A stretch of 64,000 bases of DNA from Methylococcales bacterium (lineage in GTDB: Bacteria > Pseudomonadota > Gammaproteobacteria > Methylococcales > Methylomonadaceae): positions 1-64,000 of the forward strand of contig JAPLRZ010000063.1 in NCBI GenBank assembly GCA_026398895.1. The letters run 5' to 3'. This document shows, piece by piece, positions 1-64,000 of this stretch (the first letter of the stretch is position 1; each line of letters begins with the position of its first letter). A program made the translations under genes and the position numbers. The notes under the pieces were generated by a model. That model did not search any database. It was given only the letters and a program-made list of their open reading frames with translations, and was not told the origin of the DNA.

Positions 1-376
1 CGACCCGCAGGGGCAGTAGCATAGTTTGCTGGCGATTCAGGGTCTTTTGATAACGGCGTGTGGTCATGTTTTTATTTTGTTGTTTATGTGCTTATAGCGA
101 TATTATACAGGCTTGGGAAAGTGAATACTTTCACAGTCTCTCTGGCTTGGGAATGCCTACCCTCAAGCTCTGCTTGGCGTTTATCGCTATAAGCTTAACA
201 GTCGAGCTTGTTTTGTTCTTGCCACAGCAAGCGGAGCTTGGCAATAGGCGTTCCTAAACTAGAGTTTGGGAACGATAAAATTTGATTTTCCCGTTGGGAG
301 ATGGTTTTTACCGCGTACGTTGGGTGAAATCAAGTAGGTAGCATCGTAGTTGGGTTAGATTTATTAAGGAATAATT

Positions 377-1816
377 ATGACATTACTCGTATTATCCATA
401 CTTATTATTATCGGATGGAATTTTATACCATCCGATACGCGTAAAAAAATAATTTCTGCGGTGATTGAGTTCATTAAAGTAACTTTTACTTTTTTAAAAA
501 ATTACTGGCAATCTTATTTAAAAACCAATCCAGATTTTAAAATTAATCCTAATTTGAAAATGAGTTTACACATGAATATTCCCTCTAAAATAGTTAGCTA
601 TCTTGGTATCGGCGCGGTGGTTTTTATATTGATTACACTTAATTTTGGTATTAACGATGCGGGTGAAAGAACCCTTATTCAGTACCCGTGGGGAACACTC
701 ATGGTTAAATTTACTCCTGGTATTTACACCAAATTTTTTGGCAGCACTGAAGTTTACCGTGATGTCATTACTTTTGACTTTGATAAACAAAATGCCAAAG
801 GTGAAGCCAGCCTTGATTTTCCAGGTATCAATGTGCGTTATCAAGATGGTGGTACGGGTAAAGTATTTGGTAAAGCGCGGTTTGCATTGCCTAATACCGA
901 AGAAGTAATGATTAAACTGCATAAAGATTTTCGTAGCAACGATGCAGTCGCTTATAAACTCATTAAGACCTTAGTTGAAGAATCAATGAATCTTACCGCT
1001 GGACTGATGTCATCGGAAGAGGCCTATGCAGAAAAACGTGGCATTTTTACCCTGTGGTCTGAAGAACAAATCTCCTCAGGAAAATTCTTTACCGAATTAA
1101 AATCAGTTGAGGAAAAACACGAAGCGACCAATGAAGCCATCGTGCGTAATGTGCCTGTCATTAAATACGGCACCGATGGCTTGCCGCTGCATCACAACAG
1201 TGATTTCAAAGCTTACGGTATTACTGTCAGCGGTTTTCAAATTACCGATTGGGATTTTGAGCAAAAAACCCTAGAACAAATATCGCGTAAACGCGAAGCC
1301 ACTATGGGTATTATCACCGCCAAAGCCGATGCTGAAAGAGCGCGACAAGAAGCTCTGACCGCCGAAGAACAAGGCAAGAAAAATGTCATGGTCGATAAAT
1401 ACGCCAAAGAACAAGAAAAAGTCCAAGCGGTTGTTGATGCTGAAAAAGAAAAAGAAGTTGCCGTTACCAAAGCTATGCAGGGCGTATTAGTGGCTGAACA
1501 AGGTAAACTGGAGGCAGAACAAAAACGCCTTGCCGCCGTTGCTTATAAACAAGAACAAATTTTACGCGGTGAAGGCGATGGTGAATATAAACGTTTAGTA
1601 ATGAGTGCAGACGGTGCGCTAACAGCCAAACTGACCGCATGGCAAGCGGTACACATTCGTTATGCCGAAGCCATTGAAAAACAAAAATGGGTACCTGAAA
1701 TTCAAATGGGTGCGAGTAATCAAAATGGTGGCAGTGCCGCGACTGATTTGATTGAAATGTTGAAAGCGCAAACTGCGAAAGAACTAAAGTTGGATATGAC
1801 GGTAAAGGCTAATTAA
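377..1816 (+). CDS. Flotillin/SPFH (band-7) family membrane protein with long C-terminal coiled-coil (YqiK/FloT-like)
   Basis: The N-terminal TM helix is followed by an SPFH-like core (TLIQYPWGTLMVKFTPGIYTKFFGSTEVYRDVITFDFD). The C-terminus is an E/A/K-rich coiled coil (AEKEKEVAVTKAMQ..., EAEQKRLAAVAYKQEQ) typical of bacterial flotillins. The AT-rich leader carries an upstream RBS. Confidence 0.6.
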   Translation: MTLLVLSILIIIGWNFIPSDTRKKIISAVIEFIKVTFTFLKNYWQSYLKTNPDFKINPNLKMSLHMNIPSKIVSYLGIGAVVFILITLNFGINDAGERTLIQYPWGTLMVKFTPGIYTKFFGSTEVYRDVITFDFDKQNAKGEASLDFPGINVRYQDGGTGKVFGKARFALPNTEEVMIKLHKDFRSNDAVAYKLIKTLVEESMNLTAGLMSSEEAYAEKRGIFTLWSEEQISSGKFFTELKSVEEKHEATNEAIVRNVPVIKYGTDGLPLHHNSDFKAYGITVSGFQITDWDFEQKTLEQISRKREATMGIITAKADAERARQEALTAEEQGKKNVMVDKYAKEQEKVQAVVDAEKEKEVAVTKAMQGVLVAEQGKLEAEQKRLAAVAYKQEQILRGEGDGEYKRLVMSADGALTAKLTAWQAVHIRYAEAIEKQKWVPEIQMGASNQNGGSAATDLIEMLKAQTAKELKLDMTVKAN

Positions 1817-1919
1817 TATAGCTGAGGCAGTATTTGTGGTTAAAAAACCGATCTACAATACCATGACTTAAAATTGCGCAAGAATATGTAATCCCCCCAT
1901 AACCCTCAACCAAGAGAAT

Positions 1920-2507
1920 ATGATGCTTAAAATCATCTTGCAGTTATTATCGATAGCGGTACTTACTATTTTAAGCATCAGTATTAGTAGCGCGGATACC
2001 ATCAACAAATGTAAAAACGCACAGGGCAAAATGCTGTATCAAAAAACACCGTGTGCAGACAATGCACTAGCGGTTAATTCGTGGACTCCAAAAGCACAAG
2101 TGAAGTCATCCGAACAAGAACCTGCAAAAAAAATTAACGAGATAATAGTCATTCGGCAAGCGTCTAACGGTAGTTATTTTTTGGAAGGTGAGGCGAATAG
2201 TCACACGCTTACTTTTGTTGTTGATACGGGGGCATCTTTGGTTTCATTGCCACGCGCCTTTGCTTCTTCGGCATCGATGTTTTGCGATGATAAAGTGATA
2301 TTGGAAACGGCTAATGGTCAATCTGGCGGCTGCACAACGATTATTACTGAACTTAAATTGGGTCGTGGTAATCTGGTGCTTAAAAATGTGAAGGCACTGA
2401 TTGTTCCAAATCTAAGTCAACCTTTGCTGGGTATGAATGTGTTACAGAATTTCAATATCGAACAAAAAAATGGCGAAATGCAACTTTCAGATCATAAGCC
2501 TAAATAA
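1920..2507 (+). CDS. Secreted retropepsin-like (clan AA) aspartic protease
   Basis: A signal peptide is followed by the catalytic motif FVVDTGASLVSLP (D-T/S-G-A). The size of about 190 aa is typical of the TIGR02281-type bacterial retropepsin family. Confidence 0.55.
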   Translation: MMLKIILQLLSIAVLTILSISISSADTINKCKNAQGKMLYQKTPCADNALAVNSWTPKAQVKSSEQEPAKKINEIIVIRQASNGSYFLEGEANSHTLTFVVDTGASLVSLPRAFASSASMFCDDKVILETANGQSGGCTTIITELKLGRGNLVLKNVKALIVPNLSQPLLGMNVLQNFNIEQKNGEMQLSDHKPK

Positions 2508-2608
2508 TCTGGGCTATATCTAGTCACTCTGTTGAAAGTAGTAAGAATGTCACACGGAGCGTTTACAATAGCAGGGACAATAATATTGATAAGTAACCGA
2601 GGATAATA

Positions 2609-3694
2609 ATGCCCGCTTTTACAGGTAGCTATACTCTGGACGATGTCCATTTTTTATTAAATCCCGTGTGTGTGCAAGATACTCCTGTACATATTAAAGA
2701 GGCGTTGATTCAATCGGGTAAAAAACATTATTCCGAAATGCTTAGCCATGAGTCTTTACCCGCTGATGATTATGTCGTGCTGTTTCATGAGGCGATGGCA
2801 TTAAATCAAGAACGGGTGGCGAAGCAGTTGTTGATTTTGGCAGAGCAAATTATCGCTACTCGTCCACAAGGAATTACCTTGGTCTCATTAGCGCGGGCTG
2901 GTACGCCTGTCGGTGTGTTACTCAAGCACGTTTTAAAACGCTATTTTAAGACCGATGCCGCGCATTATTCGGTGTCGATTATTCGTGATGTGGGACTTGA
3001 TCAAAATGCGTTGCGCTTTATTCTGCAACATCATCGCCCTGAATCTTTGGTGTTTGTTGATGGTTGGACGGGCAAGGGTGTTATCGCACGACAATTAGCC
3101 AATAGCTTGGCAGATTTTGCCGCCAGTGACGGTGTTGTGATTCCTGCTGAACTCTATGTATTAACCGATTTATCGGGCAGTGCAACGATTGCAGCATCGT
3201 GTGAAGATTATTTAATTCCCTCTAGCGTATTAAATTCAACGGTTTCAGGTTTGGTGAGTCGTTCAGTTTATGATCCGCACACCGCGAAAGCCGACGATTT
3301 TCACGGTTGCGTGTATTATCAGCAATTTGCCGAACAGGATTTATCAGGTTATTTTATTGAGACAATGTTGGATTGTGTTGAGCGTATTTGGCAGTGCGGC
3401 GAGTTGAAACGCCCAATGATTGATCGTCAACAGTTGCAAAACATTTCTATCGCCCTGTTACAATGGCTAACCGAACAATATGGTGTGAGTCATGCTAATT
3501 ACATTAAACCAGGTATTGGGGAGGCAACCCGCGTGTTATTACGCCGAGAAGCGCGACATTTATTGTTACGCGACTTAAATTCCGAGGCAACCCGCCATTT
3601 GCGTTGGTTAGCCGAGTCCAAATCCATTCCCATCACGGTTTTTTCTGAGTTACCGTATCAAGCCGTGGCGTTAATTAAAGAGCTTCAACTATGA
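2609..3694 (+). CDS. Phosphoribosyltransferase (PRTase)-domain protein of a Ter-associated biosynthetic module, with a C-terminal extension
   Basis: Shows the PRTase type-I pattern: ITLVSLARAGTPVGVLL (the G-rich helix-start loop), then the PRPP-binding loop SLVFVDGWTGKGVIA (a hydrophobic beta-strand followed by an acidic residue and a small-residue loop). It is translationally coupled (ATGA overlap) to the CitE-like gene and sits upstream of TerD and TerB. Confidence 0.45.
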   Translation: MPAFTGSYTLDDVHFLLNPVCVQDTPVHIKEALIQSGKKHYSEMLSHESLPADDYVVLFHEAMALNQERVAKQLLILAEQIIATRPQGITLVSLARAGTPVGVLLKHVLKRYFKTDAAHYSVSIIRDVGLDQNALRFILQHHRPESLVFVDGWTGKGVIARQLANSLADFAASDGVVIPAELYVLTDLSGSATIAASCEDYLIPSSVLNSTVSGLVSRSVYDPHTAKADDFHGCVYYQQFAEQDLSGYFIETMLDCVERIWQCGELKRPMIDRQQLQNISIALLQWLTEQYGVSHANYIKPGIGEATRVLLRREARHLLLRDLNSEATRHLRWLAESKSIPITVFSELPYQAVALIKELQL

Positions 3695-4623
3695 CTATCA
3701 AAGCGACTTCTTTTTCTCCGTGGGCGTTAGGTGCGCCGCTGTATATGCCCGCACACCGTCATGATATTTTGGATTGCGCCAATGGCGAAAAATATCCACT
3801 GTTACGCTCGATGATTTTTTGTACCGAAGACGCAGTATCACACACCGAAGTCGATAGTAGTTTGCGGCATTTGGGCTTGTGTCTACAGGGCTTTAGAATC
3901 GTTCCAAATCGGTTTCGTTTTATTCGTGTTCGTAATCCAGAGGTATTGGCGCGTTTATTAGACTTGCCGCATATCGATAAAATCGATGGTTTTGTGTTGC
4001 CAAAATTTGATACGTCGGTGTTTCATGCCTACTTCGATCAGTTAAAAGATACACCTTTTAAAATCATGCCCACCTTGGAAACTAAAGATGTGTTTGATGT
4101 TGGTGCGATGTGTGAGTTACGGCAAGCTTTGTTACAGCATGAAGCACTGCAACAAATTTTAATGTTGCGTATTGGTGGCAATGATTTAATGAATATTTTA
4201 GGGTTGCGTAGACCAAGGCAATTAACACTGTACGATACGCCTTTAGGCAGTGTAATTTCACAGCTAGTGACGGTATTTAAACCTTATAATTTTGACTTAT
4301 CCGCCCCTGTGTTTGAATATCTCAATGATAATGAAACGTTGCAAAAAGAAATCCAACGTGATTTGGCATTCGGTCTAATCGGCAAAACTGCTATTCATCC
4401 TAGCCAAATAGCCGACATTGAAGCGGTTTATGCAGTGGAATTGGATGATTATGAAATGGCAGTTAAACTGGTCGATAATACAGCCCCCGCTGTGTTTAAA
4501 ATGCACCACTCGATGTGTGAAGTGGCAACCCATCGGCAATGGGCAACGAGTATTTTGAATCGACAACAGTATTATGGTTTTAGCGGGGAAAAATCGTTAG
4601 ACTGTGCTGAGGTGTCAGTGTAA
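3691..4623 (+). CDS. HpcH/HpaI aldolase / citrate lyase beta-subunit (CitE)-like protein
   Basis: The N-terminal RSMIFCTEDAVSHTEV resembles the CitE LDLEDaV active-site region, and the TIM-barrel-like length fits. The gene overlaps the upstream PRTase gene by 4 nt. Confidence 0.55.
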   Translation: MTIKATSFSPWALGAPLYMPAHRHDILDCANGEKYPLLRSMIFCTEDAVSHTEVDSSLRHLGLCLQGFRIVPNRFRFIRVRNPEVLARLLDLPHIDKIDGFVLPKFDTSVFHAYFDQLKDTPFKIMPTLETKDVFDVGAMCELRQALLQHEALQQILMLRIGGNDLMNILGLRRPRQLTLYDTPLGSVISQLVTVFKPYNFDLSAPVFEYLNDNETLQKEIQRDLAFGLIGKTAIHPSQIADIEAVYAVELDDYEMAVKLVDNTAPAVFKMHHSMCEVATHRQWATSILNRQQYYGFSGEKSLDCAEVSV

Positions 4624-4703
4624 TTCAAATATAAATGTTGGGGTTCGACCCTCACCCAATCTACTCTGGCTTAGTTTGATAGCAGTGAACAAAAGGGGAA
4701 ATT

Positions 4704-5900
4704 ATGAATAATCGAATCGATTTGGTTGCTGGACAAAATTGTCCACTATCAACATTCTCTGTGCATATAGTGGTGAGTCAGGGCAATCATCCGCAGGGAA
4801 TGGAACTTGATGTCAGTGCTTTTTTGCTTAATGCAGCAGGCAAAGTATCAACGGATGATGATTTTATTTTTTTTAATCAACCCGCACGAGAGGATCAGGG
4901 TATTTTATTAGAGCCTGAGCTATCACGCTTTACCCTACACCTAGAGCGCGTCAGTAACGCAGTGCAGAAAATCGCCTTAGCTCTAACCATTGCCGAGGGT
5001 GCGAATAAAGGGCAGAATGTTAGCCTGCTTAAAAATGTCACCGTATTGGTGAAAGATTTTTTCACAGGCATTGAAATTGCCTGTTTCGCCCTCGATACCA
5101 CAGCTAATAAAGAAACCGCGTTAATTCTTGCCGAATTTTATCGCCATCAAGATAAATGGAAATTTCGCGCAGTCGGTCAGGGTTTTGTCGGTGGTTTGCA
5201 GCCGTTAGCAGAATATTTCGGTGTGGATATTAGCGAAGGAGAAGGACTTTCTGCTAATACTGCACCGCCCACTACCTCGGCAAAACTTAATCTCAGTAAA
5301 GTAACGCTGGAAAAGAAAGGGCAATCTATTTCATTGGATAAACAGGCGGGAGGATTGAGTGAAATTCTTGTTAATCTTAACTGGAATGCTACCCCCGTTA
5401 AATCTTTGGGATATTCGCGTAATAAAGTCGTGGCAGAATCAGGTATAGACCTTGATTTGGCGTGTCTTTGGGAATTTGACCAAGGCGAAATTGGCGCGAC
5501 TCAAGCCTTAGGCGGACATTTTGGTAATTTTCATTCATTTCCGTTTATTGAGTTAGATCAAGATGATCGTAGCGGGCAATCAATCGGTGGCGAAACGGTG
5601 CGTATTAATGGGCGTTACTGGCAGGAATTTCGGCGGATTTTAATTTACACCTTTATTTATGAAGGCGTGCCGAACTGGTCTCATGTTGATGCGGTGATTA
5701 CCATCAAAGCTAAAGACCAACCTGACATCGAAATACGCCTTGATAGCTATCGAGACGATCAATTTTTATGCGCGATTGCAATGTTGGAAAATATCAACAA
5801 TCAGGTGAAAATTACCAAACTTATCGACTATTTTTCGAGTCATCAGCAAATGGATAACGCTTATGGCTGGGGCTTGAATTATGTTGCAGGCAGCAAATAA
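4704..5900 (+). CDS. Tandem TerD-domain protein (TerA/TerF-like tellurite-resistance/stress protein)
   Basis: Carries two TerD-like halves. Half 1: ELDVSAFLLNAAGKVSTDDDFIFFNQ...ALDTTANKETALILAEFYRHQDKWKFRAVGQGF. Half 2: LDLACLWEFDQGEIGATQALGGHFGNFHSFPFIELDQDDRSGQ. The acidic calcium-binding-type loops are characteristic of TerD/TerZ/TerE proteins. Confidence 0.7.
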   Translation: MNNRIDLVAGQNCPLSTFSVHIVVSQGNHPQGMELDVSAFLLNAAGKVSTDDDFIFFNQPAREDQGILLEPELSRFTLHLERVSNAVQKIALALTIAEGANKGQNVSLLKNVTVLVKDFFTGIEIACFALDTTANKETALILAEFYRHQDKWKFRAVGQGFVGGLQPLAEYFGVDISEGEGLSANTAPPTTSAKLNLSKVTLEKKGQSISLDKQAGGLSEILVNLNWNATPVKSLGYSRNKVVAESGIDLDLACLWEFDQGEIGATQALGGHFGNFHSFPFIELDQDDRSGQSIGGETVRINGRYWQEFRRILIYTFIYEGVPNWSHVDAVITIKAKDQPDIEIRLDSYRDDQFLCAIAMLENINNQVKITKLIDYFSSHQQMDNAYGWGLNYVAGSK

Positions 5901-5919
5901 CTGACTAAGGAGTATTGTT

Positions 5920-6288
5920 ATGAATCTTTTTGATCGAATAAAAAGTATAGATATTACGCAAAATCTAGCTAATGCGAAGAATTTAGCTGCGGAAAATATT
6001 GCATCTGGAAAATTAAAAGCGATTGAACTGTTTGAGAAGCACAGACCAGAAATAGAAGATATTTTAGTCAATGGATTGCTGAAGGTTGCGGAGGAAAAGC
6101 TACAAGATAACGAAACACTACAACAAGTATTTGAGAAAGGATATGAAGCTTTACCGATGGCGGTCAGGCTTTTATTGCCACGCGCAACATTTGTTGAGTT
6201 TTCGATGAAAGAAAAAGAACCCCTATTGTTAAAGGTACGGGATTATAAACAGAAAAGAGCAGATGCCAATAGTAACACTATAAGCTAG
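5920..6288 (+). CDS. Hypothetical small helical protein lying between the TerD and TerB genes
   Basis: A 122-aa ORF with an upstream RBS (aaggag). No recognisable motif was seen. Its position inside the ter-like cassette suggests it is co-transcribed. Confidence 0.35.
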   Translation: MNLFDRIKSIDITQNLANAKNLAAENIASGKLKAIELFEKHRPEIEDILVNGLLKVAEEKLQDNETLQQVFEKGYEALPMAVRLLLPRATFVEFSMKEKEPLLLKVRDYKQKRADANSNTIS

Positions 6289-6399
6289 ATCAAGGAGGAG
6301 CTTTCCTATTTTTCAGGACGACTATCTGTATTTACTGGATGATACACTGCTAGCCAATTTAATCGATAAATGTTTAATCACTAACCAAGGAGTACCACT

Positions 6400-6843
6400 A
6401 TGAGCTTTTTTGATGACTTAAAAAACAAAGCGAACGAACTAAAAAACGATGTTTTGAAATATAAAAACAAAGATTTTCTCAATGCTGCAATGGCAGGGTC
6501 AGCCTTAATTGCTATGGCAGACGGCAAAATCAGTGCTGAAGAAAAACAAAAAATGCTTAAATTCATCGAAAATCATGACGCACTGTCAGTTTTTACCACC
6601 AGCGATGTCATTAAAGCTTTTCAGGAGTTCGTAGGACAAATTGAATTTGACCAAGATATTGGTGAATCTAAAGCCTATCAAGCCTTAGCTAAAATGAAAT
6701 CCAATGCCGAAGCCGCACGTTTATTAATTCGCATGATTATCAGTATTGGGGCTTCGGATGGTGTGTTTGATGCGGATGAAAAGAAAATTGCGGTGAAAAT
6801 AGCGAAAGAATTAGGGCTGAATCCAGCAGAGTTTGATTTGTAG
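6400..6843 (+). CDS. terB: Tellurite resistance protein TerB
   Basis: The N-terminus MSFFDDLKNKANELKNDVLKYKNKDFLNAAMAGSALIAMADGKISAEEKQKM closely parallels E. coli/plasmid TerB (MSFFDKVK...RYKNKKF...ASDGVSSEEKQKM). The 147-aa length fits, and there is an RBS (aaggag) upstream. Confidence 0.8.
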   Translation: MSFFDDLKNKANELKNDVLKYKNKDFLNAAMAGSALIAMADGKISAEEKQKMLKFIENHDALSVFTTSDVIKAFQEFVGQIEFDQDIGESKAYQALAKMKSNAEAARLLIRMIISIGASDGVFDADEKKIAVKIAKELGLNPAEFDL

Positions 6844-6846
6844 ATT

Positions 6847-6940
6847 GGGTTAGCGGTAGCGTAACCCAACACATACAAAGTCAATGGTAAAGTTGGGTTA
6901 TGGCTATCGCCTAACCCAACCTTGTATCTCTCCAAAGCAA
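6847..6940. repeat. Two adjacent palindromic hairpins (GGGTTA/TAACCC-type stems), possibly a terminator or REP-like element, between terB and the IS66 remnant
   Basis: Hairpin 1 is ttgggttagcggtagcgtaacccaa. Hairpin 2 is gttgggttatggctatcgcctaacccaac. Both are built on a GGGTTA / TAACCC core. Confidence 0.4.
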
Positions 6941-6961
6941 AGGAGAAAACTGCTATAGTGT

Positions 6962-7318
6962 TTAGCTAGCATTATAGCAGAGTGCATGAACAGAGTTTGA
7001 ACCCAACCTTAGACACAAGTCTGTGACGTAGATAAAACCCATGCACTGATTTCTTAAAACCCCGCGTTGCCGTGGTTCAGCCCCGCCTTTTCTTAAGCTA
7101 TCAGATGACGGCGGCTTGCTTGAAGTGCGGCTATCCTTAACCACCTTGTTTTCCAATTCCTCCAACCTTGCTTCCAACTTCTCCAACCAATCAAATACGT
7201 TCATGATGAGCGCGTCTTTTTCTGCATGACTCATTGCATCGAATTCTGCTTGGCTTGGGAGGCTTAAGGTTTTCATGGAGTTAAGGATGGTTGATATTTG
7301 GGGCTGAGTAGTTACCAA
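6962..7318 (-). pseudogene. IS66-family transposase, N-terminal fragment (remnant)
   Basis: The translation LEKLEARLEELENKVVKDSRTSSKPPSSDSLRK matches the conserved IS66 TnpC N-terminal leucine-zipper plus NSSKPPSSD motif. The frame then collapses into low-complexity sequence with no DDE domain, so the gene is truncated. Confidence 0.6.
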
Positions 7319-7349
7319 AATAGATTAAAACAAGGACATCGTTCCTCAC

Positions 7350-8741
7350 ATGATACGAAGAAAAATACTGTATAAGGCATTCTTACATGATATATATGTG
7401 TTGACTAACGTGCCACAGGCAGCAAAACGAGCTAACGGAGTACAGCTCATGCGTAAAAAAATCATTAAACCATCGACTTATTTAACGGAAGTTAAAAACT
7501 TATCTGACCGTATCGTTACCGCGCAGCAACCGATTCGTATTTTGGAAGCGGTGAAATGGGATGACAGTATCAAACAAGCATTTTTTGCCAGTCATTGCAA
7601 AAAACCACCTATCGTTACTGCTGATTACTATGCAAACCGACCTTTGGGCTTTGATCCTGTGGAAAAGAAACAAGAATTTCATCAAATCGAGCGCGATTTA
7701 GCGCGTAAATTGGGGCAACTCAATCCGCTTAGCGTCATCATGCGCCGTATGTGTCGAGAATATAAAGACGTGGTAAATATGCTAAATGCGCGTGGTACGC
7801 CGACTTTTGCTAATATCTCTCAGGAATTATATGGCTCATCGGAAGATGTGTTTCATGTTGGCGATCCGTCTATTGCCGCTTTAGGCAGTATGATGGAAGA
7901 AACCTTGTCACAGCTTACTCAACTGGATTTTTTAGCTGAAGAACCCAAAACCATTAATGCTAGTGATGCGGTAGCCATTCTGAATGAACGTATCCAAGCT
8001 GTGTTTCCAAATGAAGGCTTACGCGCCATGATTAGTGATGGCATTATTGCCGATGCTGCTGCGGGTACCGATTACGTTAAATTACGCGCTGATGCTTTTT
8101 TCAATATGCGTGATTTACGAATGCTAGAAGTGCATGAAGTCTGGGTACATTTAGGCACAACCCTCAATGGATTAGAACAGCCGTATTGCACCTTTCTGGG
8201 CAAAGGCACACCGTCAGCAACCGTCACACAGGAAGGCTTAGCGGTTTTAATGGAAATCTTAACGCTCAGCTCAACGCCTAATCGCTTAATGCGCTTAATT
8301 GACCGTGTTCGCGCCATTACCCTCGCCGAACAAGGCGCGGATTTTATGGATATATTTGCCTTTTTTAGCGACAAAGGACGTGACCAAGAAGAAAGCTACC
8401 TACTCAGTAGCCGCGTGTTTAGAGGCAGTAGTCCTGATGGAATGCCGTTTACCAAAGATTTAACCTATATCAAAGGTTTTGTTTTAACTTTTAATTTTAT
8501 TCGTTTAGCCGTCCACAAAGGTAAACCCGACCGTATCCCGTTATTATTTTGTGGAAAAACCATGATTGAAGACATGAAAGTATTGGTAGACCTAGTAGAA
8601 GAAGGCACAGTTACTGCCCCGCGTTTTCTTCCACCCCCCTTTCAGGATTTAATGGGACTATCCGCGTGGATGAGCTTTAGTCGCTTCATGACCTCATTGA
8701 ATTTTAGACAGTTAGAGCAAGATTACGCCAATATTTTGTAG
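7350..8741 (+). CDS. DUF1704 / flavohemoglobin-expression-modulating QEGLA-motif protein (putative metallo-carboxypeptidase-like)
   Basis: Contains the eponymous motif ...TVTQEGLAVLMEIL... inside a roughly 430-aa conserved body. The start is ambiguous: the in-frame ATG at 7449 (MRKKIIK) gives the more typical length. Confidence 0.6.
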   Translation: MIRRKILYKAFLHDIYVLTNVPQAAKRANGVQLMRKKIIKPSTYLTEVKNLSDRIVTAQQPIRILEAVKWDDSIKQAFFASHCKKPPIVTADYYANRPLGFDPVEKKQEFHQIERDLARKLGQLNPLSVIMRRMCREYKDVVNMLNARGTPTFANISQELYGSSEDVFHVGDPSIAALGSMMEETLSQLTQLDFLAEEPKTINASDAVAILNERIQAVFPNEGLRAMISDGIIADAAAGTDYVKLRADAFFNMRDLRMLEVHEVWVHLGTTLNGLEQPYCTFLGKGTPSATVTQEGLAVLMEILTLSSTPNRLMRLIDRVRAITLAEQGADFMDIFAFFSDKGRDQEESYLLSSRVFRGSSPDGMPFTKDLTYIKGFVLTFNFIRLAVHKGKPDRIPLLFCGKTMIEDMKVLVDLVEEGTVTAPRFLPPPFQDLMGLSAWMSFSRFMTSLNFRQLEQDYANIL

Positions 8742-9085
8742 GCTAGAATGTGAGAACATTTTATGACGCTGAAATTATCATTTTTAGGTAGTGGCTCAAC
8801 CCTGTGATTTAGCATAACTATCTTTATCCCTGCTTGGCAGGCGCGGTATCAACCGTTCAGCATGAAGGCTTTCGTCACACATAAAGGCTTTTGGCAACGG
8901 CAATCTAGTTACTTCGGCAGTATGGGCAAATGATTTCTTGATAGCAGGTTATTTTTGTGTGTGAGGTGGGTGTGTTTGGGGAGTTTCAGACTCTGATTTT
9001 AATCTAATTTACAGATTTGACTCACTACCGATTTTTTATTGATAGACAGACGGGAAATTCCCGCCTGTCTGATTTGCATAGCGAC

Positions 9086-12000
9086 TTATTCAGCCGTTTC
9101 TTTCTGTTTCAGCAACAAATAATCCAACCACAGGTTCGATAATTTTTCCTGCACGGTATTTTGTCGTAAACGTGCATTCAAATGGGGGAAGTCCACTTTA
9201 TCGAGGTCTTGGTCTTGGTTGTAGCAGGAATAAACGAAGGTTTCTTTGCCTGTTTCTGGGTCGATGTGTTTGCACATACATTGGGCGCAGATACCTTTCA
9301 TCATGCACTGCATGGGCGAGTTGATTGAACCCACTGCATGATGAGCTTTATTGAGATAGGGTTTCAACACATCATAACGCGCTGATTTTACTGCTGCCAT
9401 CATACGGTCTGAACCGATAACAATCAGGTGGTCAACGTCGGCTAGTGAAATGGGTTGGTCGCCTAATTCGCCTGTGGCGTAAGCAATCATACATTCCAAA
9501 ATATTACCAACGAAGGTTTTATCTTGCGGACGCGTGGGAACAATCGCTTCAACGCCGTCGCCTTTGTCCACTGACCAGATGATTAAATCCGCAGCGGCTT
9601 CTACGTCTTCGACTTTAAAACGGTCTTGGGTGAATTTGTAACCTGCGAAATAAATCACTTTGTTACCCGCAGCGCGTAAGGCTTTACCGATAGAGAACAA
9701 TACTGCATTGCCTAAACCACCGCCCAATAACAGCACGGTTTGACCTGTGGGAATATCGGTCGGCGCACCTGTTACACCCATGATGACTAAAGGATCGCCC
9801 ACTTTCCACGTTGCACATAAACGCGATGATGATCCCATTTCTAGGACAATCAGCGAAATTGTGCCTTTTTCTTTGTCAACTTCTGCGCCAGTTAAAGCTA
9901 AGCCTTCCGCCATTAATGTCGTGCCTTCTACTGTTGGCGCGTAGGCTTCATAGTTCTGCACGCGATAAAATTGTCCTGCGTGGAATTTTTCAGCGGCTAA
10001 CGGTGATTTAACAACAATTTCAATGATCGTTGGTGTTAAGCGGTTAATCGCAACAATAGTGGCTTTAAAGGAGGCATCCAAACGCGCAAAATGCGCTTGC
10101 AAATCGGCATCGCGTTGGCTTTGTTGCGCTGGATTTAGTGTGGCTAATTCTTGCTCAAACAACTTCACAATGTATGGATAGCCATTTTTCGCGCTCGCCA
10201 TTGCTTTGACCACATTGCCTGCATACACAGGGTGGTTATCGCCATAAAAGCTGATAAATTTACCGTCTTTTGAATAGGAAGTCAGGGGTGCAGGTTTGCC
10301 TAATTTTGGAAAGGCTTCATCGTGCATCGGAATTAACTCAACCACGCCATTATTAATTTCAGGCTCATGGCGTTGGAAAAACCATTTGTCCATCACGAAA
10401 GTGTCAGGGTATTCGTTTTGATAAATTGTATTAGGTGATGTGCCAGCCGCAACGTATAAATTGCGTAAGGGTACATTAATTGGCTCACCGACACTTTTCC
10501 AACGACCCTCTTCAAGTGCTAATTTTTCAAAATCAACCGACGTTAAATGCCCAAATTCATCGGCATTTGCACCGAGTGGACTCATGCCTTCGGCTAAAGC
10601 AATACCTTCTTCTAAGGCTTTAACAATTTCTTCATGATTTTGACGGTAGGCGGGCGCGTCGGTGATACCTTTGCGATAAAACAGGGTGACCCCACCCCAT
10701 GATTGAACTAAGGGTTGAAAATCAGGGGCTTCACCTTCTGCTTCGGCACGGATGCGTTCCGCAGCAATCGCATTACCGTGTGCTAAAAACTCATCGAGGA
10801 TGATAATTTCTTCTTTATCATAACGGGCGCGGGTTTTATCTTCACCATAAGTCGCGACTAAAATATCATAGCGATGTTTAATTTTTTCGACCTGCACAGG
10901 ATAATACGCCATCAATTCAGTGGAGGTATCCATTGCGGTTAAGCCGCCGCCGATGACACCAGCGGGTAGCCGTACTTGTGAATTAGCCAATGATGAGGCT
11001 TTTGACGCGCCCGTTAATTGCAAGCCCATCAAAAAATCAGAGGCTTTGCGGATACCACGCATGAGATTGTTTTTCAGCGGAATAACGGTCGGTTGACCTG
11101 CACCTGAGGCGATACAAATATGGTCAAAACCCATAGCCCATGCGTCATCAATAGTCAACGTACCACCAAAACGCACGCCACCGTAAGCACGGAAAGCAGC
11201 ACGTCTTTGCAAGGTCAGGTAAATCACTTTCAAAAAGTTTTTATCCCAACGCACGGTAATACCGTATTCAGCCACACCACCAAAACCTGCCAATATGCGT
11301 TTATCTAGCTCTTCGTAAAGCTCACTAAAATTTTCAATCGGCGTGGGTAGATTATCAGCATCGCCTGTTAATTCGACAGGTAAGGGTTCTAGTTTTAAAC
11401 CATCAATCCCTGCAACCGCAAAACCTTCATTAAGCAAATAATGACTCATGGTATAACCCGCTGGACCTAAACCAACGACTAGCGCGTTTTTGCCGTTATA
11501 AGGCAACATCACGGGACGCTTGGCATTGAGCGGATTCCAACGCGTCAATAAACTGTAAATTTCAAAACCGTAAGGCATGAACAGTACGTCAGTTAACACG
11601 TTGGTTTCAATTTGGGGAATATCAACAGGATCGGTTTTTTGATAAATACAGCCTTTCATACATTCGTTACAAATTCGATGCCCTGTACCTGGACACATCG
11701 GATTGTCGATGATGATAATAGCTAACGCGCCGATGTTATCACCGTTGCGTTTAACGAGGTTCATTTCAGAAATTTTTTCATCCAACGGACAACCAATCGT
11801 GGTCACGCCTAAAGAATCAATTTTGAAAGTATTGTTTTTTTTGTTTTTCATGCCTTTAGAGCAAGAATCGGTATCGCGCTCGTGGCAATAGATACAGTGA
11901 TTAACTTCAGACAACGATTGTCGTCCGTTATAACGGGGATCAGTCAACTTAAAGCCATCACGACGGCGGCGATGCTCAAGACTGCCCATCCATGCGGTGA

Positions 12001-12790
12001 ATTCACCACGGTCTACAGTTTCATGGGCAACTAAAGCGGCAAAATCGCGTTTTTCAGGTAATTTGAAACTCAACCAATCGGCAACTACATCGTTATCTTG
12101 TTGAGCAATAAAGCTCCAGCGATTGACGATGTCCATTAAATAGGCGACAAATTCACTGTCTTCGAGTGTCAAACTGTCTTTGAATTCCTCAGCCGCTGTC
12201 TCATCCGCGATTAATTTAGCGCGTAACGCGGCAACTTGTTCATCAGCATTGACATAATCGCTGACTTTGCCTTTCGCTAACAGTTTGTAATGACTCGCTA
12301 AAACGCCAATAACCGCGCCTACTCGCGCCACGCGATGTTCAGCATCTTCATCTAAATTGGCTTCTGGAAATCCCGCAGCAATTAATAAATCAAAGCGATT
12401 AAGTATCTCTGGAATTTTCCACTCGCTGGTGTCTACGCCTTTAAATACCACGGCTAGTTTTTCGACCACTTCATTTTTATAAGTAAAAATAGTGTCGATT
12501 TCGTCTTTAATTGCGCGGCTTTGCGCTTGGTGTTCATCGGAAATATTAAATAATTTTGCGACAAATTTTCCAAGATAGGGCGCGACATCAACCAATAATT
12601 GTGAGGTTGCTTCAGGGGTTAACTCCGTGCCTTGGGTTTGTTGATACGCGGTAAATCGTGCATATAAATCGGCATCATGATAGTGAATTGATTCATCAAA
12701 AACCGTTGATAAATCGTTGAGTCGATCGGCATCGTATAAATCAGGGTAACTGAAATTAGCTATGCCAAGAGTAAGATTGTTTTGTGTCAT
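9086..12790 (-). CDS. Large multi-domain flavoprotein oxidoreductase with GltD/SudA-like and PyrK/SudB-like domains (putative NAD(P)H:ferredoxin oxidoreductase)
   Basis: Domains from N- to C-terminus: an unknown helical N-terminal extension of about 300 aa; a Cys-cluster region (CIYCHERDTDSC...GCPLDEK...CPGTGHRICNECMKGC) like the GltD/DPD alpha-helical ferredoxin domain; a Rossmann fold GLGPAGY (GxGxxG); then a PyrK/FNR-like FAD/NAD module (GQFYRVQNY..., LLLGGGLGNAVLFSIGKAL) with terminal Cys pairs CMMKGICAQCMC. Confidence 0.55.
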   Translation of the reverse strand: MTQNNLTLGIANFSYPDLYDADRLNDLSTVFDESIHYHDADLYARFTAYQQTQGTELTPEATSQLLVDVAPYLGKFVAKLFNISDEHQAQSRAIKDEIDTIFTYKNEVVEKLAVVFKGVDTSEWKIPEILNRFDLLIAAGFPEANLDEDAEHRVARVGAVIGVLASHYKLLAKGKVSDYVNADEQVAALRAKLIADETAAEEFKDSLTLEDSEFVAYLMDIVNRWSFIAQQDNDVVADWLSFKLPEKRDFAALVAHETVDRGEFTAWMGSLEHRRRRDGFKLTDPRYNGRQSLSEVNHCIYCHERDTDSCSKGMKNKKNNTFKIDSLGVTTIGCPLDEKISEMNLVKRNGDNIGALAIIIIDNPMCPGTGHRICNECMKGCIYQKTDPVDIPQIETNVLTDVLFMPYGFEIYSLLTRWNPLNAKRPVMLPYNGKNALVVGLGPAGYTMSHYLLNEGFAVAGIDGLKLEPLPVELTGDADNLPTPIENFSELYEELDKRILAGFGGVAEYGITVRWDKNFLKVIYLTLQRRAAFRAYGGVRFGGTLTIDDAWAMGFDHICIASGAGQPTVIPLKNNLMRGIRKASDFLMGLQLTGASKASSLANSQVRLPAGVIGGGLTAMDTSTELMAYYPVQVEKIKHRYDILVATYGEDKTRARYDKEEIIILDEFLAHGNAIAAERIRAEAEGEAPDFQPLVQSWGGVTLFYRKGITDAPAYRQNHEEIVKALEEGIALAEGMSPLGANADEFGHLTSVDFEKLALEEGRWKSVGEPINVPLRNLYVAAGTSPNTIYQNEYPDTFVMDKWFFQRHEPEINNGVVELIPMHDEAFPKLGKPAPLTSYSKDGKFISFYGDNHPVYAGNVVKAMASAKNGYPYIVKLFEQELATLNPAQQSQRDADLQAHFARLDASFKATIVAINRLTPTIIEIVVKSPLAAEKFHAGQFYRVQNYEAYAPTVEGTTLMAEGLALTGAEVDKEKGTISLIVLEMGSSSRLCATWKVGDPLVIMGVTGAPTDIPTGQTVLLLGGGLGNAVLFSIGKALRAAGNKVIYFAGYKFTQDRFKVEDVEAAADLIIWSVDKGDGVEAIVPTRPQDKTFVGNILECMIAYATGELGDQPISLADVDHLIVIGSDRMMAAVKSARYDVLKPYLNKAHHAVGSINSPMQCMMKGICAQCMCKHIDPETGKETFVYSCYNQDQDLDKVDFPHLNARLRQNTVQEKLSNLWLDYLLLKQKETAE

Positions 12791-13113
12791 AGAGTTGTGT
12801 GAGTTGAGGTTAAAGGATTATTGTATTCGTTATTAGCACTCGCGTCTTAAAACGGGTGATAATTTGTGTTGATGGTCAACGGTGAAAAATACGTTAATTT
12901 TACTTCTAAATGTGCAAGCTCGCATTATCTCATTCTCTTAGGATTTAAGTGGCTATTTTCTGCGTCGATTAACCCCCGACTATCCTCATTGTGACACGTT
13001 GTCACGCGGTAATTTGCCACATTTTCACGCTATCTATTATTCGCTAGACTATAAACAACTCATAAGCCCCCCTTTATGAGATAACTCACACATCGATAAC
13101 TTGGAGATAAAAA

Positions 13114-13347
13114 ATGAAAAAAGGTAACTTAATTATGCTGGTCGCGGCTGTATTAACACTATTAGTCACTGTTTTCAAAATCAGCAATGCTGAAGATAAT
13201 AAAACGGTTGCGTGGTATTCTGCGAACATAAAAGTAGCCCAAGCCAAAAATAAAGAATGTTATGATAATCCCAGTATAAAATCTTCACCCGACTGTTTAA
13301 ACGCGCAACACGCCTTGGAAATTAGTTTTGGTCTTCCATCAAAATAA
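13114..13347 (+). CDS. Small exported protein, possibly EexN/TrbK-like entry-exclusion-type periplasmic protein
   Basis: A signal peptide followed by VAWYSANIKVAQAKNKECYDNPS...PDCLNAQHAL. This resembles the vEWYkeh...C.nNPg...pnC.NA pattern of small entry-exclusion lipoproteins, but there is no lipobox Cys. Confidence 0.3.
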   Translation: MKKGNLIMLVAAVLTLLVTVFKISNAEDNKTVAWYSANIKVAQAKNKECYDNPSIKSSPDCLNAQHALEISFGLPSK

Positions 13348-13486
13348 TTTACCCACTCTCTAGCTAGCTCCCCATAACGCCTTGCTAACAAAATCAAGGC
13401 GTTGCCTTTCCTAAAGCGCAATTGCTAAAAAATGGCGTTCAGCATAAACTAATGCACAATGTATTTATACACAGTAACTTTGGTTT

Positions 13487-13711
13487 ATGGAGTCGTTAAT
13501 GTTGAGTGTTTTTGTAAAAAATCTAAATCGGGAACAATGGATTTCTGATGCGGCGTATTATAAAGCTATATCCAGAGGCTTTGATCCTTACTATGAATTA
13601 AGTGACTGGCTAGCAGCAGAGCAAGATTATTTAACCATGCTGCAACTTAATGATTCCCTAAAAAATGGTACGGTAACAAAAATGGGCTTACGGCAATTAG
13701 CCAAACCATAG
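13487..13711 (+). CDS. DUF2934-domain protein (paralogue 1)
   Basis: The AAYYKAISRGFDPYYELSDWLAAEQDYL motif is typical of DUF2934. It shares NLNREQWIS and a GTVTKMGLRQLA tail with the next ORF. Confidence 0.45.
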   Translation: MESLMLSVFVKNLNREQWISDAAYYKAISRGFDPYYELSDWLAAEQDYLTMLQLNDSLKNGTVTKMGLRQLAKP

Positions 13712-13795
13712 GCTAAATAATTAGCTAAATAAAGTATGGTCAATACTAGCTAAACAGGGACGTTAAGCATAGACTAGCGCATTCACCTTGCTGAG

Positions 13796-14206
13796 TTGCT
13801 GGAGCAGTTTATGTTAAGTGCTTTTATAAAAAATATAAATCGCCACCAATGGATTTGTGAGGCGGCATATTACAGAGCGATGGCGAGAGACTTTGATCCT
13901 CGCCACGAATTAGATGACTGGCTAGCCGCAGAGTCAGATTATTTAACCATGCTAATCGATTTGCAACTTCATGTACTTGAAGAAGATGGTACGGTAACAA
14001 AAATGGGCTTACGGCAAATTGCTGAATCTGTGGGGGTGGAGCATCCAGAACTAATGCACTCTGAACTTATGCTGATCCGAGCTATTCAAGAAGCGAGTCA
14101 TCATTACCCCTGTTTTAAATCTGAAAACTCCGAGTCTTGTAAAGAAATGGTAGACTGCCAATGGTTGGAAAAATGCCGAAAGATAGTCGCAACTTGGCAT
14201 CGATAA
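13796..14206 (+). CDS. DUF2934-domain protein (paralogue 2, with a C-terminal extension)
   Basis: AAYYRAMARDFDPRHELDDWLAAESDYL, and the same GTVTKMGLRQIA motif as the upstream paralogue. This is a tandem duplication. Confidence 0.45.
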   Translation: MLEQFMLSAFIKNINRHQWICEAAYYRAMARDFDPRHELDDWLAAESDYLTMLIDLQLHVLEEDGTVTKMGLRQIAESVGVEHPELMHSELMLIRAIQEASHHYPCFKSENSESCKEMVDCQWLEKCRKIVATWHR

Positions 14207-14214
14207 ATAAGTGT

Positions 14215-17200
14215 TTATTCTGCTTGAGCCGCATTCCATGCGGTTTGTAATAAATCCTGACATTGCTGTTCAAAATCCTCATTCAATATCAAGCCCACAT
14301 CGGCTACCTTGCCATACAGTAGTTTGAGTTCAGGTTCATAATCTTGTGTTATCGCATGAATTAATCGATCTTTTGCGGCATCTAAGGGTGATTTACTGGC
14401 GCGAGAGCTACGCTCCAAGATATGGGTTTGTTGAATATAGGCAAACGCCGCCTCGACAAAAAACGCATTGTGTTGTTGCAAGCCTTTTTGATAAATACTC
14501 AACCATGTTAACAAGTGTTTTTTATTGACCACCTCAGTCGGTAATATTAAATCTTTATCGGCACTTAATAAATGCGTGGTTTGTGGCTCAACATGATGGC
14601 TAATTAAATGATGCAATAGGGCAGCGACAAAATCTTTACCTTTTAAATCCGCATAACGATACAACAACCGCCCGTTTTCATAACGGTGACTGAGTTTGCC
14701 CACCAACCGATACGATTCAATTTTTATATCAATCGGCAAATCATCCAGCCGCTCACCTAAATTTTTTAGCCTAATTTGATCGACAAATTCATTAATGACT
14801 TGTTGTTGACGATTAAACGCTAACTCACCCGCCACACCCGACAACCAACGTCCTTGCGCCTGCATTTTTTGTACTGAGACTTTGCCTCCGCTTAATTCGG
14901 TTTCTATCCAGTCTTGATAAATGCTGTACCCCGCTAATTTATCGATAACAAACGGTTCGCGTTCTTCGGCTTTGGCTTCCAGACTATTGAAACGCACACC
15001 AACTTGGCGATTGATAAAATATTTTTGTGGATGGCGAAAAAAATTAAACAAATCATTGAGATCAATCACCTGTTCAGTTTCCGTTTCCAGCGTACACGGC
15101 GAAAAAGTAATAATTGATTTTGTCCCCGTAATTGCCACTGCGGTGGCTAAATCGCTGGGCGAATAATTAATTAGTTTGTCTGAACTACCATCAAAATAGC
15201 GGGTGCTAAAAGCTTGTAACGGTTCTTTGATAGTCGGATTAGGTAGTGTGTAACTGTCTTGTAACACCTCCAGCAATTCACTGATAATCACTGAAGGTGG
15301 AATGGTGTTATTTTGACTAATCGACTGCCCGATGTAAGTCATAATCAAGCGTTGTCGTGCAGACAATAAAATTTCTAAAAACTGATAACGGTCATCGGCG
15401 CGGTGTGAACGGTCGCCTTTACGAAAATGTTGGCTTAATAAATCAAAAGTGGGATTGCGATCGATTTTAGGAAATTCACCGTCATTCATCCCTAACAGTG
15501 CGATGACTTTAAACGGAATAGAACGCATCGGCAGCATGGAGCAGAAAGTCAGTTGCCCACGCAAAAAACCATTCGATGATTTACGCTCAGACACCGTGCC
15601 TTCCATCCAACTGACGATGACTTGTAATTCCACCGTATCATGATGCACGCTGGCGACATCGGCAGATAATTCAGCCAATAATTCTTTAAGTTGTTGCAGT
15701 TCAATCGGGTCTACGTTCACCAACAACTGATCCGCATAATAACTCAGTTGGTTATGCCAGTTTTTCAAAGTTTTGGCTTGTTTTAATTCTGCACTGGCTT
15801 TAAACAGCAGGTTCATAAAATCACATAACCCCCCTAATGCGGATGCAGACACGCCCTCAATATCTTTGTACGGTAAAACACCCTCGACAAACTGCGCATC
15901 ACTGCCCACTGCATAACCCATTAGCAATCTATCCAGCATTGCTTGCCAAGTATTTTCAGTCAATTCAGGCAATCCCAATGCTTTTTTATGCTGTGCCGAT
16001 TTCCCCCAGCGTACCTGAGTGACCATTATCCAATGCTTGATTAACTCTACATCTGCTTCCGATAGCCCAAAGCTAGGATAAACTACTGCCTGTTCTAATA
16101 AATCCAACACCGTTTGCCAACCAAAACGGCTTTGACTGACGCTTAAAAAACGAATAAAGGCATCCAGCGCGTGATTGCTCAGTCGCAAACTACGGTCAGC
16201 AATCGCGTGTTGAATATCGCTAAATACCGCGCTGATAAACGACTCATAATCTTGAATATCGGGCGCAATCACCACTATATCGCGCAGTTGTAAGCTGGAA
16301 TCTTGTTCTAATGCGTGTAATAACTGATTTTTTAATACTTCCACTTCACGCATTCTGGAATGGCAAGAATGAATGCTAATCGAATCATCGGCTTGTCGGG
16401 TTAAGCGTGTCTCTACCGCGTTATTTAAAATATCGTTTTGCAAGCGTTGCAGATTATTTAGCGGTGCTTCATTTTCCTCAAAACTTTCTAGCTCAACGGT
16501 AAAGGTAATTTCATCTTCCAATAAAATTGCCTGAAACTCTCGCCCTTGCTGCCCTAAAGTCGATAATAACGGATGTCCAACAAAGCTTTCTTCATTGGCT
16601 ATGCGTTGATGTTTGGTTTCTATGTCTGCCCAAAAATCATTGGATGGATTGAGTAAAAATAAATGCAGTTGGCAATGTTTTGATAGACCTTCCAAATACT
16701 TTAAAAACAGCGGCGGCATGGTGTTGACACCGAAAATACAAATCCGCTCAGGTAGTTGCGTACTGAATGTGCCTTCCTCGGCTTTATTCAATTTATCAAT
16801 GACTTGTAGCCACAACGAACCACGGTGTTTCACACCTGTTTGTTGGGTCACTTGTCGCCACAAAGCTTTTTGCCAACGTTCAGTCGCGGTGTGATACAGG
16901 GTTTTATTCGCTTGCCAAGCGGCTATCATGTCAGGACGCATAATTTGATATTGGTCAAATACTTTCGCCACTTGCAACGCCAGTTGATAACGTTTTAAGG
17001 CAATCGAATCGCCTGATAAATACTGTTTTAGCGGTAATAAATCCTCGCTGTCTAACTGTCGTAATAACGCTTCCAACCGCCACAACATCAAATGCCTGTC
17101 AAACGCGGCATCATTCAAATGACTATCAATTTTTTCAGCTAGGGAACTGAAAAATTTTCCAGGGAACAAAAACTCATAATTGCCCCATACTTTAAATTCA

Positions 17201-17361
17201 TTGGCTAGTTGTTGCGATAACCAACGCTCCATGCCCTGACTTTGAATTAAAAACAGCTCTTTTTTAAACGGTGAACTCAAGGGTGCATTGCTAATCACCG
17301 CTGTTAAATGAGCGACTAGATTTTCAGTGCGGTTGGAACTGTGCAGAATAAACATAAGCAA
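14215..17361 (-). CDS. recC: Exodeoxyribonuclease V gamma subunit RecC
   Basis: The N-terminus MLMFILHSSNRTENLVAHL...LIQSQGMERWLSQQL parallels E. coli RecC (MLRVYHSNRLDVLEAL...ILVQSTGMAQWLQM), and the 1048-aa length fits. Conserved blocks seen: PERICIFGVNTMPPLFLKYLEGL, QLHLFLLNPSNDFWADI. Confidence 0.75.
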   Translation of the reverse strand: MLMFILHSSNRTENLVAHLTAVISNAPLSSPFKKELFLIQSQGMERWLSQQLANEFKVWGNYEFLFPGKFFSSLAEKIDSHLNDAAFDRHLMLWRLEALLRQLDSEDLLPLKQYLSGDSIALKRYQLALQVAKVFDQYQIMRPDMIAAWQANKTLYHTATERWQKALWRQVTQQTGVKHRGSLWLQVIDKLNKAEEGTFSTQLPERICIFGVNTMPPLFLKYLEGLSKHCQLHLFLLNPSNDFWADIETKHQRIANEESFVGHPLLSTLGQQGREFQAILLEDEITFTVELESFEENEAPLNNLQRLQNDILNNAVETRLTRQADDSISIHSCHSRMREVEVLKNQLLHALEQDSSLQLRDIVVIAPDIQDYESFISAVFSDIQHAIADRSLRLSNHALDAFIRFLSVSQSRFGWQTVLDLLEQAVVYPSFGLSEADVELIKHWIMVTQVRWGKSAQHKKALGLPELTENTWQAMLDRLLMGYAVGSDAQFVEGVLPYKDIEGVSASALGGLCDFMNLLFKASAELKQAKTLKNWHNQLSYYADQLLVNVDPIELQQLKELLAELSADVASVHHDTVELQVIVSWMEGTVSERKSSNGFLRGQLTFCSMLPMRSIPFKVIALLGMNDGEFPKIDRNPTFDLLSQHFRKGDRSHRADDRYQFLEILLSARQRLIMTYIGQSISQNNTIPPSVIISELLEVLQDSYTLPNPTIKEPLQAFSTRYFDGSSDKLINYSPSDLATAVAITGTKSIITFSPCTLETETEQVIDLNDLFNFFRHPQKYFINRQVGVRFNSLEAKAEEREPFVIDKLAGYSIYQDWIETELSGGKVSVQKMQAQGRWLSGVAGELAFNRQQQVINEFVDQIRLKNLGERLDDLPIDIKIESYRLVGKLSHRYENGRLLYRYADLKGKDFVAALLHHLISHHVEPQTTHLLSADKDLILPTEVVNKKHLLTWLSIYQKGLQQHNAFFVEAAFAYIQQTHILERSSRASKSPLDAAKDRLIHAITQDYEPELKLLYGKVADVGLILNEDFEQQCQDLLQTAWNAAQAE

Positions 17362-17429
17362 AGGTTCAGCATAAAGGGAGTTAGCGCATTATAATTGTTA
17401 ACAGACTTTGACGTAGAAGCGAATGAATA

Positions 17430-18026
17430 ATGACTAAAATTGGCGTGAGTGTATTTTTCTTGGTATTGCTGTGGTCGGCAATAAATCCTAAAGACTATCT
17501 AACATGGTTGATGGAAACCTTGCCCGCTATGATGGGTTTTATTGTTTTGCTAATGACACGAAAATGCTTTCCACTCACAGGTTTGCTGTATAGCTTAATC
17601 CTAATTCACTGCATTATTCTGATGATAGGCGGACATTATACTTATGCCGAAGTACCGTTATTTGATTGGCTAAAAGACAATGGCATTTTTGCGCGTAATA
17701 ATTACGATAAAGTCGGGCATTTTGCCCAAGGTTTTGTCCCTGCCATGATTGCCAGAGAAATTATTATCAGAAACCAAGTGCTACATCGACAACAGTGGCT
17801 AAACTTTTTTGTCGTCTGTGTCTGTCTCGCCATCAGCTCGTTTTATGAGCTGATTGAATGGTGGGTAGCGTTGTTAATCGGACAAAATGCCGACGCTTTT
17901 TTAGGCACACAAGGCTATATCTGGGATACACAATCGGATATGGCTTACGCTTTATTGGGTTCAATAGTGGCGTTGTTCAGTTTATCACGCTTGCATGATC
18001 TAGCGATTAAACGCTTAGAAAAATAA
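17430..18026 (+). CDS. DUF2238 (YjdF-like) inner-membrane protein
   Basis: A multi-TM profile with conserved YDKVGHFAQGF and ELIEWW blocks typical of the YjdF/DUF2238 family. Confidence 0.5.
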   Translation: MTKIGVSVFFLVLLWSAINPKDYLTWLMETLPAMMGFIVLLMTRKCFPLTGLLYSLILIHCIILMIGGHYTYAEVPLFDWLKDNGIFARNNYDKVGHFAQGFVPAMIAREIIIRNQVLHRQQWLNFFVVCVCLAISSFYELIEWWVALLIGQNADAFLGTQGYIWDTQSDMAYALLGSIVALFSLSRLHDLAIKRLEK

Positions 18027-18138
18027 ATTCTTGGTGATGAAATTATACGCATAGCTAATTTTCCTCTGCTACCCCTTAATGATTAGGGGTAAACTAGCGG
18101 TATATTTTCAGTTTTTCATTCATCTAAGAGGTCGTTTT

Positions 18139-21100
18139 ATGCACAACCAGCAAACACTTACCATTGATGGCAACCAAGCGGCGGCGAGTATCGCGCACAA
18201 ACTCAATGAAGTTATAGCCATTTATCCGATAACACCGTCGTCCAATATGGGCGAATGGGCGGATGAATGGTCAGCAAAAGGGCAGACTAATTTGTGGGGA
18301 ACAGTGCCGCAAGTTGTCGAAATGCAGAGTGAAGCAGGGGTAGCAGGTGCTATTCATGGCGCGTTACAAGCGGGTTCTTTAGCAACCACCTTCACCGCCT
18401 CGCAAGGTTTATTGTTGATGTTGCCCAATATGTACAAAATTGCGGGCGAATTATCACCCGCAGTATTTCATATTGCGGCGCGTTCTTTAGCGTGTCAGGG
18501 CTTGTCTATTTTTGGCGATCACAGTGATGTGATGTCAGCACGGATGACGGGCTTTGCCATGTTATGTTCCAACTCACCGCAAGAAGCAATGGATTTTGCT
18601 CTGATTGCTCATGCGGCAACCTTAGAAAGTCGCGTACCGTTCATGCACTTTTTTGATGGTTTTAGAACCTCACATGAAGTGGCAAAAATTGTCGATATTG
18701 ATGATGATGTAATACGCGCCATGATTAATGAGGATTGGGTAACAGCGCATCGTAGCCGTGCGTTAACCCCTAATAATCCTGTGTTACGCGGTACGGCACA
18801 AAATCCAGATGTGTATTTTCAGGCACGCGAAACGGTGAATTCGTTTTATAACGCCTTGCCTGCTATTGTTCAAGCGACCATGAATCGTTTTGCTGAACTC
18901 ACAGGTCGGCAGTATCGTTTGTTTGATTATATCGGCGCGGAAAATGCAGAACGTGTGATTATCATCATGGGTTCAGGTGCGACAGCCGTGGAAGAAACCC
19001 TGAATTATCTGAATGCCCACGGTGAATCGGTAGGCGTGTTGATTGTCCGTTTATATCGCCCATTGGATGCTAAGACACTATTAGCCGCATTACCTGCCAC
19101 GGTGCGTAAAATTGCGGTATTAGATCGTACTAAAGAACCAGGTGCAGACGGCGAACCGCTCTATAAAGATGTATTGGGTGCTATTGCTCAAGATTTTATT
19201 AGCGGCGGTGCGAAATTTCCGATATTGCCGAAAATCGTCGGTGGTCGTTATGGTTTGTCATCTAAAGAGTTCACTCCCGCGATGATTAAAGCGGTTTATG
19301 ATGAACTGAAAAAAGACCAACCTAAAAATGATTTCACTATCGGTATTTATGATGATGTCACTCACACCAGTTTAGACTGGGATACAAATTTTCGCACGGG
19401 TGCTAATGCGGATACTATTCAAGCCATGTTCTACGGTTTGGGCAGTGACGGCACGGTGGGTGCGAACAAAAACACCATCAAAATTATCGGTGAAGATACC
19501 GATTTACACGCGCAAGGTTATTTTGTTTATGACTCAAAAAAATCGGGTGCAGTTACGGTCTCGCATTTGCGTTTTGGTAAGAATCCGATTCAATCCAGCT
19601 ATTTAATTAGCGACAACGATGCTAATTTTATCGGCTGTCATCAAACCATTTTTTTACAGCGTTACAATATGCTCGATAACGCGGCAGATAATGCGGTGTT
19701 TTTGCTCAATTCACCAGAACCAGCGGATAAAGTTTGGGATTCGCTACCCGCCAAAATGCAGCAACAAATGCTGGCGAAAAATATTCGTTTTTATGTGATT
19801 GACGGTTATGCAGTCGCGGAAAAAACGGGCATGGGTAAGCGTATCAACACCATCATGCAAACCTGTTTCTTTGCAATTTCTGGCGTGTTACCACAAGAGC
19901 TAGCGATAGCCGCCATTAAACACGCAGTAGAAAAAACTTATGGAAAAAAAGGTCAACGCATCGTCGAATTGAATTTTCAGGCAATTGATGAAACGCTGGC
20001 GAGCTTGAATTCTGTGCCATTGCCTATTCAAGTCAGTAGCACGTTTGATATAGTTTCTGTGATTAAAGACACCGCGCCTGAGTTTGTGAAACGAGTGACG
20101 GGCGAAATTATCGCAGGGCGTGGTGATTTACTGCCCGTCAGTGCAATGCCGATTGATGGCACATTCCCAGTCGGTACAGCAGCGTTTGAAAAACGTAATC
20201 TTGCTTTAGAAATTCCTGTATTGGAAACCGATTTATGTACCCAATGCGGTAAGTGTGCGATGGTTTGCCCTCATGCCGCGATTCGTAGCAAAATCTATCC
20301 GACTGAATTATTAGCGGATGCTCCCGCCACCTTTAAACACGCAGCTATGCTGGGCAAAGATTTTCCTGCGGGTTTATCGATGACTTATCAAGTCGCGCCC
20401 GAAGATTGTACAGGCTGTACCTTATGCGTGGATATTTGCCCGATTCGTGATAAATCCAACGCCAGCCGTAAAGCCTTAAACATGAGTCCACAACCTGCGT
20501 TGCTGGAAGCTGAGCGCGAAAATTGGGATTTCTTTTTAAATATCCCTGAATACGATAGAACGAAGTTAAAAACCAACACCATTAAAGGCGTGATGGTTCT
20601 GCAACCGTTGTTTGAATTTTCGGGCGCGTGTGTCGGTTGTGGTGAAACTCCGTATTTAAAACTGGCTTCGCAATTATTTGGTGATCGCATGGTGATTGCT
20701 AATGCCACGGGCTGTTCATCGATTTATGGCGGTAATTTACCGACTACGCCTTGGACTAAAAACGCCGAAGGTCGTGGTCCTGCATGGAATAATTCCTTGT
20801 TTGAAGACAATGCCGAATTTGGTTTAGGAATGCGGGTGTCTATTGATAAGCACGCAGAACAAGCCAGTGAATTATTAGCGTCATTGAGTAATTCGCTTGA
20901 TGATGAGCTAGTCTATGCTATTTTAAATGCTGACCAATCCAATGAAGTGGGTATTCATGAACAACGTGAACGTGTGGCAGAACTCAAACAAGCACTCAGC
21001 AACACGACAACTCCAGCAGCAAAAACCTTAATCCAACTCGCCGACAATCTATGCAAAAAAAGCGTGTGGATTATCGGTGGTGACGGTTGGGCTTATGATA

Positions 21101-21777
21101 TTGGTTTTGGTGGTGTTGACCACGTTCTTGCTAGTGGTCGCAATGTCAATATTTTGGTGTTAGATACCGAAGTGTATTCCAACACAGGCGGGCAAACTTC
21201 AAAATCCACGCCCTTAGGCGCAGTTGCTAAATTCTCCGCTGGCGGTAAAGCCACTGCGAAAAAAGACCTAGCCTTATTAGCAATGGATTACGCGAATGTC
21301 TATGTGGCGCATATTGCCTATGCAGGTAAAGATGTACAAACCCTGAATGCGTTTATCGAAGCTGAAGCCCATGATGGTCCATCTATTATTATTGCTTACG
21401 CGCCTTGTATTGCACACGGTGTAGACTTGTCCAACAATCACCGTCAACAAAATCTAGCGGTAAAAAGTGGGCATTGGCCATTATTCCGTTTCAATCCAAA
21501 CAAGATAAAACAGGGTAAAAATCCGATGCAGTTGGATTCCGCTGAGCCGTCTATTCCTTACCGCGATTTTGTTAAAACCGAAACCCGTTTCAGTATGTTA
21601 TGGCAAAGTCATCCCGAAGATGCGGAACGCTTTTTAGCCCAAGCGCAACAAGATGTGAAAAATCGCTATCACTATTACAAACAACTGTCTGAACTGGCAT
21701 GGAATGAAACCACCAGCGTCTCGGCAATCAAAGTCCAATTAAAAACTGACAGTGCAAAGGAGCAAAACAATGGTTGA
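18139..21777 (+). CDS. nifJ: Pyruvate:ferredoxin (flavodoxin) oxidoreductase, homodimeric NifJ type
   Basis: About 1210 aa. The N-terminus MHNQQTLTIDGNQAAASIAHKLNEVIAIYPITPSS matches PFOR domain I. Two ferredoxin-type Cys motifs are present (CTQCGKCAMVCPHAAIR; CTGCTLCVDICP). The TPP-binding domain carries GGDGWAYDIG and CVGCGETPY. The start was chosen at ATG 18139, which has an aagagg RBS. The ORF tool's 18079 start precedes the conserved N-terminus. Confidence 0.85.
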   Translation: MHNQQTLTIDGNQAAASIAHKLNEVIAIYPITPSSNMGEWADEWSAKGQTNLWGTVPQVVEMQSEAGVAGAIHGALQAGSLATTFTASQGLLLMLPNMYKIAGELSPAVFHIAARSLACQGLSIFGDHSDVMSARMTGFAMLCSNSPQEAMDFALIAHAATLESRVPFMHFFDGFRTSHEVAKIVDIDDDVIRAMINEDWVTAHRSRALTPNNPVLRGTAQNPDVYFQARETVNSFYNALPAIVQATMNRFAELTGRQYRLFDYIGAENAERVIIIMGSGATAVEETLNYLNAHGESVGVLIVRLYRPLDAKTLLAALPATVRKIAVLDRTKEPGADGEPLYKDVLGAIAQDFISGGAKFPILPKIVGGRYGLSSKEFTPAMIKAVYDELKKDQPKNDFTIGIYDDVTHTSLDWDTNFRTGANADTIQAMFYGLGSDGTVGANKNTIKIIGEDTDLHAQGYFVYDSKKSGAVTVSHLRFGKNPIQSSYLISDNDANFIGCHQTIFLQRYNMLDNAADNAVFLLNSPEPADKVWDSLPAKMQQQMLAKNIRFYVIDGYAVAEKTGMGKRINTIMQTCFFAISGVLPQELAIAAIKHAVEKTYGKKGQRIVELNFQAIDETLASLNSVPLPIQVSSTFDIVSVIKDTAPEFVKRVTGEIIAGRGDLLPVSAMPIDGTFPVGTAAFEKRNLALEIPVLETDLCTQCGKCAMVCPHAAIRSKIYPTELLADAPATFKHAAMLGKDFPAGLSMTYQVAPEDCTGCTLCVDICPIRDKSNASRKALNMSPQPALLEAERENWDFFLNIPEYDRTKLKTNTIKGVMVLQPLFEFSGACVGCGETPYLKLASQLFGDRMVIANATGCSSIYGGNLPTTPWTKNAEGRGPAWNNSLFEDNAEFGLGMRVSIDKHAEQASELLASLSNSLDDELVYAILNADQSNEVGIHEQRERVAELKQALSNTTTPAAKTLIQLADNLCKKSVWIIGGDGWAYDIGFGGVDHVLASGRNVNILVLDTEVYSNTGGQTSKSTPLGAVAKFSAGGKATAKKDLALLAMDYANVYVAHIAYAGKDVQTLNAFIEAEAHDGPSIIIAYAPCIAHGVDLSNNHRQQNLAVKSGHWPLFRFNPNKIKQGKNPMQLDSAEPSIPYRDFVKTETRFSMLWQSHPEDAERFLAQAQQDVKNRYHYYKQLSELAWNETTSVSAIKVQLKTDSAKEQNNG

Positions 21778-22783
21778 TTTAACGACTACTTACCTCGGTT
21801 TAAAACTGGCGCATCCACTGGTGCCATCATCTTCACCGTTCAGTAAAGATGCTGCTTCTGCCAAACGTTTGGAAGATGCAGGCGCGTCTGCCATTGTTAT
21901 GCACTCGTTATTTGAAGAAAAAATTGAATCTGAAGCGCAACAAATGGATCGGTTCTTTTTTCAACAAGCACTAGGCACAGGCGAAGCCGATTCATTTCAC
22001 CCTGTTCCCCATAACATTAAATCTTATCAAGAACAGTATTTAGAAAATCTACGAGCTGTTAAATCCAGCCTAGATATTCCTGTGATTGCCAGTTTAAACG
22101 GTTCATCATTAAGTGGCTGGATAGACTACAGCACTCACTTACAACAGGCGGGAGCGGATGCGCTGGAGTTAAACATCTACCATCTTGCTGCTAATGTTAA
22201 CGATAGTAGCGAAGTGGTCGAAAATAATTATGTGGAAATTTTGCAGGCGATAAAAAAGCACGTCAGCATCCCGATTACCATGAAATTGTCGCCACAATTT
22301 AGTTCGCCTGTGCATTTTATTAAACGCTTAGAAACGGCGGGCGCAAATGGGGTAGCAATTTTTAACCGCTTTTATCAGCCTGATATAGACTTGGAAACGC
22401 TGGATGTTATTCCCAAACTGGAACTATCTACTGCGTCAGAAGCTTTATTACGCGTGCGCTGGACGGCGTTATTATATGGACGCGCCAATTTATCATTGGC
22501 AGTTACAGGCGGCTTTCATCAAACTGATGATGTTATCAAAGCCTTGTTAGCGGGTGCGGATGTGGTGCATTTATGCAGTGTGCTATTAAAAGAAGGCACG
22601 GGACGACTCACGCAAATGCGCGATGAGTTAGAACAGTGGCTGATTGAACATGAATACCAGTCTATACAACAACTCAAAGGCAGTGTCAGCCAACAACACG
22701 CCATTGATCCCAGTGCCTACGAACGCGCTAATTATGTGCAGGTGTTAGATAGTTACAGCAGTCCAAAAGGCGTGTTGCGGTAA
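21770..22783 (+). CDS. Dihydroorotate dehydrogenase-like TIM-barrel flavoprotein (PyrD family 1-like), translationally coupled to nifJ
   Basis: MVDLTTTYLGLKLAHPLVPSSSPFS... resembles the class-1 DHOD N-terminus (tfaGlklknPv..aSG), with a C-terminal GG-rich FMN-binding region (AVTGGFHQTDDVIKALLAGAD). An aaggag RBS is present. The ATG overlaps the last codons of nifJ. Confidence 0.65.
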   Translation: MVDLTTTYLGLKLAHPLVPSSSPFSKDAASAKRLEDAGASAIVMHSLFEEKIESEAQQMDRFFFQQALGTGEADSFHPVPHNIKSYQEQYLENLRAVKSSLDIPVIASLNGSSLSGWIDYSTHLQQAGADALELNIYHLAANVNDSSEVVENNYVEILQAIKKHVSIPITMKLSPQFSSPVHFIKRLETAGANGVAIFNRFYQPDIDLETLDVIPKLELSTASEALLRVRWTALLYGRANLSLAVTGGFHQTDDVIKALLAGADVVHLCSVLLKEGTGRLTQMRDELEQWLIEHEYQSIQQLKGSVSQQHAIDPSAYERANYVQVLDSYSSPKGVLR

Positions 22784-22807
22784 TTAAAGACGTTTTTAGG
22801 GTGATGA

Positions 22808-22838
22808 ACAGTAGGGGCGGATTAATCCGCCCCTACTG
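22808..22838. terminator. GC-rich hairpin GTAGGGGCGGATTAATCCGCCCCTAC followed by a T-run (rho-independent terminator / REP-like element, copy 1)
   Basis: A perfect 11-bp stem is followed by tgttttct, about 25 nt after the DHOD-like stop. A near-identical element lies at 25264-25292. Confidence 0.55.
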
Positions 22839-23161
22839 TTTTCTAGGCTTTCAGCGCGGGGCGGGTTATTCAACCCGCTCCAGATATTTGAATTCTAGTA
22901 TAACGCTCAACACAATACCACAGCCAAAACGTTGCGACTGGGTATATACCCAGTCGCGCTTCGTTATCACGTCTTATGTATATTGTAGGGTATGCAAAAA
23001 GCAAGACAACCTTATATAAATGTGATATATGTATATTAATATTTTTTCTGTCTAAACCACTGCAAAATTCATGTGTCGCGGCACGTTTTTTGAAATATTC
23101 CTGTTCATCCCCTGATAGCGCGTTCAAGAAAACTTGACCACCACACATAACTATTTTAAAT

Positions 23162-24193
23162 ATGAATATCCCCCCTAAACAACCATCACAAGTTGTCCCG
23201 ACTAATACCACGGAGGAACTCATAATTGCGAACAAAGAACTAGCTTTTCAGAACGAAGAGAAGGAAAAGCGTGCAGAAGAACTTGTAATTGCGAACAAAG
23301 AACTAGCTTTTCAAAACAAAGAGAAAGGAAAGCGTGCAGAAGAACTTGTAATTGCGAACAAAGAACTAGCTTTTCAGAACAAAGAGAAAGGAAAGCGTGC
23401 AGAAGAACTTGTAATTGCGAACAAAGAACTAGCTTTTCAAAACAAAGAGAAAGGAAAGCGTGCAGAAGAACTTGTAATTGCGAACAAAGAACTAGCTTTT
23501 CAAAACAAAGAGAAAGGAAAGCGTGCAGAAGAACTCATAATTGCGAACAAAGAACTAGCTTTTCAAAACGAAGAGAAGGAAAAACGTGCAGAAGAACTTG
23601 TAATTGCGAATAAAAAATTGCAGAGTTCCCTTTTTCAAACTATTTCATTAGCAAGACAATTGGGTGAAATGCGAGATCCCTATACTGCTGGTCACGAAGA
23701 AAATGTCGGCAAATTAGCAGCAGCAATCAGTGCTGAACTTGGTTTTGACCTATATTCTCAAGAAGGTGTTCTTATCAGTGGCTATTTGCACGATCTTGGC
23801 AAAATAATCATCCCTACTGAAATTCTATCTAAGCCATCAAAGCTAAGTAATGAAGAATACGCTCTAATTAAGCTCCATGTTGAGGCAGGTTATGCCGTTC
23901 TCAAAGATGTTGATTTTCCATGGTCAATCGCACGGGCAGTGCGAGAACATCATGAGCGAATGGATGGAAGTGGCTATCCGTATGGTCTTAGTGGCGACGA
24001 AATTTCAATTGAAGGGCGAATTCTGAGTGTAGCGGATACAGTTGACGCAATAACATCACATCGCCCATATCGTGCAGGGTTAGGTATAGAAGCCGCACTC
24101 AATGAGATAAAGCGTGGTTCTGGAAGTCAATATGACACAACTGTAGTTAATGCCTGTATAAAATTATTTAGCGAAAAGGGTTACGAAATATAA
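23162..24193 (+). CDS. HD-GYP domain c-di-GMP phosphodiesterase with an N-terminal 21-residue tandem-repeat coiled-coil region
   Basis: The C-terminal HD-GYP signature: YLHDLGKIIIP (HD), HHERMDGSGYPYGL (GYP). The N-terminal half consists of about 6.6 tandem copies of EELVIANKELAFQNKEKGKRA. Confidence 0.7.
   Translation: MNIPPKQPSQVVPTNTTEELIIANKELAFQNEEKEKRAEELVIANKELAFQNKEKGKRAEELVIANKELAFQNKEKGKRAEELVIANKELAFQNKEKGKRAEELVIANKELAFQNKEKGKRAEELIIANKELAFQNEEKEKRAEELVIANKKLQSSLFQTISLARQLGEMRDPYTAGHEENVGKLAAAISAELGFDLYSQEGVLISGYLHDLGKIIIPTEILSKPSKLSNEEYALIKLHVEAGYAVLKDVDFPWSIARAVREHHERMDGSGYPYGLSGDEISIEGRILSVADTVDAITSHRPYRAGLGIEAALNEIKRGSGSQYDTTVVNACIKLFSEKGYEI
23213..23630 (+). repeat. In-frame tandem 63-bp DNA repeat (about 6.6 copies) inside the HD-GYP gene
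   Basis: The unit is gaagaacttgtaattgcgaacaaagaactagcttttcaaaacaaagagaaaggaaagcgtgca. Copies 2-5 are nearly identical at the DNA level. Copies 1 and 6 are a variant encoding ...NEEKEKRA. Confidence 0.85.
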
Positions 24194-24477
24194 AAATTTA
24201 GTGGGATTAAAAACAAGCTTGGATTGAAGCCAACGAAGAAATTACCGCGCCTGTTACCCACGTTGTCGAAACTGAAACGACACGCGGTAGTCGTAGTGTT
24301 AACGTTCAACAACCTACTCAATAAGTTATTCAAAACTTTGCTAATTTACAAGATACGATTAAGGTGTTTGCGGTTTATACTTTGAATTCGATTAAAGAAA
24401 TTTCTAATGCGAATGTGGATAAAGTCACTTTGGAGTTTGGCGTTTATATTGGCGGTGAAGCGGGGATTCCTTATATT

Positions 24478-24680
24478 ACTAACCTTTGGTGCTAGTTTAA
24501 ATTAAGCAGCTAAAACAGTAAGCGATTGTTTTTAATGGAGTCCAATAGCTTTAGCTATTGCTGATTTGTAAAAAGCTGAAGCTTTTTGACTCCTATTCCC
24601 TTCTAATAGCGGTAAACAAAAAAATGTTTTAATCACAACACATTGATTTATTTTGTTTATTTTTAACCGTGCAGTGTTCG
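24478..24680. mobile_element. MITE-like element copy A (truncated, inverted relative to copy B at 59763-59963)
   Basis: Reverse-complement identity over about 180 bp with 59790-59960, apart from a 6-bp indel and a few substitutions. Only one TIR end (aacctttggtgctagtt) is recognisable. Confidence 0.5.
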
Positions 24681-24762
24681 TTTAAAGCACTAGAAAATTA
24701 ATCAATGGCGGTAAACGTTCCGCAAAAATGGACTGTCTACTAAGATTGTAGTCAGTCCATAA

Positions 24763-25026
24763 TCATGAATTTTCTAGCGATAGTGTGCTGTCCTCGTCAC
24801 TAATCTCTTCTTCTGGTTCTTCTAGTTTTTCGCGTAATTCATAAAGATAGATGGTCGCACCTATGACTGCCGCAGCGCCGATGATGATATTTAACACAGG
24901 CAGTGTTAAGCCTAGCATAACAATTCCACCAAAACTCAACACCCCAAAACGTGCTGTTTTTAGCAAGTCTTTTTGTTCAACAAATAACAAGCCTTGGTTT
25001 TCTAATGGGTATGCCATAAATTCCAT
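24763..25026 (-). CDS. Hypothetical small membrane protein
   Basis: An 87-aa ORF with two predicted TM helices and an acidic C-terminus. No motif was recognised. It lies in a decayed region and may be spurious. Confidence 0.25.
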   Translation of the reverse strand: MEFMAYPLENQGLLFVEQKDLLKTARFGVLSFGGIVMLGLTLPVLNIIIGAAAVIGATIYLYELREKLEEPEEEISDEDSTLSLENS

Positions 25027-25229
25027 TGCTAAACAACACGACTATCATGCGTCAGGATGCGTACGCGCTTGCTAATCTGCGAGTAGGTTATGAGCAAAAA
25101 AATTACAGTGTTTATCTGTTTGCCAAAAACATCACCGACACCCATTATTACAGCTACAAAACCGACAGTGTGCGTGGCGTACCTAGCGATCCCAGATTGT
25201 TTGGTGTGCGTTTAGCGGTTAATTTTTGA
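25026..25229 (+). pseudogene. TonB-dependent outer-membrane receptor, C-terminal fragment only
   Basis: The translation ...ANLRVGYEQKNYSVYLFAKNITDTHYY...PRLFGVRLAVNF shows a TonB-dependent-receptor C-terminal beta-barrel signature with the terminal aromatic residue F. No upstream plug or barrel is present, so this is a gene remnant. Confidence 0.6.
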
Positions 25230-25263
25230 TTTTTTGTAATTACTCAGCAAACGGTAGGATGTA

Positions 25264-25292
25264 ATGGCTTGTAGGGGCGAATAAATTCGCCC
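25264..25292. repeat. GC-rich hairpin GTAGGGGCGAATAAATTCGCCCCTAC (REP/terminator-like, copy 2)
   Basis: Same stem sequence as 22808-22838 with a variant loop. Located just after the TonB-receptor remnant. Confidence 0.5.
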
Positions 25293-25609
25293 CTACTTTG
25301 AACTACAGCGAAAGTCCTAACCCTGTGCTTATGTTAGCCGTAAGGAGAAAACTTATGCTTTCCACACTATTCAATATCGCAAAATCTGGGGCAAATCTAC
25401 TGCAAGCGGCTATCCCGATGGGTATCAAGTCCATGCGTTTCTAGCGTTAAATCCCGATGCCCGTTTTTGTTATGCAGACCTCAAAGCCTGTAACGAGGAT
25501 TTTTCTGCGTTGGCAAAAACCTTGCAAAATAACCAGACGATTAGAACTCGCTAAAAATGTTTAGGGCTACCATTTTTTGAACTCGAAACGGAGACCATAA
25601 ATTGCGTTT

Positions 25610-26095
25610 CTACGCCTCTTTGGCTTTTCCTAAGCCAAAAGATTCAAGTAACATCAACGCTACGCCCAATGTAATTGCTGAATCGGCAATATTAAATGCG
25701 GGCCAGTGCCAAGTGCCATAATAGACATCGAGAAAATCGATGACGTAACCGTAAGCTAAACGGTCAATTAGATTGCCGATTGCGCCACCCAACACTAGCG
25801 ATAACGCAATGGCTAATAAGGTTTCGTGTTTTTGCAAACGACTGAGCCAGACGGCGATGATTATACTAATTCCTAAGGCTAAGCCTGCAAAAAACCAGCG
25901 TTGCCAACCACCCGCTTCACTTAAGAAACTAAACGCTGCGCCTGTGTTGTGAACATAAGTAATCTTAAAAAATGGCAATACGGGTATAGATTGATAAAGC
26001 TGCATCGAGCTATCGATGATTAATTTACTGCCTTGATCCAACACAATTGCCAACAGTGATAAACCTAACCATTTTAACATCGTAAAATCACGCAT
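25610..26095 (-). CDS. lspA: Lipoprotein signal peptidase (signal peptidase II)
   Basis: Conserved LspA blocks: [33 protein letters not shown]. The ATG at 26093-26095 overlaps the last ileS codons, the classic ileS-lspA arrangement. A longer GTG start at 26110 is possible. Confidence 0.85.
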
Positions 26096-28952
26096 AGTGT
26101 CGTTTTTCACCCGTGCCTGCTACGTTTGAAACGCAACGGCTACATAGTTCTGGATGTTTTTCATCTTCACCCACGTCAGCGCGTTGATGCCAACAACGCA
26201 CACATTTTTTATGTTCAGACACATAGACTTTCAATCTCACGCCCTGCATATCGGTTTGTACCGCATCTTCAGGGCAGTCATATTCATAGTCATTGACCGC
26301 CGTGGCTCTGGAAGTCATCAAAATAAAATGTAGTTCTTTTTCCAAACTTTTTAACACGTCAAAAAAGTGCAGTTCTTTGGAAACATCACTTAACACATGG
26401 AATACTAGATAATCATAATACAATACCACTTCCGCATTGAGTGATGAGCCAATCAGCCCTTTAGCGCGACTTTTTTCTAACTCTTTACCGATGGTGGCGC
26501 GAATGTCCATGAGTCGTTGCCAAAAAGACCGATTCATCGGGGATTTTTCGTCCAGTGGTACTAAACCGTCATACCATGTTTCTAAAAACACTGATTCACT
26601 ACGTTCACCAGGAAGATATTGCCAGATTTCATCAGCGGTATAGCTGAGTATAGGGGCTAACCAGCGTGTTAAGGCTTCCAATACATGATACATAGCAGTC
26701 TGTGCAGAGCGGCGGGCAATACTATCGGTTTTGCAGGTGTATTGCCGATCTTTAATGATGTCCAGATAAAAACCACCTAAGTCTATCGCGCAAAAATGAT
26801 GCACCTCTTGGTAAATTTGTTGAAAGGCGTAATTTTCGTAAGCGGTTTTAACGCCTTCTTGTAACAAAAATGCCCTATCAATTATCCAGCGGTCGAGAGC
26901 TAATAAATCGTCATTAGCCACTAAGTGTTGTACAGGATCAAAATCCGCTAGATTGGACAACAAAAATCGCGCGGTATTTCTTAAACGTCGATAACCATCA
27001 GAGGTGCGCTCTAAAATTTCATCGGATACTCGCATTTCAGCACGGTAATCAGTAGACGCTATCCATAAGCGCAACACATCGGCACCTAGATTTTTCATTA
27101 CCGATTGCGGTGGAATCACATTACCCTTGGATTTGGACATTTTTTCGCCGTTTTTATCGACGGTAAAGCCATGTGTTAGCACTGATTTGTAAGGTGCGAT
27201 TTCATTCATGGCAATCGATGCTAATAACGACGATTGAAACCAACCTCGATGTTGATCTGAGCCTTCTAAATATAAATCGGCAGGAAATCGTAGTTGTTCA
27301 CGTCTGTTTAAAACTGCCTCATGGGTAACACCCGAATCAAACCACACATCCAAGGTGTCAGTAGCTTTGTCGTAATCTTTTGCTTCATCACCGAGTAACT
27401 CTGCTACCTCTAACTCAAACCATGCGTCTATGCCTTGTTGTTCAATGCGTAGGGCGATTTGTTCAATCAGCTCAACGGTGCGCGGGTGTAGCTCGGAGGT
27501 TTCTTTATGAACAAAAAAAGTGATGGGTACGCCCCAAGTACGTTGTCGTGAAATACACCAATCTGGGCGACCATCTATCATGCCTTCAATACGCGCTTTT
27601 CCCCAATCGGGAATCCACTCTACATGTTGCACTTCATTCAAAGCACGTTCACGCAATTGCTTTTGATTCATGGAAATAAACCATTGCGGGGTGGCACGGA
27701 AAATAATCGGTGTGTGATGTCGCCAGCAATGCGGATAGCTGTGCAGAATGGCGTGGTGATGAACTAATTTACCGTTAGCCTCCAGCACTTCTAATACATG
27801 GGCATTGGCATTAAAAACGTGTTCACCTGCGAATAGTTCGGTGCTGGGTAAAAATACCCCATCGCCACCGACAGGATTATCAATCAGTAAACCGTATTGT
27901 CGTCCAACTACATAATCTTCTTGACCATGACCAGGCGCAGTATGCACCGCGCCTGTGCCTGCATCGGTAGTGACGTGATCGCCTAAAATGACGGGGACTT
28001 GTCTATCATAAAAAGGATGCAGTAACCGCTGATACTCTAAGTCTGAGCCTTTGCAATAGGCAATCACACGATAATCGTCAATCCCATAACGCGACATGGT
28101 GTCTTTAAGTAAGGCTTCCGCTATCACTAAACGTTCGCTAGGGCATTGCACCACCGCGTATTCTAAATCTGGGTTTAACGCCACCGCCTGATTTGCGGGT
28201 AACGTCCACGGTGTGGTTGTCCATATCACCACCGATAAATCACCGTGTCCTTCATGATCGGGTACATGATGACAGTTCGCTAAAAACGCATCTTCATTTG
28301 CCACAGTAAAGCGCACATCAATGGCGGGTGAGTGTTTATCTTCGTATTCTACTTCCGCTTCCGCCAACGCAGAACCGCAATCAGTACACCAATGCACAGG
28401 TTTTGATCCTTTGGTAATATGCCCGTTAGCAGCGATTTTACCCAAAGAACGCACAATGTCGGCCTCAAAAGCAAAATCCATTGTTAAATACGGATGATCC
28501 CAATCGCCTAAAATACCCAAACGCACAAAAGCTTCTTTTTGAATGTCAACTTGCTTAGCGGCATATTCTCGACAGGCTTTACGAAACACGCTAGGCGATA
28601 CTTTAATCCCTGCTTTACCGATTTTTTTCTCAACTTGCAATTCAATCGGCAACCCGTGGCAGTCCCAACCTGGAATATAAGGCGCGTCAAAGCCGCTTAA
28701 AGTTTTGGATTTAACAATAATATCCTTGAGAACTTTATTAACCGCATGACCGATATGAATTTCACCATTGGCATAGGGAGGACCATCGTGCAGAATAAAC
28801 GGCGGTCGTCCTGCACAAGTTTGACGAATTTTTTGATACAACGTTGTTTCATTCCATTTCTTCAAACGCTCAGGTTCACGTTGTGCCAAATTGCCCTTCA
28901 TGGGAAACGCCGTATTAGGCAAATTGAGGGTTTTTTTATAATCGGTAGTCAT
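26088..28952 (-). CDS. ileS: Isoleucine--tRNA ligase
   Basis: HIGH motif ([15 protein letters not shown]), KMSKS motif ([10 protein letters not shown]), and a C-terminal zinc-finger Cys pair (CVRCWH...CSRC). The 954-aa length fits. Confidence 0.9.
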
Positions 28953-29099
28953 AAACTCTTTATCTCTGGATTCAATTCTTAAAGGTTACGCGCCATAACG
29001 TAAGAATATTTAGTTTGTATTGTATCAGCTACAAGACGACTATCAACGTTAAGCCTTTATCTTTGATTACAAAGTCCACGAAAAACACCAAAAATATGA

Positions 29100-29517
29100 A
29101 AAAATTAGCGATGGCTAAAATTTTTTCAAGGGCATACAAACTTAGGTTTGTAGGCGATAGCGTCACTGCCCACAGTTAAGGATTATTCTGTTTGCTCTGA
29201 ACCGACTGGAAAATTATGTATAGAATTTATGGGTAACGGTGGAGTGCAAGCTTTGCTTGCACTCCTCTTTAGTTGTGGGCAGTTTGGATTAGGTTATTTA
29301 CAAGAATTGAATATTTGGATAGTGGATTAAATCTGTTGTTTTTACTTTTGAATGACTGCCAGTCATTTATATCGCAATAACATATTTAACCCACTAAGTT
29401 CTTAGTAACAAGTAAGGATGTATTGCTTAGCGTTGGAGGTCAGGCTTTGCCTGACTTGCAAGCAAAGCTTGCACTCCTAAATACACGCAAACTTATTGTC
29501 ACGCACTTACCTAAATT
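29100..29517. repeat. Repeat-rich intergenic region upstream of ileS, including a near-copy of the 24-bp palindrome and a 113-bp repeat
   Basis: 29135-29152 is tacaaacttaggtttgta. Several hairpins are present (ggagtgcaagctttgcttgcactcc; inverted ctgcccaca/tgtgggcag). 29320-29370 is a ttaaatctgttgtttttacttttgaatgactgccagtcat element also seen at 34884-34960. 29395-29510 is 113 bp, 112/113 identical to 54228-54345. Confidence 0.6.
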
Positions 29518-30189
29518 TTAAATATAGCGAATAGCTAATTTTTTAGCTACCGTAAAGTGCGAATCAAGTACCGTCACTATTTCTTCATAGTCGATAATTT
29601 TTTTATCGTTGCTTAGCATATAGTTAGCTAACCCGCTAATTGCATACCAATGCGTCCATTGATCGATGAACTTAAATGCGGCTAAAAAAAGTTCGCTAAT
29701 TTTCTGTTCCCGTTCACTGTTATCAGAGATAAAACATTGAAGATAGTCATCGACAACTTCCAAATCAGCTGAGCCGCCATAATTGTGTAGCACGTTTAGG
29801 GGGACTAAAAGAGGATTAATCAGTTCATTATCACGCTGTGCAACATAGTGTGCTTCAGCTAATGAGCCGATTAATAAATTAATAATGTCTGCTTCAAACG
29901 CTTGTTGATAAGCGTGTTTTTGTGCATTTGAAAAATTGTATATCGCATCCTCAAACGAAGAAGGCAAGGTATGAATCAAACGACCACCTTCTACTTTGGT
30001 TACGCAGTCATCATTAGGGCAGTTAGCACAATCACTGATAATAATCTGGAAAAAAACGGGTGGAAGCTGTTTTTGCTTATTACCAAAGTAAATTGCCGCC
30101 GCGTGTCCCGCTTCATGAATAGCCGTTTTTTTTCTGAGTTCAAGGTAATCAACGGAGTTAGCGTCGCTGGGTGTCTGTCTACGTTTCAT
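29518..30189 (-). CDS. Standalone FtsH-like (peptidase M41-type) zinc-metallopeptidase-domain protein, HEXXH
   Basis: TAIHEAGHAAAIYF matches the FtsH protease-domain zinc site (aYHEAGHA). No AAA+ ATPase domain or TM helix is present. The start was chosen at ATG 30187-30189 (MKRRQ), which has a gaggt RBS. The ORF tool's 30300 start adds 37 residues with no RBS. Confidence 0.5.
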   Translation of the reverse strand: MKRRQTPSDANSVDYLELRKKTAIHEAGHAAAIYFGNKQKQLPPVFFQIIISDCANCPNDDCVTKVEGGRLIHTLPSSFEDAIYNFSNAQKHAYQQAFEADIINLLIGSLAEAHYVAQRDNELINPLLVPLNVLHNYGGSADLEVVDDYLQCFISDNSEREQKISELFLAAFKFIDQWTHWYAISGLANYMLSNDKKIIDYEEIVTVLDSHFTVAKKLAIRYI

Positions 30190-30827
30190 AAAATAACCTC
30201 GAAGTTTAAAAAAACGAACTAGCATCACTGCCTGAATTATTAAGACTACAGCGTTTAACGGGGCTTGAGAATGCGGCATATTGTCGCGTGACAAATGCAA
30301 CGTAATCTTGGCAAACTAACTACATCCCCGTTATCGCTTTAACTAGACTTTAATTTTTGGCACACAAGCACACCCTGAAATGGTGCTTAAATTCAAACAA
30401 TAGCACCAATACCTTATGGGATAATTAAAAATTAAAAATAATTTAAATTATTTTGATTAGTTGATTAATATTGATGCAATATCAACGCGTTAATTTTTTA
30501 AGCATCTTTTGCGCAATATCAAACTTAAACTAACCAACAAAACTATTTGTTTTTATCTGGTTTCATTTATAATGCCCGCTTAAAATCACATCAACCCATT
30601 GATTTTTGTTTAATTTCAATAACTTACTTTTCCATTAACAAAAAACTTTAGCATGGATGTCGTTCACCTTAACCGAATGATGTGACAAGTGTATGATTCA
30701 AAAGGTAGTCGCGGCTTAAGCGATAATTGATTTACTAATTATTTACTGTGGGAGTGAGGGGATTTGTGATTTAAATCGTCCATAGTCAAAGAAAATATTT
30801 ATACGGACTGCGTGGTAATCGTACCTC

Positions 30828-31637
30828 ATGTTAAAACATACGATAAACGATGCAGATAATGAACATGAAAAGGTAGTGATTTTTACAATGTATTTGTTGA
30901 ATAATATGGCATCTCCAATAATTGCAAAAGAACGGTTATGGCTTAATGGCTTAATGGGCGAAGAGCAACCCGAATCTATGGCAGGCTTATTGCTTACCTT
31001 GGTGTTGTTATTACATATCGGGGTGTTTTACATCATTAAATCAGCCGCGCCAGAGCCGATAACAATACCGATAAAAATCATGGAAGTGTCTATGGTCGCC
31101 GAACCACTTCCCGTAGCGGATGTCGCGCCACCTGCGCCCACACCCCCTCCACCGCCGCCAAAACCTGTTCCACCTAAACCCAAACCCGTGGTTAAGCCCA
31201 AGCCTGTGCTTAAGCCTAAACCTGTGATTGCCAAGACAGAGCCGATTTATATTCCTGTTGATGCAGACCCAAAGCCTGTTGTGAATCCCGCACCGCCTGC
31301 GCCACCACAGCCTAAAGCCGCGCCAGCACCAAGCCCGCAACCCGCGAAGCAAACATTTACCGAGGCACGAGCGGATGCAGGCTATGGTTATAACCCTAAA
31401 CCCAAATATCCCAATGTGGCGCGGAGTCGGGGTTGGGAAGGCAAAGTAGTTCTGCAAGTACACGTTTCTGCCGATGGTGAAAGTGAGAGCGTCACGGTAT
31501 CGCAAAGTAGCGGACATGACATATTGGATGAAGCAGCGGTTTCTGCCGTAGAAGGTTGGCGATTTAAACCTGCTAAACGCGGCGATACGGCGGTTGCCAG
31601 TACAGTGAGTGTACCGATTAACTTTAAATTAGATTAA
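30828..31637 (+). CDS. tonB: Energy transducer TonB
   Basis: An N-terminal TM anchor (LLLTLVLLLHIGVFYII), a Pro-rich spacer (PPPPPPKPVPPKPKPVVKPKPVLKPKP) and the C-terminal TonB domain (ARSRGWEGKVVLQVHVSADGE...GWRFKPA). The start is uncertain (alternatives at 30888 and 30906). Confidence 0.75.
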   Translation: MLKHTINDADNEHEKVVIFTMYLLNNMASPIIAKERLWLNGLMGEEQPESMAGLLLTLVLLLHIGVFYIIKSAAPEPITIPIKIMEVSMVAEPLPVADVAPPAPTPPPPPPKPVPPKPKPVVKPKPVLKPKPVIAKTEPIYIPVDADPKPVVNPAPPAPPQPKAAPAPSPQPAKQTFTEARADAGYGYNPKPKYPNVARSRGWEGKVVLQVHVSADGESESVTVSQSSGHDILDEAAVSAVEGWRFKPAKRGDTAVASTVSVPINFKLD

Positions 31638-31673
31638 CTATATTTTAAACAGACCAACCAAGGAGAAAAACAA

Positions 31674-32327
31674 ATGCTTGACCATGCTGCACACGCTGAG
31701 GCAATTATCGACGGTACAAAATACACGCTGTATGCTTTTTCAGTTTTAACGTGGACGCTGATTTTATTTAAAATCTGGCAACTCGGTAAAAATGGTTTGT
31801 ATAACCGCAAATTTGACGAAGCGTTTTGGAATGCCCCTGATTTAACAACCGCAGAAGCCTTGCCTGACTCTGTTTTTAGAGGTCCAGAATCTCGCATTGC
31901 TCGCACAGGTTTTAAGTGGTTGCAAGAAAGCACGTCACAAATGGGTAAAACCCTTAAATTTCACGGTGAACCCACAGAATTGTTAGAACACGCGCTGCTG
32001 GTACAAATGCAAAAAGAACAGCGTTCTATGGAAGGTGGTTTAACCATACTCGCCAGTATCGGCAGTACCGCGCCTTTTGTGGGTTTATTTGGTACGGTAC
32101 TCGGTATCATGCACGCTATGCACCAAATTACTGCCAGTGGTTCAACCAGTTTAGAAGTAGTTGCAGGACCTATCGGTGACGCATTGGTTGCTACTGCTAT
32201 CGGTATTGCGGTCGCAGTGCCTGCGGTGTTGGCATACAATATGTTTTTGCGCAACGTTAAACAACAACGTACAGGGCTAGAAAATTTTGTGACTAGTTTT
32301 ATGCACAACGCTTTTAGCAAGGATTAA
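31674..32327 (+). CDS. exbB: MotA/TolQ/ExbB proton-channel protein
   Basis: Three TM helices with conserved LASIGSTAPFVGLFGTVLGIM and GPIGDALVATAIGI blocks. Has an aaggag RBS and lies directly downstream of tonB. Confidence 0.8.
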   Translation: MLDHAAHAEAIIDGTKYTLYAFSVLTWTLILFKIWQLGKNGLYNRKFDEAFWNAPDLTTAEALPDSVFRGPESRIARTGFKWLQESTSQMGKTLKFHGEPTELLEHALLVQMQKEQRSMEGGLTILASIGSTAPFVGLFGTVLGIMHAMHQITASGSTSLEVVAGPIGDALVATAIGIAVAVPAVLAYNMFLRNVKQQRTGLENFVTSFMHNAFSKD

Positions 32328-32329
32328 TC

Positions 32330-32740
32330 ATGGCATTTAAAACACAAGGCGAAGAATCTGAAGCCATGAGTGAAATCAATGTCACACCGCTAGTGGATGT
32401 GATGTTGGTGTTGGTGATTATTCTATTAGTGACCGCACCGTTAGTCACGCAATCGGTACACATGAAACTACCCGAAACGGTAGAAACCACCCAAGATATT
32501 GATAAGCAACCGTTTCAATTGGCTATTGATGCTCAAAGTCAGATTACTCTGAATAAAGAGCCTTATGCCAATCTCGCCGATTTAGAAGCTAAGTTAAAAA
32601 CCGAATTGGCAAACAACCCTAGCATGGAAGTCCATTTACACGCCGATCAAACGGTTGTTTATGGCAAAGTTGCGGAATTAATGGCAACTGTGCAGCACGT
32701 TGGGATTGTAAAAATGGCATTTGTAACCACCGAACAGTAA
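32330..32740 (+). CDS. exbD: Biopolymer transport protein ExbD/TolR
   Basis: EINVTPLVDVMLVLVIILLVTAP is the ExbD N-terminal TM signature. The 136-aa gene lies 2 nt after the exbB stop. Confidence 0.8.
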   Translation: MAFKTQGEESEAMSEINVTPLVDVMLVLVIILLVTAPLVTQSVHMKLPETVETTQDIDKQPFQLAIDAQSQITLNKEPYANLADLEAKLKTELANNPSMEVHLHADQTVVYGKVAELMATVQHVGIVKMAFVTTEQ

Positions 32741-32846
32741 TTACCTGCCCACTACTTGAAATAACCGTTATTGCAATACTCATTGATATACAATACAGCA
32801 AGAAACTATACCGCCGTCCTAACCTTGTGTTTTTGAGACTTGCACT

Positions 32847-34361
32847 ATGAACCTTGAAACGTTGTCTATTTTTACCTTACCCAGATTTTTGAAAAAATCG
32901 CTGCACAGTAACTATCTGGCTGTCTTATTAATCTTGGGTTTTCCCTCTGTGACAATGGCAGCCGAAGAACCAATGAAATTATTAGACTTAACTCAACATT
33001 GGGCAGGTTATTCGGCTTTGCTTATTTTTTCCATCGCCTATTTACTGGCGATGATAGAAGAAGTCACTGAATTAAAAAAGTCCAAGCCGATGGTGTTTGC
33101 AGCCAGTATTATCTGGATATTTATCGCGGTAGTGTATACCAATCATGGAATGAGTGAACAAGCGGGTATAGTGTTTCGTTCTTCTTTAGAAGCCTATGCT
33201 GAGTTGTTTTTATTCATCATGGTCTCAATGACTTATTTAAACGCGATGGAAGACAGAGGCGTATTTGAAAATTTGCGCGTCTGGCTATTAAGCAAAAATT
33301 TTAGTTATCGTAAATTATTTTGGATTACGGGTTTTCAAGCTTTTTTTATTTCCTCTGCGTGTAATAATTTAACGACCGCTTTGTTAATGGGGTCAGTGAT
33401 TATCGCAATGGGTAAAAATAATCCCAAATTTGTCACCCTATCCTGTATTAATGTGGTCGTTGCCTCCAATGCGGGCGGTTCATTCAGTCCTTTTGGTGAT
33501 ATTACCACCCTATTGGTTTGGCAAAAAGGTGTCGTGCCGTTTGGAGATTTCTTTTCCCTGTTACTACCCGCGATAGTCAATTTTGTATTGCCCGCTGCCA
33601 TAATGAATCTCTTTATTTCCAAAGAAAGCCCAGAAGCGGTGATGGAAGCACAAGAAATGAAGCGCGGTGGTTGGATTATTATTGGACTATTTGCCTTAAC
33701 GATTATTACCTCTGCTTGCTTTGAAAACTTCCTGCATTTACCACCAGCAGCAGGCATGATGCTAGGGCTAACCTACCTATCATTTTTTAGTTTTTATATG
33801 CAAAAAACTAAATCATCAATACACGTTTTCGCGCCAGTGAAAGTTGACTACTTCGCGCCAATGAAATACATGAACAAGCCAAAAGTACCAACGCAACAAG
33901 ATGAAGAAATAGATCAATCATTTGATGTGTTTCATAAAGTAGCCAATTTAGAGTGGGATACCTTACTATTTTTTTACGGTGTGATGGTGTGCGTCGGTGG
34001 CTTGAGTTTTATCGGCTATTTAGAGCTAACGTCTCATTATTTATATGGCGCAACTGTCGATCCAACCATTGCCAATATTGCAGTGGGTATTGCTTCAGCA
34101 TTTATTGATAACGGAACGATTATGTTAGCGGTATTAACCATGATGCCTGATATTTCAGAAGGGCAATGGCTATTAGTGACGCTAACTGCGGGTGTGGGTG
34201 GTAGCTTATTAGCAGTTGGATCAGCAGCAGGCGTGGGGTTGATGGGACAGGCAAAAGGCGTTTATACCTTTACCAGTCATTTAAAATGGACACCTGTTAT
34301 TGCCCTCGGTTATGCGGGCAGCATAGCGGTTCATTTTCTCATCAATGGTCGTTTTTTTTAA
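32847..34361 (+). CDS. nhaD: NhaD-family Na+/H+ antiporter (ArsB/NhaD permease superfamily)
   Basis: A 504-aa polytopic protein. Blocks such as VASNAGGSFSPFGDITTLLVW and FFYGVMVCVGGL, plus the duplicated hairpin-loop architecture, are typical of NhaD. Confidence 0.65.
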   Translation: MNLETLSIFTLPRFLKKSLHSNYLAVLLILGFPSVTMAAEEPMKLLDLTQHWAGYSALLIFSIAYLLAMIEEVTELKKSKPMVFAASIIWIFIAVVYTNHGMSEQAGIVFRSSLEAYAELFLFIMVSMTYLNAMEDRGVFENLRVWLLSKNFSYRKLFWITGFQAFFISSACNNLTTALLMGSVIIAMGKNNPKFVTLSCINVVVASNAGGSFSPFGDITTLLVWQKGVVPFGDFFSLLLPAIVNFVLPAAIMNLFISKESPEAVMEAQEMKRGGWIIIGLFALTIITSACFENFLHLPPAAGMMLGLTYLSFFSFYMQKTKSSIHVFAPVKVDYFAPMKYMNKPKVPTQQDEEIDQSFDVFHKVANLEWDTLLFFYGVMVCVGGLSFIGYLELTSHYLYGATVDPTIANIAVGIASAFIDNGTIMLAVLTMMPDISEGQWLLVTLTAGVGGSLLAVGSAAGVGLMGQAKGVYTFTSHLKWTPVIALGYAGSIAVHFLINGRFF

Positions 34362-34380
34362 AATCGTCATAGGAGAAATT

Positions 34381-34857
34381 ATGCGTATTCTATTACTTAT
34401 TTTTACACTTTTTTTATCAACTCAACTGGCAGTTGCTGCCGATAGCTATGAAACTTACCACAACGACAAATTTGATTATTCGATAGAGTATCCAAAAGAC
34501 ATTCTGTTTCCACAAGGCGAAGCAGACAATGGCGATGGGCAAAAATTTTTATCCAAAGATGCCGATACCAGCTTAGTGGTTTATGCGACAAATAATGCCT
34601 TAGACAAATCACTGGAAGAAGCCTACCGCGAAGAGTCGCGCGGCGGTACAGCCGAAAACCCCAAACGAGTAGTGACTTACAAAGTGATGGAAGATAATTG
34701 GTTTGTGGTATCTGGTTACAATGCAGGACGCATTTTTTACCAAAAAACCCTATTAAGTAGCGGTACCTTTAAAACCTTTATGCTGGAATACGATGAAAGC
34801 GAAAAAGCCCGTTATGATGCAATTGCCAAACACATAGAAAAATCGTTTACTGATTAA
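34381..34857 (+). CDS. Hypothetical exported protein
   Basis: A signal peptide (MRILLLIFTLFLSTQLAVAADS) with an aggagaaatt RBS, about 158 aa. No motif was recognised. The ORF tool's 34345 start overlaps nhaD and lacks an RBS. Confidence 0.4.
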   Translation: MRILLLIFTLFLSTQLAVAADSYETYHNDKFDYSIEYPKDILFPQGEADNGDGQKFLSKDADTSLVVYATNNALDKSLEEAYREESRGGTAENPKRVVTYKVMEDNWFVVSGYNAGRIFYQKTLLSSGTFKTFMLEYDESEKARYDAIAKHIEKSFTD

Positions 34858-34883
34858 TACGCAAGACACGAGGACAATCTCTT

Positions 34884-34960
34884 GTGGGTAGTCAATTAAA
34901 TCTGTTGTTTTTACTTTTACGCATGACAGCCAGTCCTTTAAAGGACTGGCTGTCATTAAT
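34884..34960. repeat. Palindromic repeat element (ttaaatctgttgtttttacttt... atgacagccagtcctttaaaggactggctgtcat), related to 29320-29370
   Basis: Shares a 25-bp leader with the element at 29324-29348. It contains a 14-bp perfect-stem hairpin. Confidence 0.5.
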
Positions 34961-35262
34961 ATCGCTACCCCCTGATAGTATAAACTCGCCGCCCCCCTAC
35001 CCTACCCCAGATTTGTTTAAAAATCAGAGCTACAGATAATATTTATGGTTCATTTGAACCTTAACATAGGTTTATTTGAACGTTAACGCTAATAGAATTT
35101 GCTTTTTGCATTAACGCACCAAATAAATACTATTGTAATATTAAAGGGTTATAAGTGTTCATTCCAAATGGCGTAATAATTGCTTTGTAATTATCTTAAT
35201 TATAATAAGCAGACTGCTTATTATGCTTTCATCTAAATTTTCAAATAGATTAATCACTTATC

Positions 35263-36414
35263 ATGCGCTATCACTTCCTTGTGCTTTTTACAGTTGTTTT
35301 TTTAGTCGCTTGCTCAGAATCGACTCCCCTTGAACCCAATAATAAACCAGCAGCTAAGGTTACTACAGCAGATTTATCCGCATCCAACACACCAGCAAAA
35401 AACAAGCAAGAAGGCATAGCCATTGCCGCTCAATCACTCGATTATATAACGATAGAAGCCATTCACTTAAAAGCCACTACGACCTCCGTACAAGCACCTG
35501 CCAGAGTCGAGTTTCGTGAAAAAGCTCTGTCAACCGTGGGTGCAGTGGTTGCTGGGCGTTTGGATAGCGTTAAAATACAAGTTGGCGACCGTATTAAAGC
35601 AGGGACGATTTTGGCAACACTGGGAAGCCCAGAAGTTGCGCAAATGCGTTCAGATGTCGCTCGCGCTCAGGCTGAATTGAATCAAGCACAAGATCGCGTG
35701 CGTAGACAAAATCTCATGCAGAAAAAAGGGGTTGGGCTGGAAATTGAGTTGCAAGAAGCGAACACCGCATTAAAACAAGCGCAAGCAGATTATACCCGTA
35801 GTGTGCAAGACACTAATTTACTAGGCACAGGCACGGGACAAACTGTTGCGTTACGCGCACCTGTTGATGGTGTGGTGTTGAAAGTCAATGCAACTACGGG
35901 TGCAGCAGTGGAAGCGGGGGCTGTGTTGTTTGAGTTGGGTGAACCCAATGCCTTACGCATGGTGGCGGATGTTTTTGAAAATGACCTACATTTTATTGAA
36001 GTAACAGACGAAGTTAGCCTAATTTTGCCCTCTGTACCGCAACCCGTAAGTGGTCACATCAGTGCGATTGGTGCGGCGATGGAAACCGATTTACGCCGTA
36101 TTCCTGTCTATATCGATATTGATGATCCTAAAGTGCTGGATAAATTAAAACCAGGAATGTTTGCTAAAGCGACCATTAAAGGTGAATTGTCAGAACAGCA
36201 AGTTTCCTTGCCGACCACTGCCGTTTTGATTAAGGATGCTAAGCAAACCATTGTTTATGTGGAAGTCTCAGAAGGCTTATTTAAAGCTCGACCCATTACA
36301 GCAGGGTCTGCGCGTGATGGTCTGGTGGCGGTGCATGAGGGTCTTAGCGAAGGAGATAGAGTGGTCACTAAAGGGGCTTTGCTGATTGATGGCGAAGCAC
36401 AGTTGTTATTGTAG
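35263..36414 (+). CDS. Heavy-metal RND efflux periplasmic adaptor (CzcB/HlyD family), system 1
   Basis: A lipoprotein-like signal (LVACSES), coiled-coil hairpin region, and the beta-barrel/MP domain blocks (LRAPVDGVVLKVN, ARPITAGSARDGLV). Confidence 0.75.
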   Translation: MRYHFLVLFTVVFLVACSESTPLEPNNKPAAKVTTADLSASNTPAKNKQEGIAIAAQSLDYITIEAIHLKATTTSVQAPARVEFREKALSTVGAVVAGRLDSVKIQVGDRIKAGTILATLGSPEVAQMRSDVARAQAELNQAQDRVRRQNLMQKKGVGLEIELQEANTALKQAQADYTRSVQDTNLLGTGTGQTVALRAPVDGVVLKVNATTGAAVEAGAVLFELGEPNALRMVADVFENDLHFIEVTDEVSLILPSVPQPVSGHISAIGAAMETDLRRIPVYIDIDDPKVLDKLKPGMFAKATIKGELSEQQVSLPTTAVLIKDAKQTIVYVEVSEGLFKARPITAGSARDGLVAVHEGLSEGDRVVTKGALLIDGEAQLLL

Positions 36415-36424
36415 GAGCAAGTAA

Positions 36425-39400
36425 ATGTTACGGAAACTAATTGAAACTTGTGTACATAGACGACTGGCGGTGGTAGCTACGGCAGTAATTGTGGCTATTT
36501 TTGGTACGCACGCTTATTTACTGACTCCCATTGAAGCTTATCCCGATGTTACTAATACACAGGTGACAGTAATCACCTTAATGCCAGGTTACGCGCCTGA
36601 AGAAGTTGAACGACAGGTGACTATTCCTGTGGAACGGGTATTAAATGGTACGCCCGATATGTTGAAAATGCGTAGTCAAAGTTTATATGGCTTGTCGTTA
36701 GTCACGGTGACGTTTGAAGATGGTATTGATAGCTTTCATTCGCGCACTGAAATTTCCCAACGGATAGCGGGGGCTGAATTACCGTCTGGCATTGTGTCTG
36801 TTTTAGCTCCCGATTACACACCACTGGGAGAAATCTACAAATATGTCATTGTCAGTGATCGTCATACTTTATATGACATTCGCTCTGAACAAGAATGGCT
36901 TATCTCGCGGACATTGCGGCAAGTTGCAGGTGTCGCCGATGTCTTGACCTTTGGCGGTTTTTACAAAGAAATTCATATTGAAATTGATCCCGTCAAAGTG
37001 ATGTCTTTTGGTCTGACTCTAGCAGAAGTGGCTAAGACTATCGAAGATTCGAATCGCAATGTCGGTGCTGGTTTTTTATATCACGGCGATCAACAAATGG
37101 TGATACGCAGTATCGGTAATCTGATTGCAACCGAAGATATTAAAAAAATTGTCCTGAAAAACCGCGAAGGCACACCTGTCATGGTCGGTGATGTTGCTCG
37201 TCTAGTGCAATCCTATACTCCACGCCAAGGTGCAGTGGCGTTAGATGATAAGAAAGAAATCGTAGAAGGCATCGCCCTGTTGCGCCGTGGTCAAAATCCA
37301 TCGATGGTTCTCGATGCCCTTCATGCCAAAGTGGAAGATTTAAACAACCGAATTTTACCCAAGGGCATGAAAATTGTGCCATTTTTAGACCGTAGCGACC
37401 TAGTTGGCAGCACTCTACACACGGTATTTGAGAATTTGCTACATGGATTTTTACTGGTCGTCGGCGTGGTTTGGCTATTTTTGCGCACGGTTCGTGGCTC
37501 ACTGATTGTCGCTACCGTGATACCGCTGTCACTGTTGATTGCTTTTTGGGGTTTATTCCATTTGGATATGCCTGCCAATTTAATTTCGATGGGGGCGATT
37601 GATTTTGGCATTATTTTAGATGGCGCGGTGGTATTGATAGAAAACGTGATTCATCAAGCCTCCCATAAACGTCCCAAAACACAACGTGAAATGTTACACC
37701 TCATTGCTGATGCGGCTTTTGATGTTGCCAGACCCGCCTTTTTTGCCATGCTGATTATTATCGCCGCACTGATTCCCGTATTTACTTTACAACGGGTGGA
37801 AGGACGGATATTCGGGCCATTGGCGATGACTTACAGTTTTGCCTTAGTGGGCGGTTTAGTTTGTGCCTTATTTTTAGTCCCCGCGTTGTGCGCTCTATTT
37901 ATTGAACCTAAACACGCACTGATTGAAGAGCCACGTTTTTTGGTACGCTTGCGGACTATTTATGCCAATTTGCTGGGCTATTTATTACAGCAACGAATAG
38001 TGGGTTTGTCTATCGCTGCTATTCTGCTGATAGCGGGTATTGGTGTTGGCAAGCAATTAGGCACTGAATTTTTACCCGAACTGGACGAAGGCGATATTCA
38101 CATTTATGTTGAAATGCCCGCCAGCGTTTCCATTGCGAAAGGACAAGAGCTGTTGTTGGATATGCGCCAACGCTTATTAAAATATCCAGAGGTTAAAGGC
38201 GTACTCAGTCAACAAGGTCGCTCTGAAGATGGAACAGACAACGAGGCTTACAGTACCAGTGAGACTTTTGTGCATCTTACCCATCGTGATGAATGGCCAC
38301 AAGGTTTAACTAAAGAACACATGGAAGATGAAATGCGCGAATCGTTGGCAGAAATTCCAGGGGTACGGTTTAATTTTTCTCAACCCATTAAAGACAATGT
38401 TGAAGAAGCGGTCAGCGGGGTGCGAGGTAAAGTGGTGTTAAAAATCTACGGCACTGATCTTGAAGTGATGCGTAAAGTGTTGGAACAAGCCAAAGCCGCG
38501 CTATCAAAAATGTCAGGGGTTATTGATTTGGATCTTTACCGTCAAGCTCAAGTCCCACAATTACAAATTAATATTGATCGTTCAGAAATAGCGCGTAATG
38601 GGCTGAGTGTTAATACTGTACAAGATACCGTAGAAATTTCTACTGCTGGGCGTGTTATTTCACAACTATGGCAAGGTGAACGCGCTGTTCCGATGCGTTT
38701 GATTTTGCCTGAAAAAGACCGTAACGATATGGAAAAAATAGCCAATATCACGGTAGCAACGGCTACGGGTGCAGTTATTCCATTGCGTGATTTGAGTAGC
38801 ATGAACATTGCTCGTGGACGCGCCTCTATAGACAGAGAAGCCAGCAGTCGTTATATGGCTCTCAAATTCAATATTGAAAATCGTGATTTAGGTTCTGTGG
38901 TTCATGAAGCAATGGACATCGTGGAAAAAAATGTCACTGTGCCTGAAGGAAACTTTTTAGTGTGGGGCGGCGAGTTTGAAAACCAGCAACGGGCAATGGC
39001 TCGTTTATCTATCATGGTGCCTGTCGCTATCGTCATTGTCTTAGGATTGCTTTATACCGCCTTGCAATCAGCGCGGAGTGCGGCAACCATTTTAATCGCC
39101 ACGCCATTTGCAATGACAGGCGGCGTATTTGCTTTATGGTTGACTCATATTCCTGTATCAGTGAGTGCCGCTATTGGTTTTATCGCCTTATTGGGACAAG
39201 TGTGTTTAATGGGCTTGCTGGTTGTCAGTGCCACCGAAGAACTACGCCGTTCGGGTACAGAGTTATTTGCGGCAATTATAGAGGGTGCGAGCCAACGTCT
39301 AAGAGCGGTATTAATGGCATCGTTGCTGGCATTACTGGGCTTGCTACCTATGGCAGTGTCTACAGGTATTGGCAGCGAAACTCAACGCCCGTTTGCGGTG

Positions 39401-39526
39401 GTGATAGTTGGCGGGATGTTGACAACATTTTTTGTCGCCATGTTTATCCTGCCTGTGATTTATACCTTTATTACCTCTAAAACCATGTTGACACCCGAAG
39501 AGCTTGATGAGCTTCCTCTGCCATAA
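36425..39526 (+). CDS. HME-RND heavy-metal efflux pump, CzcA-like (divalent-cation type), system 1
   Basis: 1033 aa with 12 TM helices. TM4 carries the HME signature AIDFGIILDGAVVLIEN (D-x-G-x3-D-x5-E). Conserved blocks: VWGGEFENQQRAMARL; GSETQRPFAVVIVGGM. Confidence 0.85.
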   Translation: MLRKLIETCVHRRLAVVATAVIVAIFGTHAYLLTPIEAYPDVTNTQVTVITLMPGYAPEEVERQVTIPVERVLNGTPDMLKMRSQSLYGLSLVTVTFEDGIDSFHSRTEISQRIAGAELPSGIVSVLAPDYTPLGEIYKYVIVSDRHTLYDIRSEQEWLISRTLRQVAGVADVLTFGGFYKEIHIEIDPVKVMSFGLTLAEVAKTIEDSNRNVGAGFLYHGDQQMVIRSIGNLIATEDIKKIVLKNREGTPVMVGDVARLVQSYTPRQGAVALDDKKEIVEGIALLRRGQNPSMVLDALHAKVEDLNNRILPKGMKIVPFLDRSDLVGSTLHTVFENLLHGFLLVVGVVWLFLRTVRGSLIVATVIPLSLLIAFWGLFHLDMPANLISMGAIDFGIILDGAVVLIENVIHQASHKRPKTQREMLHLIADAAFDVARPAFFAMLIIIAALIPVFTLQRVEGRIFGPLAMTYSFALVGGLVCALFLVPALCALFIEPKHALIEEPRFLVRLRTIYANLLGYLLQQRIVGLSIAAILLIAGIGVGKQLGTEFLPELDEGDIHIYVEMPASVSIAKGQELLLDMRQRLLKYPEVKGVLSQQGRSEDGTDNEAYSTSETFVHLTHRDEWPQGLTKEHMEDEMRESLAEIPGVRFNFSQPIKDNVEEAVSGVRGKVVLKIYGTDLEVMRKVLEQAKAALSKMSGVIDLDLYRQAQVPQLQINIDRSEIARNGLSVNTVQDTVEISTAGRVISQLWQGERAVPMRLILPEKDRNDMEKIANITVATATGAVIPLRDLSSMNIARGRASIDREASSRYMALKFNIENRDLGSVVHEAMDIVEKNVTVPEGNFLVWGGEFENQQRAMARLSIMVPVAIVIVLGLLYTALQSARSAATILIATPFAMTGGVFALWLTHIPVSVSAAIGFIALLGQVCLMGLLVVSATEELRRSGTELFAAIIEGASQRLRAVLMASLLALLGLLPMAVSTGIGSETQRPFAVVIVGGMLTTFFVAMFILPVIYTFITSKTMLTPEELDELPLP

Positions 39527-40839
39527 TGAAAAATACAACTATGAATACTAAAACCGCTATAACCCTGTTGCTATTACTGAGTTGTCCTGATGTGCTTGCT
39601 AAAGACACCAATAAACCGCCAGTCAACACTGAACAGAATGGCGAAAGTTTGCCCAAAGTAGTGACCATTGATGAACTGCTGCGCATCGTGCGGGAAAAAA
39701 GTCCGCGTTATGCTGCTGCACTTAGCAGTATTGAAACGGCACAAGCGGAAGTGACTGCTGCCGATGTACTGCCTAATCCCACGCTTAGCTATGGACGCTA
39801 CCAACAAACCAAAGGCAAAGTTGGCACGCAATTCGATGGTTCCTCACAACAACAATATAACGTCTCTATTCCGCTATTAGTATCAGGACAACACGGAGCG
39901 CGTGTAGACTACGCTGAACGCAAAGTTGAGGTCGCTGAATCGAGTGTTGAAATGGACTACAACCAAATCATTCGAGAAACATGGCGATTATTTGTCCAAT
40001 TATTGGGAGGACAACAACGCATTGTGTTATTAGAAAAATCCCATCAAGAACTACAACAACTTAAATACATCGTCACAGGCAGAGCCGATGCAGGTGCGGC
40101 GAGTCAATATGACGTGCTACGAATGCAGCAAGAAACCCAAGCAATGGCAACACGCCTAGAAAGTGCGCGTACTGATGTTGTCGGCACAACAGGACAACTA
40201 GGGGTTTTATTGGGTTTGCCAAACTGGAAACCCGATGTTTCAGGTGCCTTAACGCCATTAGGCACACCTGCCGATATAAATAAACTGTGGGCGTTAGCAG
40301 AAGAAAATAATCCAGCCATCGAAACCGCTTACCGAGAAAGCATTGCCGCCGATGCCAATATTGAAAAAGCCAAAACCGAACGCTGGCCCATCCCCGCGTT
40401 ACAAGTTGGCACAGCTTATACCGATAAACCTTATGGCTTGACAACTTATGTTGGTGTGGCTGTTGATGTACCGATATTTGATCGTAACCAAGGCGGCATG
40501 GCTCGCGCAGAAGCGGGCAAACACACCGCGATACTTAACCGTGAGCTATTACTCGCTTCGACACATCAAGAATTAGAACGTGCCGTAGAGGTGTTAAAAC
40601 GGCGGCGCGAAACCTTGGCAAATTTTGAAACTCAAGTGCTAAACCCTTTAACCACCATTCGGCAAATGTCCGAAGACTCCTATCGCTTTGGTAAAACCAG
40701 TTTATTAGAACTGCTAGACGCATCCCGTTCTCGCACGGAAATAAAATCGAATTATATTGACTTGTTAATCGGTGAAATTGAAGCAGAATTAGATGCGATG
40801 ATGGTCGCGGGTACATTAGCAGATAAGGCAAAAAAATAA
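39526..40839 (+). CDS. Outer-membrane efflux factor (TolC/CzcC-like), system 1
   Basis: A signal peptide and two-fold repeated coiled-coil/beta structure typical of OMF. Its start overlaps the pump stop (TAATGA). The gene order B-A-C is atypical. Confidence 0.7.
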   Translation: MKNTTMNTKTAITLLLLLSCPDVLAKDTNKPPVNTEQNGESLPKVVTIDELLRIVREKSPRYAAALSSIETAQAEVTAADVLPNPTLSYGRYQQTKGKVGTQFDGSSQQQYNVSIPLLVSGQHGARVDYAERKVEVAESSVEMDYNQIIRETWRLFVQLLGGQQRIVLLEKSHQELQQLKYIVTGRADAGAASQYDVLRMQQETQAMATRLESARTDVVGTTGQLGVLLGLPNWKPDVSGALTPLGTPADINKLWALAEENNPAIETAYRESIAADANIEKAKTERWPIPALQVGTAYTDKPYGLTTYVGVAVDVPIFDRNQGGMARAEAGKHTAILNRELLLASTHQELERAVEVLKRRRETLANFETQVLNPLTTIRQMSEDSYRFGKTSLLELLDASRSRTEIKSNYIDLLIGEIEAELDAMMVAGTLADKAKK

Positions 40840-40850
40840 TCGCTGATGCG

Positions 40851-40874
40851 GAATACAAACCTAGGTTTGTATTC
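40851..40874. promoter_or_regulatory. Perfect 24-bp palindrome GAATACAAACCTAGGTTTGTATTC (copy 2 of 4); candidate operator or mini-REP
   Basis: Exact dyad symmetry. Related copies lie at 29135-29152, 52150-52174 and 54098-54123. Three of the four lie beside HME-RND operons. Confidence 0.5.
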
Positions 40875-40930
40875 CAATCACTCACTGTTTACCACTACTC
40901 TAAAAACTAATTTTGGAGACACCATAAATT

Positions 40931-41671
40931 ATGAATAAAGTTGCCCAAGTAACGATTTACTTTTGGATTATGAAAATTTGTGCGACTACGTTGGGTGAGA
41001 CCGCTGGCGATTTGTTGTCCATGACCATGAATGTCGGCTATGCCATAAGTTCCATTATTTTACTCAGTCTGTTTGTTGCGACGCTGACGATACAATTGGT
41101 TTCCAGCAAATTTCACCCCGTGCTTTACTGGCTGGTGATTCTAACAACCAGTACTGCTGGCACTACGATGTCCGATTACATGGATAGAACACTGGGTTTA
41201 GGTTATGCGAACGGCTCATTGATTTTGGTGACAGGCTTACTAATTGTTCTAGCAATCTGGCATATTAGTGAAAAGACGATTTCAGTTAGCACTATTCAAA
41301 CAGTCAAAGTGGAACTGTTTTATTGGACAGCTATTTTATTTTCAAACACGCTAGGTACAGCCTTAGGTGATTTTTTAGCGGATGATTCTGGATTAGGTTT
41401 TCTGGGTGGTGCGGTTCTTGTTGCTGCGCTTATCGCTGTGGTTACGTTGCTTTATTACACGACTCGATTAAATAGAGTCGCATTGTTTTGGCTTGCATTT
41501 GTACTGACACGCCCATTTGGAGCAACGTTCGGCGACTTACTAACCAAACCGTTAGAAAAAGGTGGTCTAGGGTTCGGAACTATCGGTTCATCAATAATTC
41601 TGGCAATTTTGTTAGCAGGTTTTGTTGTTTATGCCAGCATTCAGGAAAGACGTGCATCTGTAAGAGCGTAA
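40931..41671 (+). CDS. Hypothetical polytopic membrane protein with an internal four-fold repeat (GDLL/GDFL motif helices)
   Basis: Four motif-bearing TM segments: TLGETAGDLLS, TTMSDYMD, TALGDFLADD, ATFGDLLTKP. The membrane protein is about 246 aa. Located between efflux systems 1 and 2. Confidence 0.4.
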   Translation: MNKVAQVTIYFWIMKICATTLGETAGDLLSMTMNVGYAISSIILLSLFVATLTIQLVSSKFHPVLYWLVILTTSTAGTTMSDYMDRTLGLGYANGSLILVTGLLIVLAIWHISEKTISVSTIQTVKVELFYWTAILFSNTLGTALGDFLADDSGLGFLGGAVLVAALIAVVTLLYYTTRLNRVALFWLAFVLTRPFGATFGDLLTKPLEKGGLGFGTIGSSIILAILLAGFVVYASIQERRASVRA

Positions 41672-41767
41672 GCATAGTGTTGTTTATGCGTTAATTAACC
41701 TGAGTTGAATGCAAAACTCATATTTAATCAACCATAAATTTTCGTGATTTTACTTTCTTAATAAGTT

Positions 41768-43054
41768 ATGAAAATATTAATAATCAAGATTTTAATAGGA
41801 CTGTTTTTTGCATTATGGTCGCTGACTCTACGCGCTGAAACAGCAACAACAAAAGAAGGGCATCTTGTCATTACTGAACAAGAAGCTATCGCTTTGTTTT
41901 ATCAACGTAATCTCAGTTTGATTGCTGCGAGTTTCAATATTGAAAACGCACAAGCCGATCAAATTATTGCGAGTGCGATTCCCAATCCTGTATTTAGCTT
42001 TACTTTTTCATCGCTGAGTCCAAAGATGTTTCAGCGAGAATTTAGCGATAGAACAACTTTACCTGCAATATCGCCACAAATTACGCAATTGATTGAAACC
42101 GCTGGCAAACGTCGCTTACGCATAGAAAGTAGTGAATTGGCTGTTGAGGCGGTCAATTTTGATTTGAAAGATACTGTTCGCGTACTGACTAACGCAGTAC
42201 GGCGCAGTTATTATGATTTGCTATTAGCTCAAAAAACCGCCAAGGTTGCCAGCGAAAATTTTGAACGCTATCGTGACATTATAAAAGCAAATTCAATCAG
42301 GCTTAAAGCGGGCGATATTGCCGAGACAGATTTTACTCGTATTGAAATTGAAAGCCTGAAAGCTCAAGGTGACCAAAATCAGGCGCAAACGGCATTAATT
42401 CAGGCGCGTAGCGTGTTATTGCTATTACTGGGTTGGCCAGAAAATAGTCTGGAAATTTCTGCTGTAGAACCTTGGGCAAATGCCAGCCCTGCTATTGCTC
42501 ATGCAGGACAAGAACAGTTATTCAGACAAGCACTGGAGCGACGACCTGATCTGCAAGCAGCACGAATTCGTATTGACCAAGCAAAAAAAATGCTTACCTT
42601 AGCCAATCGCTTGGCGATTCCCGATGTCACTGTCGGGGCTTTTTATCAACGTGATCCAGGTAACTTCTTTGCTGATAGCGGTGGTGTCAGCGTCAGTGTT
42701 CCTTTACCTTTGTTCTATCGGCAGGAAGGGGAAATTTCAAAAGCCCATGTCTCTGTTAATTCGTCAGAATTGGCATTACAACAAACCGAACAAATGGTAC
42801 AAGCCGATGTGATGAAAGCGTTGGTAGCGTGGCAAAGTGCTGATGCAGTTGCTCAACGTTTTGAGACCGCCGCGTTAGAACGTATCGAAAAATTACGCGA
42901 AGCAGAAGAATTCGCCTACAGCAAAGGTGCAATAGGATTATTGGACTTAATTGATGCCGAGCGTAGTTACAAAGCCATGATGTTGGACTATTACACTGCC
43001 TTAGCGAATCGAAGTAAAGCGTGGGCAGATTTATTAATGGCTTATGGAGAATAA
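41768..43054 (+). CDS. Outer-membrane efflux factor (CzcC/TolC-like), system 2
   Basis: A signal peptide and OEP repeats. It is the first gene of a C-B-A-ordered operon. Confidence 0.7.
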   Translation: MKILIIKILIGLFFALWSLTLRAETATTKEGHLVITEQEAIALFYQRNLSLIAASFNIENAQADQIIASAIPNPVFSFTFSSLSPKMFQREFSDRTTLPAISPQITQLIETAGKRRLRIESSELAVEAVNFDLKDTVRVLTNAVRRSYYDLLLAQKTAKVASENFERYRDIIKANSIRLKAGDIAETDFTRIEIESLKAQGDQNQAQTALIQARSVLLLLLGWPENSLEISAVEPWANASPAIAHAGQEQLFRQALERRPDLQAARIRIDQAKKMLTLANRLAIPDVTVGAFYQRDPGNFFADSGGVSVSVPLPLFYRQEGEISKAHVSVNSSELALQQTEQMVQADVMKALVAWQSADAVAQRFETAALERIEKLREAEEFAYSKGAIGLLDLIDAERSYKAMMLDYYTALANRSKAWADLLMAYGE

Positions 43055-44219
43055 GTGTGTGATGACGATAAAATTTTTTAACCCCCTCGGCTTAACGGTG
43101 GCATTACTGTGTTTTTCCCTGCTGGCGTGTCAATCTAAGGATGACACACCAAAACAAGTCGTGAAGGCATTGCCTAAAGACGAAGTGCTACTCGCACCTA
43201 ATTCACCCAAGCGGGCTTATATCAAAGAAGCGATTGTTGAATTAGTGCAACGCCCGCTGATGGATCCTGTGACAGGGACAATCGCTTATGACGAAACGCA
43301 CACCGCCCGCATTTCTTCACCGATTGGAGGACGGGTGACGGGAGCTATCGCCACCTTAGGGGCATCTGTTAAAACAGGAAGTACCCTCGCAGAATTAGAC
43401 AGTCCAGAACTAGGACAAGCCCAAGCCGATTATGCTGATGCTCAAGCGGATTTGAATTTGGCAGTCCGTGCTTCGCAACGTACTCAAGAACTTTATGCTC
43501 ATGGTATTGTGCCGCGCAAAGATCAAGAACAGGCGCAAGATAATCTCATGCGGGCGGGTAGTGAAGCGGAACGGGCAAAGCTTAAATTGGCAAACCTAGG
43601 CATACACACGGAGCGCACCGACAATCACTTTGTGCTTCACGCGCCTATCGCTGGCGTGATTACCGAACGGAATATCAATGTCGGCATGGAAGTACGCTCC
43701 GATACCCCTGCACCATTATTTGTTATTTCTGATTTAAGCAAACTCTGGGTACAAATGGCGGTGTTTGAAAAAGACATCGGTTTAATTCATGTCGGCGAGA
43801 AGGTAATTGTTCGAGTCCCTGCCTATCCTAATGAAAGTTTTACCGCCACAGTGAGTTATATCAGTCAGGTGGTGGACGAAAAAACCCGTACCGTACAGGT
43901 TCGTTGTCTGTTGCCCAATGCGGACGGGCGTTTATTCCCCGCCATGTATGCTGCCATTGATGTGCAAAGTGATCCGAATGATAAGGCGATTATTGTTCCG
44001 CTCACCGCGCTATTTACTGAGGGTGATTCTGATTGGTTATTTGTCGCTATCGGTGATGGGCATTATCAAAAACGTCCCGTCAAGGCGGGGCTGCGTCTTA
44101 AAGATAGATCAATCATTCAGGACGGTTTAAAAGCAGGTGAACGCTTAGTGGTTGATGGTGCATTGCTGTTGCGTACTGAAGAAGACGCTGAACAGGATAC
44201 AGGAGCAACCAAGCCATGA
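43044..44219 (+). CDS. RND efflux periplasmic adaptor (CzcB-like), system 2
   Basis: A lipobox (LLACQS), an HlyD-like hairpin and the barrel block LHAPIAGVITERN. Overlaps the flanking genes. The start may be 43062 (MTIKFF). Confidence 0.75.
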   Translation: MENKCVMTIKFFNPLGLTVALLCFSLLACQSKDDTPKQVVKALPKDEVLLAPNSPKRAYIKEAIVELVQRPLMDPVTGTIAYDETHTARISSPIGGRVTGAIATLGASVKTGSTLAELDSPELGQAQADYADAQADLNLAVRASQRTQELYAHGIVPRKDQEQAQDNLMRAGSEAERAKLKLANLGIHTERTDNHFVLHAPIAGVITERNINVGMEVRSDTPAPLFVISDLSKLWVQMAVFEKDIGLIHVGEKVIVRVPAYPNESFTATVSYISQVVDEKTRTVQVRCLLPNADGRLFPAMYAAIDVQSDPNDKAIIVPLTALFTEGDSDWLFVAIGDGHYQKRPVKAGLRLKDRSIIQDGLKAGERLVVDGALLLRTEEDAEQDTGATKP

Positions 44220-47200
44220 TTAATAAACTTATCTCCTTCTGTTTACAGCAACGCTTATTAGTTATTGGTGCGTCTGCGTTACTGGCAGTTGTAGGCATTA
44301 TCTCGTTTGAACGCTTACCTGTACAAGCGTTTCCTGATGTACAAAATGTGTTTGTGCAGGTGGTCACACAATACTCAGGTCAAGCTCCCGAAGAAGTAGA
44401 AAAGCTGATTAGTTTGCCGATTGAAAAAGAAATGAATGGCTTGCCGCATTTAATCAATATGCGTTCAGTGTCCATTTTTGGCTTGTCTGTAGTCACGCTC
44501 ACCTTTGATGATGATGCTGAAGATTATTTTTCCCGTCAACAAGTGTTGGAACGTTTACAAGAGGTAAATTTACCCGATGGAGTGAGTCCGTCTATCGCAC
44601 CCTTATCCACAGGCGTGGGGGAAATTTATCGGTATCGCATTGAAGCACCTGATTACCCATTGGTAGAACAACGGGCATTGCAAGATTGGGTTATTGAGCG
44701 TACCTTGCGTACGGTTCAGGGCGTAGCAGATGTGGTGGCGTTTGGTGGTGGTGTTAAGCAATATCAGATAGAAGTTGATCCTGACAAATTAAGGGATTAT
44801 AAATTATCACTACCTGATGTTTACCAAGCGATTGCCGCCAATAATGCCAATACAGGCGGCGGTTATATTGAACATGGCTATGAAGCCCTAGTGGTGCGTG
44901 GTGCTGGGCTATTAAAGTCTGCGGATGAAATTGGGGACATCGTAGTATCTAGCCAAAACGGTGTGCCCGTATTCGTCAAAAATATCGCTAATGTGGTGGT
45001 AGGTCCACAACCGCGTAATGGTATCGTTGGCTATAACGAGCGTGACGATGTGGTTGAAGGTATTGTGTTACTGATTAAAGGTCGTGATGCTATCGAAGTG
45101 TTGCAAGGAGTGAAAGAAAAAATTACTGACCTGAATAGCCACATTTTGCCGCTGGGGGTCAAAATGATTCCTATCTATGACCGCACCGATTTAGTAGAAC
45201 ACACGGTACACACCGTTGGACATAATATGTTGGAAGGCGCGGCATTAATTTTGGCCATTCTAATTATTTTCTTACGGCGGGTGTGGGCTTCAGCGGTGGT
45301 AATTGCGGTGATTCCGCTGTCACTGATGTTTGCGTTCATTTTGATTGATATGAAGCACGTTTCCGCTAACCTGATTTCTTTGGGTGCAATTGACTTTGGA
45401 ATTATTGTAGACAGTGCGGTAGTGCTAGTCGAAGCCATTATGGTCAGAGTCACCTTGGAAATGGCACAAAAAGCCACCGTGGCACACATGAGACAATCCA
45501 TGTTGATGACGGCAGTGGACATGGCAAGACCGATTTTATTTTCTAAAGCCATTATCATCATTGCCTTTTTGCCTATTTTCACATTTCAAAGAGTTGAAGC
45601 AAAAATATTTTCCCCGATGGCATTCACCCTCAGTTTCGCATTATTGGGTTCATTGATTATCAGCTTAACCTTAGTACCCGTGTTACTGAGTTATCTGATT
45701 GGTCCACGCCTAACTGAATCGCATAATCCATTGGTAAACGGGATGGAGCGCATCTATCTCGCCATATTGGAAGCGGTATTACGCCACCCTAAAAAATTAT
45801 TCACTGGCGCGGTGTTGACCTTAATATTATCACTGGCTTCCACGCCCTTGATAGGCACTGAATTTATGCCTAAATTAGATGAAGGTAATATTTGGTTGAC
45901 CATTACGTTACCCACCCCCGTGTCACTGGCGAAAGCTAAAGTGCTAGAACAAGATATACGCGGACATTTGAGTAAGTTTAGCGAAACCAAGTCGATACTC
46001 ACCCAATTGGGGCGACCCGAAGACGGAACAGATCCTAAAGGCTTCAATAATCTGGAAATCCTTATTGATCTTGATCCTAAGGATACTTGGAATAAAAAAT
46101 ATCATGAAGATAAAGATAAATTAGTCGAAGATATGCAAAAAAGTTTGGCAGTATTTCCTGGCTTGCAATTCAATTTTTCTCAAGTGATACAAGACAACGT
46201 AGAAGAAGCAATTTCTGGGGTTAAAGGCGAGATTGCCATCAAAATTTTTGGTGAAGACCTTAAAATCCTGCAAGAAAAAGCCAATCAAATTACCAGTATT
46301 CTCCGTTCTATAGAAGGCTCTACCGATGTGGCTGCCGAACAGCAATCAGGTTTGGCACAAATGGTTATTGCGATTGATAGAGCCAAAATTGCCCGTTACG
46401 GCATTAATGTCAATGATGTGGAAGATGTTATCGCAATGGCAGTGGGCGGCAAAACCGCTACCCAAATGTTGGAAGGTGAACGTCGGTTCGATATTACCGT
46501 GCGCCTTACGGGTGCAGCTCGCGACTCAGTAGGCGCGATTGAAGATATTACCGTATTGTCACTCGATGGTAGTCGCATTCCATTAGCTGAATTAGCGGAT
46601 ATTAAAATCAACCAAGGCGCGTCGCGCATCAGCCGTGAAAATAATATACGGCGTATTGCCATCAAATGTAATTTAATTGACCGCGATCAAGGCAGTTTTG
46701 TTGCTGAAGCACAGCAAAAAGTCGGCGAACAAGTGGTTTTGCAACCAGGGTATCGTATTGTTTGGAGTGGTCAATTTGAAAATCAACAACGGGCAATGAA
46801 ACGACTTTCATTTATCGTCCCAGTCAGTTTGGTGCTTATTTTCGTGCTGTTGTTCTGGGCATTTCAATCACTCAAGAGTGCTTCATTGATTGTCATGAAT
46901 GTGCCTTTTGCGATGATCGGTGGCTTGGTGGCATTATTGCTGACAGGCATACATTTAAGTGTGTCGGCAGCGGTTGGCTTTATTGCCCTATTCGGTATCG
47001 CAGTACAGAACGGCGTTATTTTGTTATCACAAATTAATCATCTTAGGCGTGAAGGTATTTCGTTGGAAGAGGCTATCTTGCAAGGCTCGGTTAGTCGCTT
47101 ACGCCCTGTAGTCATGACTGCACTCATGGCAATTTTAGGCTTAATGCCCGCCGCATTGTCTACTAGCGTAGGTTCAGAAACCGCAAAACCCTTTGCTGTG

Positions 47201-47293
47201 GTGATTATCGGTGGACTTATTACTGCAACACTATTAACGTTGACCATGTTGCCCGCACTTTACCGTCATTTTGAAGAACACCATGAATCCTAA
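44216..47293 (+). CDS. HME-RND heavy-metal efflux pump, CzcA-like, system 2
   Basis: AIDFGIIVDSAVVLVEA (D-x-G-x3-D-x5-E) in TM4. Conserved blocks WSGQFENQQRAMKRL and GSETAKPFAVVIIGGL. 1025 aa. Confidence 0.85.
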   Translation: MINKLISFCLQQRLLVIGASALLAVVGIISFERLPVQAFPDVQNVFVQVVTQYSGQAPEEVEKLISLPIEKEMNGLPHLINMRSVSIFGLSVVTLTFDDDAEDYFSRQQVLERLQEVNLPDGVSPSIAPLSTGVGEIYRYRIEAPDYPLVEQRALQDWVIERTLRTVQGVADVVAFGGGVKQYQIEVDPDKLRDYKLSLPDVYQAIAANNANTGGGYIEHGYEALVVRGAGLLKSADEIGDIVVSSQNGVPVFVKNIANVVVGPQPRNGIVGYNERDDVVEGIVLLIKGRDAIEVLQGVKEKITDLNSHILPLGVKMIPIYDRTDLVEHTVHTVGHNMLEGAALILAILIIFLRRVWASAVVIAVIPLSLMFAFILIDMKHVSANLISLGAIDFGIIVDSAVVLVEAIMVRVTLEMAQKATVAHMRQSMLMTAVDMARPILFSKAIIIIAFLPIFTFQRVEAKIFSPMAFTLSFALLGSLIISLTLVPVLLSYLIGPRLTESHNPLVNGMERIYLAILEAVLRHPKKLFTGAVLTLILSLASTPLIGTEFMPKLDEGNIWLTITLPTPVSLAKAKVLEQDIRGHLSKFSETKSILTQLGRPEDGTDPKGFNNLEILIDLDPKDTWNKKYHEDKDKLVEDMQKSLAVFPGLQFNFSQVIQDNVEEAISGVKGEIAIKIFGEDLKILQEKANQITSILRSIEGSTDVAAEQQSGLAQMVIAIDRAKIARYGINVNDVEDVIAMAVGGKTATQMLEGERRFDITVRLTGAARDSVGAIEDITVLSLDGSRIPLAELADIKINQGASRISRENNIRRIAIKCNLIDRDQGSFVAEAQQKVGEQVVLQPGYRIVWSGQFENQQRAMKRLSFIVPVSLVLIFVLLFWAFQSLKSASLIVMNVPFAMIGGLVALLLTGIHLSVSAAVGFIALFGIAVQNGVILLSQINHLRREGISLEEAILQGSVSRLRPVVMTALMAILGLMPAALSTSVGSETAKPFAVVIIGGLITATLLTLTMLPALYRHFEEHHES

Positions 47294-47302
47294 GGTCTCC
47301 CC

Positions 47303-47629
47303 ATGAAAGAAATTCGCGCTTATATCCAACCGTTTATGTTAGCTAAATTAACGCAGACACTACTTGAAATACCCCATTTTCCAGGCATGAGTGTCTCTGA
47401 TTGCGAGGGTTTTGGACGAGTCAAAGTCGTTAAAGGGCAAGATTATATGCCGTTTATGGCGAAAAAACGTATTGAGATTTTCGCGCATGATGAACAGGTG
47501 GAGAGTATTTTCAATGCGATTATGACGATTGCCAATACCCATCAACACGGTGCGGGCAAGGTTTATATTATTGATGTAGATGAAGGCGCGATTATAAACA
47601 CAGGTGAACGTGGAAAAAACTTGGTGTAG
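47303..47629 (+). CDS. PII (GlnB)-like small protein encoded downstream of the CzcA-like pump
   Basis: MKEIRAYIQPFMLAKLTQTLLEIPHFPGMSVSDCEGFGR parallels the GlnB N-terminus (MKKIEAIIKPFKLDDV...GITGMTVTEVKGFGRQKG). 108 aa. Confidence 0.55.
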   Translation: MKEIRAYIQPFMLAKLTQTLLEIPHFPGMSVSDCEGFGRVKVVKGQDYMPFMAKKRIEIFAHDEQVESIFNAIMTIANTHQHGAGKVYIIDVDEGAIINTGERGKNLV

Positions 47630-47637
47630 TAAGTTAG

Positions 47638-47667
47638 GAGTCCAAAACACGTTTTGGACTCCTATAA
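47638..47667. terminator. Bidirectional rho-independent-type terminator hairpin between convergent efflux operons 2 and 3
   Basis: aggagtccaaaac-acg-ttttggactcct is a perfect 13-bp stem with A/T runs on both sides of the loop. It lies exactly between the two convergent stop codons. Confidence 0.6.
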
Positions 47668-47669
47668 AC

Positions 47670-47978
47670 TTAAATTACTCCGCTAATAATCACAGGTAAC
47701 ACCCAATATTGAATGCCAGATCCTGAAAACTCTTGTTTTAATTTTTCAACTAAGGTATCCAAGTCATTTTCATCAATGTACATTTGAAAACGTAGCTGTT
47801 TTTGCCGACCAGTCACTTGTTCAGCTAATGATAAGCCTTTGTTTTCATGATGATGGGAGTTGACAGCAAAACTGCTAAACCCCAGTTCTTCTTCAAGGGT
47901 TAGCAAGGTATCGACAAGAGCCTCTTCGAGACTGGGTGAGACGTTAATCGTCACCAGATATTCTTTGTCATGCTTCAT
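47670..47978 (-). CDS. Small DUF3240/PII-fold-like protein co-transcribed after the CusA-like pump
   Basis: A 102-aa protein whose start overlaps the pump stop by 4 nt (ATGA). Small PII-fold proteins of this size commonly follow czcA/cusA. No strong motif was seen. Confidence 0.4.
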   Translation of the reverse strand: MKHDKEYLVTINVSPSLEEALVDTLLTLEEELGFSSFAVNSHHHENKGLSLAEQVTGRQKQLRFQMYIDENDLDTLVEKLKQEFSGSGIQYWVLPVIISGVI

Positions 47979-50900
47979 AATCTGTCCTCTTTGGGTAAGC
48001 CATATAATTTAAACAAAATCGGCAATAAAAATAGCGTCAGGAAAGTAGATGACACCAAGCCGCCAATGACCACAATGGCTAACGGGCGTTGAATTTCAGA
48101 GCCAGGCCCTGTGGCAAATAATAACGGAATCAAACCAAACGCTGCGATACTGGCAGTCATTAACACGGGACGTAATCGCCGTGAAGAACCCAGCGTAACG
48201 ACTTTGAGTATATCCATCCCCATTGCTTTAAGCTGATTAAAATAACTTACCATCACCACGCCATTCAGTACCGCGATACCTAACAAGGCGATAAAACCAA
48301 CCGAGGCAGGCACAGATAAATATTCGCCTGAAATCCACAAACCAAACACGCCCCCGACCATTGCCAATGGAATATTGGATAACACCAATACTGCTTGTCG
48401 CACTGAGCCAAAAGTAGAAAATAATAATAAAAAGATTAAACCCAAAGCGATAGGCACAACCAATTTTAAGGTTGCTGCTGCCCGTTGTTGGTTTTCAAAT
48501 TGTCCGCCAAATTCCACCGTATAACCTGTGGGTAGTTTGACTTTTTCTTCCACAGCTTTACGCGCTTCATCCACAAAGCCGACTAAATCACGCCCATTGA
48601 CATTACTACGCACTACTACAAATCGTTGTCCTTTTTCTCTGCCGATGGATACCACGCCTTCCACTTTATCAATGTGTGCAACAGCGGTCACAGGCACATG
48701 ACCACCATTGGGTAGCGTAATTTGCAAATCCTCAAAATTCGCGGTGTTACTACTACCGCGCAGAATAATCGGTGTGCGCTTAATGCCTTCCTGCACAATA
48801 CCCAAATTTAAGCCTTCAATCTGAGCGCGTAATAAATTTTCGATACTGTCCGCATCCAAACCCAAACGTCCTGCGGCTAGTTTGTCGATAGTGAGTTGTA
48901 AAAACTGCATCCCATCATTTTGCTTGGCAAACACATCACTTGAACCGCTAATCTTTTTTAAGGTTTCGGCAATTTCATTGGCTTTATCGTTAAGCACCGC
49001 GAGATCTGCACCGAATAATTTAATGGCAACATCACCGCGTGTCCCTGTGAGCATTTCTGATACCCGCATTTCAATCGGTTGGGTAAAACCAAAGGCAATC
49101 CCTGGGGTTTGTGCCATAACTTTACGGATTTCTTCAATCAACTCATCTTTACTATTCATCCGCCATTGGTCTTTAGGTTTTAATACCAAAAAAGTATCGG
49201 TTTCGTTTAAGCCCATTGGATCAAGCCCTAATTCATCTGAACCGACCCGCGACACGATGGTGGCAATTTCAGGCACGTTTTTCAGCAGATTTTTCTGCAC
49301 CTGTCCGTCTAAATCCACCGATTTTGCCAGCGTGATAGAAGGTAATTTTTCCAATTGCAAAATAATATCGCCTTCGTCCATCGTGGGCATAAAGGTACTA
49401 CCAATTTGTGTGAACACCAGCACGGTGATAACCAATAAAACACCCGCACCTGTGAATACTATTTTGCTGTTGTTTAAACACCAGAGCAAACTCGGTTGGT
49501 AAAGTTTTTGTAGTTGGCGTGGTAGCCACGGTTCTTCATGCGAGACTTCTTTCAACAAATAAGAGGCAATCACAGGAATCACCGTAAGCGACAATATCAA
49601 TGAACCACTAAGTGCAAACACGATGGTCAACGCGACAGGGGTGAATAATTTCCCTTCTAAACCTTGCAGAGTGAGCAACGGTAAAAATACGATGATAATA
49701 ATTAAAATCCCAGCAGTCACAGACGCGGCAACTTCCGTTGTGGCACGATAAATAATGTGTAATCGTGGCAAGCGTTTGGCAGTTTGAGTTTCGGCTAAAT
49801 GGGTGATGAGATTTTCCACCACTACCACCGCCGCATCCACAAGCATACCGATGGCGATTGCCAAGCCGCCTAAACTCATGAGATTAGCCGACATACCCAT
49901 TTGGTTCATGAGGATAAATGTGAACAAAGCGGCAAGCGGCAACGCTAACGCAACCACTAACGCGGCGCGTAAATTACCCAAAAATAAAATCAGCAATACG
50001 ATGACTAATACAATGGCTTCTAGTAGCGCGTGTAATACTGTTTCTACCGCTTTATCGACTAAATCACCGCGATTGTAAAACACCTTAGCTTCCACACCTT
50101 TTGGAAAGGCTTTTTTGAGTTCTTCAAACTTTGCTTCAATACCTTTAATGGTTTGCCGCGCATTCGCACCGCGTAAACTCAGTACCAGCCCTGTCACCGA
50201 TTCACCCTCGCCATTTTTACTCACCGCACCATAACGGGTAATCGCGCCTATATTCACTTCGGCAACATCGGCGACGGTAATGGGTGTACCATTTTTGTTA
50301 TCCACAACAATATTTTTAACATCGTTAATATTTTTAATTCGTCCTTCCGCTCGCACGATTAAGGCTTCTTCGCCATCGGTCATGCGTCCTGCACCATCAT
50401 TACGGTTATTGCTTTGTATCGCTTGTTGTAATTTATCGATACCAATACCTCTGGCGGATAAGCGGGTATTATCGGGAATAATCTCAAAACTACGCACTAA
50501 ACCGCCTAAGGAATTGACATCGGCAACCCCTGCAACTGTGCGTAGAGCTGGGCGTATCACCCAATCCAATAAACTGCGCCGTTCCATTAGGCTTAAACCA
50601 CCGCCTTCTACAGAAAACATGAACATCTCGCCGAGTGGCGTGGTCATGGGTGCAATACCACCTGTTACCCCAGCGGGTAAGTTTCCCCACATGGTATTTA
50701 AACGTTCGGCGATTTGTTGCCGCGCCCAAAAAATATCGGTACCTTCGGCAAAATCGACCGTAATATCAGTTAAGGCGTATTTGGCAATCGAGCGCAACAT
50801 GGTTTGATGCGGTATGCCTAATAACTCAACTTCAATAGGCGCGGTGATACGCGCTTCCACTTCTTCGGGGGTCATGCCCGCCGCTTTGACGATAATTTTT

Positions 50901-51037
50901 ACTTGCGTTGGTGAGACTTCGGGAAACGCATCAATGGGAATATTGGTAAACGCATGATAACCACCGCCTGCTAATAACAGCACGAAAATCATCATCAACA
51001 GTCGCTGACTTAGAGCAAAGCGAATAAGAGGAGACAT
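47975..51037 (-). CDS. HME-RND efflux pump, CusA-like (monovalent Cu/Ag type), system 3
   Basis: TM4 reads GGLAIAIGMLVDAAVVVVEN, i.e. A-x-G-x3-D-x5-E (CusA type; the first Asp is replaced by Ala). Conserved blocks: FGGQFENQQRAAATL; GSEIQRPLAIVVIGGL. 1020 aa. Confidence 0.8.
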   Translation of the reverse strand: MSPLIRFALSQRLLMMIFVLLLAGGGYHAFTNIPIDAFPEVSPTQVKIIVKAAGMTPEEVEARITAPIEVELLGIPHQTMLRSIAKYALTDITVDFAEGTDIFWARQQIAERLNTMWGNLPAGVTGGIAPMTTPLGEMFMFSVEGGGLSLMERRSLLDWVIRPALRTVAGVADVNSLGGLVRSFEIIPDNTRLSARGIGIDKLQQAIQSNNRNDGAGRMTDGEEALIVRAEGRIKNINDVKNIVVDNKNGTPITVADVAEVNIGAITRYGAVSKNGEGESVTGLVLSLRGANARQTIKGIEAKFEELKKAFPKGVEAKVFYNRGDLVDKAVETVLHALLEAIVLVIVLLILFLGNLRAALVVALALPLAALFTFILMNQMGMSANLMSLGGLAIAIGMLVDAAVVVVENLITHLAETQTAKRLPRLHIIYRATTEVAASVTAGILIIIIVFLPLLTLQGLEGKLFTPVALTIVFALSGSLILSLTVIPVIASYLLKEVSHEEPWLPRQLQKLYQPSLLWCLNNSKIVFTGAGVLLVITVLVFTQIGSTFMPTMDEGDIILQLEKLPSITLAKSVDLDGQVQKNLLKNVPEIATIVSRVGSDELGLDPMGLNETDTFLVLKPKDQWRMNSKDELIEEIRKVMAQTPGIAFGFTQPIEMRVSEMLTGTRGDVAIKLFGADLAVLNDKANEIAETLKKISGSSDVFAKQNDGMQFLQLTIDKLAAGRLGLDADSIENLLRAQIEGLNLGIVQEGIKRTPIILRGSSNTANFEDLQITLPNGGHVPVTAVAHIDKVEGVVSIGREKGQRFVVVRSNVNGRDLVGFVDEARKAVEEKVKLPTGYTVEFGGQFENQQRAAATLKLVVPIALGLIFLLLFSTFGSVRQAVLVLSNIPLAMVGGVFGLWISGEYLSVPASVGFIALLGIAVLNGVVMVSYFNQLKAMGMDILKVVTLGSSRRLRPVLMTASIAAFGLIPLLFATGPGSEIQRPLAIVVIGGLVSSTFLTLFLLPILFKLYGLPKEDRL

Positions 51038-52224
51038 TATTCAGCACTCCCCAAGCCTAACCAGTTGGCTTTTAATGCCACCGCGCCTTGAATAGCTATG
51101 TCTTGATTAGCGAATAATTCGCCGCTAATAATCGACTCTTCGCCTTGTTTGCCAATCACGCTAATCGGTGTGACCACAAAGCCTGCTTTATCACGGACAA
51201 AAATGAATGACTTGCCTTCATTTTGAGCAATAGCCGCGTTTGGTACTTTAAAAATAGGCAGATCACTGGCTTGAGTAATTTGAATATTAATGCGTTGCCC
51301 AGCGCGTACTGTCGATTGTTTACTATTAATAACGGCTCTTGCCAACACAGTTTGGCTTTCGGCATTAACATTTTGTCCTAACAAATTGATTTTTGCAGTG
51401 ATGTCGGTATTTTCAATTTGCACTTGATCGCCAATTTTTAAACCCGCTACTCGTTCTTGGGGAATATTGATTTCTAACCATAATTCATCGAGATTAGCCA
51501 CACGATAAATCGGAGCTAAACTGTCAATACGTTCACCTGCGACCGCCATACGTTCCATAATCACGCCTGTTATAGGCGCGTGTAAACTGAGCTGGCTAGA
51601 TAAACGGCGGGTTTTGCCTAATTGGGCAATTTCACCGTCGGTCATCCCTGCGATTTGTAACAATTGTTTATGTTCGTTGGCTTCAGAAAGCAGTGCTTCA
51701 TGTTGCGCTTGGGTTTCTTGCCAACGCCGATCAGCGATAACGCCTTCTTGTAACAGCTTTTTATCGCGTTGATAAAAAACAGCACTCAGTTGTAACTCAC
51801 TTAAGGCTTTAAGATACAAGCGTTGCATGGACAATAAATCTGAGCTGTTGAGTTCAGCTAACACCGCGCCTTTTTTAACGTTATCGCCTATTGCCGCGTT
51901 TAATTTAGTGATGAGTCCTGCTTGCGAGGCACTCACAACAAATTCTTGCGCAGGTGGGACAACGACTTTTGCTGGTGCGGTGAGCAGTGGAATTTGGCTG
52001 ACGACTTCTAATTTGCCTAGCGTCACACCTAGATTATTAAAATGTTCTTGGGAAATATTTATCTGGTTTTCCGCGTGGGCGAAGGAGCAGAACAGTAGTG
52101 CAATCAAAGCAATTAATACTAAGCGCGTCGTTCCTACACGCTGACTGGAGTGTAAACCTAGGTTTGTATTCGATTGGCGAGTGGGAACTACAAAACGTAG
52201 TGGTAATAAATCATTCATATTCAT
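51037..52224 (-). CDS. RND efflux periplasmic adaptor (CusB-like), system 3
   Basis: A signal peptide (LIALIALLFCSFAHA), an HlyD-type hairpin and the barrel block LHAPITGVIMERM. The annotated 5' end contains a degenerate copy of the 24-bp palindrome, so the true start may be internal (non-ATG). Confidence 0.65.
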   Translation of the reverse strand: MNMNDLLPLRFVVPTRQSNTNLGLHSSQRVGTTRLVLIALIALLFCSFAHAENQINISQEHFNNLGVTLGKLEVVSQIPLLTAPAKVVVPPAQEFVVSASQAGLITKLNAAIGDNVKKGAVLAELNSSDLLSMQRLYLKALSELQLSAVFYQRDKKLLQEGVIADRRWQETQAQHEALLSEANEHKQLLQIAGMTDGEIAQLGKTRRLSSQLSLHAPITGVIMERMAVAGERIDSLAPIYRVANLDELWLEINIPQERVAGLKIGDQVQIENTDITAKINLLGQNVNAESQTVLARAVINSKQSTVRAGQRINIQITQASDLPIFKVPNAAIAQNEGKSFIFVRDKAGFVVTPISVIGKQGEESIISGELFANQDIAIQGAVALKANWLGLGSAE

Positions 52225-53468
52225 GGCATTACTCCTACCGCTTGGTTATATAAGGCAATATCACGTTCTAACATTACCGCTCGTTCTTTCGCATTTAAAA
52301 TCGCTTGTTGGGCTTTGGACTCTATTTTTAACAAGTCCATTAAATTAATTTCACCGACTGAAAACGCGGTATTACTCATGTTTAACAGGTTTTCGGTGGC
52401 TTTTTTCATTTCGTTGGCATTTTCTAGCTCAGCCCGATTCACTTCCAAATTATGTTCTGCTTCGTGGTGTGCTTGTTTTAAATCTCGAAACAATTGTTCG
52501 CGTTCAGCGAGTAATTTATTTAACTCAACATTGATTGCGGCAATGTGCGGAGCGATATGATCGCTACCACCAAACGGCACGGTGATACCAATATTAAAAC
52601 TAGCAGTGTGATTACTGCGACTGTCACCCATATCAGTGTTCACGCCAACAGCGACATTATTTTGCCCAGAACCAATAGCTTTGATAGTATCGAGTTCTGC
52701 TTGTTTACGATTAATTTGGCTATTAATTGCTACTAAGGCAGGATGGTTTTGTTCAATTTCTTTTAAGGCAACTAACTTTTCTTGATAGTTTTTTGGCATT
52801 TTGCTCATTTGCGTAATACTGGCGTAGCGTTTACGCGCGTGCATTAACTCTGCTTCTGCCAAAATCAGGGTTGAACGCTTTTGTAGCAACTCCGTTTGTG
52901 CTAACAGCGAATCTGAACGCGGTAAATCTCCTAGTTCAACTCGTCGCCCAATTTTTGCGTACAACTGCTCATAAATATTTATTTCTGCCAATGCTTGTTC
53001 ATAGCGGATTTTTTGTAAATCCATATCCCACAATGCACCGCGTACCAAGCCAGCTACGCGCAGTTTAGTTGCGAATGTTTGCATTTTTGCACTGGTATCG
53101 GCTTTTTCACCAAGTGCTTGTTCAGCATCACGTTGTCCAATGTTCCACAAGGGAACTTCTACGCCCGCATCATTGTAATGTAGCGTACCGCTGGTGGCTT
53201 CTTGAAAGCGATAAAACGCTTTTGACGCGCCAGCCGTCCAACTTTTACCCCGCTGTGCAAGTGCGGTGGCTTCTTCTTCCAGCGAATTAAGCCACGCCAT
53301 GTCAGGGAATTTTTCTAAGGTTAAATCAACAACTTTGGGTAAAGTCAGTGATTCATCAATTTCAACGGTATCTTGGTGATCGACTATCGGTGTCGATTCA
53401 GCAAAACTTAAGGAAATCATTAGCCAAAAAGCAAGTAAACACCTGCTAAAAAGGTTTAAAACAAACAT
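52221..53468 (-). CDS. Outer-membrane efflux factor (CusC/TolC-like), system 3
   Basis: A signal peptide and OEP repeat structure. It is 4-nt overlap-coupled to the adaptor gene. Confidence 0.65.
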   Translation of the reverse strand: MFVLNLFSRCLLAFWLMISLSFAESTPIVDHQDTVEIDESLTLPKVVDLTLEKFPDMAWLNSLEEEATALAQRGKSWTAGASKAFYRFQEATSGTLHYNDAGVEVPLWNIGQRDAEQALGEKADTSAKMQTFATKLRVAGLVRGALWDMDLQKIRYEQALAEINIYEQLYAKIGRRVELGDLPRSDSLLAQTELLQKRSTLILAEAELMHARKRYASITQMSKMPKNYQEKLVALKEIEQNHPALVAINSQINRKQAELDTIKAIGSGQNNVAVGVNTDMGDSRSNHTASFNIGITVPFGGSDHIAPHIAAINVELNKLLAEREQLFRDLKQAHHEAEHNLEVNRAELENANEMKKATENLLNMSNTAFSVGEINLMDLLKIESKAQQAILNAKERAVMLERDIALYNQAVGVMP

Positions 53469-53569
53469 AATGGAAAGCTCAATGCGGTAATGACCGCCTT
53501 AATAATGAGTAAGAAAGCTGAGCAATGCTACAGCTAGTCTGTGAGAACGAGTAATCGTCCCGCTAACAG

Positions 53570-54022
53570 CTAGGCGTGTGCAGGTGGGGCGCGTGGGGAA
53601 TGGGGAAAATACGCAAGCCGTCCAAATAATGGCTCGGTATGGGTGAGTGGCGGGATAAAAAATGTGGAAAATCCCGTTTCAAATACAATAGTTGAAGCAG
53701 GTAAAAAATCGCTATGCAAATCAGCGATTATCTTATGAAGCTTATGTGTAGGTGTTGCAATGTTTCGACTAAAACCTGCATCAACACCCACCACCTGACC
53801 ATCAATATCACCACAAAACAATACGGCTTTGCACGATGAAACATTGACTGCCTGCATAGAGTCAACCGCCTCTTGTGGTGTCAAACGATCATAGACTTCA
53901 AGACCAGGAATATGCAGCCCCTGTGATAAAATTTTCTCACTAGTATGCGCATGGACTAGGGGTGCAATAAATTGCAACACGACCAAACAAGCAATAATGA
54001 ATAGGCGAAGTGAGAAAATCAT
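53570..54022 (-). CDS. Hypothetical exported protein (DUF2946-like N-terminus?) upstream of efflux system 3
   Basis: The signal peptide ends in ...FIAPLVHAHT. The low-complexity Pro/His-rich C-terminus may be read-through. No RBS or other coding signal was checked. Confidence 0.3.
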   Translation of the reverse strand: MIFSLRLFIIACLVVLQFIAPLVHAHTSEKILSQGLHIPGLEVYDRLTPQEAVDSMQAVNVSSCKAVLFCGDIDGQVVGVDAGFSRNIATPTHKLHKIIADLHSDFLPASTIVFETGFSTFFIPPLTHTEPLFGRLAYFPHSPRAPPAHA

Positions 54023-54227
54023 GACGACAATGGTATGCTATTAAAAAAAAATTAACAACTTGAAGACTAAATTATAAAGTGGTTTCATTACTTGTCAGGA
54101 ATACAAACCTAGGTTTGTACTCCATTTCGAGTAACTAATAGAAACTGAGGCACTGGATTCCAGCATCCATGCTGGAATGACGATGATCTGGCTTGAGCAG
54201 TAGTTACCTGCTGATTTTTTTGTTAAG

Positions 54228-54345
54228 TTCTTAGTAACAAGTAAGGATGTATTGCTTAACGTTGGAGGTCAGGCTTTGCCTGACTTGCAAGCAAAGCTTG
54301 CACTCCTAAATACACGCAAACTTATTGTCACGCACTTATGAACTT
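54228..54345. repeat. 113-bp repeat element (copy 2; 112/113 identical to 29395-29510) with internal hairpins
   Basis: taagttcttagtaacaagtaaggatgtattgctta[a/g]cgttggaggtcaggctttgcctgacttgcaagcaaagcttgcactcctaaatacacgcaaacttattgtcacgcactta. It lies about 100 bp downstream of a 24-bp-palindrome copy (54098-54123), as does copy 1. Confidence 0.7.
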
Positions 54346-54411
54346 ACAACCACAGATGTCTTTTTTATACCTCATCAATATACTATGTGGGTAATGGACA
54401 GGCTTTTAATC

Positions 54412-55755
54412 TTATGAAAAACTGCGATTGTAAATATGCCGTGCTAATTCAAATAGATAAGGTGATTTTTTACGGTAATCAAACTCTTCAAACGTTATTT
54501 CTACTTTTCCGATTCTTACATCTACACGCGGATAAGAGTTAATTAACCAAAACATTTGATAAAGTAATTTATCGAATAACACTTTATCTTTTCTAAGCTC
54601 TGAGTTACTTTCCTGAATATTATTGGCTAATGCTGGAAAGCGAAACGCATCTTTAATAATTTTTTCGCTGGCTACCTTATTTTGAAGGTTGCAATAAGCC
54701 TTTTTAATGTCCAGAGCAATTAATTTATTTTTATTTTGATTTTCAAAAGTTTCTTTTGTTAAATTCTCACCAGAAAACAGTCTAAATAGTATTTCTTCAT
54801 AAGTTTGCTTTACCTCGTCAAAATTAAACATAATCCGCATATTAATCATAAATAGGTAAGCGATTATTTGTTCATCAACAGCATTAAATACGGTTGAATT
54901 ATGCGTTATCCAGTTACGGGTGCTTTTCATAATCCACGCTAAACCTCTTATTTTTTTAGGTTCTGTCGCCTCCCATTCGTGCGTTAATGTTCTGATAAAG
55001 AGTTTGTACAAGGTGGATTTATCAACGGGTTCGCGCAAGGGTAAAAAATTTGCTAACACGTCTAAATAATTGTGACTATCTTCAAGGCTAATTTTCTTTT
55101 CAGATTCTTCAATAAAGCCATTAAATAACAGTTTGTTTTCAGTGTTGATTAGGTTTTTTAAACTGTGACAGGCTTCAATAATTCCGCGCCTTAATATTGC
55201 ATAAGAGGATTGTTGTGCTGTTAGCCAATCTCTTAGTTTTTCATAATCGGCATCGCTTTTTTCAAAAGCGGTGACTTTTGGCGTGTATATTTCAGTGCAT
55301 TTTTCTTCAAAACTTTTAAACGAATTCTTTTCACCTGTCATGAAACATATTCGTTCAGCAGGTACGCCTAAATGAATTAAATCGTTAAAAATATAAAAGC
55401 CGCCATTTTCGTGAAATTTACGTTTATCGGATAAGTAAGCGTCTGGAATAGGTGAATCAAACTGCTCCGCTGCAATATTATCTAAACGGATGTCAGAGAT
55501 AATGGTGTCTATTTCATGAGTTATTGAATGGGCTGCTTTAAAAGCAATGTAATCGAAATAATTACGGCATAAATAAATATTGTGTACGCTTTTTTGTTGT
55601 TCGCAGAATTTTTTTAAATCGGTGGGGCGTTTTATTAGATTTAATTCGTCTTCGTCCCAGTCATCAAAACTGAGCAGATTTTTAAACATCGATTCTAATG
55701 TGTCTGTGCCTGATGATAATGTGCCACCAAAGTCTTCAATCCATAATATATTCAT
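54412..55755 (-). CDS. REC-like receiver domain fused to an unknown approx. 290-aa C-terminal domain (candidate response-regulator-type effector)
   Basis: The N-terminus MNILWIEDFGG resembles REC strand 1 (ILIVDD). DTIISDIRLDN is positioned like the phospho-acceptor D strand, and ICFMTGE like the T/S strand. The C-terminal two-thirds is novel. The gene is strongly AT-rich and 4-nt overlap-coupled to the upstream kinase-like gene. Confidence 0.4.
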   Translation of the reverse strand: MNILWIEDFGGTLSSGTDTLESMFKNLLSFDDWDEDELNLIKRPTDLKKFCEQQKSVHNIYLCRNYFDYIAFKAAHSITHEIDTIISDIRLDNIAAEQFDSPIPDAYLSDKRKFHENGGFYIFNDLIHLGVPAERICFMTGEKNSFKSFEEKCTEIYTPKVTAFEKSDADYEKLRDWLTAQQSSYAILRRGIIEACHSLKNLINTENKLLFNGFIEESEKKISLEDSHNYLDVLANFLPLREPVDKSTLYKLFIRTLTHEWEATEPKKIRGLAWIMKSTRNWITHNSTVFNAVDEQIIAYLFMINMRIMFNFDEVKQTYEEILFRLFSGENLTKETFENQNKNKLIALDIKKAYCNLQNKVASEKIIKDAFRFPALANNIQESNSELRKDKVLFDKLLYQMFWLINSYPRVDVRIGKVEITFEEFDYRKKSPYLFELARHIYNRSFS

Positions 55756-58469
55756 GTGTTATCGCCTAATAATGATTTATGTAGTTTTAATTGTGCGGTA
55801 AAGTGTTGCTCTTCGGGTATGCAATTAAAATGCGCTTGGTCGCCTAATAATTCCATTAAGCGGTTAATAAACGCAATACCTTTGTGCGTACCTGCTAAAT
55901 TACTACTGGCGTTTGCATGGCAAGGATTTTTAACAGTGAAAATATAATTTTCTTCTATTAACTGCCAGCTAATTTGAATATGTCCTGTGCCGTTCCAATA
56001 TTTTAAGGCATTTAAAATTAATTCAGAGGTGATGGCGAATAATAGCGAAAATTTAACCTGATTGACACCAAAATTAGAGCAATTGGTTTCTTCTATGGCT
56101 ATTTCAATGCTATTAATACCATTAAGCCAGTCATAAAAAGTATTAATTCCATGATTATCGACATTAAGCGGTAAAACAGTTTCAATAAATGATTTTCGCA
56201 TGGATACAATTGATGCGGTTTCAGTGATATTTAACAGTTTTTCTAACTGGCTGGCATCACTCATAAAAATTATTCTATTTAATGATTGACGTAAAGCCGA
56301 GGCGATTACCCATTTTGGTGTTGCATCACCTGTATTATCGTTTTGCCACGCCAGTTTAAATTCTTGTGGATCATTAATAGATTGTTTAAAGGTATCTATT
56401 AAGCAATCCGTTAAAGACAACGTTGAAAATAAAGCGGCTATTTTATTAATCGCTTTATATTGTTTTTTATTTTTTTCGTAGTCTTCGCTACCTAATAAAC
56501 GAATGGCTTGTCTGAGTGATTCTGGGGCAGTGGCGAGGGCATTACGCATGGTGTGAGTGAAGAAAGAGAGCATTTCTTTTTCTTTTTCGTGTGCCATTTT
56601 GTAATATTTTTCTTTTTTTTGGATTTGTAATTCAAGTTGTTGGTTTTTTTCTTCTAACTCTGCATTTAATTTTCTAAGCTCCTTATTTTGTTCTTTTATC
56701 GTTATTCTTTGTTCAGCATATTCACAGCTATAACTTCCTACATCCCAGTCTTCGGCAATAACCTGTATTGCTTCATCCTTGCGTCCTTTATCAAGCAGAT
56801 AATCAGCTTTTTCCTTACCTTCAAGTTTTGACTCATAATCTTTCTCTTCACAATAATAAGAGAATGCTGTTTTATATGGGAACGCTATAGAATCTTTTTT
56901 TTCTATTATATCTTCATCAATCTGCTGTTGATAAAATATCACTTTATCTAAGTCTTTTTCAACAATTTTACCTTCTGCGTAATAACGAGATAATTGCAAA
57001 GAAGCTATACTTTTAATATCAGGATAATATGACATATTATAGTCTCTTTCTATTTCATCGTCTTTTTCACCGCTATTTTCAAAAGCTTTTTCATAATATG
57101 CAAAAGCAAGCGCATCATTTTTTTTAACATGATTACCTAATCGATAATAATCTGCTAAACGGATATAAGCATTGACAGATCCATATTCAGCGGCTTTGAT
57201 ATACAAGTCAATTATTTTTTGCTCACTTATTTCTAGTTCGCTATTATCACTTTCAAAGCCGTAAGCGAAATTTAAATAAATATGAGCTAATCTATATTTG
57301 TCAGATTTTTCTTGCGTGAGCGATTTTTCCAGCCATTCTAAAGCCAGTATTCGATTTTTTTTAACCTTTATACCTTCAAAATAAACTTCGGCTAATAAAT
57401 AATATGCTTCAATATCTCCTTGTTCTGCTTTTTTTTCAAACCATTGTAATTCTTCTTCTAAATTTTCATTTTCTTTATCGTGACGAAAATATTGATATAG
57501 TTTATCTTCTGCGCAACTATAATAATCATTCAGTTTAAATCCTGCTTGAGTGTCTTTTTGTTCATCCAATTTTTTAAGCAACTCAAAACCAAGTTTTATA
57601 TTTTTCTCAATGCCCATTCCCTTGAGATAACAATCAGCTAACAAATATTGCGCTTTAATCTTATCTTGTTCAGCAAGTTTATTAAGCAACTCAAAACCAA
57701 GTTCTGGATTTTTTTCAATACCGATACCATTAAGATAACAATCGGCTAACTCATATTGAGCTTCAATATTTCCCCGTTCAGCGGATTTTTTACACCATTC
57801 AAAACCAAGCACTGAATCTACATCCGTACCTTTACCGTAAAAATAACACATGGCTAATTCATATTGCGCTTCAATATGTCCTTGTCCAGCCACTTTTTTA
57901 AACCAATCAAAAGCAAGCTCTGGATTTTTTTCAATATCAAAACCATACAGATAATCTATGGCTATCGAATATTGAGCATCAATATTCCCTTGTTCAGCCG
58001 CTTTGTTTAGCCATTCAAAAGCAAGCCCCAGATTTTTTTCAACCCCCCAACCATATTTATAATTTAAACTCGTTCTATATTGAGAAGCAGCATCTTCTAA
58101 TTCAGCCGCTTTTTTAATCCATGCAAAATATAATTCATCGTTATTTTGTTTTTTATAATAAACTCCAATTGCCCTATAAGCTTTGGAAAACTTAGGATTT
58201 AATTGAATAGATTTATTAAAATCGCCTAAAGCAAGTTCATATTTTTCCATATTAAAATAATAACGACCACGCTCAAAATAAGCTTCGTAACCATTAGCAT
58301 CTAATTGAATAGCTTGCATCAATACTTTTAGAGCAAAATCGAATTTTTTTTGTTCAAGACAATCACGCCCTAACTTAACAAGCTCTGCATAACTTCTAAT
58401 TTCTACTTTTTTTGCCACTTCGTTTTGTGCTGTTTGTTCTTTTAAATCTGTCATGGCTTTATCATCCAA
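55752..58469 (-). CDS. Sel1/TPR-repeat protein fused to a histidine-kinase-like module (coiled coil + H-box + HATPase_c-like C-terminus)
   Basis: About 10 Sel1-like repeats (AxxWfxKAAEQGnxxAQYxLAxxYxxGxGxEKN) in residues about 30-470. A coiled coil (ELRKLNAELEEKNQQLELQIQKKEK). An H-box-like FFTHTMRNALA. C-terminal G-box-like ELILNALKYW...GTHKGIAFINRLMELLG. Confidence 0.5.
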   Translation of the reverse strand: MDDKAMTDLKEQTAQNEVAKKVEIRSYAELVKLGRDCLEQKKFDFALKVLMQAIQLDANGYEAYFERGRYYFNMEKYELALGDFNKSIQLNPKFSKAYRAIGVYYKKQNNDELYFAWIKKAAELEDAASQYRTSLNYKYGWGVEKNLGLAFEWLNKAAEQGNIDAQYSIAIDYLYGFDIEKNPELAFDWFKKVAGQGHIEAQYELAMCYFYGKGTDVDSVLGFEWCKKSAERGNIEAQYELADCYLNGIGIEKNPELGFELLNKLAEQDKIKAQYLLADCYLKGMGIEKNIKLGFELLKKLDEQKDTQAGFKLNDYYSCAEDKLYQYFRHDKENENLEEELQWFEKKAEQGDIEAYYLLAEVYFEGIKVKKNRILALEWLEKSLTQEKSDKYRLAHIYLNFAYGFESDNSELEISEQKIIDLYIKAAEYGSVNAYIRLADYYRLGNHVKKNDALAFAYYEKAFENSGEKDDEIERDYNMSYYPDIKSIASLQLSRYYAEGKIVEKDLDKVIFYQQQIDEDIIEKKDSIAFPYKTAFSYYCEEKDYESKLEGKEKADYLLDKGRKDEAIQVIAEDWDVGSYSCEYAEQRITIKEQNKELRKLNAELEEKNQQLELQIQKKEKYYKMAHEKEKEMLSFFTHTMRNALATAPESLRQAIRLLGSEDYEKNKKQYKAINKIAALFSTLSLTDCLIDTFKQSINDPQEFKLAWQNDNTGDATPKWVIASALRQSLNRIIFMSDASQLEKLLNITETASIVSMRKSFIETVLPLNVDNHGINTFYDWLNGINSIEIAIEETNCSNFGVNQVKFSLLFAITSELILNALKYWNGTGHIQISWQLIEENYIFTVKNPCHANASSNLAGTHKGIAFINRLMELLGDQAHFNCIPEEQHFTAQLKLHKSLLGDNT

Positions 58470-58525
58470 TTAGTTAAACACAAGGAAATGCGGTATTTTG
58501 TTCGTTACTTAGTAGATTAAACTAA

Positions 58526-59119
58526 TTACCCTACATCCACACGAATAGGGATTTTTAATGCAGTGCTGATTTCTTCTAAAAAAACTTTCTTTTGGTTTGT
58601 ATTAGATAAAGTATCAATATACCAACCCTCACACTGGTGAATAGTGCCGTCGGAACGAAACTTTGTTTTACTGACTAGCTCATGCCTGTTCGCTATTATC
58701 CCTAATTTAGCAACATGATCTAACTTTAATATCCGCAATGCCTCTACAAATGTTTTAGCCGAGCTATTTAAATAAATTTGTTTTCCATTGTTAAGAAAAG
58801 TAACGCGCAATCTTACATTTGAAGCTCGTGCAGCTCTTGTGCGAGAAGCATTTAAATTGCCTGCCACGACTCTTTGTGCTGTTTTAGATTTACTAAAAAT
58901 CCCCTTATTCCAGTGCATTGATAAATTAGCAACCTCCTGAATGAAGCTTTTTAATTCCATAGCTGATGCCTTTGTCATATCCACTTTGCCATAGTCATCT
59001 TCCATTATTGCATCTGCACAGGATTGTTTTATGTCATCGGCAATATGATTTAAGCCGCTAATCGCTGCGTTAAATGATTCGGCAACCCTTTGGTTATCGT
59101 GTTCTGTGATGATTTGCAT
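58526..59119 (-). CDS. Hypothetical protein, first gene of the AT-rich island (possible HxxKG Hpt-like motif)
   Basis: A 197-aa protein on the same strand, 56 bp upstream of the kinase-like gene. It contains ...ANLSMHWNKG..., reminiscent of the Hpt HxxKG phosphotransfer motif, but the support is weak. Confidence 0.3.
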   Translation of the reverse strand: MQIITEHDNQRVAESFNAAISGLNHIADDIKQSCADAIMEDDYGKVDMTKASAMELKSFIQEVANLSMHWNKGIFSKSKTAQRVVAGNLNASRTRAARASNVRLRVTFLNNGKQIYLNSSAKTFVEALRILKLDHVAKLGIIANRHELVSKTKFRSDGTIHQCEGWYIDTLSNTNQKKVFLEEISTALKIPIRVDVG

Positions 59120-59762
59120 GATGATTGCCTCGTTGTTTGTTGTTCGCTTTGAACTTGGGCATAGTTTAGCCCTTTGTATTCGGTAGCTAAAGGGAAAGCT
59201 GTAGGAGAGTTTATGAGAATTTGCCGCGTGGTTTTTGGTTTTATGAACGGCTATTAATGGGCTTTGTGTGCATTAAATGCTTTATAAAACAATGGCTTGT
59301 TTGATGGAGGTTTGTGGGAGAGATTGTGGACTGTGATTTTCAGGATTTGGTGGATTTATAGCGGTGTGCTTAGAATATATAGCTAACCATCAATAAAATG
59401 ATTACAAAACCGTTCGCACTGAGTCTGTCATGAGCTTGTCGAATGATGTGAATGTGGTTCGACTGTTCGACAAGCTCACAGCTCACAGATCACCACGAAC
59501 GGTATCATTTTATTGTGCGTTAGCTTCTATTTATCAAAGCAACTCAACAGGCTTTTTCTGCGTTGCAAGGTTTAAAGGCGGCGTAACATCAGATTGTAAT
59601 ATTTTTTTAACATTTCTATGCTCCAATAGTTAAGATTAGTTTTTTAGTGCGTTGTTAAACGCCCAACGTCACGAACTTGAGGACTGGCTTGAGGCAGAAC
59701 GAGAATTTACGCCATAGCAAGGAAGAGTACGGCTAAACATATAATCCGCCAACACCCTGTTA

Positions 59763-59963
59763 ACCTTTGGTGCTAGTTAGCTCCATAAAAATAAACAAGA
59801 TAAATCAATGTGTTGCGATTAAAATATTTTTTTGTTTACCGCTATTAGAAGGGAATAGGAGTCAAAAAGCTTCAGCTTTTTACAAATCAGCAATAGCTAT
59901 TGGACTCCATTAAAAACAATCGCTTACTGTTTTAGCTGCTTAATTTAAACTAGCACCAAAAGT
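59763..59963. mobile_element. MITE-like element copy B (about 200 bp) with 17-bp terminal inverted repeats
   Basis: The left end aacctttggtgctagtt and the right end aactagcaccaaaagtt (16/17 complementary) flank an AT-rich core with internal hairpins (aaaagcttcagctttt; ggagtc...gactcc). The core is about 95% identical to the reverse complement of 24478-24680. Confidence 0.55.
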
Positions 59964-60175
59964 TATTATGTATATGTTTAAAGTTAATTTGAATATATAC
60001 TCAAACGTTTTTTAAAATGTAGAGTTTTTTCACTGTTCTGAGCTATTTAATAACCAGAGGCGGTTAGGTTTTTGTCATAATCAGAATTGCTGAGCATGAA
60101 TTCCATGTGCATTGATAATTGTGCCAACGACTTTACTATTCAAACAATTTATCGCTTTTCTTCGAGTTCCCAAAA

Positions 60176-61282
60176 ATGCCGCAATTGCGCACCCCATATT
60201 ATCTAATCGACGAAGTTAGACTGAAAAAAAATCTCGAAATCATACGACTCATTCGCGAGCAGTCTGGTGCAAAATCAGTTCTGGCACTAAAATGTTTTTC
60301 AACTTGGTGCGTATTCGATTTGATGCGCCAATACATGGACGGCACAACCAGCAGCTCACTCTACGAAGCGCGGCTCGGTCGCGAAAAGTTCGGCAAGGAG
60401 GCTCATGCTTACAGCGTGGCTTATTCTGCTGAAGAAGTTGAAGCGGTAGCTGAGTTTGCCGATAAGGTGATATTCAATTCTATCTCGCAATTGAACAGGT
60501 TTCATGAACGGGTGAGCGGCTTGAAAGTCGGTCTTCGGGTCAATCCTGGTATCAGTTATTCCCATTTTGATCTGGCAGACCCAGCCCGCAGTTGTTCGCG
60601 GCTTGGGGTATGCAGTGAACAGGAACTCGATGCTGTGGCGGATCTGATCAGCGGTGTCATGTTCCATTTCAATTGCGAAAACGATGATATTGAAAACATC
60701 GCCGACGCTATAGAGCAGATTGGCATTAAGTACGCTTCTCTACTGAAAAAAATGGACTGGGTCAGTCTCGGCGGGGGCATTTATTTTACCAAAGACGGCT
60801 ATCCGCTGGAAAGATTCTGCCGCGTATTGAAGAATTTTAGCGAAAGATACGGTGTGCAGGTCTATCTTGAGCCAGGTGAGGCAGCCATAACCTGTAGTAC
60901 CGAACTGGTCACCACGGTACTTGATGTAGTCCATAATGAAGTCGCTATCGCTATCGTTGATGCCTCTGTCGAGGCGCATCTGCTGGATCACCTGATCTAC
61001 AGAACAAGCCCGAAAATTTCATTCCCTAGCTCTGGCACTAACCAGATTCTCATCGCTGGTCGGTCATGTCTGGCTGGAGATCTGTTCGGCAGCTACGAAC
61101 TGGAAACAGCACTGAAGATTGGAGACGAGGTGCGTATCGCCGATGCAGCGGGATACACGATGGTGAAGAAAAACTGGTTCAATGGTCTTGCGATGCCGTC
61201 GATTGCGGTACGGAGGTTGGACGGTTCTGTAGAACTGGTACGCAGTTTTGACTATAAAGATTACATTGGAAATTTATCATAA
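60176..61282 (+). CDS. nspC: Carboxynorspermidine/carboxyspermidine decarboxylase
   Basis: MPQLRTPYYLIDEVRLKKNLEIIRLIREQSGAKSVLALKCFSTW matches the NspC N-terminus (TPYYLIDE...GAK.LLALKAF). The 368-aa length fits. The ORF tool's TTG at 60119 precedes the conserved start. GC content and codon usage are distinctly higher than in the flanks. Confidence 0.8.
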   Translation: MPQLRTPYYLIDEVRLKKNLEIIRLIREQSGAKSVLALKCFSTWCVFDLMRQYMDGTTSSSLYEARLGREKFGKEAHAYSVAYSAEEVEAVAEFADKVIFNSISQLNRFHERVSGLKVGLRVNPGISYSHFDLADPARSCSRLGVCSEQELDAVADLISGVMFHFNCENDDIENIADAIEQIGIKYASLLKKMDWVSLGGGIYFTKDGYPLERFCRVLKNFSERYGVQVYLEPGEAAITCSTELVTTVLDVVHNEVAIAIVDASVEAHLLDHLIYRTSPKISFPSSGTNQILIAGRSCLAGDLFGSYELETALKIGDEVRIADAAGYTMVKKNWFNGLAMPSIAVRRLDGSVELVRSFDYKDYIGNLS

Positions 61283-61297
61283 AGAGGAATTCATAAT

Positions 61298-62701
61298 ATG
61301 AAAAAAAACGTAATGATTATCGGGGCAGGCGGAGTGGCGCACGTTGCGGCTCACAAGGCAGCGATGAACAATGATGTTCTGGGCGATATTTGTATCGCAT
61401 CGCGAACGCAAGCCAAATGTGATGCGATCATCGAAAGCGTGACGCGGAAAGGGCATCTCAAGGATTCGGCTGGCAGGCTTTATTCAGCTCAGCTCGATGC
61501 ACTGGATATTCCTGCGACAGTAAAGTTGATAAATGAAACCAAAACGGGGATCGTAATCAACCTTGGCTCAGCTTTCATCAATATGTCGGTACTGGAGGCG
61601 TGCATCGAAACTGGCGCGGCGTATATCGACACCGCCATCCATGAAGATCCAGACAAAGTCTGTGAAGAGCCACCTTGGTATGCTAATTACGAGTGGAAGC
61701 GAAAGGAGCGTTGCGATGAAAAAGGAGTAACTGCAATCCTTGGTGCTGGTTTTGATCCAGGAGTAGTCAATGCTTACTGCGCTCTTGCTGTCAAACGTTA
61801 CTTCGACAAGATTGATACGATAGACATACTGGATGTGAATGCAGGAAGTCACGGCAAATATTTTTCGACCAACTTTGACCCAGAAATCAATTTCCGCGAG
61901 TTCGTAAAGGTCTGGACTTGGATTGACCAAGAGTGGAAAGAGTATCCCACCCACTCGGTGAAACGCGAGTATGATTTCCCTGTTGTCGGAAAGCAGCCAA
62001 TTTACCTGAACGGTCATGACGAACTGCACTCCCTATCAAAGAATATTGATGCCAACAGCATTCGTTTCTGGATGGGTTTTGGCGACCACTACATAAACGT
62101 ATTCACGGTACTTCGCACGCTCGGCTTTCTCTCACATCTACCAGTGACACTGACTACTGGTCAGGAAGTTGTGCCGCTCAAGGTCGTCAAGGCACTGCTA
62201 CCTGATCCGATGACGCTTGCTCCTGGTTATACAGGCAATACCTGCATCGGCACCTTCGTTAAGGGCTGGATGGAAGGGGAAAAGCGAGAAGTATTGATTT
62301 ATCAAGTCTCGGATCACAAGCAATGTTACGAAGAAGTTGAGTCTCAGGGGATTAGTTACACCGCTGGCGTTCCACCGATTGCAGCCGCTATGCTGATTGC
62401 CAACGGAGTTTGGGACGTGAAGAAGATGGTCAATGTCGAGGAACTTGATCCAGAACCGTTCATCGAAATTCTTGACCAAATTGGTCTGCCTACCGAGGTG
62501 AAGGAAATCAAGCCAGGCAGCAAGCATTCATTCGACGGAACAGTCAGGTCTCTTGAGAAAGAGCTTTTAGAATCGACGGCTACAGTCACGGTTTCTGCGG
62601 CGAATCCTATGATTGCGGTTTCGCCATGCAAGCCAAAGCACAAGAAAGATAAAGCAGATTCAGGAAAAGAGAAAAAATCTCACAAGAAGAAAGACGAGTA
62701 G
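61298..62701 (+). CDS. Carboxynorspermidine/carboxyspermidine dehydrogenase (saccharopine dehydrogenase family) with a Lys-rich C-terminal tail
   Basis: VMIIGAGGVAHVAAHKAAMNNDVLGDICIASRT is a Rossmann/CANSDH-like N-terminus. It lies 15 nt downstream of nspC with a aggaat RBS. The unusual C-terminal tail KPKHKKDKADSGKEKKSHKKKDE is not seen in canonical CANSDH (about 414 aa). Confidence 0.65.
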   Translation: MKKNVMIIGAGGVAHVAAHKAAMNNDVLGDICIASRTQAKCDAIIESVTRKGHLKDSAGRLYSAQLDALDIPATVKLINETKTGIVINLGSAFINMSVLEACIETGAAYIDTAIHEDPDKVCEEPPWYANYEWKRKERCDEKGVTAILGAGFDPGVVNAYCALAVKRYFDKIDTIDILDVNAGSHGKYFSTNFDPEINFREFVKVWTWIDQEWKEYPTHSVKREYDFPVVGKQPIYLNGHDELHSLSKNIDANSIRFWMGFGDHYINVFTVLRTLGFLSHLPVTLTTGQEVVPLKVVKALLPDPMTLAPGYTGNTCIGTFVKGWMEGEKREVLIYQVSDHKQCYEEVESQGISYTAGVPPIAAAMLIANGVWDVKKMVNVEELDPEPFIEILDQIGLPTEVKEIKPGSKHSFDGTVRSLEKELLESTATVTVSAANPMIAVSPCKPKHKKDKADSGKEKKSHKKKDE

Positions 62702-62928
62702 AAACATCGTCCTATTTCACTGATGTGTCAACACTTTTTAGGACACAAAGTTAAGCAGCTTTAGGCTGACTTTCAAATTCTACAGCAGACAAATATCCAT
62801 TACTGGAATGGAGTCGTTGTCGGCTGTAGAAGACTTCGATGGTGTCGAAAGAAGGATTTTCTGGCGACACCATTTCGCTTCTCATACTGAGTATGTAGCA
62901 CTAAAATCAAAAGTTCTAAGGAAATTCC

Positions 62929-64000
62929 ATGATCACTACAAAAAATTTGCAACAGCTTGCTGAAACCCACGGAACACCGTTGTTCGTGATAGATCACGAC
63001 GAACTACGAAGCAATTATGCAACTTTCAAAAAATATCTCCCGCGTGTCCAAGCCTATTGCGCGATCAAGGCGAATCCAGATCCAGCCATAGTAAAAACTC
63101 TGTTCGATGTCGAAGCTAGTTTTGATGTATCGTCTATACAGGAATTCAATGTAGTCTACGAAAATATAAAGACTATGCCTGAGCAGGAGCGGCATGAGTG
63201 GATCAGGGACAAGATCATCTATGCAAATACGATCAAGGCAACCGAGACGCTAGCAAAGCTTGACAAGTACAAGCCGTTGCTCACCTTTGATAATCGCGAA
63301 GAGATCATCAAGATCAGGCAGTTCGCCCCTAATGCCAGACTTGTGCTTCGCCTTCTGGTTTCCAACGCGGGGGCTATGGTAGAGCTTTCCTCAAAATTTG
63401 GGGCGGAACCTAGCGAGGCAGTCGATCTTATTTTGGAAGCCGAAAAGCAGGGGTTAACCGTCGAGGGGCTGAGCTTCCACGTCGGAAGCCAAACCAGCAA
63501 TTTTGAAAACTATGTGCAGGCAATCAATCTTGCGGCACTTATATTCAAGGAAGCTAGAGAACGCGGTTACGACAAGATGAATTTACTGGATATAGGTGGT
63601 GGTTTTCCAGCTCCTTACGATGCGTCAGTAAAGCCTTTCAGCGAATTGGCAGCGGTGATAAATACTGAGCTAGACAGGCTCTTTCCACCAGAAATAAAAA
63701 TTATTGCCGAGCCAGGAAGATTCATAGTTGCAACCGCAGGCACAGCGGTATCGAAGATCATCGGCAAGACGGTTCGGCACGGCAAACTATGCTATTACAT
63801 TGATGACGGGGTCTATCACACTTTTTCTGGTGTCATCTTTGACCACTGCGAATATCATTTTGACTCCTTCAAAAAAGGGTCAACCCAGATATGTACCGTG
63901 TTTGGCCCTACCTGTGACGGGCTGGATGTTATTTCAAAGACAGAAGAACTTCCCTCCAATCTGGAGCGTGACGACCACCTCTACAGTAGAAACATCGGTG
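62929..64000 (+). CDS. Fold-type III PLP-dependent decarboxylase (ornithine/lysine/DAP decarboxylase family), 3'-partial at the window edge
   Basis: Read directly from the sequence; it is absent from the ORF track because it has no stop within the window. Motifs: YCAIKANPDPAIVKTL (PLP-Lys), LSFHVGSQ, EPGRFIVA, GPTCDGLD. An aaggaaattccATG RBS is present. Confidence 0.75.
   Translation, partial: MITTKNLQQLAETHGTPLFVIDHDELRSNYATFKKYLPRVQAYCAIKANPDPAIVKTLFDVEASFDVSSIQEFNVVYENIKTMPEQERHEWIRDKIIYANTIKATETLAKLDKYKPLLTFDNREEIIKIRQFAPNARLVLRLLVSNAGAMVELSSKFGAEPSEAVDLILEAEKQGLTVEGLSFHVGSQTSNFENYVQAINLAALIFKEARERGYDKMNLLDIGGGFPAPYDASVKPFSELAAVINTELDRLFPPEIKIIAEPGRFIVATAGTAVSKIIGKTVRHGKLCYYIDDGVYHTFSGVIFDHCEYHFDSFKKGSTQICTVFGPTCDGLDVISKTEELPSNLERDDHLYSRNIG

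Follow-up and report, generated by a model that had tools for sequence, protein, structure and literature searches.

The window, by which we mean the whole stretch of 64,000 nucleotides of Methylococcales DNA that was analysed, contains a gene for an HD-GYP protein whose N-terminal 40% consists of 6.4 copies of a 21-residue unit. The explanation that we favour, and hold to be fairly probable, is that this part of the protein is a dimerising, heptad-phased helical stalk on an HD-GYP phosphodiesterase, and that the length of the stalk evolves by whole units. The unit belongs to a widespread and apparently unnamed repeat family. Novelty lies less in the window gene than in this family of variable-number, S-helix-like stalks on bacterial signalling enzymes. 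Coiled-coil signalling linkers are already known, and it is the three-heptad repeat family with a variable number of units that seems to be new.

How signals pass through helical linkers to a kinase or c-di-GMP output is still debated, and the question has mostly been probed with engineered series of linker lengths. The repeat family is a natural length series: its three-heptad unit occurs in 2 to ~20 copies, and close strains differ by whole units. The family is ready-made material on how the length and stability of a stalk set phosphodiesterase or kinase activity. In the window gene, the annotation 'HD-GYP domain protein' hides a stalk of ~20 nm that seems to have been amplified very recently.

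The gene and its surroundings

The product of the 343-residue ORF is 100% identical to the database entry 'MAG: HD-GYP domain-containing protein [Methylococcales bacterium]'. The features of the gene and of its upstream border are as follows.

22933..22958, plus strand: GC-rich hairpin with an 11-bp stem after the upstream DHODH-like gene (terminator-like scan; a consensus match only)
23162..24193, plus strand: complete gene of the coiled-coil-array/HD-GYP protein, 343 aa, stop codon included (ORF list; database identity)
23162..23212, plus strand: unique N-terminal 17 residues (MNIPPKQPSQVVPTNTT), polar and predicted to be disordered (pLDDT <50 at residues 1-15; no hydrophobic segment)
23210..23674, plus strand: single predicted uninterrupted alpha-helix, residues 17-171, covering the array and the first HD-GYP helix (AlphaFold2, pLDDT 65-90)
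23213..23275, plus strand: repeat unit 1, variant type A (EELIIANKELAFQNEEKEKRA) (unit slicing)
23276..23527, plus strand: repeat units 2-5, type B (EELVIANKELAFQNKEKGKRA), probably a recently amplified block (unit slicing; uniformity among 80 arrays)
23528..23590, plus strand: repeat unit 6, variant type A' (unit slicing)
23591..23616, plus strand: partial unit 7, a type B start (EELVIANK) that runs on as the junction helix to the catalytic domain (unit slicing; Asn-motif spacing)
23657..24145, plus strand: HD-GYP catalytic domain, residues 166-328 (Pfam HD_5, PDB, Foldseek)

Upstream of the gene lies a pair encoding a nifJ-type pyruvate:ferredoxin oxidoreductase and a DHODH-like protein, which ends in the hairpin. 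Because the hairpin stands between this nifJ-type operon and the HD-GYP gene, it seems to separate the two, and the HD-GYP gene looks monocistronic. Downstream, a stretch of gene remnants is followed by lspA-ileS. The HD-GYP gene is the only array-bearing gene within the 64-kb window. As for competing coding sequences, a minus-strand ORF of 121 aa (22870-23235) overlaps only the start of the gene, and the ORF list holds no other-frame ORF of at least 60 aa across the array.

No signal peptide or membrane segment was found in the 343-aa protein, in which the maximum 19-residue Kyte-Doolittle mean is 0.99, and the protein is predicted to be cytoplasmic. Searches with Pfam and NCBIfam profiles detected no domain in it besides HD-GYP, sensor, receiver and HAMP domains included. 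NCBIfam matches to NosR-family, arcadin-3, Cas3 and SspJ models were rejected, being far below the cutoffs or confined to the HD region or the repeat. The earlier note had called the repeats the 'sensor half' of the enzyme. Since no sensor domain was found and the region is predicted as one continuous helix, this designation is not supported.

The HD-GYP domain

Pfam HD_5 (PF13487) matches residues 166-328 with 133.4 bits against a cutoff of 27.2 (E 8.6e-39). The relatives found by sequence in the PDB are PmGH (4mcw, E 8.5e-33), V-cGAP3, DvhD and PA4781. In the AlphaFold2 model, pLDDT exceeds 90 in this domain, and Foldseek with the model finds c-di-GMP-bound DvhD (9rbz) at E 2.8e-15 with a target TM of 0.84; 4mcw and 4r8z match as well. 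The HD dyad is coded at 23789-23794 and the motif HHERMDGSGYP at 23948-23980, both on the plus strand. With these ORF, Pfam, PDB and Foldseek matches, the placement of the repeats in frame within an HD-GYP phosphodiesterase gene, made at first by inspection, is confirmed.

Residues H178, H210-D211, H239, H263-H264-E265, G269, G271-Y272-P273 and D292 are invariant among 30 aligned homologues, and they align to those of PmGH. At the position of PmGH E185, the third-metal Glu, the window protein has a Tyr (DPYTAGH), and the Glu or Asp that marks the trinuclear subclass, which can degrade c-di-GMP as far as GMP, is thereby missing. The HD-GYP survey paper assigns proteins without it to the binuclear class, in which the reaction often ends at pGpG. 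Judged by its residues, the domain is predicted to be catalytically intact, and the Tyr assigns it to the binuclear (two-metal) class. From its domain, the gene product is predicted to hydrolyse c-di-GMP in the cytoplasm as an HD-GYP phosphodiesterase. For some HD-GYP proteins the substrate is cGAMP instead, and 5z7c is among the PDB matches.

The repeat array

The array at 23216-23614, to which Tandem Repeats Finder gives a period of 63, 6.3 copies, 94% matches, no indels and a score of 700, is the strongest tandem array of the whole 64-kb window, and no other comes close. When the sequence is sliced in phase from 23213, six full 63-nt units (23213-23590) appear, followed by a partial seventh in which 26 nt match (23591-23616). 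Past 23616 the sequence diverges into the junction helix. The near-perfect 63-bp in-frame tandem repeats that had been noticed earlier are real, though the end at 23630 and the 6.6 copies given for them were slightly generous, and 6.3-6.4 copies is more accurate.

Units 2, 4 and 5 are identical in nucleotides, and unit 3 departs from them by a single synonymous A>G; all four encode EELVIANKELAFQNKEKGKRA, which we call type B. Units 1 and 6 encode EELIIANKELAFQNEEKEKRA (types A and A'), and they are 6-7 nt away from the central units and 3 nt, all synonymous, from each other. The array thus reads A-B-B-B-B-A'-B(partial), with only synonymous differences within each type. This agrees with the former description of four essentially identical central copies with a variant copy at each end, except that the third unit is one synonymous base off. 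The longest exact repeat inside the array is 111 nt. A single MAG contig gives the copy number, which an assembly with k=127-141 could have resolved, since the exact internal repeat is only this long.

A widespread repeat family

A search with the whole protein gave thousands of matches, many of which have only the repeat in common with it. These repeat-only partners are Bacteroidota histidine kinases and GAF/HD-GYP, GGDEF/HD-GYP, cyclase and PAS proteins. With the repeat alone (140 aa) as the query, 1,614 representatives of 50%-identity protein clusters were found at E<=1e-3, and 385 at E<=1e-30. Arrays of 2 to ~20 units occur in bacterial signalling proteins, most often in histidine kinases but also in HD-GYP, GGDEF, EAL, cyclase, PAS and GAF proteins. 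When metagenome contigs were scanned for the peptide ANKELAFQN, at least 120 loci were found, and 94 array-bearing ORFs were taken from the matches listed. Among these 94, the domains are distributed as follows.

HisKA: 65 of 94
PAS: 34 of 94
REC: 18 of 94
GGDEF: 5 of 94
HD_5: 3 of 94
EAL: 2 of 94
CHASE3: 2 of 94

To judge from these proteins, the repeat module goes chiefly with kinases, and only a minority of its partners are HD-GYP domains.

Derived from 1,743 units, the consensus reads A-E-L-[IV]-I-A-N-K-E-L-A-F-Q-N-x-E-K-E-K-R-A; for the family as a whole it can be written AELxIANKELAFQNEEKEKRA. Positions that were not used in finding the units are 83-97% conserved. Conservation is 0.93 at Gln6, 0.95 at Glu9, 97% at Lys10 and 0.97 at Arg13. 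The unit does not contain ExxxSxxRxxxQxxxD, the RsiG-type coiled-coil motif that binds c-di-GMP.

No Pfam or NCBIfam model matched the unit. Precomputed Pfam matches of relatives to PH_SLA1 (PF24081) were set aside as cross-matches to the repeat, since none of them has a significant stretch at the level of single domains and they turn up on unrelated array proteins too. The family is a gap in the domain databases and draws only these apparently spurious matches. The peptide strings that were tried from the unit were not found in the full text of the literature searched, and a keyword search returned only the S-helix paper and reviews of linker engineering. The words 'coiled' and 'repeat' are absent from the HD-GYP architecture survey paper.

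A predicted helical stalk in heptad phase

AlphaFold2, run on the monomer with a 30-sequence alignment, predicts one helix that begins with the array and takes in the opening helix of the catalytic domain. At 1.5 A per residue, the calculated length of the stalk is ~23 nm, and that of each unit ~3.1 nm. The hydrophobicity spectrum of the window protein peaks at a period of 7.0, and its power is 45 at 3.5 versus 3 at 3.6, although the 3.5-residue harmonic is weak next to the 7-residue one. Across the family, one Asn anchor follows the next at a multiple of 7 residues in 1,997 of 2,033 cases (98%). Besides multiples of 21, spacings of 14 (89 cases), 28 (21), 35 (15) and 7 (12) occur, so the heptad phase is kept beyond what duplication of units alone would give. 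The spacings, the spectrum and the predicted helix bear out the view that each unit is a three-heptad segment of helical, coiled-coil type.

The phase extends into the output domains. Among the kinases, 92 of 109 have their phospho-accepting His 12+7n residues after the last Asn. For the HD-GYP proteins, the spacing between the last Asn and RDxxTxxH is a multiple of 7 in 38 of 65, and is 21 or 28 in 32 of 65. The last Asn anchor of the window protein lies 21 residues, or three heptads, ahead of its RDPYTAGH motif. By these distances, the arrays share their heptad phase with the helix that opens the output domain.

The register of the unit can be read against the S-helix. In several kinases, the array is followed in phase by a canonical ERT S-helix, and in 7 proteins the ERT Arg is found at position +24 from the last Asn, that is, at the heptad position of Leu3 and Lys10 of the unit. 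The S-helix paper assigns Asn to 'a' and the Arg of ERT to 'd' (PMC1592074). Since the last Asn stands 24 residues before an Arg at 'd', the Asn of the unit falls at 'a'. Applied to the whole unit, this register gives Asn, Asn and Ala at 'a', Leu, Lys and Leu at 'd', and Glu-Lys-Glu at 'c-d-e'. The predicted a/d core is unusually polar, and a conserved Ile and a conserved Phe are on an outward-facing position.

Because of the polar core and the weak 3.5 harmonic, the stalk need not be a simple two-stranded coiled coil. It may also form a higher-order bundle, bind a partner or have a partly single-alpha-helix character. In a PDB sequence search with the repeat alone, no solved structure containing the repeat was found, the top match, at E 1.6, being to a designed coiled coil. 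Helix 1 of DHp is known to pair in parallel as a dimer. As the arrays are in phase with such output helices, a parallel homodimeric stalk is the most economical model, from which we infer both the oligomeric state and the parallel orientation. Two chains would pair through their stalks in a parallel, marginally stable coiled coil, and this pairing would set the dimerisation and the relative geometry of the two catalytic domains, and through them the activity.

Copy number in relatives and recent amplification

The window protein has no exact match in the contig index, and its 90% cluster has one member. In a catalytic-domain scan of the genome collection, the closest relative is from a Methylococcaceae MAG and is 73% identical in the catalytic domain. 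This relative has 233 aa and 1.3 units, and its neighbours differ from those in the window. Most other close relatives by catalytic domain are without an array.

Among relatives with arrays, proteins that are 97-100% identical differ by 21-aa indels at three places in the array. Eight of the ten HD-GYP-rich 90%-identity clusters form ladders of length in 21-aa steps between the same N and C termini, for example 334/355/376/418/439/460/481 and 238/259/280/301 aa, and the other two are constant in length. In one sub-family with mixed 14- and 21-residue units, the length varies in 7-aa steps. Clusters of kinases are mostly constant, with 506 versus 485 aa in one of them, and a GGDEF/HD-GYP cluster has 7 versus 9 units.

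Alleles of the same locus could also be compared. At a locus with a PAS-GGDEF-EAL gene, an HD-GYP gene and an integrase, contigs from different samples differ in unit number: alleles L085, L081-L083 and L086 have 3, 9 or 10 units, with flanks that are 99.6-100% identical, and a more divergent allele, L087, has 7 units and flanks 98.8% identical. The exact internal repeats of these alleles are at most 122 nt, which is below the assembly k of 141. The same-locus variation may be partly artefactual, as these are short-read metagenome assemblies and the shortest allele (L085) is also what assembly collapse would be expected to give. Taken together, the evidence for change by whole units in the relatives is strong. 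The expectation that copy-number change would keep the frame and alter the length of the stalk is thus borne out by whole-unit variants in relatives, same-locus alleles included. For the window locus itself, variation in copy number is extrapolated from them. The earlier note had proposed that an identical copy number in all strains, together with a widely conserved but divergent motif, would speak against its reading; the motif is indeed widely conserved and usually divergent in DNA, but the copy number is not constant among relatives.

The uniformity of the window array was compared with that of other arrays in a set of 80 indel-free arrays with at least 3 units (the window, relatives and a metagenome sample). 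The median match reported by Tandem Repeats Finder in this set is 82% (range 71-96%), and an adjacent pair of units at most 1 nt apart is present in 11 of the 80. The window array has the longest near-identical run (4 units) of all 80, and its units differ pairwise by a mean of only 3.5 nt per 63 (the median is 12.6), the lowest value among arrays of at least 5 units. This uniformity indicates that the expansion of B units was very recent, and the order A-B-B-B-B-A'-B(partial) with its synonymous-only differences fits such an expansion. Recent amplification of the central copies had already been suspected from their identity, and the first rank of the array in uniformity speaks for it. The expansion probably arose by unequal exchange or replication slippage. 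Recombination or slippage between the 63-nt units would add or remove whole units, and each such change, of ~3.1 nm, would leave the reading frame and the helical phase intact.

Alternative explanations

The array could be real and its number of central units still be mis-estimated by short-read assembly. The sequence comes from a MAG, units 2, 4 and 5 are identical, and exact repeats extend to 111 nt, all of which would favour such an error. Nevertheless, the synonymous change in unit 3 and the A-type flanks hold the exact repeats at or below 111 nt, which is less than the usual final k of 127-141, and comparable arrays of 5-18 units were assembled in many independent contigs. We therefore regard a miscount as unlikely. 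The locus might also be a contingency locus, in which frequent change of copy number within a population would give varied stalk lengths and c-di-GMP turnover, in the manner of bet-hedging or phase variation. Four identical or near-identical 63-nt units lend themselves well to slippage or unequal exchange, length alleles are numerous in relatives, even between samples with identical flanks, and the near-identical adjacent pairs in 11 of the 80 arrays point the same way. But two clusters with many members have a single length, and most kinase clusters are constant. Recombination between 63-nt units is much rarer than in the tracts of 1-9 nt that make up classical contingency loci. The earlier note had spoken of a 'phase/antigenic-like' protein; this is not supported for a predicted cytoplasmic protein without signal peptide or membrane segment, on which there is no antigenic pressure, and since 63-nt units always keep the frame, a change would never switch the gene off. 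A contingency locus is thus very unlikely, and the variation in length is best seen as an evolvable polymorphism, a 'tuning knob', rather than as a programmed phase-variation switch.

Two other explanations concern what the unit does in the protein. It might be a recognition code by which array-bearing signalling proteins pair or bundle with each other, so that kinases, cyclases and phosphodiesterases are co-localised or cross-regulated. Positions expected to face outward are conserved like the core (Gln6 0.93, Glu9 0.95, Arg13 0.97, and the outward Ile and Phe), the unit is shared by many types of output, and two separate array-bearing genes are close together in 9 of the ~120 short metagenome loci among the matches listed. 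Against this, the window has one array gene only, the conservation may come from recent spread and concerted evolution, and neighbouring paralogues differ widely in copy number, which would give mismatched zippers; we find such heterotypic pairing decidedly unlikely. The stalk might also be a sensor in its own right, a marginal coiled coil whose melting or change of register in response to temperature, ionic strength or pH would switch the phosphodiesterase, with the number of units setting the threshold. That no other input domain was detected would suit this, as would the resemblance of the polar Asn/Lys core positions to the 'switch' constellation of the S-helix. The proposal is purely inferential, though, and arrays also follow PAS, GAF and CHASE3 sensors in some proteins and must act there as transmitters, while the third heptad, rich in E, K and R, should stabilise the helix and not melt it. 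A sensing stalk is accordingly highly improbable. Broader than all of these is the idea of an undescribed, mobile coiled-coil module that expands and contracts fast, whose unit number tunes or diversifies kinase, cyclase and phosphodiesterase output and whose conserved outward residues zip different array proteins together, the window gene being a snapshot of it; in this full form, the idea is doubtful. The heptad-phased, dimerising stalk that changes by whole units is the reading we retain, and on it unit number would affect activity through the length of the stalk.

Comparison with known systems

The catalytic domain is that of the HD-GYP phosphodiesterases PmGH (4MCW), PA4781 (4R8Z), DvhD (9RBZ) and the RpfG-type REC-HD-GYP proteins, both by sequence and by predicted fold. 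Characterised HD-GYP proteins have N-terminal REC, PAS, GAF or other input domains, whereas the window protein has only a stalk of repeats.

The closest counterpart of the stalk is the S-helix, which was defined as a single ~40-residue module of five heptads between two globular domains, with an ERT signature (Anantharaman, Balaji and Aravind 2006, PMC1592074). Like the arrays, the S-helix is a heptad connector directly N-terminal to histidine-kinase DHp, HD-GYP, GGDEF or cyclase domains, and it passes into the output helix. It also has, like the unit, an Asn at 'a' and a basic residue at 'd' after a Glu at 'c', in ERT for the S-helix and in EKE for the unit; E-K-G and E-K-A are seen in this place as well. 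Unlike the S-helix, the unit has 21 residues and no ERT and is repeated 2 to ~20 times, and the arrays are often at the extreme N-terminus with nothing upstream and vary in copy number between close relatives. The window array therefore has heptad continuity with Asn at 'a', but it is not a single five-heptad module and has no ERT signature. The unit looks like an iterated S-helix-type segment that falls outside the S-helix definition.

In engineered sensor-kinase coiled-coil linkers, activity depends on the length of the linker with a heptad periodicity (reviewed in PMC6798134; PMC11164954). Length changes in seven-residue steps are tolerated or required in these linkers, and natural arrays vary almost only in such steps. 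The engineered linkers are laboratory series of a few residues in PAS/LOV-kinase proteins, whereas the natural arrays vary by 21-residue units over 40-400 residues.

Iteration of a helical module between input and output is also known from bacterial receptors with poly-HAMP arrays or other concatenated helical modules. The HAMP domain, a helix-connector-helix of ~50 residues, forms a four-helix bundle. The arrays resemble poly-HAMP as tandem iterated helical signalling modules, but the window protein matches no HAMP profile. Finally, streptococcal M proteins, alpha-C proteins and the stalks of trimeric autotransporters have in-frame, coiled-coil repeats whose number varies among strains by recombination, and these proteins are secreted, surface-exposed and under immune selection. 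In-frame coiled-coil repeats are common to them and to the window protein, which differs in being, by prediction, a cytoplasmic enzyme.

Variation within the repeat arrays

The spacings between units in the arrays of 21-aa (63-nt, three-heptad) repeats are almost always multiples of seven residues. In a cluster of related database proteins (P0008, P0048, P0061, and P0065), 21-residue units alternate with 14-residue units, ELVIANEEKAKRAA, which do not have the 'LAFQNEE' heptad, and alleles of this sub-family differ by steps of 7 and 14 aa. Among the few exceptions to the multiple-of-seven rule is a 5-residue insertion (…ELVIAK-LVIANKEL…) found close to the end of the array in P0021, P0026, and P0028 (columns 219-239 of alignment A1, the alignment of relatives). 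This insertion would break the heptad phase.

The arrays are also cross-matched by Pfam PF24081 (PH_SLA1), in P0002, P0004, P0008, and P0069 and in 16 of the 94 array-bearing metagenome ORFs of alignment A4. Whole-protein E-values are as low as 3e-14; the per-domain stretch is never convincing. Where precomputed tables assign PF24081 to these proteins, the assignment is probably a false positive.

Other features of the window

Between the HD-GYP gene and lspA (24200-25230), only short broken reading frames are present, including the following two:

24763-25026, minus strand: hydrophobic ORF of 87 aa
25026-25229, plus strand: 67-aa piece similar to the C-terminal end of TonB-dependent receptors

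This spacer looks like decayed gene remnants. Another tandem repeat lies elsewhere in the window:

57558-58042, within ORF 55752-58469 (minus strand, 905 aa): 108-nt tandem repeat, 4.5 copies, 74%

It codes for 36-residue Sel1-like repeats, and the C-terminal part of the protein looks like a histidine-kinase core.

Neighbors of array-bearing genes

At the locus of a Nitrotoga-like relative (L081-L087), the copy-number-polymorphic HD-GYP gene has on one side a PAS-GGDEF-EAL gene, which is divergently transcribed, and on the other a phage-type integrase. Among the matches listed, which cover about 120 short metagenome loci, nine loci (L092, L107, L116, L131, L141, L157, L181, L188, and L198) have two separate array-bearing genes close together; such paired genes are often adjacent and have very different numbers of units.

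At L001, the locus of the closest HD-GYP homologue (5896-6597), the following gene is located directly 5' of that homologue:

L001:4802-5752, plus strand: GGDEF protein gene

The N-terminus of its product consists of a tandem repeat, LSEATLHEVTEQVKQGKENLR (5.4 copies, 85% matches), which shares the length of 21 aa/63 nt with the HD-GYP array unit but differs from it in sequence. The presence of this different repeat on a GGDEF protein suggests that three-heptad repeat stalks are a recurring theme on c-di-GMP enzymes, with more than one sequence family.

Follow-up and report, generated by a model that had tools for sequence, protein, structure and literature searches.

Organization of the three-gene cassette

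The window analysed here, a DNA stretch of 64,000 nucleotides, carries three genes on the reverse strand whose coordinates and lengths in the ORF list agree with those given in the first-pass annotation. The features of the cassette and its flanks are as follows.

54224–54338: dispersed repeat of 115 bp in the spacer downstream of REC-X, 99% identical to 29395–29509 (flank only)
54412–55755, reverse strand: REC-X gene, 447 aa (ORF list)
54412–55215, reverse strand: effector domain of REC-X, residues 181–447 and stop codon (invariant residues)
55216–55755, reverse strand: REC domain of REC-X, residues 1–180 (fold and conserved residues)
55752–58469, reverse strand: sensor histidine kinase gene, 905 aa from a TTG start (ORF list)
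55755–56717, reverse strand: kinase core, residues 585–905 (HATPase_c, AlphaFold, Foldseek)
56988–58379, reverse strand: kinase sensor region, residues ~31–494 (Pfam, NCBIfam, DNA repeats)
58526–59119, reverse strand: p197 gene, 197 aa (ORF list)
59761–59968: MITE-like element (~205 bp, inverted ends of 18 nt) on the upstream side of the cassette (flank only)

The stop codon of the kinase gene and the start codon of REC-X overlap in an ATGA, as had been noted before. The GC content was 0.29–0.36 over positions 54250–58750 as compared with 0.43–0.49 on both sides, and the cassette as a whole showed 0.331 versus 0.429 in the remainder of the window, which bears out the earlier description of an AT-rich island. 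The low GC was a property of every cassette gene and not of the repeat region alone. The three genes of the window copy are full length with all invariant residues intact, and copies with 97–98% protein identity were found on other contigs. A scan for promoters and terminators gave signals not above the shuffled expectation.

The repeats on the two sides were examined as possible borders of the island. The 115-bp repeat and some palindromes are the only content of the 390-bp spacer downstream of REC-X, and the second copy of this repeat, at 29395–29509, adjoins ileS-lspA. The MITE-like element has an inverted copy with 95–97% identity at 24477–24665, and the orthologous spacer of locus L068 lacks it. 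An Rfam search of the cassette flanks returned nothing. The two bracketing elements had thus been recognized correctly, including the inverted ends of the upstream one, although the downstream repeat measures 115 nt and not 113 bp. Their interpretation as a mark of horizontally acquired cargo was not upheld, because other copies of the same repeats bracket ileS-lspA.

Sensor histidine kinase

The likely start of the kinase gene is the ATG at 58454, giving a protein of 900 aa, and not the TTG (905 aa). In the sensor region of the kinase, two TPRs at the N-terminus precede the Sel1 repeats. The Pfam Sel1 model matched the 905-aa protein in seven stretches (E 1.7e-55), TPR_1/TPR_11 matched residues 31–95, and repeat-protein models of NCBIfam matched residues 115–494. 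Seven Sel1 repeats with a period of 108 nt are also visible in the DNA between 57399 and 58128. The Sel1/TPR-like repeats proposed from the sequence were thereby confirmed.

The kinase core runs from a long coiled-coil helix into the DHp domain, followed by a helical insert and the CA (ATP-binding) domain. The H-box FFTHTMRNAL contains the predicted phospho-acceptor His639 (FTHTMRNAL, residues 637–645, nt 56535–56561), and the N-box LNALKYW contains Asn820; both residues are invariant in the kinase family. HATPase_c was detected in 13 of the 14 kinase family members with a best E of 1.9e-5, the full window kinase (E 0.067) falling short of the Pfam threshold. A Foldseek search of the PDB with the AlphaFold model (pLDDT 77) gave 210 matches at E<=1e-3, of which the top ones were all histidine kinases (EL346, AdeS, CusS, HK853, DesK). 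These results validate the H-box and the HATPase_c-like C-terminus that the first-pass annotation had pointed out. Its further claim that the protein has neither a REC domain nor a TM helix also held, since no receiver domain was found in the 905-aa kinase, and no 19-residue window of the kinase, p197 or REC-X exceeded a Kyte-Doolittle value of 1.6. The 905-aa protein is cytoplasmic and joins a Sel1/TPR-repeat sensor to a histidine-kinase fold of the DHp and CA type.

The nucleotide-binding motifs of the CA domain deviate from the canonical ones. The G1 box (DxGxG) is replaced by VKNPC in the window kinase and by (K/E/R)N-P/x-(C/S) in the family, and in place of the canonical GxGxG a G2-like box reads GTHKG here and G(T/S)HKG across all three kinase lineages described below. 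ATP binding would therefore not be assured, because the G1 box is replaced by N-x-C.

Receiver domain of REC-X

The N-terminal 180 residues of REC-X adopt a (beta-alpha)5 fold with long insertions. The acidic pair Glu7-Asp8, Asp83 and Asp88 are invariant, and the predicted phospho-acceptor is Asp88 (nt 55492–55494). Thr140 follows beta4 and Lys166 follows beta5, so that the fold, acidic pair, Asp, Thr/Ser and Lys of CheY-like receivers are all present. The Pfam Response_reg model did not match the window REC-X, the domain being too divergent. The 447-aa protein thus begins with a true receiver fold in which the phospho-acceptor pocket is intact, as its N-terminus had suggested at first reading.

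Effector domain of REC-X

The effector domain of 267 aa is mainly helical with one beta-hairpin (residues 409–422). Its invariant residues are R189, R255, H259, E260, W261, R280, W282, H285, R307 and E320, and no Asp is invariant. The domain had been said to match nothing known, and all searches supported this statement. Neither single proteins nor a set of 20 members matched Pfam, NCBIfam or PADLOC, three PDB profile searches were without a match, and no Foldseek match in the PDB covered the domain. A search of 1.84 billion representatives with a profile returned family members only, among the 150 matches listed. The family comprises 383 representatives at 50% identity, nearly all with the REC plus C-terminal domain architecture. 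A match to RVT_1 (E 0.025–0.06) was obtained for only one member and was treated as chance.

Two short motifs stand out in the domain, R-x3-H-E-W and RNWITH (residues 280–285, nt 54901–54918), the latter of which fits the HEPN signature Rx4-6H. All 67 of the 67 sequences have R280 and H285, and position 281 is Asn (or His) in at least 90%. This invariant RNxxxH had been overlooked in the first-pass annotation. HEPN RNases with the Rx4-6H signature include RnlA, HepT, Csm6, Cas13 and the KEN domain of RNase L/Ire1. The HEPN motif is said to be described in the 2013 work of Anantharaman and colleagues, and HEPN families reportedly often have a polar residue following the Arg. The effector resembles these RNases in being helical, in the R-N-x-x-x-H and in a set of invariant residues that is dominated by Arg and His and includes no Asp, as would be expected of metal-independent catalysis; it differs in its size, roughly double that of a typical HEPN domain, and in carrying the second motif. 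An hhalign comparison with E. coli RnlA gave nothing, and no HEPN family or structure matched the domain by profile or fold. The RNxxxH is accordingly best described as a HEPN-like candidate motif, still unproven, and the proposed effector activity is based on one short motif and on the chemistry of the residues, as no HEPN family or structure showed detectable similarity.

p197 and the NUDIX partner

The p197 protein starts with a helical region containing an invariant DD-x-K, which a basic linker connects to a C-terminal domain of ~95 aa that is conserved. Neither Pfam nor the PDB contains a relative of this family. An HWNKG stretch in the protein had been compared with the HxxKG motif of Hpt domains. 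The stretch is present; however, most homologs have R, C, N, F or another residue in place of its His, and Pfam detected no Hpt across 23 p197 members. An Hpt function was ruled out because this His is not conserved. A hidden receiver, which would make p197 an analogue of DtcB, was likewise rejected, as hhalign against the REC family gave a probability of 0.2%.

The 14 database homologs of p197, together with a non-homologous upstream gene in locus L001, suggested that p197 is unlinked to the kinase pair. This was overturned by an HMM-iterated search, in which 26 of 80 genome loci had a p197 homolog directly upstream of the kinase and in the same orientation; the family is also found without the pair. 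These results show that p197 is a recurrent upstream accessory gene, often the first of the operon. It may act as a regulator or adaptor, which is a guess.

A NUDIX gene was linked to the cassette in 47 of the 80 loci, even where the gene order had changed (L047, L053). It was present in 32 of 47 well-flanked loci and absent from the other 15, and 23 of the 26 p197 loci contained it. No trace of it was detected within the window, and the window copy may be incomplete because this partner is missing. The NUDIX linkage, like the sensor swaps and domain-level recombination described below, had escaped the first reading.

Lineage pairing, recombination and mobility

The kinase and REC-X genes were adjacent in every complete locus among the 80, usually with a 4-nt overlap. 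Besides the lineage of the window, two other kinase lineages, carried by 28 loci, had been missed by a narrow HMM. The H-box FFTHTMRNAL occurred with the REC type MNILWIEDF in 14 of 14 loci, MFAHNFLGTL with (T/P)HFLWVEDF in 11 of 11, and MFAHKFRSPL with S(Y/H/Q/C)FLW(I/V)EDF in 32 of 32. H-box type and REC type thus co-varied perfectly over 57 loci, indicating that the kinase core and the receiver co-evolve as three exclusive lineages. This co-variation gives indirect support to the predicted phosphotransfer between the kinase and REC-X.

The domains at the two outer ends are less constant. The sensor consists of Sel1 repeats, TPRs, or an N6_Mtase plus Methylase_S module (L026, L057, L084, L068), and the sensor of L068 matched PADLOC mad2 (5.5e-23), MTase_I and Specificity_I. 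Between the window and locus L014, identity was 98% in REC, 35% in the effector, 85% in the kinase core and 25% in the sensor; between the window and L012 it was 67% in REC and 96% in the effector. These values indicate that sensor and effector domains are exchanged independently by recombination.

In the close relative represented by L068, the flanks are 97% and 86% identical to those of the window, whereas REC-X shows ~34% identity; a different cassette allele therefore occupies the same chromosomal site. An assignment of the L068 upstream gene as "DGQHR/ParB-like" lacked Pfam support. The GC content of the cassette was lower than that of its flanks in 41 of 43 loci, by 9.7 points on average. 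Together with the allele at the same site, this shows that the cassette is not a housekeeping system, in keeping with the first-pass annotation. Several copies occur per genome. Over the family, most copies are chromosomal and one lies on a 149-kb plasmid, and viral contigs contained no family member. The genes flanking the cassette differ from genome to genome. Frequent neighbours are toxin-antitoxin genes, namely RHH plus PIN-like pairs, HigB and ParE.

Comparison with described systems

Defence by two-component proteins has been validated for Detocs (bioRxiv 10.1101/2023.01.24.525353) and Ambrosia (bioRxiv 10.1101/2025.09.30.679545). Detocs defence depends on the phospho-His and the phospho-Asp (Rousset et al. 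2023, bioRxiv 10.1101/2023.01.24.525353). Both Detocs and the cassette consist of a soluble sensor-kinase with TPR-type repeats and a separate protein in which an N-terminal receiver is joined to a swappable effector, which is toxic in Detocs, and by analogy the logic proposed for the cassette would be that of Detocs. The functional parallel drawn earlier is therefore reasonable. It had, however, treated DtcB as an Hpt, whereas DtcB is a stand-alone receiver (bioRxiv 10.1101/2023.01.24.525353), and no gene for a stand-alone receiver is present in the 52–62 kb region of the window.

Membership in the Detocs family was not supported by profiles. The PADLOC Detocs profiles PDC-M60B/C scored on the controls VaDtcC (1.4e-64), VaDtcB (1e-17) and a hydrolase-type DtcC (8.7e-19, via REC alone), but matched none of the three cassette lineages at E<=1; PDC-M60C did not match REC-X of the window, L068 or L037. 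The full kinase had PtuA, in the repeat region, as its sole PADLOC match, and the kinase cores of the three lineages had none at E<=1, the representation of Detocs being shown here by the DtcB/C controls and not by DtcA. Alignment of A1 with VaDtcC by hhalign reached a probability of 43% over beta1 and beta3 only. In addition, the cassette differs from Detocs in the long insertions of its receiver, in a kinase without the canonical G1 box and in its frequent partners p197 and NUDIX, which are not Detocs genes, and its effector is none of the Detocs effectors (PNP, hydrolase, membrane domain). The cassette was consequently rejected as a Detocs member, there being no DtcB and no profile match although the positive controls scored.

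Ambrosia (AbrR/A/B/C/D) encodes an N6 methylase, a HATPase kinase, a REC-wHTH, an HNH endonuclease and an XRE regulator in five separate genes and is proposed to act via transcription (bioRxiv 10.1101/2025.09.30.679545). Ambrosia and some relatives of the cassette are alike in combining restriction-modification parts with a kinase-receiver pair in one locus. The methylase of Ambrosia is a separate gene, whereas in cassettes with a methylase and specificity module this forms the sensor part of the kinase protein, and the cassette receiver is joined without an intermediate to an enzyme-like domain instead of a wHTH. The cassette was not assigned to Ambrosia, as the two have just a kinase and a receiver protein in common, the window island contains no methylase, HNH or XRE gene, and no wHTH was detected in REC-X.

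The cassette shares with classical two-component systems (HisKA/HWE-type kinase, CheY-like receiver) the DHp and CA domains, the (beta-alpha)5 fold, the phospho-His/Asp pocket, coupled adjacent genes and lineage-specific pairing. It differs from them in that its domains fall below Pfam thresholds, its output domain is undescribed and it is mobile and mosaic. No PADLOC defence model matched its core proteins. Judged by these comparisons, the cassette belongs to no described defence family.

Proposed function and alternatives

The core of the cassette is best explained as a two-component pair of cognate partners that acts as a mobile conflict cassette, most likely directed against phages or plasmids, a reading to which we give somewhat better than even credence. 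It had been put forward as an undescribed defence or signalling system, and it is probably a new form of two-component defence system.

The following mechanism is proposed. The Sel1/TPR repeat sensor would bind an invader-derived protein, and variants with methylase and specificity modules would recognize DNA instead. The kinase would autophosphorylate at His639 and hand the phosphate to Asp88, and phosphorylation could release or dimerise the effector domain. The effector, as a putative metal-independent nuclease of the HEPN type (RNxxxH), would then arrest the infected cell. We tentatively extend this to an undescribed phosphorelay immune family found mainly in methanotrophs and large sulfur bacteria, in which interchangeable sensors, reading either invader proteins or DNA, would drive a dedicated kinase-receiver switch that unleashes a new Arg/His-based nuclease fold, often together with NUDIX and p197; this fuller picture is possible but falls short of an even chance.

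To our knowledge, Detocs and Ambrosia are the only validated defence systems based on histidine kinases. If the immune reading is true, the cassette would be a third, unrelated to both by sequence, in a host group of methanotrophs whose phage defences have been little studied, and the fusion of methylase and specificity modules to the kinase would link DNA recognition of the restriction-modification type to phosphorelay signalling. As sensor and effector are exchanged around a kinase core and receiver that stay paired, the family offers a natural system for studying how repeat sensors recognize invaders, and its modularity also suits the question of how receiver phosphorylation gates a toxic domain.

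Ordinary, non-immune signalling was considered as an alternative and is unlikely. The ligand of the kinase would then be a protein from the cell or the environment, the REC-gated domain would make or destroy a small molecule such as a nucleotide derivative, NUDIX would process it, and the window copy would be partial. Signalling pathways often use enzymes joined to a receiver, a nucleotide-binding active site would fit the invariant R/H/E residues just as well, and the NUDIX linkage persists despite altered gene order. However, about one third of the well-flanked loci are without NUDIX, and same-site allele replacement, mosaicism, methylase/specificity sensors, paralogous cassettes, plasmid carriage and low GC would all be left unexplained.

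The toxin-antitoxin neighbours, the plasmid copy and the mobile, AT-rich character of the cassette are also consistent with a selfish module for addiction or competition between elements, in which loss of the cassette or of its regulation would be toxic and which would serve mobile elements and not the immunity of the host. This reading overlaps with defence and is hard to separate from it by sequence alone. Nevertheless, simple addiction requires neither a large variable ligand sensor nor a phosphorelay, and with most copies chromosomal and none on viral contigs we consider it improbable.

We hold it similarly improbable that the window copy is a decaying, non-functional remnant from which the downstream NUDIX and small genes were lost beside the dispersed repeat. 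The content of the downstream spacer and the NUDIX gene expected from the other p197 loci would fit such a loss. Against it stand three full-length genes with every invariant residue kept, the near-identical protein copies on other contigs and the absence of NUDIX from 15 well-flanked loci as well.

Finally, a transcriptional two-component regulator, with the C-terminal domain as a novel DNA-binding output for nearby genes (p197, NUDIX, the adjacent efflux operon), is very improbable. Most response regulators are transcription factors, Ambrosia has a REC-wHTH regulator inside a defence system and the domain is mainly helical, with a beta-hairpin near its C-terminus. However, searches of 20–45 members detected no HTH or winged-helix family, the cassette has no conserved regulon beside it because the flanking genes differ between genomes, and His, Glu and several Arg are fully invariant across 29–85% identity, which is typical of catalysis.

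Organization of the island and its flanking repeats

The AT-rich three-gene island proposed in the first-pass annotation was confirmed, because the open reading frames, the ATGA overlap, the drop in GC content and both flanking elements were found as described. All three genes are read in tandem from the minus strand, and the ATGA overlap joins the 905-aa gene to the 447-aa gene, which encodes REC-X, a receiver (residues 1-180) followed by an effector domain (residues 181-447).

Features of the island and of the flanking repeats
54412-55755, minus strand, ORF, REC-X, 447 aa
55752-58469, minus strand, ORF, sensor kinase, 905 aa
58526-59119, minus strand, ORF, p197, 197 aa
Spacer downstream of the island, 115-bp element, 99% identity to 29395-29509
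Spacer upstream of the island, MITE-like element of ~205 bp bounded by 18-nt inverted ends; second copy, inverted, at 24477-24665 (95-97% identity)
25610-26110, lspA, housekeeping gene between the second repeat copies
26088-28952, ileS, housekeeping gene between the second repeat copies

The GC content was 0.29-0.36 over the three-gene stretch versus 0.43-0.49 on both sides, and 0.32-0.37 for every cassette gene, including the kinase core and REC-X gene. The flanking repeats had been taken as evidence of acquisition, a claim that was dropped since their second copies bracket ileS and lspA; both elements are ordinary dispersed intergenic repeats and no evidence that the intervening DNA was acquired. 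The MITE-like element was missing from the orthologous spacer of a close relative, locus L068 (117 bp at L068:5985-6102 versus 295 bp at window 59671-59966), which is consistent with a recent insertion in the window.

Receiver and effector domains of REC-X

REC-X was identical (100%) to the database entry 'MAG: hypothetical protein NTW85_16100', and a search of the 90%-clustered database gave 308 homologs, all unannotated and none with a Pfam domain. The AlphaFold model, built with a 48-sequence alignment (pLDDT 85, pTM 0.88), placed Glu7-Asp8 after beta1, Asp88 at the end of beta3, Thr140 at the end of beta4 and Lys166 after beta5. E7, D8, D83 and D88 were invariant across 67 unique REC-X sequences (29-85% identity), and one divergent member matched Response_reg in Pfam (E 2.3e-5). 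On the modelled placement of these residues, their invariance and the Response_reg match, the receiver-like N-terminus noticed earlier is well supported as a receiver.

The effector domain was modelled as mostly helical with one beta-hairpin. The earlier view that this region is novel held, as no match was found in Pfam, NCBIfam or PADLOC (with the window protein or 20 members), among PDB sequences with three profiles, by Foldseek, or on comparison with E. coli RnlA. Ten residues (R189, R255, H259, E260, W261, R280, W282, H285, R307 and E320) were invariant in 67/67 REC-X sequences, and no invariant Asp was present in the domain among them. The stretch R280-N-W-x-x-H285 fits the HEPN Rx4-6H signature as a motif reading, without a profile or fold match. 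REC-X could alternatively be a transcription factor.

Sensor kinase

The 905-aa protein carries Sel1 repeats (Pfam E 1.7e-55, seven stretches) with TPRs N-terminal to them. Seven Sel1 units were still recognisable as 108-bp DNA repeats at window 57399-58128 (62-81% identity), which suggests a fairly recent repeat expansion in the sensor. HATPase_c reached an E of only 0.067 on the full protein, and was found in 13 of 14 homologs of the kinase module, with a best E of 1.9e-5. The C-terminal 321 residues had 39 close homologs, on varied Sel1 or TPR N-termini. This module was modelled with AlphaFold (pLDDT 77), and a Foldseek search of the PDB with the model gave 210 matches at E<=1e-3, and every top match was a DHp+CA histidine kinase, EL346, AdeS, CusS, HK853 and DesK among them. 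The presumed repeat-sensor kinase thus has the fold expected of it, and, as had been stated, neither a hydrophobic segment nor a receiver domain was found in the 905-aa protein. His639 (in FFTHTMRNAL) and Asn820 (in LNALKYW) were invariant among the homologs. VKNPC stands in place of the G1 box and GTHKG at the G2 box, with related substitutions in all kinase lineages, so that ATP binding appears plausible, not assured.

Pairing of kinase and REC-X

Pairing was analyzed in six exact-match contig loci, 80 loci from species-representative genomes and one plasmid. Wherever the locus was sufficiently complete, a kinase-module gene lay directly upstream of REC-X, usually with a 4-nt overlap. The apparent absence of a kinase from 28 loci was an artefact of a narrow HMM; these hold two further lineages, with the H-boxes MFAHNFLGTL and MFAHKFRSPL. 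The H-box type matched the receiver N-terminal type without exception in the three lineages (14/14, 11/11 and 32/32), the pattern that would be expected of cognate phosphotransfer partners. A Parabeggiatoa locus (L086:2785-11383) contains two tandem cassettes and an extra kinase. A single 722-aa ORF at L034:59-2227 runs from a kinase-module match into an effector-domain match, without a receiver between them, and could be a fusion or a product of decay.

Accessory genes

No known relatives of p197 were found in Pfam, NCBIfam, PADLOC or PDB searches. Its HWNKG stretch had suggested an Hpt protein; the histidine is not conserved in homologs, and a receiver was ruled out by comparison with REC. 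A first view that p197 is unlinked to the pair was overturned by an iterated HMM search of the 80 genome loci, of which 26 had it immediately before the kinase in the same orientation, often with an overlap. Every sensor type and each of the three kinase lineages is represented among these 26. In other genomes, the family also supplies the last gene of an unrelated trio without the kinase pair (288-313 aa, 91 aa and 194 aa, none with a Pfam match), beside ParE/antitoxin genes (L007:5851-7585, L008, L010:5777-7582 and L011). Accordingly, p197 is a recurrent yet optional first gene of the operon; any role as regulator or adaptor is conjectural.

A NUDIX-domain protein of ~560 aa (E 3e-6 to 1e-3) with the box REISEEVGL was linked to the pair in 47 of the 80 loci; among the loci whose downstream sequence ran to 5 kb or more, the count was 32/47.

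Genes linked to the pair in other genomes
NUDIX gene: L001:10214-11902; L012:12056-13735; L045:6230-7867; L053:5582-7288; ~43 other loci
RHH and PIN-like or 69-aa genes, often overlapping the REC-X stop: L002:9377-10055; L004:2161-2860; L092:10359-11049; others

The NUDIX gene is downstream of the pair in most loci; L047 and L053 have it on the upstream side, the linkage being kept despite the changed order. With this enzyme, the cassette could instead be a non-immune enzymatic signalling pathway. No trace of the gene was found in the window, so the window cassette is a reduced form; a rival explanation is that it is a decayed copy. Small genes often lie between REC-X and the NUDIX gene, namely an RHH gene (24 loci) and a DUF3368/PIN-like gene (11 loci), with a 69-aa gene as the alternative in 7 loci. 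An addiction module is a further, less likely reading of the cassette. In Nitrosomonas sp. ANs5 (L042:5837-7414), the gene directly upstream of the kinase encodes an E1-like ThiF protein that also matches Prok-JAB weakly; paired ThiF and JAB domains are typical of ubiquitin-like conflict systems.

Mobility and distribution

L068 shares 96.9% identity with window 59966-64000 and 86% with 59137-59671, and rejoins the window at 54381-54495, breakpoints that agree with the island coordinates first assigned. In place of the window cassette it has a 298-aa unannotated gene, a kinase with an N6 methylase and specificity sensor, and a REC-X of ~34% identity. The 298-aa gene (L068:6622-7518, in the p197 slot) had no Pfam match at E<=0.01; its LLDGQHRL recalls DGQHR/ParB-like proteins. 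Four kinases bear an N6 DNA methylase and type I specificity (TRD) sensor on the same kinase core (L026:2975-5311, L057:7566-9992, L084:1151-3592 and L068:7586-9985), and the L068 sensor matched the PADLOC models mad2 (MADS, 5.5e-23), type I methylase and specificity subunit.

Identities to the window proteins were 98% (REC), 35% (effector), 85% (kinase core) and 25% (sensor) in L014, and 67%, 96%, 63% and 12%, respectively, in L012. From these alignments, the kinase core and receiver move as one, with sensor and effector recombining independently. The cassette GC content was below that of the flanks in 41 of 43 loci (mean difference, 9.7 points), upstream neighbours were unrelated housekeeping genes across different genomes, several genomes held at least two copies, and one copy lay on a 149-kb Methylomonas plasmid. 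The allele replacement in L068, the mosaicism and the low GC content bear out the horizontal mobility that had been proposed. Named Methylococcales contributed 53 of the 80 loci; others came from Beggiatoaceae/Thiotrichaceae, Pseudanabaena, Nitrosomonas, Thiocystis, Sulfuritalea, Leptospiraceae and unclassified bins. No family relatives were found on viral contigs.

Relation to known systems and proposed mechanism

Detocs consists of a TPR-kinase (DtcA), a stand-alone receiver acting as a buffer for stray phosphate (DtcB), and a receiver joined to an effector (DtcC); this effector is a PNP in 80% of operons and another toxic domain in the rest (bioRxiv 10.1101/2023.01.24.525353). DtcB is thus not the Hpt protein that the first-pass annotation had made it. 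The suggested parallel stands for the signalling logic, which is the same, but membership fails because the cassette has no DtcB and the PADLOC Detocs profiles gave no match to REC-X and the kinase core of the window or to REC-X and the kinase of the L068 and L037 lineages. The same profiles detected three control proteins from the supplement of the Detocs paper (E 1.4e-64 to 1e-17). With Ambrosia (bioRxiv 10.1101/2025.09.30.679545), the only common idea is that of R-M parts joined to a kinase/receiver pair. The DefensePredictor paper pictures a predicted, unvalidated TPR-HATPase-REC system in detail too slight for comparison. The core of the original reading, a repeat-sensor kinase and a receiver with a novel domain on a mobile island, proved real, and judging from sequence the cassette would most suitably be classed among two-component defence systems, as a variant whose effector family is uncharacterised and whose sensors are unusually diverse.

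Beyond the observed folds, catalytic residues, gene coupling, co-variation, mosaicism and allele replacement, the sensor would bind an invader-derived ligand, and His639 would be phosphorylated and pass its phosphate to Asp88. This transfer would switch on the effector, whose likeliest activity is that of a metal-independent nuclease, and the infected cell would stop growing. We lean slightly towards this overall picture of phosphorelay-triggered arrest of the infected cell; within it, HEPN-type RNase activity of the effector, as read from the motif, is a tentative proposal with somewhat less than an even chance.

Other observations in the window

A 150-aa ORF at 53570-54022, between the island and RND efflux genes, has a strongly hydrophobic, signal-peptide-like N-terminus; it matches no family, and none of the fetched loci contains a homolog. 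GC also falls to 0.34-0.37 over 29000-31000, and this second AT-rich stretch includes, beside a copy of the 115-bp repeat, a 260-aa ORF (29518-30300) whose HEAGH motif is HExxH-like. The 343-aa protein at 23162-24193 contains six near-identical 63-bp (21-aa) tandem repeats (23150-23653) and an HD-GYP-like C-terminus, HHERMDGSGYP.
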